DNA of 64,000 bases from Macrostomum lignano. Lineage: Eukaryota. The position numbers were made by a program, and so were the translations under genes. The stretch covers positions 180,258 to 244,257 of the forward strand of contig NIVC01000909.1 in NCBI GenBank assembly GCA_002269645.1, in the 5' to 3' direction. Below are positions 1-64,000 of the stretch, in pieces (within the stretch, counting starts at the first letter, position 1; each line of letters begins with the position of its first letter). Under the pieces are notes generated by a model. It was not told the DNA's origin, searched no databases, and worked only from the letters and a program-made list of their open reading frames with translations.

Positions 1-1341
<1,341 letters not shown>

Positions 1342-2066
1342 CCCTGGTTAGTCACCCAGCAGCACTCATATCTGAGTCAGCGATTCGTCATCCCCAATGC
1401 TCCCCAAGCAGTCCTTCTCGCTCCCCATCTACTAAAATTCCTCAACCCAGCTGGCAGCAGAATGCAGAGTGCAGCGATGGCGCAGACTCAGACGGAGATA
1501 GCGAACGCTGAGGATGACTGGGCGTTTTATATTTCCTGGGCGCGTTTCCTGTAACTTTATTCGCCGACAAATTTCATCCCCTTAACACATCCATATGTCC
1601 CTTATCTCGTCTGGAGCGTGCCTGCGCCCCAGCATCCCAGTCGTCATGTGCACTCTTGCGGGAAATATCCCCAGAGAATCGGGGATGTCAGTCTCAGTTT
1701 GGTTTTGAGTTAGAACTCACCGGCAATGCAGACTGACTGAGCCCGCGGGGCAATCCCGTGAGCCATTAAGTGAATCGAGTCTGTGGAAACCATCTGATTA
1801 AATATTAACTAACTTCAATTTCATTTAATTTACTTTCGAAAAAACGCTAAAATGAAATTAAATCGATTTCCAGACGGTGGTGTGAAGTCATCTAAAGTCT
1901 GCTCATATTTTCTACTTGACTAAAAAATCCATGAAGATGCTATTTGCACTACTTTTTTGTTTTATATAAGTAGTTTTGTTACAAAAATTGCTGGTATTTC
2001 TCAACGCGAAAACACTGCTAAACATGGCATTTTTGGACTTTGTTGACCATTAGAAAATCAGCTCAC

Positions 2067-2428
2067 TTTGTTAGAGGAAATCCTTCCCAATTCACTTCTG
2101 TTTTCCCGTCCGGTCTGTTTATCGATTTTTTTTATTCGAGATCCACTCGGATCTGGAGAGAGTCCCCGAGACGCAGGCTGCTCATTAAGAAATTTCACTT
2201 CGCAGGGTGGCCGCGGCTTCTTGACTTTCCTTCCTTCCAGGGGTGCCGCCCCCTCCTGTTAGAGTCGCCCTCCAACCTCAAACAGGCAAATTCTATTACT
2301 GAGATGCGCACTTGTACTGGCTGGGGGACACTTTGGGAAGGCTGCTGGCGGGAAATTATAGAGCTATTGGCAGACAGGCAGACACATCGATAGACAGACA
2401 TATCGATGGGGAAAGAAAATCAGATCCA

Positions 2429-2519
<91 letters not shown>

Positions 2520-2522
2520 GTC

Positions 2523-2615
<93 letters not shown>

Positions 2616-5600
2616 CTAAGACAGACAGACAGACAGACAGACAGACAGGCACTTTAAGAGACAGCCAGTACCCGGTATGATAACCGCAGACAGGTAGATG
2701 CAGTTGAGATTCAAATACAGTGTCGAATACGAAATCAGTGCATCGGGAATCCAGTGTACGAGAAGCAAGTTTAACTCAATTATTCGTGCGCAATTTAATC
2801 TTCCAGACAGTGAAGTACCATATAGGATCAACCTCTGTATCTATCAGTTTCGTACAGAGCAAGGCGGTATCTGGGGATTTAAGCCGGAGTCAAAAATCGA
2901 TGCCAACCCAAGTCCAACAGCGAGCCCTGGCCTTGGCCCCGGCCAAACTGATTCAATTCAAGCTCAACCGGCTTCTTTTCTGCTCCTGTTTCGATCTCTT
3001 CTCCCCTGTCGTAGCCGAAATTCTTCCTAAATTACTTTCTAATTCTTGGGGCTTTAGGGTGGACTTTCTAGACTGAGATTAGAGCGGAGTGGTTCGGGGC
3101 TTGGGTAGAAACTGGCGGTACTCGATTGAGTAAATTCTTTATCATTTCGTCTTTGCTTTCCGCGTGTTTGTGCTAAATTTGTGCTAAAAAATGAACGATC
3201 ATTTGTCTTGCTTGGCTATCTTTTCTCTCTTAATCCTCTCTCATCCTCACTCCCTCTTCTCCCTCTCTTACCGTCTCGCTTACTGTCTATCTCACCCTCT
3301 CTCACCCTCTCTCACCCTCTCTCTCATCGTCTCTCTTAAACTCTCTCTCACCCTCTCTCTCACCCTCTCTCTCATCGTCTCTCCTAACCTCTCTCTCATC
3401 GTCTCTCTTAACCTCTCTCTCACCCTCTCTCACCCTCTCTCTCACCCTCTCTCTCACCCTCTCTCTCACCCTCTCTCTCACCCTCTCTCTCACCCTCTCT
3501 CACCCTCTCTCTCACCCTCTCTCACCCTCTCTCTCACCCTCTCTCACCCTCTCTCTCACCCACTCTCTCACCCTCTCTCACCCTCTCTCTCTTAACCTCT
3601 CTCTCACCCTCTCTCTCAACCTCTCTCTCACCCTCTCTCTCACCCTCTCTCACCCTGTCTCTCACCCTCTCTCTCACCCTCTCTCTCACCCTCTCTCTCA
3701 CCCTCTCTCTCACCCTCTCTCTCTCACCTTCTCTCTCACCTTCTCTCTCACCCTCTCTCACCCTCTCTCTCACCCTCTCTCTCACCCTCTCTCACCCTCT
3801 CTCTAACCCTCTCTCACCCTCTCTCTCACCCTCTCTCTCACCCTCTTTTACCCTCTCTCTCACCCTCTCTCTCACCCTCTCTCACCCTCTCTCTCACCCT
3901 CTCTCTCACCCTCTCTCACCCTCTCTCTCACCCTCTCTCACCCTCTCTCTCACCCTCTCTCTCACCCTCTCTCTCACCCTCTCTCACCTTCTCTCTCTCA
4001 ACCTCTCTCACCCTCTCTCACCCTCTCTCTCTCAACCTCTCTCTCACCCTCTCTCTCACCCTCTCTCTCACCCTCTCTTTCACCCTCTCTCTCTCACCCT
4101 CTCTCACCCTCTCTCTCACCCTCTCTCTCACCCTCTCTCTCACCCTCTCTCTCATCCTCTCTCTCACCCTCTCTATCACCCTCTCTCTCACCCTCTCTCT
4201 CACCCTCTCTCTCATCCTCTCTATCACCCTCTCTCTCACCCTCTCTCTCACCCTCTCTCTCACCCTCTCTCTCACCCTCTCTCTCACCCTCTCTCTCTCA
4301 CCCTCTCTCTCACCCTCTCTCTCTCACCCTCTCTATCACCCTCTCGCTCACAATCTTTGTCACCCTCCCTCTCGCTCTCTCACCCTCCCTCTCACCCTCT
4401 CTCTCTCCCTCTTTCCTCTATCCTCCCCTCCCCATCCTAAAAGCACCAGAGACCGATGCCTCACCTCAGCCTTCAGATCGCCAATGGTCTGTGAGGCCAC
4501 AATTCTTTCAGCGGACAACAGCAAACTTAGCTGACAGTCCTGCCTGTTGAAGCCCTGCTCGTCCAACTCAAATGCTGAGCCAGTGCCGAATTCGTGATTT
4601 TCAAGCTCCATTGATGCAGTTCTCTAGCTAAATACTCATGTTTTTGAGCTATTTTTTGGCAATGTCAGTTTATTGACTTTGCCCTGTTATGCGGCAACAG
4701 ATTTTTGCCTTCGTGTGGAATTTCAATCTCCACTTTTGCTGGCAGCTAAAATAGCTGCGACCCTAGGAGTACCAACGTTGATTTCGAATGCAGGAATCCT
4801 GATTCCCTAGTAGTGAAACAAGGCCAGCGAGTGCCTGATCCAATGGGATGAGAGCTGTCTGCATTGGGAAGCTTAGCACTGCAGTTTATAGCCTAGTGAG
4901 AAGGAGAGTGGGGAGAGGGAGAGTGAAGAGTGAGGGTAGGGAGAGTGGGGAGAGTAGGGAGAGAGAGAGTGGTGAAAGTGGGAAGAGGGAGAGTGCGGAG
5001 AGTGGGGAGAGAGAGAGTGGGGAGAGTGGGGAGGGGGAGAATAGGGGGAGAGTGGGGAGAGTGGGAGGGGGAGAATAGGGGGAGAGTGGGGAGAGTGGGG
5101 AGGGGGAGAATAGGGGGAGAGTGGGGAGAGTAGGGAGAGAGAGAGTGGTGAGAGTGGGGAGAGAGAGAGTGGGGAGAGTGGGGAGAGTAGGGAGAGAGAG
5201 AGTGGTGAGAGTGGGGAGAGAGAGAGTGGGGAGAGGGGGGAGAGGGAGAGTGGGGAGAGTGGGGAGAGGGAGAGTGGGAAAAGGTAGAGTGGAGAAGGGT
5301 AGAGTGGGAGGGGGAGAGTGGGAAGATGAAGAGGTATGAGAGGTAGAATGGAGAGGGGAGAAAGTGGATGACTAAAATGCAGCCATATTGCTGTCGGCAA
5401 TATTCTATTATAAATAATTAAATGGAGCAGTTGTGCTGTCGCTAAAACAGGGCACCCAGATTCCGGGACTGGGAAATCAGTCAGACGTTAATATAGTTGG
5501 CCCAGAAATTGCAACCCAGAATTTGGTAGGAATATTGTCGATTTTGTCATAGATGCAATGCTCATTTAACCTACTTTGAGTAGCGTAAAATGGGAATGTA

Positions 5601-7481
5601 GAAGTTGTAAACTCGGTTTTTAAAGTGACTCATTTTCTAGTGTCCTTGTAGAGCTTAAAGTGGCGCTTCCAGCAAACTCTCTCCAAATGTCAGTCAGAAT
5701 TCCATTGACCTTGCTACTGCTTCAATTTCACGCTCTGTTTAACTCAAAGCGAAATCTCCATTTCGCAGTGATTTGCATTCGCGCATCGTCGTTAATAACG
5801 AGGGTAGTAAAAATTCGATTGATAATTTTAATGGAATATCCAAACTACACTACTCATGAGTAGGAGAAATAGAATTAGTAGAGCTAAAAAATCGGAGCTA
5901 ACATGACAACAAAAAATATCTGCTGACGGATTGCGTGACACTGAAATTGAATTAAAAAATCCCCGCAGAAATGTGTTGTCACCTCTGACAATGAAATCAA
6001 TAATTCAAATTGATTTAGTAAAGCAGAAAAATGATAAATGAAAAAATGAAGTTAATTTTTGGCCTAAATTAGTTTTAGATGGGTTTAGATTGCTCTAGTG
6101 GCCTTGGCTCGCTCGTCTGTGTGTTTTTTAATTTGCTAATTAGTTTAGCGATGCGAGGTTCCAAAAATGCAAAACTGCATAAAAGCACTCTGCTACAGTT
6201 TGCATGGTTCTTTTCGAATCCGGATACCTGTCTGAGCTCCTGCTAATTTTTAAATTGCAATTTTGATTTTTAGCCCAAGGTTAGTCACCTGTTAGACACA
6301 GAGGAGTCACCTGTTAGACACAGAGGAGTCACCTGTTAGACACAGAGGAGTCACCTGTTAGACACAGAGGAGTCACCTGTTAGACACAGAGGAGTCACCT
6401 GTTAGACACGGAGGAGTCACCTGTTAGACACAGATGAGTCACCTGTTAGACACAGAGGAGTCACCTGTTAGACACGGAGGAGTCACCTGTTAGACACAGA
6501 GGAGTCACCTGTTAGACACAGAATAGTCACCTGTTAGACACAGAGGAGTCACCTGTTAGACACAGAGGAGTCACCTGTTAGACACAGAGGAGTCACCTGT
6601 TAGACACAGAGGAGTCACCTGTTAGACACAGAGGAGTCACCTGTTAGACACAGAGGAGTCACCTGTTAGACACGGAGGAGTCACCTGTTAGACACAGAGG
6701 AGTCACCTGTTAGACACAGAGGAGTCACCTGTTAGACACAGAGGAGTCACCTGTTAGACACAGAGGAGTCATCAGTTAGACACAGAGGAGTCACCTGTTA
6801 GACACAGAGGAGTCACCTGTTAGACACAGAGGAGTCACCTGTTAGACACGGAGGAGTCACCTGTTAGACACAGAGGAGTCACCTGTTAGACACAGAGGAG
6901 TCACCTGTTAGACACAGAGGAGTCACCTGTTAGACACAGAGGAGTCACCTGTTAGACACAGAGGAGTCACCTGTTAGACACAGAGGAGTCACCTGTTAGA
7001 CAGTGAAAGTGAGCACCACAAAAGATCCACTCACCTCCATAGCGAAAGCATTCAACGCGTTGAGATTCAGAGGCAGTTCAGTCGGCTTGACAATTTCTGT
7101 CGATGACTGCTGAAGAACTTGGTGCTGCGGATCTTCAGCAACAGCTGCAGTTTCGTTAGTTGGCTGCTGCTGCTGCTGCTGCGGTTGTTGCTGATCTAAC
7201 GTGGTGCCTGCAGAAGCTTCATAGCCGCCGGCTCCAGTGTCCACCAGACGAGATGGCAGTGACATTGATTTGACTGCGGCGGAAGCAGCCAGCTTCTGTT
7301 GTTGCTGCTGCTGGTTATCCTTGTCCAGTCGGACCTCCACAGTCGGTTCCTGGCGCATCAGGTCCTCGTCGATGAGGGTCATCGGCCGCCGCGAATTCTG
7401 TCGTCGTCTTGAACGCTCCGAAGCACCGCCGGGCGAAAATCGGCTCCTACGGCCGAAGCAACCGCACAAAACTGCCGTCAT
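2067..7481 (-). CDS. Unrecognised low-complexity protein, partial model; candidate exons 7481-7035, 4623-4465, 2255-2067; 3' end unresolved
   Basis: ATG at 7481 opens 149 codons ([14 protein letters not shown]...NAFAME) ending at GAG|GTGAGT. Phase-0 exon 4623-4465 (ctAG|[12 protein letters not shown]...DLKAE|GTGAGG) and phase-0 exon 2255-2067 (acAG|[10 protein letters not shown]...GRISSNK|GTGAGC) join in frame. Minus-strand AATAAA at 1561-1556. No family motif recognised. Confidence 0.5.
2411..2650. repeat. (GACA)n microsatellite
   Basis: Direct reading. Confidence 0.97.
3200..4430. repeat. CT-rich tandem repeat (about CTCTCTCTCACC)n
   Basis: Polypyrimidine tract with 10-12 bp units. Confidence 0.95.
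4900..5340. repeat. GA-rich repeat with GGGG runs (GAGAGTGGG units)
   Basis: Direct reading; polypurine on plus strand. Confidence 0.9.
6283..7002. repeat. 22-bp minisatellite GAGGAGTCACCTGTTAGACACA, about 33 near-identical copies
   Basis: Period 22 read directly; ends about 30 bp from the 7035 splice donor. Confidence 0.97.
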
Positions 7482-8929
7482 TGTCTTTTAATTTCTTTAA
7501 TCCTGTTCCTTGTCTTCTGTTCTTAGTCTGGTTTCTTCTTCTTTTAGAAGCAGATTAGCAGAAGACTGGCTGTTTTGTCTCGCTTTTATACACAAAATAA
7601 ATTACTTTCTCTTTGCCTGTCCAAAGGCTGGCTCAGTGGGTAGGAATGACTACTCAAGATAAATGAAGCTCAGGTCTGCTCCGTCACTGTGAGAAACTGT
7701 GAACGATTTGTTGAAGATGAACTGAAAGCAGTAATCAGCACAGCTGGTTCTGCGTGATAATAAAGCAAATATTCTAAGCGCAGGTAAGAAAAGTGAAAAC
7801 CGAACTTTGTATAAGAAAAGGCAGAAACGAAAAAGAAAAAGAAACAAAACTCTTTTTCGAGTCTTCTGCGAAAATTAAGAAAGTATAAAGAAAAATTGAT
7901 AGAAAGTAAACAGACGAGAGAAGTAAGAGGAAGACCCTGGGTACTTCTCTGTTGTTAGGACGAAATAAGCAGAGACGAACGAAGCAAATTTGAGCTACAG
8001 GACTTAATTTGTTGCAGAAAAAATATAAAAAAACTGAAAACTATCTAACGTTTAACGAAGGCACTGGAGGCCCTGTAGACGCATGGCCTTGGGCGCGATT
8101 TCAGTTTTTGAATGCGTTGCAATTTGACTTGTTCGATAGCAGTTCAGAGAGAACCAGTTGGTCCACAAGTTACTTCAAGCTCAGACCGTATTTATGAGCC
8201 CGAACCCGGAAGAAGTGCCAGCAGGATTTTACAATGGGCAAATGGCAAACGTGTAGGACGGTAAGAGAGGCAGGGGGACCGGTTCAGGGTGAGGGAATTG
8301 TAGCTATGGGGGAAGCAGATGAGCCTCTGCATGCTCAGAGGGGAGAGAAGTGTATAGGGGAAGGGGTCGACTGATTTAAAAGCGTACGTTTGGGTATGTG
8401 TCTCGGGCTGCACTAAAGTCTTCAGTTCAGGCAGGGCCGCGCGTGCTATAGCGAAGGGTTTGGTTGGTTAATCGCCCTCGCTCAGAAGCAGTGTCACCTG
8501 CGACTCTCTGCCTTTCCCGCTGCGTGTGCCTCCGCCTCTGTCTCCGCCTGCTCCATCTTTCTCGCTCTCTGTTTTAATAGGAATTTGTCCGTATTTGTCA
8601 ATGGATTTCTTTTTATCTCGTTTGTCGGTCTGTCACTGTATGTATTTTTTATATTTTTCACTCTCTGTGTCACTCCATCGGTTAATCAATCTGTCATACC
8701 GTCACCATCTATAAATCAATATGTCACTTCATCTATTGACTAAGCTGTCACTCCATCTATCACTCCATGTCACTCCATGCATCAATCTGTCACTACAATT
8801 ATACTTGAATATGCAACACTGCGACCATCCATTAATCAATCTGTCACTCTACCTTTCTGTTTTTTAGGTTTCAATACAGAAATTTTCGCGCACAAGCTAA
8901 CGCACCACGTTGGCTAAAACTCTAACCAA

Positions 8930-9650
<721 letters not shown>

Positions 9651-10480
9651 ACCGCTCTCTATGAAGACTTGTTACAATTTTTGTTAAACAGATTCTCAGA
9701 GAAGGTATGGAAGAGCATTGATAACATTAATAAAAATAACACTAGCAATACTGGGAGAAGAGGGTTCCCTGATGATGAAAAATACAGCCAGCGACACACA
9801 ATAGGACTGAGCTTCCATTGTTAAAATAAAAAATAGCGGCTACTCAGGCCCTCCGCATTTGGTCCCTCTATAGAATGAATGCTTGTTCCTCACAGCTCTC
9901 ATTCTCTCTCTTCCTTCCCAGAGCAGTCAGTCAACTGGCATAGATACAGGCAGAGTGTTAGCCCAAGACCTTTATGAAAGCGTCACACATGCAGTTTCTC
10001 TCCCCGCACTGCGCCCTCCCCATCCAGCCCCACCGTGCACGCAGGCATCTTTATAGCGCGTCATCATTTTTTTCACATCGCTCGCTCTAATCCGGTCTAA
10101 AACTGGATACGCTCGTACAGCCGGGCTTGTCTGCTCAAAAAGCGTTGCTTTGTGTAGCTAATTGTACTGATGAGGCGGGTGAGGCATGACTGAGGGGGGG
10201 GGGTGAGTCGTCTGCTCTGTGGCTGGCGAGGGCTAAGAGACTTGAGAGGACTTTAAACTGGGCGTAGACGATGACTTACCTCTTGGCCCGCTTTGGTTCG
10301 AGTGCGGGTTGACTCACGGTTGGGTAGATTCTAGTTGAAACAAGCTTTATTTTACAAAAAGTTTTGCGTCCTGTTTTAGAATCGTTTCGAAAGAAAATAA
10401 AGTTTAGAAATATAACGATACTTATGTGTGTCGCTCCAGGATCGTATGGACTGAAGAACCAAAACTAAGATAGCTCGTAA

Positions 10481-11657
<1,177 letters not shown>

Positions 11658-12182
11658 TGGACACAAAGCATTCCATTTCGCTCATTAGCAGCTAAAGGCG
11701 GGGTGACAGAGGAGGTGCATGGGCTTCTTATGCTCAGCTCAAACCCCAAAGCCATTCAGTGGCTCTGCATCAAATTGAGTTGCCATCCGAATGGCACACG
11801 AGTATTTGCATGCATCACGAGTTTGTTGCCGCACGCGAAGTTAATTACTCCGTCGTGAACCTTAGCTAGCTCGATTCATATGTACTGTAGTTTGGCAAAT
11901 CCAAGTGGTGACAAGCACCTGATCAAGTAATAATTGAAGCTCGGAGTGCAAAATAAAACCAGACTAGAATAGTGCCCTGTCGCGTGTCATTTCTTCAGAG
12001 CGAGCGTGAGGTGTCAAAGCACCTGCCAATACTTCTTTACTTAACAGATAGGTTTCAAATTTCATAGGCGTTGACTCACCTGACTTGCTTTCTAGCTAGT
12101 ATATCCCGTAGGCCTGTGTAAAATTAACTAGCATATTACGAACATCTACTTGCTTAGAAGACTAAAAACGCATAGTCTATGG

Positions 12183-12594
12183 CAGGGGTTGGCAAACTCC
12201 GGCCCTTGGGCCACATGCGGCCCGCAGAGCCTCTCTATCCGGCCCTCAGGTCCTTTGAAACTTCACAATAGCAATCTGGCCCGCTCAATGTTTGCATCTC
12301 TTCTCATCGCTCTTCTCTCTAATCTCTACCTTACTCTCTTTCTCTCCTCTCTCGTCTCTCGTCTCTCCTCTCCATTCTCCTCATCTCCTCATCTCTCTCG
12401 TCTCTTCTCTCCTCTTCTCGCCACTCCTCTCTTCTCCTTTATTCTATCGACTCTCATTTCTCTTATCTCCCCCTTCTCTATCCTTTATTTCCTCTCTTCT
12501 CTCCCCTCCACCGGCCCGCAGTCATTCTTTAGGTTCACTACGAGTTGTATCAAGGGCTTTTGGCCCTTAAGGTAAAAAGGTTTGCCGACTCATG
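12183..12594. mobile_element. Non-autonomous hAT (Charlie/MER20-like) MITE with internal CT-rich expansion
   Basis: Left end CAGGGGTTGGCAAAC followed by CGGCCC...GGGCCACATGCGGCCCG; right end GTTTGCCGACTCATG (imperfect TIR); 8-bp flanks GTCTATGG / GTCTACGG (7/8 match) as TSD. Confidence 0.8.
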
Positions 12595-13480
12595 GTCTAC
12601 GGTTAAAATGGGGCGAAAGGAAGGGCGTTGACTGTCTGTCTCCTTTTGCAAGTGGCAGGACGTTCACTATGGACTGACCATGACCTGATAGCTATCAGAT
12701 AGAATTATGCAGCAGTGAGAATTCTTCATATACAGATGATAGACGCGGAAAGATGACAATCAGTCGGAATATTGAAAACAGGTTGCAGTCTTAAAACAGT
12801 TGCGAACAACTTCCGTAGGTCGCCTTCAACTGTTTTACGTCGGCTAAAGAAGATCTGAGCCACTGAAAGCGCGAGAAAACGTAGCTTCTGACTGAATGCC
12901 AAGCTTAAAAATAAGTGAAATTCCAGGATGATTTTTCCTTGATACAGAATCTGCACCAAAATTGTCTGCGTGCGTGTCTGTAGGTTGAAGGCTTTAATGC
13001 CGTACCATACGCATAACAACATAAACGTAGCATTATCTGCATTGCAACAGGCTTGGAAAAGACCTTTCCGACTGTCTGCTTTTTTCCCCTATGCTTTCCG
13101 GTTAATCTATTCATTCGGTAACCCCTCTGACATTCTCAGAATTCATTATTATGCTAAGAGACGGTCATACCGATTCTATTACACATGCATAATGTCCGAC
13201 CCTCTGCACTTAGCTAAATTAGATTATGCTGTCTCAGCACTGCAAAGAAAAAGCACCGCCTTTGTGACCGTTCGACAAACTGATTGTGAGAGCGAATGAA
13301 TGAAAAAAAAGTGAAAGAGTGAATAAGAGGCAACGGAAGCTAACTACTAACAAGTAGTTAGAAAGAATGAAAAAAATTCTTATATACTCGTAAAGTGCGA
13401 AATCGCTCTCGCGAGATCGAATCTTGATTTGGGGCATATTTCGATGCTCACAACAAGCAGTCAGACGATTCTAAGACAGA

Positions 13481-13481
13481 T

Positions 13482-13537
<56 letters not shown>

Positions 13538-13570
13538 GTCAGACAGACAGACAGACAGACAGACAGACAC

Positions 13571-13605
<35 letters not shown>

Positions 13606-13606
13606 C

Positions 13607-13687
<81 letters not shown>

Positions 13688-13688
13688 G
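13481..13688. repeat. (GACA)n microsatellite downstream of the mGluR stop
   Basis: Direct reading. Confidence 0.95.
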
Positions 13689-13943
13689 AAATACCGAGAC
13701 AAACAGGCAGACAATCAGACAAAACAAAGCAAGTCATAAGCTGTTCAGTATTACAGATGCCGGAACAGACGGGCAGAGAAGCGATCAGTATAATACCAGC
13801 CTGTCACATATATTTATCTACATTTCAGTACCGTACGACAACGCAGGAAGACAACAAACAAGTACGAGCGCACGTCTTTATTGCATGCAGAAGATGAACA
13901 TCTCAGAGGATGCTTCCGCATTGTTAGGTCTCTTTAGTCCGAC

Positions 13944-31171
<17,228 letters not shown>

Positions 31172-31817
31172 TCTGTTTAGCAGGGCGACGTAAAGCAGTC
31201 CTCGTTAAAAGAACAATTATGGTGGCGCTCTAGCAGACACTTCTAAAGCGGTAGATTACTTGTTGTCCCTCTCTCACCGTCTGTCGGTCTATCTGCCAAC
31301 TAGAAAGCTTTTTTAGAATTGAATTATTAACAATCCTGCGACAGGGAAACTGGCAATGCCTTGGTAAGCTATAAGCTAGCACGCTATTTGTTGCTTTTTT
31401 ATATGAGAAATTGTTGAGTTGCTTGAATAAGACGCATGCTAGTGGCTTCTGTGGGCTGTGGGCTCTGTACCCGGTTCCTTGATTGGCTCTCAGGCTCAAA
31501 TGGGACAGTTGTTGATTCTGTTGGATAGGGGCTCCATAGGGCTAGGTCTAGCTTTAATGTCGTATCATGTCTCATCATCTTTACCATGGGAGAAACTTAT
31601 TCATGCATGACAACTAGAGACCTTTTGAGTATGAATTTATAAACAAACTATATCACACACTGAACAAGGGTCACTAATGTAGTGTATTGGCCCGAGCCAT
31701 CAGCGATACAACAGCCTGAGTCTGTCTGTCACATTATTTTCAGCTTTGAAATGTACATCACATCATAAACTTTTGTTTGACGTTAAAAGCACGATCTTAG
31801 TAGTATAAACTCAATTT

Positions 31818-32335
31818 TGGTGTTACAGACACGATCAAATTGCTCTTACAGACACGATCACATTGGTGTTACAGACACGATCACATTGGTGTTACAGACA
31901 CGATCACATGGGTGTTACAGACACGAGCACATTGGTGTTACAGACACGATCACATTGGTGTTACAGACACGATCACATTGGTGTTACAGACACGATCACA
32001 TTGGTGTTACAGACACGATCACATGGGTGTTACAGACACGATCACATGGGTGTTACAGACACGATCACATTAGTGTTACAGACACGATCACATTGGTGTT
32101 ACAGACACGATCACATTGGTGTTACAGACACGATCACATGGGTGTTACAGACACGATCACATGGGTGTTACAGACACGATCACATTGGTGTTACAGACAC
32201 GATCACATGGGTGTTACAGACACGATCACATGGGTGTTACAGACACGATCACATTAGTGTTACAGACAGGATCATGTTGGTGTTACAGACACGAATTTTA
32301 TGAAAAAACATTTTCTTTGGTGTTACAGACACAAT
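31818..32335. repeat. 23-bp minisatellite GGTGTTACAGACACGATCACATT
   Basis: Period 23. Confidence 0.95.
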
Positions 32336-32949
32336 CTTGGTGTTTCAAAATGCATACTCATACTTGCGTGACAGTTTCGTCCCACATTTTCTAAAAAATT
32401 TCTAAGCTAATAACAGCCACCTTCACCTGTAACTCAACTTCTGATTGCTAAAAAAATTATCGACGATAAAAATAGCTGGACGAAGCAGAGGAACGAACGG
32501 AAGGGTCGTTAGTATTCGCATGTATAGATGCTGCCAATAATTCAATATTTAAGGCTTATGTGGCAGTCAGAGAGCTGTGCAGAAACCTACAGCTACTCGT
32601 AGTTAGTCAAAGTAAGGCAAGCAAGACCATGGAATAAAACGTAATAGAACGTTTGGTTTTAGAAATCAATTTTACTCTAAGTCGTGTAATCGCATTTTTT
32701 ATCATAAATTTTATTCAAAAAACGATACGAAAATGGAATATGAGGTACAACACTTCGTGAATAAATATAAATGATAACAGTCGAAGGGTAACAAGGTAAG
32801 TAAATTTTAGTGATTAATTTTTAGTATATGGATTTTTAGTTACGTTTTATATACAGAATAGGAGCAAACTTTTTAGTAGCTATTACGAACTTTATTTAAT
32901 GTACACTTGGTTAGAAAAAACTTACTGAAACTTGCATGTGTTTTTACAG

Positions 32950-33340
32950 AACAGGTGGATTGACTACAAAGGGGGTGAGTTGACTTCAGAACAGGTTAAT
33001 TGACTTCAGAACAGATGAATTCACTTTAGAACAGGTGGATTGACTTTAGAACAGGTTAATTGACTTCACAACAAGTGGATTGACTTCAGAACAGGTGGAT
33101 TGACTTCAGAACAGGAGGATTGACTTCAGAACAGGAGGATTGACTTCAGAACAGGTGGATTGACTTCAGAACAGGTGGGTTGACTTCAGAACAAGTGGAT
33201 TGACTTCAGAACAGGTTGATTGACTTCACAACAAGTGGATTGACTTCAGAAAAGGAAGATTGACTTAAGAACGGGTGAGTTGAATTTTGGATTGACTTCA
33301 GAAAAAGTCGATTGACTTAAGAACGGGTGGGTTGACTTCC
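32950..33340. repeat. 20-bp minisatellite TTGACTTCAGAACAGGTGGA
   Basis: Period 20; ends about 40 bp after the aminergic GPCR stop codon. Confidence 0.92.
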
Positions 33341-33382
33341 TTGATGTATGAATTTGCCTTCTTTTAAACAGGTCTCCCAGTC

Positions 33383-36300
33383 TCATACAAACGACTCTTC
33401 GTAAACAAAGTAGCACACGGGATTGGCAATGGGCTCCGTGGCGCTGTCCTGATTCGCCTGACATTCAATCAGATCGTCCGTCTGCGTTGCTCCGTCCGCG
33501 TATTCAACCACAGCGCTGGTCTTGCTGCTCGCTGGCGGGCTGATGTTGAACCCGACGCCACTGGCTCCGCCGCCGCCACTGCCTCCACCTGTGCCGCCAC
33601 CTGGACTGGAGCCGCTGTACAGATGCTCTAGACCGAAGCCGCTGCTCTGACTGATGACACTTTGCGACGGGCTCGGCGTCCTCTCGTGACCGTTAGCCGA
33701 CGAGTTGCTGGAATCGGCGCTTGGTCGCTGCTTGTTGACTCGGCTCCACACGGACTCGACAGTTAGCGATTCGCGCTTTGCCGTCCGGCCGCATCTGGGA
33801 CTCGTCTGGCCGCTGACGTCGCCCTGCGAGCCCTGCGACACTTCGCTGCCCTCACGGTCAAAACCGCCCCCTGTGCTGCTTCCGCCGCCACCGCCGCCGC
33901 CACCGCTAGATGAAGCTGCGGCTTTGTCCAGACGGAAGCCGCTGGTGCGCGAGAAGCTGAAGCCGCTGCAGGAGGAGCCGCTCTCCCGGCGCGGACTCTC
34001 CTCAATGGTGTAGATGCTGAGCCGATGGTCCTGGCTGTTGTTGAAGTCAATCAGCGTGTCGTTGACCAGCAGGCTCGGTCGTCGGTGCGGCTCTGGACGA
34101 TTTCCGCTGACCGTGTTCCGGCGGGTCATGCCGCAGGCCGGATGGCTGGCCTGTCTGATGGGGTGGTGGAACAGCGCCGATTCTTTCATGCGCGAACTGA
34201 CGTGCGGCCCGGAATCGTCGAAAGCGTCCGAGTCGCTGATGTCAGTGACCGAGGACGTGGTGTCCTTGACTCCAGTAGACGACTGGTCTGTGGCGAGCCA
34301 GTCGCGGATCTTTTTTGACTTTCTAGTCCGACGTCGTTGCCAGAGCTTTACTTCGATTTTCTCGAATATCGCCGGTAGACTGTTGGTTCGAGATTTTCTC
34401 TTCTTAGCAGGCTGGTCCGGCTGTTGCTGCTGTTGGCTTTCTTGATCGTCGTCTTCGCAGATGATTGCGTCTGGATCTTCCTGATGATGACGCTGATGTT
34501 GCTGCTGATGATGGTGCTGATAGGCAGTTGAACTAGCCGAAGCCTGAGATGGATGGTACTGCTGCTGCTGCTGTTGCTGGTGCTTCTGCTGCTTCTGTAT
34601 TATCTTCAAACTGCTCTGCCTGCGATGCAAGGGCTGGTGATGATGATGGAAGTACACACCGGAGCTCAAGCCCGGATCTTTGCTGTCGATGCTGCAGCCT
34701 CCGCCGCCGCTGCCTCCGCCACCGCCGCCGAGAGTTGAAGCTGCTGCAGCTGCAGCCGCCGCTGCTGCCGATGTGAGATTCGATCCGCCCTGTCCACCGT
34801 CAACTCTATCGGTCATATCGGTGGATCTGAGAAGATAATCGGAGTTGAAAGGGACTTTGTGTTTAAAGTTTTCTGTTGAACTTTTGTTTAGAGGGTAGCT
34901 GATTGGAAAGTCAAATTATGGGTCATAGGGTACAGTACCTCGGTGAACTGTGTACGTAGCCCGATAGTTGTCTGATTAAAAACTATGTGTCTATACAATG
35001 AACGGGACAAAAATCCGATAAAATGTCAATTTTAGTCTTTTATATCGACAAAGTATCCACCTGGTATCCGTGGACGCGCACGACAGTCGCTGATCGGTGC
35101 GATTACAGGTGTACCCACTTGACGACGACAGAAACGAGAATCGCCGACTGCTCGATCGTCGACTACTCAGCCGGCGTCGCCAGGAAGCAGAGTGGCCGCC
35201 CGGCAGCAGCTCCTGGTAAGCCGATGCGCCGTCGTCCTCTGACGACTGGCGACTGTCGGCTCGCGACCGTTTTAGGGCGTCCATTGGGGACAGAAACGAG
35301 CCGGAGCGACTGGAAAAGAAGCTGGGCGAACGGCTGGAGCTGTAGGGCGATTCCGGCGGAGTACCCGATGAACCAGTGTAGTTGGTGTCCTGAAGTTCGG
35401 GGATTAGCAGTTGAAGTCATAAAACATCTAGTAAACATTGGACGGACGTGTAATGTAAGAGCCACATTGTCTGTTCATCACAATCATACTCGTACAAATT
35501 AGAAAGCAGTATAGTGCGCTACAAACTATTGGAAGTAGTTTTAACAAACTTATTGAAGTTAGTTTGCAATCCTCACCTGAATGCTTACTCGCAGGTGCCT
35601 CGACGCCTTAATAAGCTGAGTAACCGACTGCCGTCTGCTATTCCAATAATCCAACGACTTTCTCTTGCAATAATGCCTCGTTAACAACTTCCGAAATGCT
35701 CGTCGAAAGTCTTTGTTCAAGCACGGATAGATGATCGGATTCAGGAAGCTGTTGCAGTAGCCCAGCCACACGAAGTACTTCATCAGGGTGTCCGGCACTC
35801 GACAGGAGTAACAGACGCCGTGCAGCAGGTAAGTGAAGAAGAACGGACCCCAGCAGAAGACGAAAGCGCCAACAACAATGCCGAGAGTTTTAGCGGCTTT
35901 CGTGTGCGAGCCGAGACGTCTGAGGCGTTGAGCAACCGGATTCTTGGCCAGCAGCTTGGGCCGCCTGCCGCTCTGGCGTCGCTGCTGAGCGAGGGCGGCT
36001 GCGTGCGACGACGACGCAATCGCGATGCTGTCTCCTGCGGCGGGTGGATCGGATTAATTTTGAGTTAAATGCATTGTTGCAGCATAGTTTGAAGTATAGA
36101 CAACCATTTCTCTTTGTAGCACTCTCAAATACGAGCGTAGTGTGAACTTTGCTGATGAGACCGCTTTTGAACTCTCTGAGTTCAAATCAGAGACTTGATC
36201 GTTGGCTCCGACATTGAAATCTCTATTTCCTAAGCCAGGAATGTCTTGTCATCCGCAAATAATTTATAAAAGAAAATACTCAAAAATACGCCCAAATTAA

Positions 36301-37353
36301 AGCGGACTGGAACTTGGGTTTTCGTAACTGCCAGTCCTGTTAAAAATTGATAGTCAACATGAACTCACCTGAAGACACAGACCCCTTAGGCGAACTCTTA
36401 AAAGCCGGCACTCCGATGCCTGTGAAACTGGCGCAGGAGTCTCGCTGAAGGATTAACGCGGGCAAATTGTGAGGCCGATTTGGATGCTGTTGTTGTTGCT
36501 GCTGCTGCTGTTGTTGTTGCTTCAACAGAAGCGGCCTACCAGATGCTGATTGCAAACAGGGACTGTGATTTAGCGACATCTCAGACCCGCTATCGGCGTA
36601 CATATCGTTGTTCAAGTGGCTGAAACCAACCGACTGACCGCGCTGTATCTTCCTTCTCTGTTTGTTGGCTATTTTGAAAATCAGCCGATATAATACCAGC
36701 ATGATGCAGAGCGGTATGAAGAAACTACCGCAGGCTGAGAACACTACAAACGCGGATCGCTTAGCCAGTAGGCACTGATTAGATTGGCGCTTCTCAATGC
36801 CAACTCCAAACAGTGTGGGAGTGCTGATGGCCAGAGAGGCGGCCCAGATTCCCGTGATGGTGATGCAGGACCGCTTAGCAGTGGAGTACTGCGGATAGAG
36901 CATGGGCTGCGACAGTGCTCGGTACCTATCAAAACTGATGGCGCACAGATTGATAATTGACGCTGTACAACAGGTGATATCGGCGCTAATCCACATCCTG
37001 CAGAGGGCCTGTCCCAGGAGCCAACGGGTTGCGATTTCATACACGGCTGATATTGGCACAACCGCGATTCCAATGGCCAGGTCCGCCACTGCAAGGCTCA
37101 CCACGTAGTAGTTACTGGGCAGCCTTAAGCGCCTTTCGTAGAACACGGCTAGAACGACCAGACTGTTGCCAAACACTATGATGAAGATGAGCAGAACCAG
37201 CAGCACAGTCAGCGGCACCACTCTGCCGTGGGTGTCCCAGTCGGCTGTAGGAAAAGACGTCGGAGACACCGTTGCCAACGAACTACTGTTGCTAGCCAAA
37301 GTCCAATAGTCCGCCATGATTCTTACTGAGATCGAAGCCAAAAATCTTCTCAT
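33383..37353 (-). CDS. Aminergic class A GPCR (alpha1-adrenergic/octopamine-alpha-like), 4 exons: 37353-36369, 36034-35589, 35389-35061, 34826-33383 (1067 aa; 1055 aa from Met at 37317)
   Basis: TM1 GNSLV, TM2 SLAVAD, TM3 ADITCCTASI (Asp3.32) and DRY, TM5 FSACGSFFIP, TM6 KAAKTLGIVVGAFVFCWGPFF, TM7 WLGYCNSFLNPIIYPC. Exons 3-4 join in frame through GT-AG sites but their linkage is less certain than the 7TM exons. Confidence 0.9.
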
Positions 37354-37743
37354 TCATCTCATTCCCTCAAAAATGCTCTTTTTATATGAGCAGCAAAAGA
37401 GGCAAAAATTAATGAGATTCTTGAGCACTATTCACAGGGGTCATTCAACCGGCTGGAAGCTTTGATTGAATGCAATTTTTGTTCCATTGTTTGCATCAAA
37501 TGCTGCACGATTCAATCTACCATGAAGAGTTGCTGAGACAGACGCTAATCACGACCAACATGGCACATTGGGCATCATGCACCTGCTTCACCTCTAGACA
37601 GACGTTGGAGTGGACCAGATATGGGATTCGGATGAATTGGAACGCGAAGAAATTCGGATGGTGTATCGTCCTAATATGGTAAAGATATTTATGTTTGCAA
37701 TTACTCTGTCATTTTGTAAAGTGAGAATAGATATTGGAGCACA

Positions 37744-37810
<67 letters not shown>

Positions 37811-37825
37811 AAGACAGGCAGACAC
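37744..37825. repeat. (GACA)n microsatellite
   Basis: Direct reading. Confidence 0.95.
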
Positions 37826-38023
37826 TAAGACAGACACTAAGACATACCGGAAGATCTAGTTCGACGACTTTAAATAAAAAACAAGTAAAAAAATGCGGAT
37901 TTTGATAATTTTATTTGAGAATATTTTAGCTATCATAAAAGTGCAAAATCCAACGTTCCGATGCAGGCTTGCAATAGAACTAACAAAAACAGTTCCCATT
38001 GCAAGACAAAAATTAGAGTCAAG

Positions 38024-40756
38024 CTAAAGCTCGCCCCTGCTCCTCAGAACCATCTTCAGCAGCACCAGGTGCAGCCGTGGGTCCTCCGTGAGCTCCGGAT
38101 GAAAGCTGCAGGCCAGGATTCGATCCTGGGCCACCGCAACGGGATAAGAGTTGACCGTGGCGAGTACGCGAACGGACTCTGGCTTGTCGATGCTGAGTAT
38201 TTTTGGCGCTCGAATGAACACTCCAGGAAAATATTCTGCAGAATCGGTTAATTGGGTATTGATTTAAATTTAGAAGCATACCGGTATTCGCTTAAGTTAA
38301 CTGATGTTTATTGTGATATACGAGCTTATGTCCCATATTTAGATTACGAATTAAGGAGTCAGGCGCCAGATAAGGAACTGAGCTGAGGTGCCATAAGGCG
38401 CCAGACGAAGAAGTGAGGCGCCAGATGAGAAATTTAAGACGCCAGATGAAGAATTAGGGCGCCAGATGAGGAAGTGAGGCCCCATATGAAGTGAGGCGCC
38501 AGATGAGAAATTAAGGCGCCAGATGAGGAAGTGAGGCGCCAGATGAGGAATTAAGGCGCCAGATGTGAACTTGAGGCGCCAGATGTGGAATTGAGGCGCC
38601 AGATTAAGAATTAGGGCGCCAGATGAGGAAGTGAGGCGCTAGATGAGAAAGTGAGGCGCCACATGAGGGATTGAGGCGCCACATGAGGAATTGAGGCGCC
38701 AGATGAGGAATTAAGGCGCCAGATGAAGAAGTGAGGCGCCAGATAAGGAAGTGAGGCGCCAGATGAGGAATTGAGGCGCCAGATAAAGAATTAATCTAAT
38801 TTGCTATTTGAAACCGCTCCATACTCTCACCATTACAGTCGGAAATGTCCTCAACAGGTTTGAGTTCGATTTGACACTCAAAACTTTCTCTTTGCCTTCC
38901 ATAAAAGTTTCGGTCGGTTGTGACTGCCAGTCCTTGGATCTGTAAGCGAGAGTTCAGCATTTAGTGTTGCATTTTAATTGGAAAAAAATAACTATGAATA
39001 AACTGATATCAGATTGTATTTGCACCCATAGGTAGTTGGCTATGCCTAATTTAACCTTTCTTGCCCCAACGCGCTTGTATCCAAATTGTAATGCGATAAT
39101 TAATGCAATTCTTTAGTTAGTTGGATAAACACGTTTTCGGTTAGCCGTTTCGTCAGGTAGCACCAGCGCGAGGCACCTGTGCATTCTTAATTACATTCTT
39201 ACTTAGTTGATAAGGTTGTAGTGTCAGCCCCAGTTAAACAGTTCTATAATCGGGTCGGCAGATCTCTTTGATGTTTTATAAAACTAGATTGACTTTCAAA
39301 TCTACACAGTGTAGCTATTTTACATATACTTGAACAGAAGTTTCCGAGAGACTTTTATTCCTGCAACGTGTCTCCACATGGGTTTAGATTAAATTAATAA
39401 TAATGAGAAAACCAATGTGGAAAATTTCGTCAAATGGTAAAAAGTAGTCATGAGCGTAATTTCAAATTTAAATTGAAGTAAATACTTTAGACTGATACTA
39501 GTGTAAAAAATTAAGAGGAAAAAGCATAATTAAGTAAGTTGTAATGAATATTTTTTGCAATCAGATGATCAAAATAATGCAACACGGTTCCCCCAAAGAC
39601 TACTCAAGTTGGACGGGTAACCTCGTTTCTTGGAAAATTTTAGGAGGCAGGTTTTCCGAAAAAAATTACGGATAGGAGATTTTCATTTCTTTAGCACAAA
39701 CTTGTTATTGCTTTTTATAGGAGGCAGATCCAGTGCTCATCGTAAGTACAGTCCTTGGATTCCCCCAGGTATTTGAATATACGTGATTTTTCTTAGAAAC
39801 ACTTCACTTTAAAACAACAGGTACTCGTACAGTTACTTTCCGATACTGACCTGTCTTAACAAGGCATCATTCATCAAATTTATGATTTAAAAATATTTAT
39901 TAAAATCCAACTTTCAAAGCATGCACACAGTTACTTTCCGAAATGACGAATAACTGACGAAAAGGTTTTCGATGAAATGACCGTCCACCTTTCGCTGACC
40001 CCTTGAGCAAGGATTGAGAAAGCCTTTGTCGTCAAAGAATTCGAACCAAAATTACTCTTACCAAAGTCTGACCGCCAGTTTTCATATCGACCACTCGATC
40101 TGACAGAGCAATGAGGCCGGCACAGATGCCCCAGACAACCGCTCTGGGGTTGGTCTCTGCAGTTCAGTGCAGGTAGCATACATGGATGTCAGTGAAGCTT
40201 ACATGTAGCTTGTTACTCTTTTAAAAAACTGATCTGAGTTCTTTTCTACGTATAGAGTGGAAATTTTTTCTGCTGTTTCAAAACAGTGGAAATTATGGAC
40301 ATGTCTATGCTAAGAAATGTTTCTGAAATCTGTACCTGAGACTCGTCAAAGCCTAAAGACGTGACTGAGAGTAATAATAGTACAGCGCCCAACTCTAGAG
40401 CTAAGCTAGGTAAATTCCTATATTTTTGCGCTACTAAAATTATTTGCAACCTTGCCCATAGCATTTAAAGTACACTTGCCGCTGAACCAGACTTTGTATG
40501 CATCAAGCAGTCCATTTTGTTGCATAAACTTTGCCACTGTGGTGCTCTCTCCGCCCGGGATGATGAGCGCGTCAAGGTCCTCAGTGAGCTGGTCGCCCCT
40601 GCGGACTTCGATTGCTTCAACTGAGTAGCAATCCTTCGAGTTCTGCTTCTTCTGCCGTTGCTCTTGCTGAAGCTGTTCAACAGCCGACTCCAGCAGATTC
40701 CTGTGCTCAATGAATGCACCTTGAATTGCTAGCAATCCGATCTTTAGTTGAGGCAT
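38024..40756 (-). CDS. PDX2: PLP synthase glutaminase subunit (PDX2/SNO/PdxT), 4 exons: 40756-40480, 40156-40062, 38939-38831, 38235-38024 (230 aa)
   Basis: IGLLAIQGAFIEH, LIIPGGESTT, VWGICAG (catalytic Cys), DRNFYGRQRESF, GVFIRAP, SFHPEL (catalytic His and Glu). Frame is open across all junctions if intron 1 uses a GC donor. Confidence 0.95.
38356..38790. repeat. About 20-bp minisatellite GAGGCGCCAGATGAGGAAGT/TT in PDX2 intron 3
   Basis: Direct reading. Confidence 0.92.
39593..39745 (+). mobile_element. Diverged arm of the fold-back/MITE family at 62449-63146
   Basis: Shares GGACGGG..AACCTCGTTTCTT.GAAAATTTT and ATAGGAGGCAGATCCAGTGCTCATC with 62470-62605. Confidence 0.7.
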
Positions 40757-41425
40757 GGCTCCGCGTTCTCCGAAAACTCTGCTCAGATGTTTGCTCTTCG
40801 GGTTCTGTCGGATGGAAAAGTTTCTCTCACTTTCTCACGATTAAAATTTAAGAAGCAGACTTTGTGAGATTGGCAGGTTAAGTCAACACGCGGTCCTCCG
40901 TCGGAATTCTTGGGACCTGTGGCTGGCTAACTTTCCTGTCCTCTCAGCTGGCTGGGGCTGGGCGATTTGTCTGCGTGTTGTGCACCGCTCGGTACAGAAG
41001 GCTAATAACTGTTCACTCCCGGTGAAATTCTCTGCCTCTGCGGAACGCATATTACAGACAACCTCAGCTCCCTCAATTTTTTCTATTATTTGCTCGCTAG
41101 TTCGTTAGCACTCGCACCCAGCACAGTAGCCAGGTGTAAAGATAGGCTGCATTTAGTTGCAGAGTTTCCCACGTTTTCTCTCGGTGGGGGAGAGGGCAGC
41201 CCTGTTTGTACAGTGCGAAAGTTTGCTCAGCCCCTTGACATTTGCAGACCCAATGAGCTGCGAGACAGGCCAGAAACGCTAAAACTTTTGCGCTGATGCA
41301 CGGCTAGTCTTTAAAGAGGCGGCACATGCGCTAGGCGAGAGTCGCTGCTACTGCATTCGATATTCGTTTCGTGTCGTTAGTTTAGACTTCACCTTTATCA
41401 TCAGCTTCACCTTATTCCCGGAACA
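40757..41425. promoter_or_regulatory. Putative bidirectional promoter/5'UTR region between PDX2 and PDX1
   Basis: 669 bp between divergent ATGs, free of repeats; inferred from geometry, no core elements assigned. Confidence 0.6.
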
Positions 41426-42904
41426 ATGACCAGCAACGGCGATTCAGTGATTGGCACCTACACGGTAAAGACTGGCCTTGCCAAGATGACCAAAGGAGGA
41501 CTCGTCATGGATGTTGTAAATGCGGAGCAGGCAAAGATTGCTGAGGAAGCGGGGGTAAGATGGTAGTGCAGTATTTATAAAAGATTTCATATGGTTTTAG
41601 CAAATCTATGGTCGACTAATTTCTATCCACCGTTACGTTGCAGGCGTGCGCAGTGATGGCTCTGGAGCGAGTGCCGGCTGACATTCGCAAGCAGGGCGGC
41701 GTCGCTCGAATGACGGATCCAAAGCTGATCAAAGAGATCATGAGCGCCGTCACAATTCCGGTGATGGCCAAAGCCAGAATTGGCCACTTTGCTGAGGCGC
41801 AGATTCTGCAAGCTATCGGAGTTGACATGATCGACGAGTCGGAGGGTTAGTTGCGTCATATGACCTTATCCTGTACATCCCTGTAGCAAATAGGCGTTAG
41901 GCAAAGAAGCAAAAATAAATTCAAAGGGCCGACACGGAGCGTGTGCATGGAACTTTATCGGCGTAAATCTTACGAAAAGCCTCACGCCATATTTCGATCT
42001 GAACCATTATCCAAATCCACCACTAATCGAGTCACCACTTTTAACCGTTGAAAAAAATGTGATCCATCGTCACAGTTCTAACACCAGCCGATCCAGAGAA
42101 CCACATTGACAAGCACAGTTTCAAGATCCCGTTCGTCTGCGGCTGTCGGAATCTCGGCGAAGCGCTGCGTCGCATCGCGGAGGGCGCAGCCATGATGCGC
42201 ACCAAAGGCGAGGCCGGTACCGGCAACGTCATCGAGGCGGTGCGTCACGCTAGGGCGTTGAATCGGGAGATGCGCGCGGCTAAAGTGATGGACGACGACG
42301 AACTGTACTCATATGCTAAGCAGCTGCAGGTGCGCGGAATTTGGTTCTTGTGACTGGAGGCGAACTAACTCTATGCAACAAGGGGCAAAGATTGATGCTG
42401 GAGTAATCTCTGCGCAATCCCTTGGGAACTCTTTGGGATAAGTCTCTGATTAATCCCTAAGCAATCTCTGAAGAATATCTAAAGAAGCTTTTGAACAATA
42501 TCTATATGATTTCTAGTAGCGCAATATGTATTTCGTAAATCTCATCAACCTATATTGGACTACTATTTCAACCCCTCAAGGTGCCTCACGGCCTACTCAA
42601 AGAAGTGAAGCGTCAGGGCCGCCTGCCCGTAGTGAATTTCGCCGCCGGCGGTCTGGCCACCCCGGCCGACGTGTCGATGCTGATGCAACTCGGCGTGGAC
42701 GGTGTGTTCGTCGGCTCTGGCATCTTCAAGAGCGCCAATCCGCAGAAGCGCGCCGAGGCTATGGTGCAGGCGGTGACGCACTACAGAGATCCGGAGTTTC
42801 TGGCGCGAGTTAGCGAAGACCTGGGCGAAGCCATGATCGGCATCGACTGCGACGAGCTGATCAAAGGTCAGCTGTGGGCCGGCCGCGAGAGCCAGCGCAA
42901 CTAG
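41426..42904 (+). CDS. PDX1: PLP synthase subunit (PDX1/SNZ/PdxS), 4 exons: 41426-41554, 41644-41845, 42076-42329, 42581-42904 (302 aa)
   Basis: [33 protein letters not shown] (K81 equivalent), [35 protein letters not shown] (K149 equivalent), [27 protein letters not shown]; GT-AG introns, intact frame. Confidence 0.98.
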
Positions 42905-43809
42905 GCCATGCTTACGGAGTGGCGAATTGTTGGAACTCCATCTTGTTTTTCCTTTGTTACTTTCGTAGCGGAAGTTTCCTACGGTTTACCCATTCATTAC
43001 TCATTTTTTCTTTCGTATAGTTGAAGTCGCTTTTATAGTTCTGAAATTAATGCCCATGCAGATAAGACCTTTTTGTAGACCGATTCGGGCAATATCAGAT
43101 AAACTTGCAGTAACTGATTATACAGAAACATTATCTACAATAAACTATCCCATCCCCGTGAAAGATTCTCATTTGGTATCAATAGAAGGTCAAGGCGTTT
43201 TACAGTAATAAACATTTAAAATACAAAAGCCGTCAAGTAAATGTTTTACTAGAGACTTTCATCTTTAAAAGTTGGCCTCTACATTTCTTTTTTACAGTTA
43301 TTTACTTTTGCATCACATCGACGTTCAACCGATATATGACGAATTTGCGCGACGTACAGGTATACATATACATGCGATGAAGTCATAATTTTTTATTGTC
43401 CAAGAAGCCAAGCTTTTCCTGCCGAGATTTGTCGGCGCGAAATAAGGTTTTCCAGGCAATGCTTTTTTACTGCAGCGCATTTTTCCACGCGACAGAGCTA
43501 GATTTTCTCTTGCCCCCCATTTGCTTAGTACAATACATCCGTAAGTCTTAATAAAAGAGATTTACCCGATCAAAACGTTTCGATGATAACTGCTGAATAT
43601 AAAAAGCATATTTTTGTAGGTTTTCATTTCTTTTTAGGGTTAGCTGGGGAACCGGGTACATGTACACATATTTCTCAATACACATACATTAGGATTGGGG
43701 TACACGTATAACAGATGTACAATCACATACAGAGGTGCATCTGTGAAAGATTAATTCATGCATCTGTAATGTTGCTTTGTCCCCTAAATCTCTTTTTTAA
43801 GACTTACGA

Positions 43810-46010
43810 GTACAAAGCATTGGTGGGGGGCAATGCGGGTGACGCCGCAAGAAAAAACAAAAACAAAGTACGCAGCCCCACATGCAATGTGACAAGGTCA
43901 CAGTTAGCTCGTAGAGCAGGGTGCGTCAGATGGCGCGCTGCAGAGCCTGAGAGCGGACGAAGTCCGCCCCGTTGGCAGTGTCGGGCGCCCCGGCGTCGCG
44001 TAGGAGGCAGTCGTATCGCGACGGGTTTGGGCCTGACCCTGCCTGAACGGGCCCTGCAAGGTGAGCAGCAGAACGTCCTGAATAGGTTGGGGCAGAAGCC
44101 CTCGGCCCGGATTACGTGACCCGCCAGTTGAAGTCGCCGCCGGCGCATGCTGATGGACGGGCGCTGCAGCTTGGCCCGATCGTGTAGGGCCTCGGTCCCG
44201 ACGCTCTCATCAGCTCGAAAGGCCGCACAGCCCTGAGTGCGTCGAGTCCAGCTGCCGCTCTAGCGTAGCCGTCAGCGTCCACATCTCGTCGTTGTTAGAG
44301 TAGGACGGTTTCGACCACCGCCTGCCACAGCCGAGCCCTCTGGCGGTCGGGCAGCGCTTCGGACTGGACGACAACCCGGATCGAACGGAAGACCGCCCAG
44401 GCAAGTCCTCTGCGCCGCCGGAGGTCTTCCTCCACGTGAGGCACCAGACCGCCGAGGTAGGTGAACCGCTGGCAGCGTGCGAGCCTGGTCGTCTGCCCGT
44501 CTGCACCGCGGCACGTCAGGTCCGCCGTGATGTCGTCCCTGTCAGCACCTCGGTCTTCAGAGTGTTGTCAACCAGACCGATTCTCGATGCCACCTCGACC
44601 AGCCTGTCGATCTGGTGCTGGGCGCCTTAAACGGACGAGGACAGGAGGGCGAGGTCGTCGGCGTAGCCAAGCACGCTCAGGCGACCGATACGTCTGCGCA
44701 GCAGGAAGCCGTCGTCAGCCGAGGGGAGTGCGGTCCGAAGCACCAAGTCCAGCAGCAGCACGAAGAGGAACGGCGCTAGCGTGTCGCCCTGCAAAACTCC
44801 TGATGAAGTATCGAACAGGTCAGACAGGCCGTCCGCCGTCACCACAGCAGCTCGAGTGTCGCGATACAGCGCCATGAAAGCGTCGATTAGCTGCTGGGGT
44901 ACCCGGTAGGCTCGAAGGACAAGGGAAGCGCGGCTCTCAACACCGATTCAAACGCCTTTTGAAAGTCAAAGAAGACAATGATCAGCGTAGACTGGCGGAT
45001 GCGCGCCTCCTCGATGACCCGGCGGAGTTCGAGGATCTGTGTCACTGTACCGCGTTGCGGCCGGAATCCGTTCTGCTCGTACCGCAGGTACGGGTCCAGC
45101 ACCGACTGCAGACGATCGAGCAGCAGCCTGTTGAAGAGCTTCGCGGCGCAGGACATCAGCGAGATCCCGCGGTGGTCTTCTTTCCGCGTTGTCCCTGCCT
45201 TCATCGGGATTGGCACGATGTGCACGACGGTCCACTCGGTAGGCGCGGGGGCGCCGGTGAGCACGCGGTTCATGACGCCTGTGACCTGGGAGGCCACACA
45301 GCGGATTGAGCCGCAGCGCTTCGACCGGAACTTCGTCGCGGCCGAGCGCCTTGCCGCCTGATGTTTTCCGAGCGAACAGCAACGTCCTCCGTGGTGACTG
45401 GGCTGGTGAAGAAGTCCTCCTCAGCTGGGAGCGGCGTGTCAAGAGAGAGCGCAAAACTGGCAGGAGCGGCAACGCGCGGGCGCGTTCACGATGCCGGGAA
45501 AGAAGTCGCGCAATTCATTCCTGCGCTCCTCTGGGGTGTCGCCGGCCAGATTCAGCGCCACGCGCTTTCTGCGCCCCGTCAGGGTCCGGACGGCCGTTCA
45601 CACTGCCCGCGGCTCTTCACGTCGGGGCCGGCTGCAGTGATGGACCGGAAGGCGTCGTCGACAGCGGCTTGCTGCCGCTCATCTGAGAAAGGCGTCTTCA
45701 GCGTCGCCCGTGGGCCGCCGGTTTCTGCGGAGTCGCTCGATGTTGAGCCGCGTCTGCTTGATGGTCGGGTCGCTCTGCCAGACAGGCAGCGATTTCTGCG
45801 CTGGCCGCATCAGCGGGCCCATCTGCTCCGCAGCGGCTCTAGCGGCGGTGCTGATGTCGGAATACTCCGCCACGCACTGGTCTCCAAGCGCGCCGACGAA
45901 GGCACCCGCGAATTGACGCTTGACGCGGGTCTCCGACAGAGCACGAGGCCGCTGCTTTGGCGGTCGTTATAGAGCTAGGCATGGTCGTGGAGCCGCAAGT
46001 CGCACAGAGC
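43810..46010 (-). mobile_element. Decayed, 5'-truncated RTE-like non-LTR retrotransposon (RT pseudogene)
   Basis: HRGISLMSCAAKLFNRLLL, QNGFRPQRGT, DFQKAF, GVLQGDTLAPFLF, YADD and C-terminal RRRLQLAGHV motifs, split by frameshifts and stops; boundaries approximate. Confidence 0.9.
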
Positions 46011-46990
46011 CACAGATACTAGAACTAGATCTATAGTATCTGTGGGTCTGACCGAAGAGCCAGCAGAGCCATTGTGTCGCAGTTGGTGACGCGGCGGCGG
46101 CGCTTGCGAGTGCGAACCAGCGCATGATCGAGTTGCGCCAGTCTTCCCCGGCGTTCCGCCCGCATGCGTTCCGTCGCCTTCTTTGACGAAAAAAATAAGC
46201 ATTATTGCGGGAAAATCTCTCAGCAGCAAAATTTCGGGGGGGGGGGAAACATCGGTGGGCAAATCTCCTGAGGGAAAATCCCGGATGGGCAATTCATCTG
46301 GGGGAAATAGTCGTGCTTCCGTGCAATAGGTTAATACAACAGAGATAGACGAGATGACAATGCGTTAAAAAGTTTTCACTTGTTAATTGTAAAAGTTAGA
46401 TTTAAAAAGTCCTGAAATAATGCGAGTTTTGTATTAAAAAATAACTTTCCTCAGAAAATTCTTGCAAAACATAATCGTAGCGCTAAAAGTAAAAAAATTT
46501 TTGTTTAAGTAGGTCGGCCTTGGTGGCAATTTTTTTAGTTTTGCAAATCAATGATGAAATATCAGTTTCATTGGACAATTGAACTAAAATTTAGTTACCT
46601 AATAGAAAATTTAATTAAATTTATTACGTTATCGACTGCAATCAGGCAATCAGTCAATCATATAATATAATTATCTTGGATTCATCCACCATATAAATAT
46701 CGTATTTAGCACATTTAAGAAGCACTTTACTTTAAGTTTTTCTGTTGTAGGAGAATTTGGTTACAATAGGAATAGATAGAACTTCACTCTACTATAGTCC
46801 TAGTTAGTTTTTTCTTGAGGCCGAGGTTGCCGCAGAGGTTTTGATTTGTTGCTTATACTGTCCTATCGGAAACAGAATCTATAGAAAGCCTATTAGGCCT
46901 AGACCCTACCAATTAACTGACAGACTGGTTTAGTTTAAAACATTAATTTAATTAAGTCTTTCCTTTCCTAAATCCATTTAGCTCAGTAAA

Positions 46991-60172
<13,182 letters not shown>

Positions 60173-60330
60173 TCTGCTGGCCGCTACAGTTGATTGGCTC
60201 CCTGATTCTCAAATATTCGTGTTTAGTTTTAGGCTTCAGGTTTTCGCTGATGTCATTAATCATGACTTTTGCGAAATAGACTGAAACTACGAGTATTTTC
60301 TTTTGTTTGCCATTCCTGAGTTTAAATTTT

Positions 60331-60333
60331 CTG

Positions 60334-60386
<53 letters not shown>

Positions 60387-60521
60387 CAGTGTCTATCTGC
60401 CTGCCTGTCTGACTGTCTCTCTGTCTGTATGTGTCTGTCTGTCTGTCTGACTGTCTCTCTGTCTGTATGTGTCTGTCTGTCTGTCTGTGTCTGTCTGTCT
60501 GTCTGTGTCTGTTTGTCTCAG

Positions 60522-60618
<97 letters not shown>
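60331..60618. repeat. (TCTG)n microsatellite downstream of the MAPKAPK stop
   Basis: Direct reading. Confidence 0.95.
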
Positions 60619-62448
60619 TTCCATATGACCATTTATCAATCACTATGAACCCCCACTTGCCCATTGTGTAACCTCGTCCTCTGTTAAGACATTAGTACCT
60701 AATTATGCAGGGTTTGCCAATATTCATTAGTCAGCAGTTGGTACATTCTTTCTCATGTTTTTCTAATTTTGTTAATTTCGTAATGTTTTTACTCTATATA
60801 CTACTATATTATAGCTAGCACTAGGAATACGCTCGTAGAAATAAATTCTAGAAATAATATTTTAATCTAAAACAATATATAGATAATTAAGCACAGTTAC
60901 TAACCAATTTCTAAATAATGTTTTTTTCTTGTGCACTTTCTTACAGTTTAGTGCCTAAGATATCTATTCATTTGTTTTTTTACAGTGCTCTTTGCTATTT
61001 TGTTTCTGCATATTTTGTTATAATTAGTTCGTTGTATTTTCCCCCATTTTTGTACCCCATTTTTAAATTAGCTAAAATTTCACACAATTTAGCTAATGGA
61101 GAATTTGTTTCAATGACGCATAACTATTTTGTTAGTTTAGTTGGTTTAAGGCGGCTTTTTCGGGTTGGAAAACGTATTAATAATATCGAAATTCATTGGC
61201 ATGTGGCTAGATAAAATTAGATTTATTTGTTCTCCTGTAGCTATTACTATTCCGTAGTATAATTGCATGATAAAACCACCGCTTGTATCATTGTACATGC
61301 TGTCGTATAGTTGATACTAAACGACTCAACTATTTAGGCAATATAGCTTATTTTGTAGTCAGATTATCTCTCTGTATCGACTGCTATTCTTGTTATCAGT
61401 TTTTGTATGCACGAAGATAGACAGTTCGTTTCTGTTTCTTTGCACGCCTCTCTGCTCAGTTAATTATGTGAATTTCTATCATTGCCACTATAAATTTATA
61501 TACATATTTTTGGGACTACATCGCTTTCTTGTTTGTTAACTGTTTTTGCTGTTTATAGCTAGGCCAACTCTTGGGCTTGCGCCTTAACTATTGTAGAGTT
61601 AGTACCGTATTTTCAAATACAATTTAATTTTGTTTAAATATACTGCTACTATTCTAGAAGAGAACTTAATTCGTAAACTTTTTCTCGTCCTAACGTGCCC
61701 CGTGTAAAAAAACAGTTGATTAAGATATGACTTTCATAAAAATTTATACTTTCTTTTTGAAGCAACATTCGTCTTCTCTGTCTACAGCTCACTGCATAGG
61801 GAAACAAATAACATAGGCTACTTGTTTAAGCCGGTTATTTTTGTTTTATATTCTCAAGTTTTACCATTTTGACTCCCGTTCTATAATAAACGGATATATA
61901 ATTAATTTGTCCTTTGTCTGCACATTCTTTCCAAAGACTTAAGTTAAAGGAGGTTTCTAAGTTTTGTGGAAAATTTTAGAAGACAGGTTTTTACGAAAAA
62001 AATACACTACGTACGTAGATAGGAAGTTTTCATTTTTCAGCACAAAAATTGTTATTGCCATGCCACCGATAAGACCCAAAGCTAATATTTGATAATAAAT
62101 TTAACACTTATAGCTCAATTGATATATGCATGTAGCTTTAGTTCAGAAGATAAGGATTCTATGTTAATGTTTTATTCCACGTACATTGCTGTACCTAGTT
62201 AAAAAGCATAAAAATGCATAGGCGCAGGCGGTTTATGAATCTATTTTGCCATCTCTGTGCTCATATTGTTTATACATACACTCATGCTCATACAGTCAGG
62301 GATCATAAAATAGAATTCATAAGCCCATGATCCGAGGCGTGCAAGCAATTTTTTAATCTTATATTTTGAAGATTTTATATCTTTAAATCAAATTGCTTTT
62401 CTACATAGATGTCAGACCTTCCTTATATCGTTCGCTTAGAAAGTTTAG

Positions 62449-63146
62449 CAAGGACGACTTAAGTAGAAGGACGGGAAACCTCGTTTCTTAGAAAATTTTT
62501 GAAGGCACTTTTTCCCGAAAAAATACACTACGGAGATAGGAAATTTTCATTTTTTCAGCACAAAAATTGCTATTACTTTTGATAGGAGGCAGATCCAGTG
62601 CTCATCTTTTGATATGTTGTGCCTTTTTTATTGCTCTATCGATATTTATAAAGCTTTTTGTTCAGAAAATTAGGATTATATGTCAATTTTTTATTCTACG
62701 TACATTTCCTGTATCTGAAAATCACAAAAATGCATGACACAGCTCCAATATTTGCTTTTATAAACCTGTTTTATCATCTCTGTTACGAATATTTGCTAAA
62801 CAGTCAGTTAAGAATGATAAAATAGACTTCTAAAACCAAAGAGCCGAGCCGTGGCATTCTAATGTATTTCAATCACAAGACACGTGAAAATATACGGAGA
62901 ATAAAAAATTTACATAGAATCCTAATTTTCTGAACTAAAAGCTTTATAAATATCGATAGAGCAATAAAAAAGGCACAAAATATCAAAAGATGAGCACTGG
63001 ATCTGCCTCCTATCAAAAGTAATAGCAATTTTTGTGCTGAAAAAATGAAAATTTCCTATCTCCGTAGTGTATTTTTTCGGGAAAAAGTGCCTTCAAAACT
63101 TTTCTAAGAAACGAGGTTTTCCGTCCTTCTACTTAAGTCGTCCTTG
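62449..63146. mobile_element. Fold-back/MITE element, 698 bp, with about 250-bp inverted arms
   Basis: 62449-62702 is the reverse complement of 62891-63146 (end CAAGGACGACTTAAGTAGAAGGACGG); no coding capacity; a more diverged arm lies at about 61930-62140. Confidence 0.85.
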
Positions 63147-64000
63147 AAGTTTAGTTGCACGTTTAAATAGATGTACGGCCCAGACTCATTAATAAGAAAT
63201 GTATTTCTCATTAAACAAGTTATAGCAAAAATGCTGTAAAAATATTGAAAAAATTTTTCAAGTCATTCGAAACAAAAACAAATTACTAAAAATCAACAAA
63301 AAAAATTTGATCTTCCTTTGTTTGATCTTATTTAGAAATCTGTATCTTAGAAAACACAGCGGGCTTTCACTACACCCACCTACCTATTACACGAAGTCAT
63401 ACCGCATGTTGCGATTACTCTACGCAATAAGCAAAGATTGATTTAAAATTTATAGTAAAGATCTAAGTGAAAATCCTCATGAATTCATTTATAGCTTTAA
63501 CTGAATCATCTCAGGTATGTTAATGCAACAGTAGTATTTTTTATTTTTTTAAATAGTGATACTAGATACGCCACACTTAGAGACACGGCGGCCGTGTCTA
63601 TAATGCAGAAACTTATAGTATACACAGCGGCCGTGTCTCTAATAGTGACTGGGTCCATATTTATAGACTCTATCGATCTAGGTCCTATATCGATGGCTAT
63701 TAAGTTCCACTATTATTATTATTAATATTTTATAACACTTCTGTTGATCAGATAGGGCCTACATTTCTATTTTATATTATTTCACTATCATTTTGGCTTA
63801 TTCCATTTACATTTAGTTCAGTAGATAGACTATTATTGTATTAAGTCAGACAAAAAAAAATTTTCTTGAAAAACATAAATTATTGTATGAAATAAAATTC
63901 AATTCAAGAATATCAAAGCTAAGATAATTTTCTATTCCAAATGTGTAAACACAAGGGTTGATTTAAAAGTTTGGGCACTTTTGTAGCATTTTAAGTGTTA

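What the first reader, a model, noticed from the sequence alone, without database searches (positions are those of the whole stretch)
38024..42904. Complete de novo vitamin B6 (PLP) synthase, PDX1 plus PDX2, embedded in a bilaterian-looking animal genome
Seen: both subunits are intact and spliced. PDX1 keeps the MDV Asp and both catalytic Lys motifs ([17 protein letters not shown]); PDX2 keeps the Cys-His-Glu triad (GICAG, FHPEL). They sit between neural GPCR genes and MAPKAPK2 and carry the same intronic minisatellites and MITEs as their neighbours, which argues against contamination. Established: most animals are B6 auxotrophs lacking PDX1/PDX2, with scattered exceptions such as sponges and cyst nematodes. 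Inference: this animal can make PLP from pentose phosphate, triose phosphate and glutamine.
Basis: partly seen in the sequence, partly recalled or inferred. Interest (0 to 1): 0.85.

Follow-up and report, generated by a model that had tools for sequence, protein, structure and literature searches.

The report
Flatworm vitamin B6 synthase gene pair
The window carries an intact, divergently transcribed PDX2-PDX1 gene pair for making vitamin B6 in the flatworm Macrostomum lignano, but both genes are already in public databases and many other invertebrates have the same pair, so it is real but not new.

Summary
PDX1 (+ strand, 41426-42904, 4 exons, 302 aa) and PDX2 (- strand, 40756-38024, 4 exons, 230 aa) are intact. 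They lie head-to-head, 669 bp apart. Both score above the curated PdxS and PdxT equivalog cut-offs, and every catalytic residue checked is present.

The window is Macrostomum lignano assembly GCA_002269645.1, contig NIVC01000909.1 (22.7 kb at 100% identity). Both proteins match GenBank entries exactly (PAA74998.1, PAA74999.1). UniProt already names them PLP synthase and glutaminase.

The genes are neither contamination nor a recent transfer:
- All three PDX1 introns sit at positions and phases shared with annelid, tunicate or sponge PDX1.
- The head-to-head pair recurs in Capitella, Owenia, Haliotis and the tunicate Clavelina.
- PDX1 falls in an animal clade (90% bootstrap).
- Three intact copies exist in this recently duplicated genome.
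- An mRNA-like contig from a related species gives dN/dS of 0.018.

Annotated PDX1 or PDX2 proteins exist in at least five bilaterian phyla. Verdict: correct identification, already known, low novelty. Enzyme activity is untested.

The parts
41426..42904 (+). PDX1 (PdxS/SNZ) gene, the PLP synthase lyase subunit. Four exons: 41426-41554, 41644-41845, 42076-42329, 42581-42904. Three GT-AG introns. Product 302 aa.
   Evidence: The exact splice model reproduces the protein. Pfam SOR_SNZ 6.8e-109. NCBIfam PdxS equivalog 497 bits against cut-off 395. 445 bits to Arabidopsis PDX1.3, 5lnr. Exact match to GenBank PAA74998.1 and PAA70401.1.
38024..40756 (-). PDX2 (PdxT/SNO) gene, the glutaminase subunit. 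Four exons: 40756-40480, 40156-40062, 38939-38831, 38235-38024. Intron 1 is GC-AG; introns 2 and 3 are GT-AG. Product 230 aa.
   Evidence: Exact splice model. The same intron structure appears in the deposited model of the paralogous locus. Pfam SNO 4.5e-46. TIGR03800 PdxT 165 bits against cut-off 105.55. The AlphaFold2 model (pLDDT 90.4) matches PdxT in 2nv2 with TM 0.93-0.94 and rmsd 1.6-1.7 A. Exact match to PAA74999.1 and PAA87169.1.
40757..41425 (.). 669-bp ATG-to-ATG spacer between the divergent genes. Inferred to be a shared bidirectional promoter.
   Evidence: The sequence shows directly that the two start codons face away from each other. The spacer is 97.0-98.8% identical among the three M. 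lignano loci. The same head-to-head layout occurs in Capitella, Owenia, Clavelina and Haliotis. Promoter activity itself is inferred, not tested.
41510..41512 (+). PDX1 Asp29 codon, equivalent to B. subtilis PdxS Asp24.
   Evidence: using the +5 residue offset taken from the 2nv2_A alignment.
41770..41772 (+). PDX1 Lys86 codon, equivalent to B. subtilis Lys81, which forms the Schiff base with ribose 5-phosphate.
42204..42206 (+). PDX1 Lys154 codon, equivalent to B. subtilis Lys149, the second catalytic lysine.
40122..40124 (-). PDX2 Cys104 codon, the nucleophile of the Cys-His-Glu triad.
   Evidence: The column is invariant across 38 PDX2/PdxT sequences.
38093..38101 (-). PDX2 His206-Pro-Glu208 codons, the remainder of the catalytic triad.
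   Evidence: The columns are invariant.
38396..38792 (.). 20-bp-period minisatellite of about 20 copies inside PDX2 intron 3.
   Evidence: Tandem Repeats Finder. The unit is not found elsewhere in the window. Copy number differs among the three M. lignano loci.
39594..39741 (.). Solo copy of a dispersed element of about 150 bp inside PDX2 intron 2.
   Evidence: 78-82% identical copies lie at 62449-62606, 62989-63146 and 61961-62058. Two of these copies lie at the outer ends of the two 259-nt arms of a foldback element.

Best explanation
[quoted passage not shown] The animal lineage inherited them vertically and kept them under purifying selection.

Mechanism, inferred from the family:
1. PDX2 hydrolyses glutamine with its Cys104-His206-Glu208 triad.
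2. The ammonia passes into the (beta/alpha)8 barrel of PDX1.
3. Lys86 of PDX1 forms an imine with ribose 5-phosphate.
4. Lys154 takes over the chromophoric intermediate, glyceraldehyde 3-phosphate is added, and PLP is released.
5. In characterised homologues the active enzyme is a 12 + 12 complex.

The two genes are transcribed divergently from a 669-bp spacer. This arrangement is shared with annelids, a gastropod and a tunicate, and would keep the two subunits co-expressed.

Shown here: gene structure, family membership, catalytic residues, the PDX2 fold, provenance, animal-type introns, synteny, selective constraint, and a transcript in a related species.

Inferred: enzyme activity, complex assembly, use of a shared promoter, and B6 prototrophy of the worm.
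For: Family membership:
- Full-length matches above curated cut-offs.
- 445 bits to Arabidopsis PDX1.3 over residues 11-295.
- The PDX2 model has pLDDT 90.4 and matches PdxT in PLP synthase complexes at TM 0.92-0.94.

Catalytic residues:
- Fourteen PdxS functional positions are conserved at a constant +5 offset. The PDX2 triad, the GGEST motif and the RNxxGRQ motif are all present.

Provenance:
- Window 28024-50756 is 100% identical to M. lignano NIVC01000909.1.
- Both proteins exactly match GenBank and UniRef entries.

Vertical descent:
- PDX1 introns fall at alignment column 55 phase 0, column 122 phase 1 and column 207 phase 0. These are shared with Capitella/Owenia/Clavelina, with those three plus the sponge Amphimedon, and with Clavelina, respectively.
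- PDX2 intron 2 shares column and phase with Haliotis. Introns 1 and 3 coincide with, or lie within 1-2 residues of, phase-1 introns in annelids.
- Head-to-head adjacency occurs in four other bilaterians.
- In a neighbour-joining tree, PDX1 sits in a sponge + bilaterian clade with 90% bootstrap support.

Constraint and expression:
- Three intact loci exist in the assembly.
- PDX1 shows 0 non-synonymous and 2 synonymous differences against the paralogous locus, where non-coding DNA is about 3% diverged. PDX2 dN/dS is 0.30.
- Five uninterrupted contigs of 1.25-1.36 kb from SRR28338163-67 carry a 97.7%-identical PDX1 ORF. They align to the window as four blocks whose ends fall at, or within a few bases of, the exon boundaries. 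dN/dS is 0.018 with dS about 1.06.

Same genome as the neighbours:
- GC3 is 0.72 for PDX1 and 0.58 for PDX2, against 0.61-0.69 for neighbouring genes.
- Dispersed and simple repeats are shared with the rest of the window.
Against: - No enzymatic or genetic test exists for this or, as far as I found, for any bilaterian PDX1/PDX2.
- The transcript evidence comes from an unidentified related species, not from M. lignano reads. I infer that the contigs are mRNA only because they lack introns.
- The PDX2 copies differ at 6 residues, with dN/dS of 0.30, so constraint on PDX2 is looser than on PDX1.
- The PDX1 tree is a neighbour-joining tree built from a very conserved protein (71-78% identity even to bacteria) with a small, hit-biased taxon sample.
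- Within the animal clade, the bilaterian grouping has only 37% bootstrap support.
Confidence: 0.9

Rival explanations
1. The pair reached the flatworm lineage by a recent horizontal transfer from a bacterium or fungus, as is reported for the vitamin B6 genes of cyst nematodes. Introns would have been gained afterwards.
For: - PDX1 is so conserved that bacterial homologues reach 72-74% identity, close to the 74-78% seen for animal homologues.
- Outside Macrostomum, the best named PDX2 hits include chytrid fungi at 42-44%.
- Cyst-nematode B6 genes are cited as transfers in the literature.
Against: - All three PDX1 introns are at positions and phases shared with annelid, tunicate or sponge genes. 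The PDX2 introns match those of spiralians.
- The head-to-head arrangement is shared with annelids, a gastropod and a tunicate.
- PDX1 lies in an animal clade with 90% bootstrap support.
- GC3 is like that of neighbouring genes.
Confidence: 0.04
2. The genes are assembly contamination or a chimeric join of microbial DNA with flatworm DNA.
For: None beyond the prior expectation that 'animals lack PDX1/PDX2'.
Against: - Both genes have spliceosomal introns, one with a canonical GC-AG donor.
- The locus occurs three times in the assembly, on contigs of 248, 392 and 758 kb. The copies are collinear over more than 20 kb at 91-98% identity, including the GPCR side and the retroelement side.
- A dispersed repeat in a PDX2 intron recurs 22 kb away in the window.
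- A related species expresses an orthologue that is 97.7% identical in protein.
Confidence: 0.01
3. The genes are real animal genes but no longer make PLP. They could be decaying relics, or a pseudoenzyme or regulator like plant PDX1.2, or retained for some other role.
For: - Activity has never been measured.
- Most well-studied animals live without the pathway.
- PDX2 shows relaxed constraint between paralogous copies (dN/dS 0.30).
Against: - The reading frames are intact in all three copies.
- Every catalytic residue examined is conserved. By contrast, the non-catalytic PDX1.2 scores 130 bits lower than catalytic PDX1.3 against this protein.
- PDX1 dN/dS is 0.018 across a synonymous distance of about 1.
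- Retention of both partners side by side is what a working two-subunit enzyme predicts.
Confidence: 0.05

Closest known systems
Bacillus subtilis PdxS/PdxT (YaaD/YaaE) PLP synthase complex (PDB 2nv2) and other bacterial PdxST enzymes
   Same: - Same two-subunit family. PDX1 matches 2nv2_A over residues 9-292 (402 bits).
- Asp24, Lys81, Lys149 and eleven further positions are conserved at a +5 offset.
- The PDX2 model superposes on 2nv2 PdxT at TM 0.93-0.94 and rmsd 1.6-1.7 A, with the Cys-His-Glu triad in place.
   Different: - These are eukaryotic genes with introns.
- They are arranged divergently rather than as a pdxS-pdxT operon.
- PDX2 carries an extra segment of about 20 residues (around 24-44) that extends the first helix.
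- PDX2 is only 32-37% identical to the bacterial subunits.
Arabidopsis thaliana PDX1.3 (PDB 5lnr)
   Same: It is the best solved-structure match to PDX1: 445 bits, alignment without gaps across residues 11-287, and identical catalytic motifs.
   Different: - It falls outside the animal clade in the tree.
- From my own knowledge, not tested here: the plant PDX1 genes are not known to be paired head-to-head with PDX2.
Sponge SNZERR/SNOERR (Suberites domuncula; Seack et al. 2001) and the 'SNZERR-like' proteins annotated in other sponges
   Same: - These are animal PDX1 orthologues at 75-77% identity (Amphimedon, Halisarca, Dysidea).
- They fall in the same animal clade.
- Amphimedon shares the phase-1 intron at alignment column 122.
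- This is the case that reviews cite as the animal exception.
   Different: - In Amphimedon, PDX2 is not within 10 kb of PDX1.
- The Suberites paper is not held in the library, so I could not check its gene arrangement.
Annotated bilaterian PDX1/PDX2 pairs: Capitella teleta, Owenia fusiformis, Haliotis cracherodii and Clavelina lepadiformis
   Same: - Same divergent PDX2-PDX1 adjacency. The coding-start gaps are 427, 780 and 1067 bp in Capitella, Owenia and Clavelina, and 669 bp here. Haliotis is also adjacent.
- Intron positions are shared.
- PDX1 identity is 76-80%.
   Different: - Macrostomum PDX1 keeps only 3 introns, against 7-8 in these species.
- Its PDX2 is markedly diverged; the mollusc PDX2 proteins are 36-40% identical to it.
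- The locus is present three times in this recently duplicated genome.
Cyst-nematode (Heterodera, Globodera) vitamin B6 synthesis genes
   Same: This is another bilaterian lineage with SNZ/SNO-type genes.
   Different: Those genes are described in the literature as horizontally acquired. The flatworm genes carry animal-type introns and synteny and sit in the animal clade. I did not analyse nematode sequences here.

Membership tests
PdxS / PDX1 / SNZ (PLP synthase lyase subunit; Pfam PF01680, NCBIfam NF003215 and TIGR00343) | Full-length match to the family models above the curated cut-offs | tested here: met
   PF01680 scores 362.9 bits (cut-off 27) over profile positions 2-207 of 207. NF003215 scores 496.9 bits (cut-off 395). 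TIGR00343 scores 474.7 bits (cut-off 438.45)..
PdxS / PDX1 / SNZ (PLP synthase lyase subunit; Pfam PF01680, NCBIfam NF003215 and TIGR00343) | Catalytic Asp and two catalytic Lys (B. subtilis D24, K81, K149) plus phosphate-site residues | tested here: met
   D29, K86 and K154 are present. So are D107, E110, H120, R142, R143, R152, G158, K192, G219, G240 and S241, all at a +5 offset. The B. subtilis residue numbers come from my own knowledge of the family.
PdxS / PDX1 / SNZ (PLP synthase lyase subunit; Pfam PF01680, NCBIfam NF003215 and TIGR00343) | (beta/alpha)8 barrel fold and assembly into a dodecamer | not tested
   I predicted no structure for PDX1. The fold is inferred from the near-gapless 445-bit alignment to 5lnr. 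Oligomeric state cannot be tested with these tools.
PdxS / PDX1 / SNZ (PLP synthase lyase subunit; Pfam PF01680, NCBIfam NF003215 and TIGR00343) | Synthesis of PLP from ribose 5-phosphate, glyceraldehyde 3-phosphate and ammonia | not testable with these tools
   This needs an enzyme assay or a complementation experiment.
PdxT / PDX2 / SNO (class I glutamine amidotransferase subunit; Pfam PF01174, NCBIfam TIGR03800) | Full-length match to the family models above the curated cut-offs | tested here: met
   PF01174 scores 157.5 bits (cut-off 27) over profile positions 2-186 of 188. TIGR03800 scores 165.2 bits (cut-off 105.55). A second PdxT model, NF010050, scores 98.3 bits, below its cut-off of 181..
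PdxT / PDX2 / SNO (class I glutamine amidotransferase subunit; Pfam PF01174, NCBIfam TIGR03800) | Cys-His-Glu catalytic triad and the GGEST oxyanion-region motif | tested here: met
   C104, H206, E208 and P67-GGEST-T72 are present. All are invariant columns in an alignment of 38 sequences.
PdxT / PDX2 / SNO (class I glutamine amidotransferase subunit; Pfam PF01174, NCBIfam TIGR03800) | PdxT-type fold | tested here: met
   The AlphaFold2 model has pLDDT 90.4 and pTM 0.90. The top 26 PDB matches are all PdxT/Pdx2 chains, the best at TM 0.94 and rmsd 1.6 A. HisH chains come next, at TM 0.73-0.79.
PdxT / PDX2 / SNO (class I glutamine amidotransferase subunit; Pfam PF01174, NCBIfam TIGR03800) | Co-occurrence with a PdxS partner | tested here: met
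   The partner gene lies 669 bp away on the opposite strand. The same pairing is found at the other two M. lignano loci.
Metazoan (vertically inherited) PDX1/PDX2 lineage, as opposed to horizontally acquired copies | Intron positions and phases shared with other animals | tested here: met
   For PDX1, 3 of 3 introns are shared, based on exact gene models. For PDX2, 1 of 3 is exact (Haliotis) and 2 of 3 lie within 0-2 residues of annelid introns of the same phase. The annelid models were built by similarity but reproduce the annotated protein lengths.
Metazoan (vertically inherited) PDX1/PDX2 lineage, as opposed to horizontally acquired copies | Conserved gene-order context with other animals | tested here: met
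   Divergent PDX2-PDX1 adjacency occurs in Capitella, Owenia, Clavelina and Haliotis. It is absent in Amphimedon and Capsaspora.
Metazoan (vertically inherited) PDX1/PDX2 lineage, as opposed to horizontally acquired copies | Phylogenetic placement within animals | tested here: met
   The neighbour-joining tree (100 bootstraps) recovers a sponge + bilaterian clade at 90%, which includes the window protein. Resolution inside that clade is poor, at 37%. No maximum-likelihood program was available.

The most novel reading that the evidence does not exclude
De novo vitamin B6 synthesis may be an ancestral animal trait that is still widely retained in aquatic bilaterians. Annotated PDX1 or PDX2 proteins turned up here in annelids, molluscs, copepods, a tunicate and a free-living flatworm. 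On this reading the trait was lost repeatedly, for example in vertebrates and insects.

The divergent PDX2-PDX1 pair, with its spacer of roughly 0.4-1 kb, would then be an ancient microsynteny block kept since at least the bilaterian ancestor.

The reviews I could read still say animals cannot make B6, apart from 'some sponges'. I found no paper on Macrostomum and vitamin B6. The pattern may therefore not have been described systematically. M. lignano has published transgenesis and RNAi tools, so it could be the bilaterian in which B6 prototrophy is tested genetically.
Probability: 0.3. Interest if true: 0.45.

Novelty: already known. Interest (0 to 1): 0.22.

Why it matters
For this window it matters little. 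The genes, their products and their automatic functional names are already public, and the enzyme family is among the best understood in vitamin metabolism.

The wider point is modest but real. The textbook statement that animals cannot synthesise vitamin B6 does not fit what is now in the genome databases. A free-living flatworm with genetic tools carries three intact, strongly constrained copies of the complete two-gene pathway.

That makes nutritional independence from dietary or microbial B6 directly testable in a bilaterian. It also gives a clean example of a two-gene metabolic unit held together as a divergent pair across phyla.

No named proteins from other flatworms appeared among the best 120 PDX2 hits. 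This hints that planarians and parasitic flatworms may lack PDX2.

Tried and rejected
I reached the same loci through cluster members instead.
- My first exon-chaining script, based on tblastn hits, missed short exons and failed for three of five genes. I replaced it with an exact splice search.
- My similarity-based spliced aligner, run with a cross-species query, introduced a spurious 33-nt intron and shifted some junctions. I therefore used it only for the annelid PDX2 genes, and accepted only models that reproduce the annotated product lengths of 228 and 240 aa. I did not build a full Clavelina PDX2 model.
- The Dreissena PDX2 protein was not on record for a contig look-up.
- The PDX1 homology search did not list the identical M. 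lignano protein. One search suggests a reason: its 90% cluster is represented by a 43-aa fragment.
- Several literature searches led nowhere:
  - 'Macrostomum' + 'vitamin B6' found 0 papers.
  - 'SNZERR' found 0 papers.
  - 'vitamin B6' + 'Pdx2' + 'Nematostella' found 0 papers.
  - Two annelid genome papers mention B6 only for symbionts or in a reference list.
  - A search that included 'PDX1' was swamped by the homeobox gene of the same name.
  - The Seack et al. 2001 sponge paper is not held.
- I considered bacterial contamination, recent horizontal transfer and a pseudogene or pseudoenzyme, and rejected each. The reasons are given under the rival explanations.
- I did not run the search of protein representatives. 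It returns no names or taxonomy, so it could not address the remaining question of distribution across animals.

Full report
**1. What is in the sequence**

Reading 37500-43500 and translating all frames shows two split genes facing away from each other.

PDX1 is on the + strand, with exons 41426-41554, 41644-41845, 42076-42329 and 42581-42904. All three introns are GT-AG. The 909-nt coding sequence gives a 302-aa protein. An exact-match splice search recovers the same model.

PDX2 is on the - strand, with exons 40756-40480, 40156-40062, 38939-38831 and 38235-38024, giving 230 aa. Its first intron has a GC donor in the classical G|gcaagt context. The other two introns are GT-AG.

The start codons are 669 bp apart (40757-41425). 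The finding's coordinates, 38024-42904, run exactly from the PDX2 stop to the PDX1 stop.

**2. Family assignment**

- PDX1 matches Pfam SOR_SNZ end to end (6.8e-109). It exceeds the curated cut-offs of both NCBIfam PdxS equivalog models: 497 bits against 395, and 475 against 438.
- The best solved relative of PDX1 is Arabidopsis PDX1.3, at 445 bits with a near-gapless alignment. The non-catalytic plant paralogue PDX1.2 scores about 130 bits lower.
- PDX2 matches Pfam SNO (4.5e-46) and the PdxT equivalog TIGR03800, at 165 bits against 105.55.
- An AlphaFold2 model of PDX2, built from a 38-sequence alignment, has mean pLDDT 90.4 and pTM 0.90.
- The 26 best PDB matches to that model are all PdxT/Pdx2 chains, the best at TM 0.94 and rmsd 1.6 A. 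HisH amidotransferases follow at lower scores.
- Eleven further PdxS positions line up at a constant +5 offset from B. subtilis numbering. The B. subtilis numbers come from my own knowledge of the family.
- The one visible peculiarity is an extra segment of about 20 residues in PDX2 (around 24-44), which the model places as an extension of the first helix.

**3. Whose genome this is**

The PDX2 homology search returned four Macrostomum lignano entries at 75-97% identity. Nothing else exceeded 44%.

An exact-sequence look-up then showed that both proteins, spliced as above, are already deposited:
- PDX1 equals PAA74998.1 and PAA70401.1. Its UniRef100 entry, A0A1I8HL75, is named 'pyridoxal 5'-phosphate synthase (glutamine hydrolyzing)'.
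- PDX2 equals PAA74999.1 and PAA87169.1. Its UniRef100 entry, A0A267GPE2, is named 'glutaminase'.

Fetching the contigs settled provenance. Window 28024-50756 is 100% identical, over 22,733 bases without a gap, to GCA_002269645.1 contig NIVC01000909.1.

The assembly holds two more copies of the locus, on NIVC01001239.1 and NIVC01000245.1. They are collinear with the window at 91-98% identity, and each has an intact head-to-head pair. [quoted passage not shown]

**4. Is it really part of the animal genome, and how did it get there?**

The neighbours are animal genes:
- An aminergic class A GPCR at 33383-37353, whose best solved relatives are alpha-1A adrenergic, D2 and 5-HT1 receptors.
- A class C receptor with ANF, NCD3G and 7tm_3 domains at 16698-31171.
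- A MAPKAPK2/3 exon at 57023-57328 (1.2e-40).

GC3 is 0.72 for PDX1 and 0.58 for PDX2, bracketing the 0.61-0.69 of the neighbouring exons.

PDX2 intron 2 holds a roughly 150-bp element with copies at 62-63 kb. (AGAC)n, found just beyond the PDX2 stop, is scattered over the whole window.

The strongest evidence for vertical descent comes from exact gene models of annotated PDX1 genes. The three window introns fall at alignment column 55 phase 0, column 122 phase 1 and column 207 phase 0:
- The first is shared with Capitella, Owenia and Clavelina.
- The second is shared with those three and the sponge Amphimedon.
- The third is shared with Clavelina.

Macrostomum has simply lost four or five of the 7-8 introns seen in the other bilaterians compared.

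For PDX2:
- Intron 2 has the same column and phase as the single Haliotis intron.
- Introns 1 and 3 coincide with, or lie within two residues of, phase-1 introns in the annelid genes.
- None is shared with the unicellular relative Capsaspora.

The divergent PDX2-PDX1 adjacency is also conserved. The coding-start gaps are 427 bp in Capitella, 780 bp in Owenia and 1067 bp in the tunicate Clavelina. The two genes are adjacent in Haliotis as well. They are not adjacent in Amphimedon or Capsaspora.

A neighbour-joining tree places the window PDX1 in a sponge + bilaterian clade with 90% bootstrap support. Resolution inside the clade is weak.

Together these results exclude contamination and make a recent horizontal transfer very unlikely.

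**5. Is it in use?**

All three copies are intact.

Against the NIVC01001239.1 copy, PDX1 has no amino-acid change and two synonymous changes. The surrounding non-coding DNA is about 3% diverged. PDX2 has six non-synonymous and six synonymous differences, for dN/dS of 0.30.

Five Logan contigs from runs SRR28338163-67 each carry an uninterrupted 909-nt ORF. The contigs are 1.25-1.36 kb long. The ORF is 97.7% identical in protein and about 85% identical in DNA to the window PDX1. The contigs align to the window in four blocks that end at, or within a few bases of, the exon boundaries.

I read these contigs as mRNA from a related species. That is an inference from the absence of introns, because I could not see the run metadata. 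Against them, dN/dS is 0.018 at a synonymous distance of about 1.06. This is the signature of a working enzyme.

I found no M. lignano transcript evidence with these tools, and nothing here tests activity.

**6. How it most likely works**

By homology with the characterised bacterial, plant and Plasmodium enzymes, this is the glutamine-dependent PLP synthase of the DXP-independent pathway:
1. The PDX2 triad releases ammonia from glutamine.
2. The ammonia enters the PDX1 barrel.
3. Lys86 binds ribose 5-phosphate as an imine.
4. Lys154 carries the later intermediate, glyceraldehyde 3-phosphate is condensed, and PLP is formed.

The shared 669-bp spacer is 97.0-98.8% identical among the three loci. 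It is inferred to act as a bidirectional promoter that keeps the two subunits co-expressed. That role was not tested.

**7. Comparison with what is known, and novelty**

Reviews state that animals cannot make vitamin B6, or that 'most animals' lack the genes, with 'some sponges' as the exception (PMC7954711, PMC6071262). Cyst-nematode genes are treated as horizontal acquisitions.

The databases say otherwise. Among the best PDX1 hits are annotated proteins from:
- Four annelids: Paralvinella, Owenia, Capitella and Dimorphilus.
- Two copepods: Tigriopus and Caligus.
- A tunicate: Clavelina.
- Three sponges: Amphimedon, Halisarca and Dysidea.

PDX2 hits include four molluscs.

The pair in this window is itself deposited and correctly named by automatic annotation. 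I found no paper linking Macrostomum with vitamin B6. The topic may therefore be undiscussed, but the feature is not new. I rate it as already known, with low interest.

The most novel reading left open is the general one. Wide ancestral retention of the pathway, and of the divergent gene pair, across aquatic bilaterians may not have been described systematically.

**8. Limits**

- The tree is neighbour-joining, built on a hit-biased sample of a very conserved protein.
- The annelid PDX2 models are similarity-based.
- The species behind the transcript contigs is unknown.
- Absence from other flatworms is suggested only by their absence from a capped hit list.
- Function rests entirely on homology and selective constraint.

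Noticed in passing
window 38024-42904; L001 7829-13012; L013 7866-13478: The M. lignano assembly holds three intact copies of the PDX2-PDX1 locus, on contigs of 392, 248 and 758 kb. The PDX2 gene is 2733, 3012 and 3478 bp long in the three copies. Counts of the intron-3 minisatellite core are 15, 15 and 44, which explains only part of the length differences. PDX1 is identical in two copies and differs by P197H in the third.
   Followed up: partly
window 62449-63146: A foldback element with 259-nt arms that are 97% complementary, separated by 180 nt. The outer 150 bp or so of each arm is homologous to a solo copy in PDX2 intron 2 (39594-39741). A partial copy lies at 61961-62058. It looks like a MITE-like or foldback transposon family.
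   Followed up: partly
window 43400-47800 (GC 64% at 44001-46000): A GC-rich block with long overlapping ORFs on both strands and a reverse-transcriptase fragment (RVT_1, 44887-45297, - strand). It lies between PDX1 and the kinase gene. It is present at 94-97% identity in the other two loci, so the insertion predates the duplication. The type of retroelement was not determined.
   Followed up: partly
window 33383-37353 (- strand); L014 12734-22733: The deposited gene calls for this contig list no gene across window 28024-38023. That stretch contains clear ORFs of an aminergic class A GPCR, with 7tm_1 at 3.2e-51 and 158 bits to the alpha-1A adrenergic receptor. A 477-aa ORF at 33383-34816 is rich in Gln, His and Gly and has no Pfam match; it might be the third intracellular loop. 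The stretch also holds the N-terminal exon of the class C receptor. These receptors appear to be unannotated there.
   Followed up: no
window 1-1350, 2400-2650, 10376-11755, 13450-13700, 30000-30643, 37744-37836, 59292-59723, 60334-60618: Very long tetranucleotide arrays, (AGAC)n/(GTCT)n and (TAGA)161, make up several percent of the window. They generate long spurious ORFs such as 'CLSVCLSV...' and 'DRQTDRQT...'.
   Followed up: no
window 14513-16621, 18355-19503, 23575-25012, 31817-32294, 32947-33339, 57352-58192: Many minisatellite arrays. Tandem Repeats Finder gave periods of 20-23 bp and about 20-40 copies for the three it covered (31817, 32947, 57352). The other three are seen only as repetitive ORFs. 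They lie within the class C receptor span, between that receptor and the class A GPCR, or just after the kinase exon. Each has a different unit, and they produce long repetitive ORFs on both strands. The PDX2 intron-3 array is of the same kind.
   Followed up: partly
window 40478-40479 (PDX2 intron 1 donor): A GC-AG intron with the G|gcaagt consensus. The deposited model at the paralogous locus L001 uses the same GC donor.
   Followed up: yes
L008-L012 (Logan contigs from SRR28338163-67): Intron-less contigs of 1.25-1.36 kb encoding a PDX1 that is 97.7% identical in protein and about 85% identical in DNA to the window gene. They are presumably transcripts of another Macrostomum-like species. 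No comparable PDX2 contig appeared in the searches.
   Followed up: partly
protein cluster 1: The 90%-identity cluster holding the 302-aa M. lignano PDX1 is represented by a 43-aa fragment from Logan/ENA. This probably explains why the PDX1 homology search listed no Macrostomum protein even though an identical one is in the collection.
   Followed up: no
L004 (Clavelina lepadiformis OX392445.1): In the tunicate, a rhodopsin-family GPCR gene lies next to PDX2, on the side away from PDX1. The window has the same relative position for its class A GPCR. This may be coincidence. I did not test whether the two receptors are orthologous.
   Followed up: no
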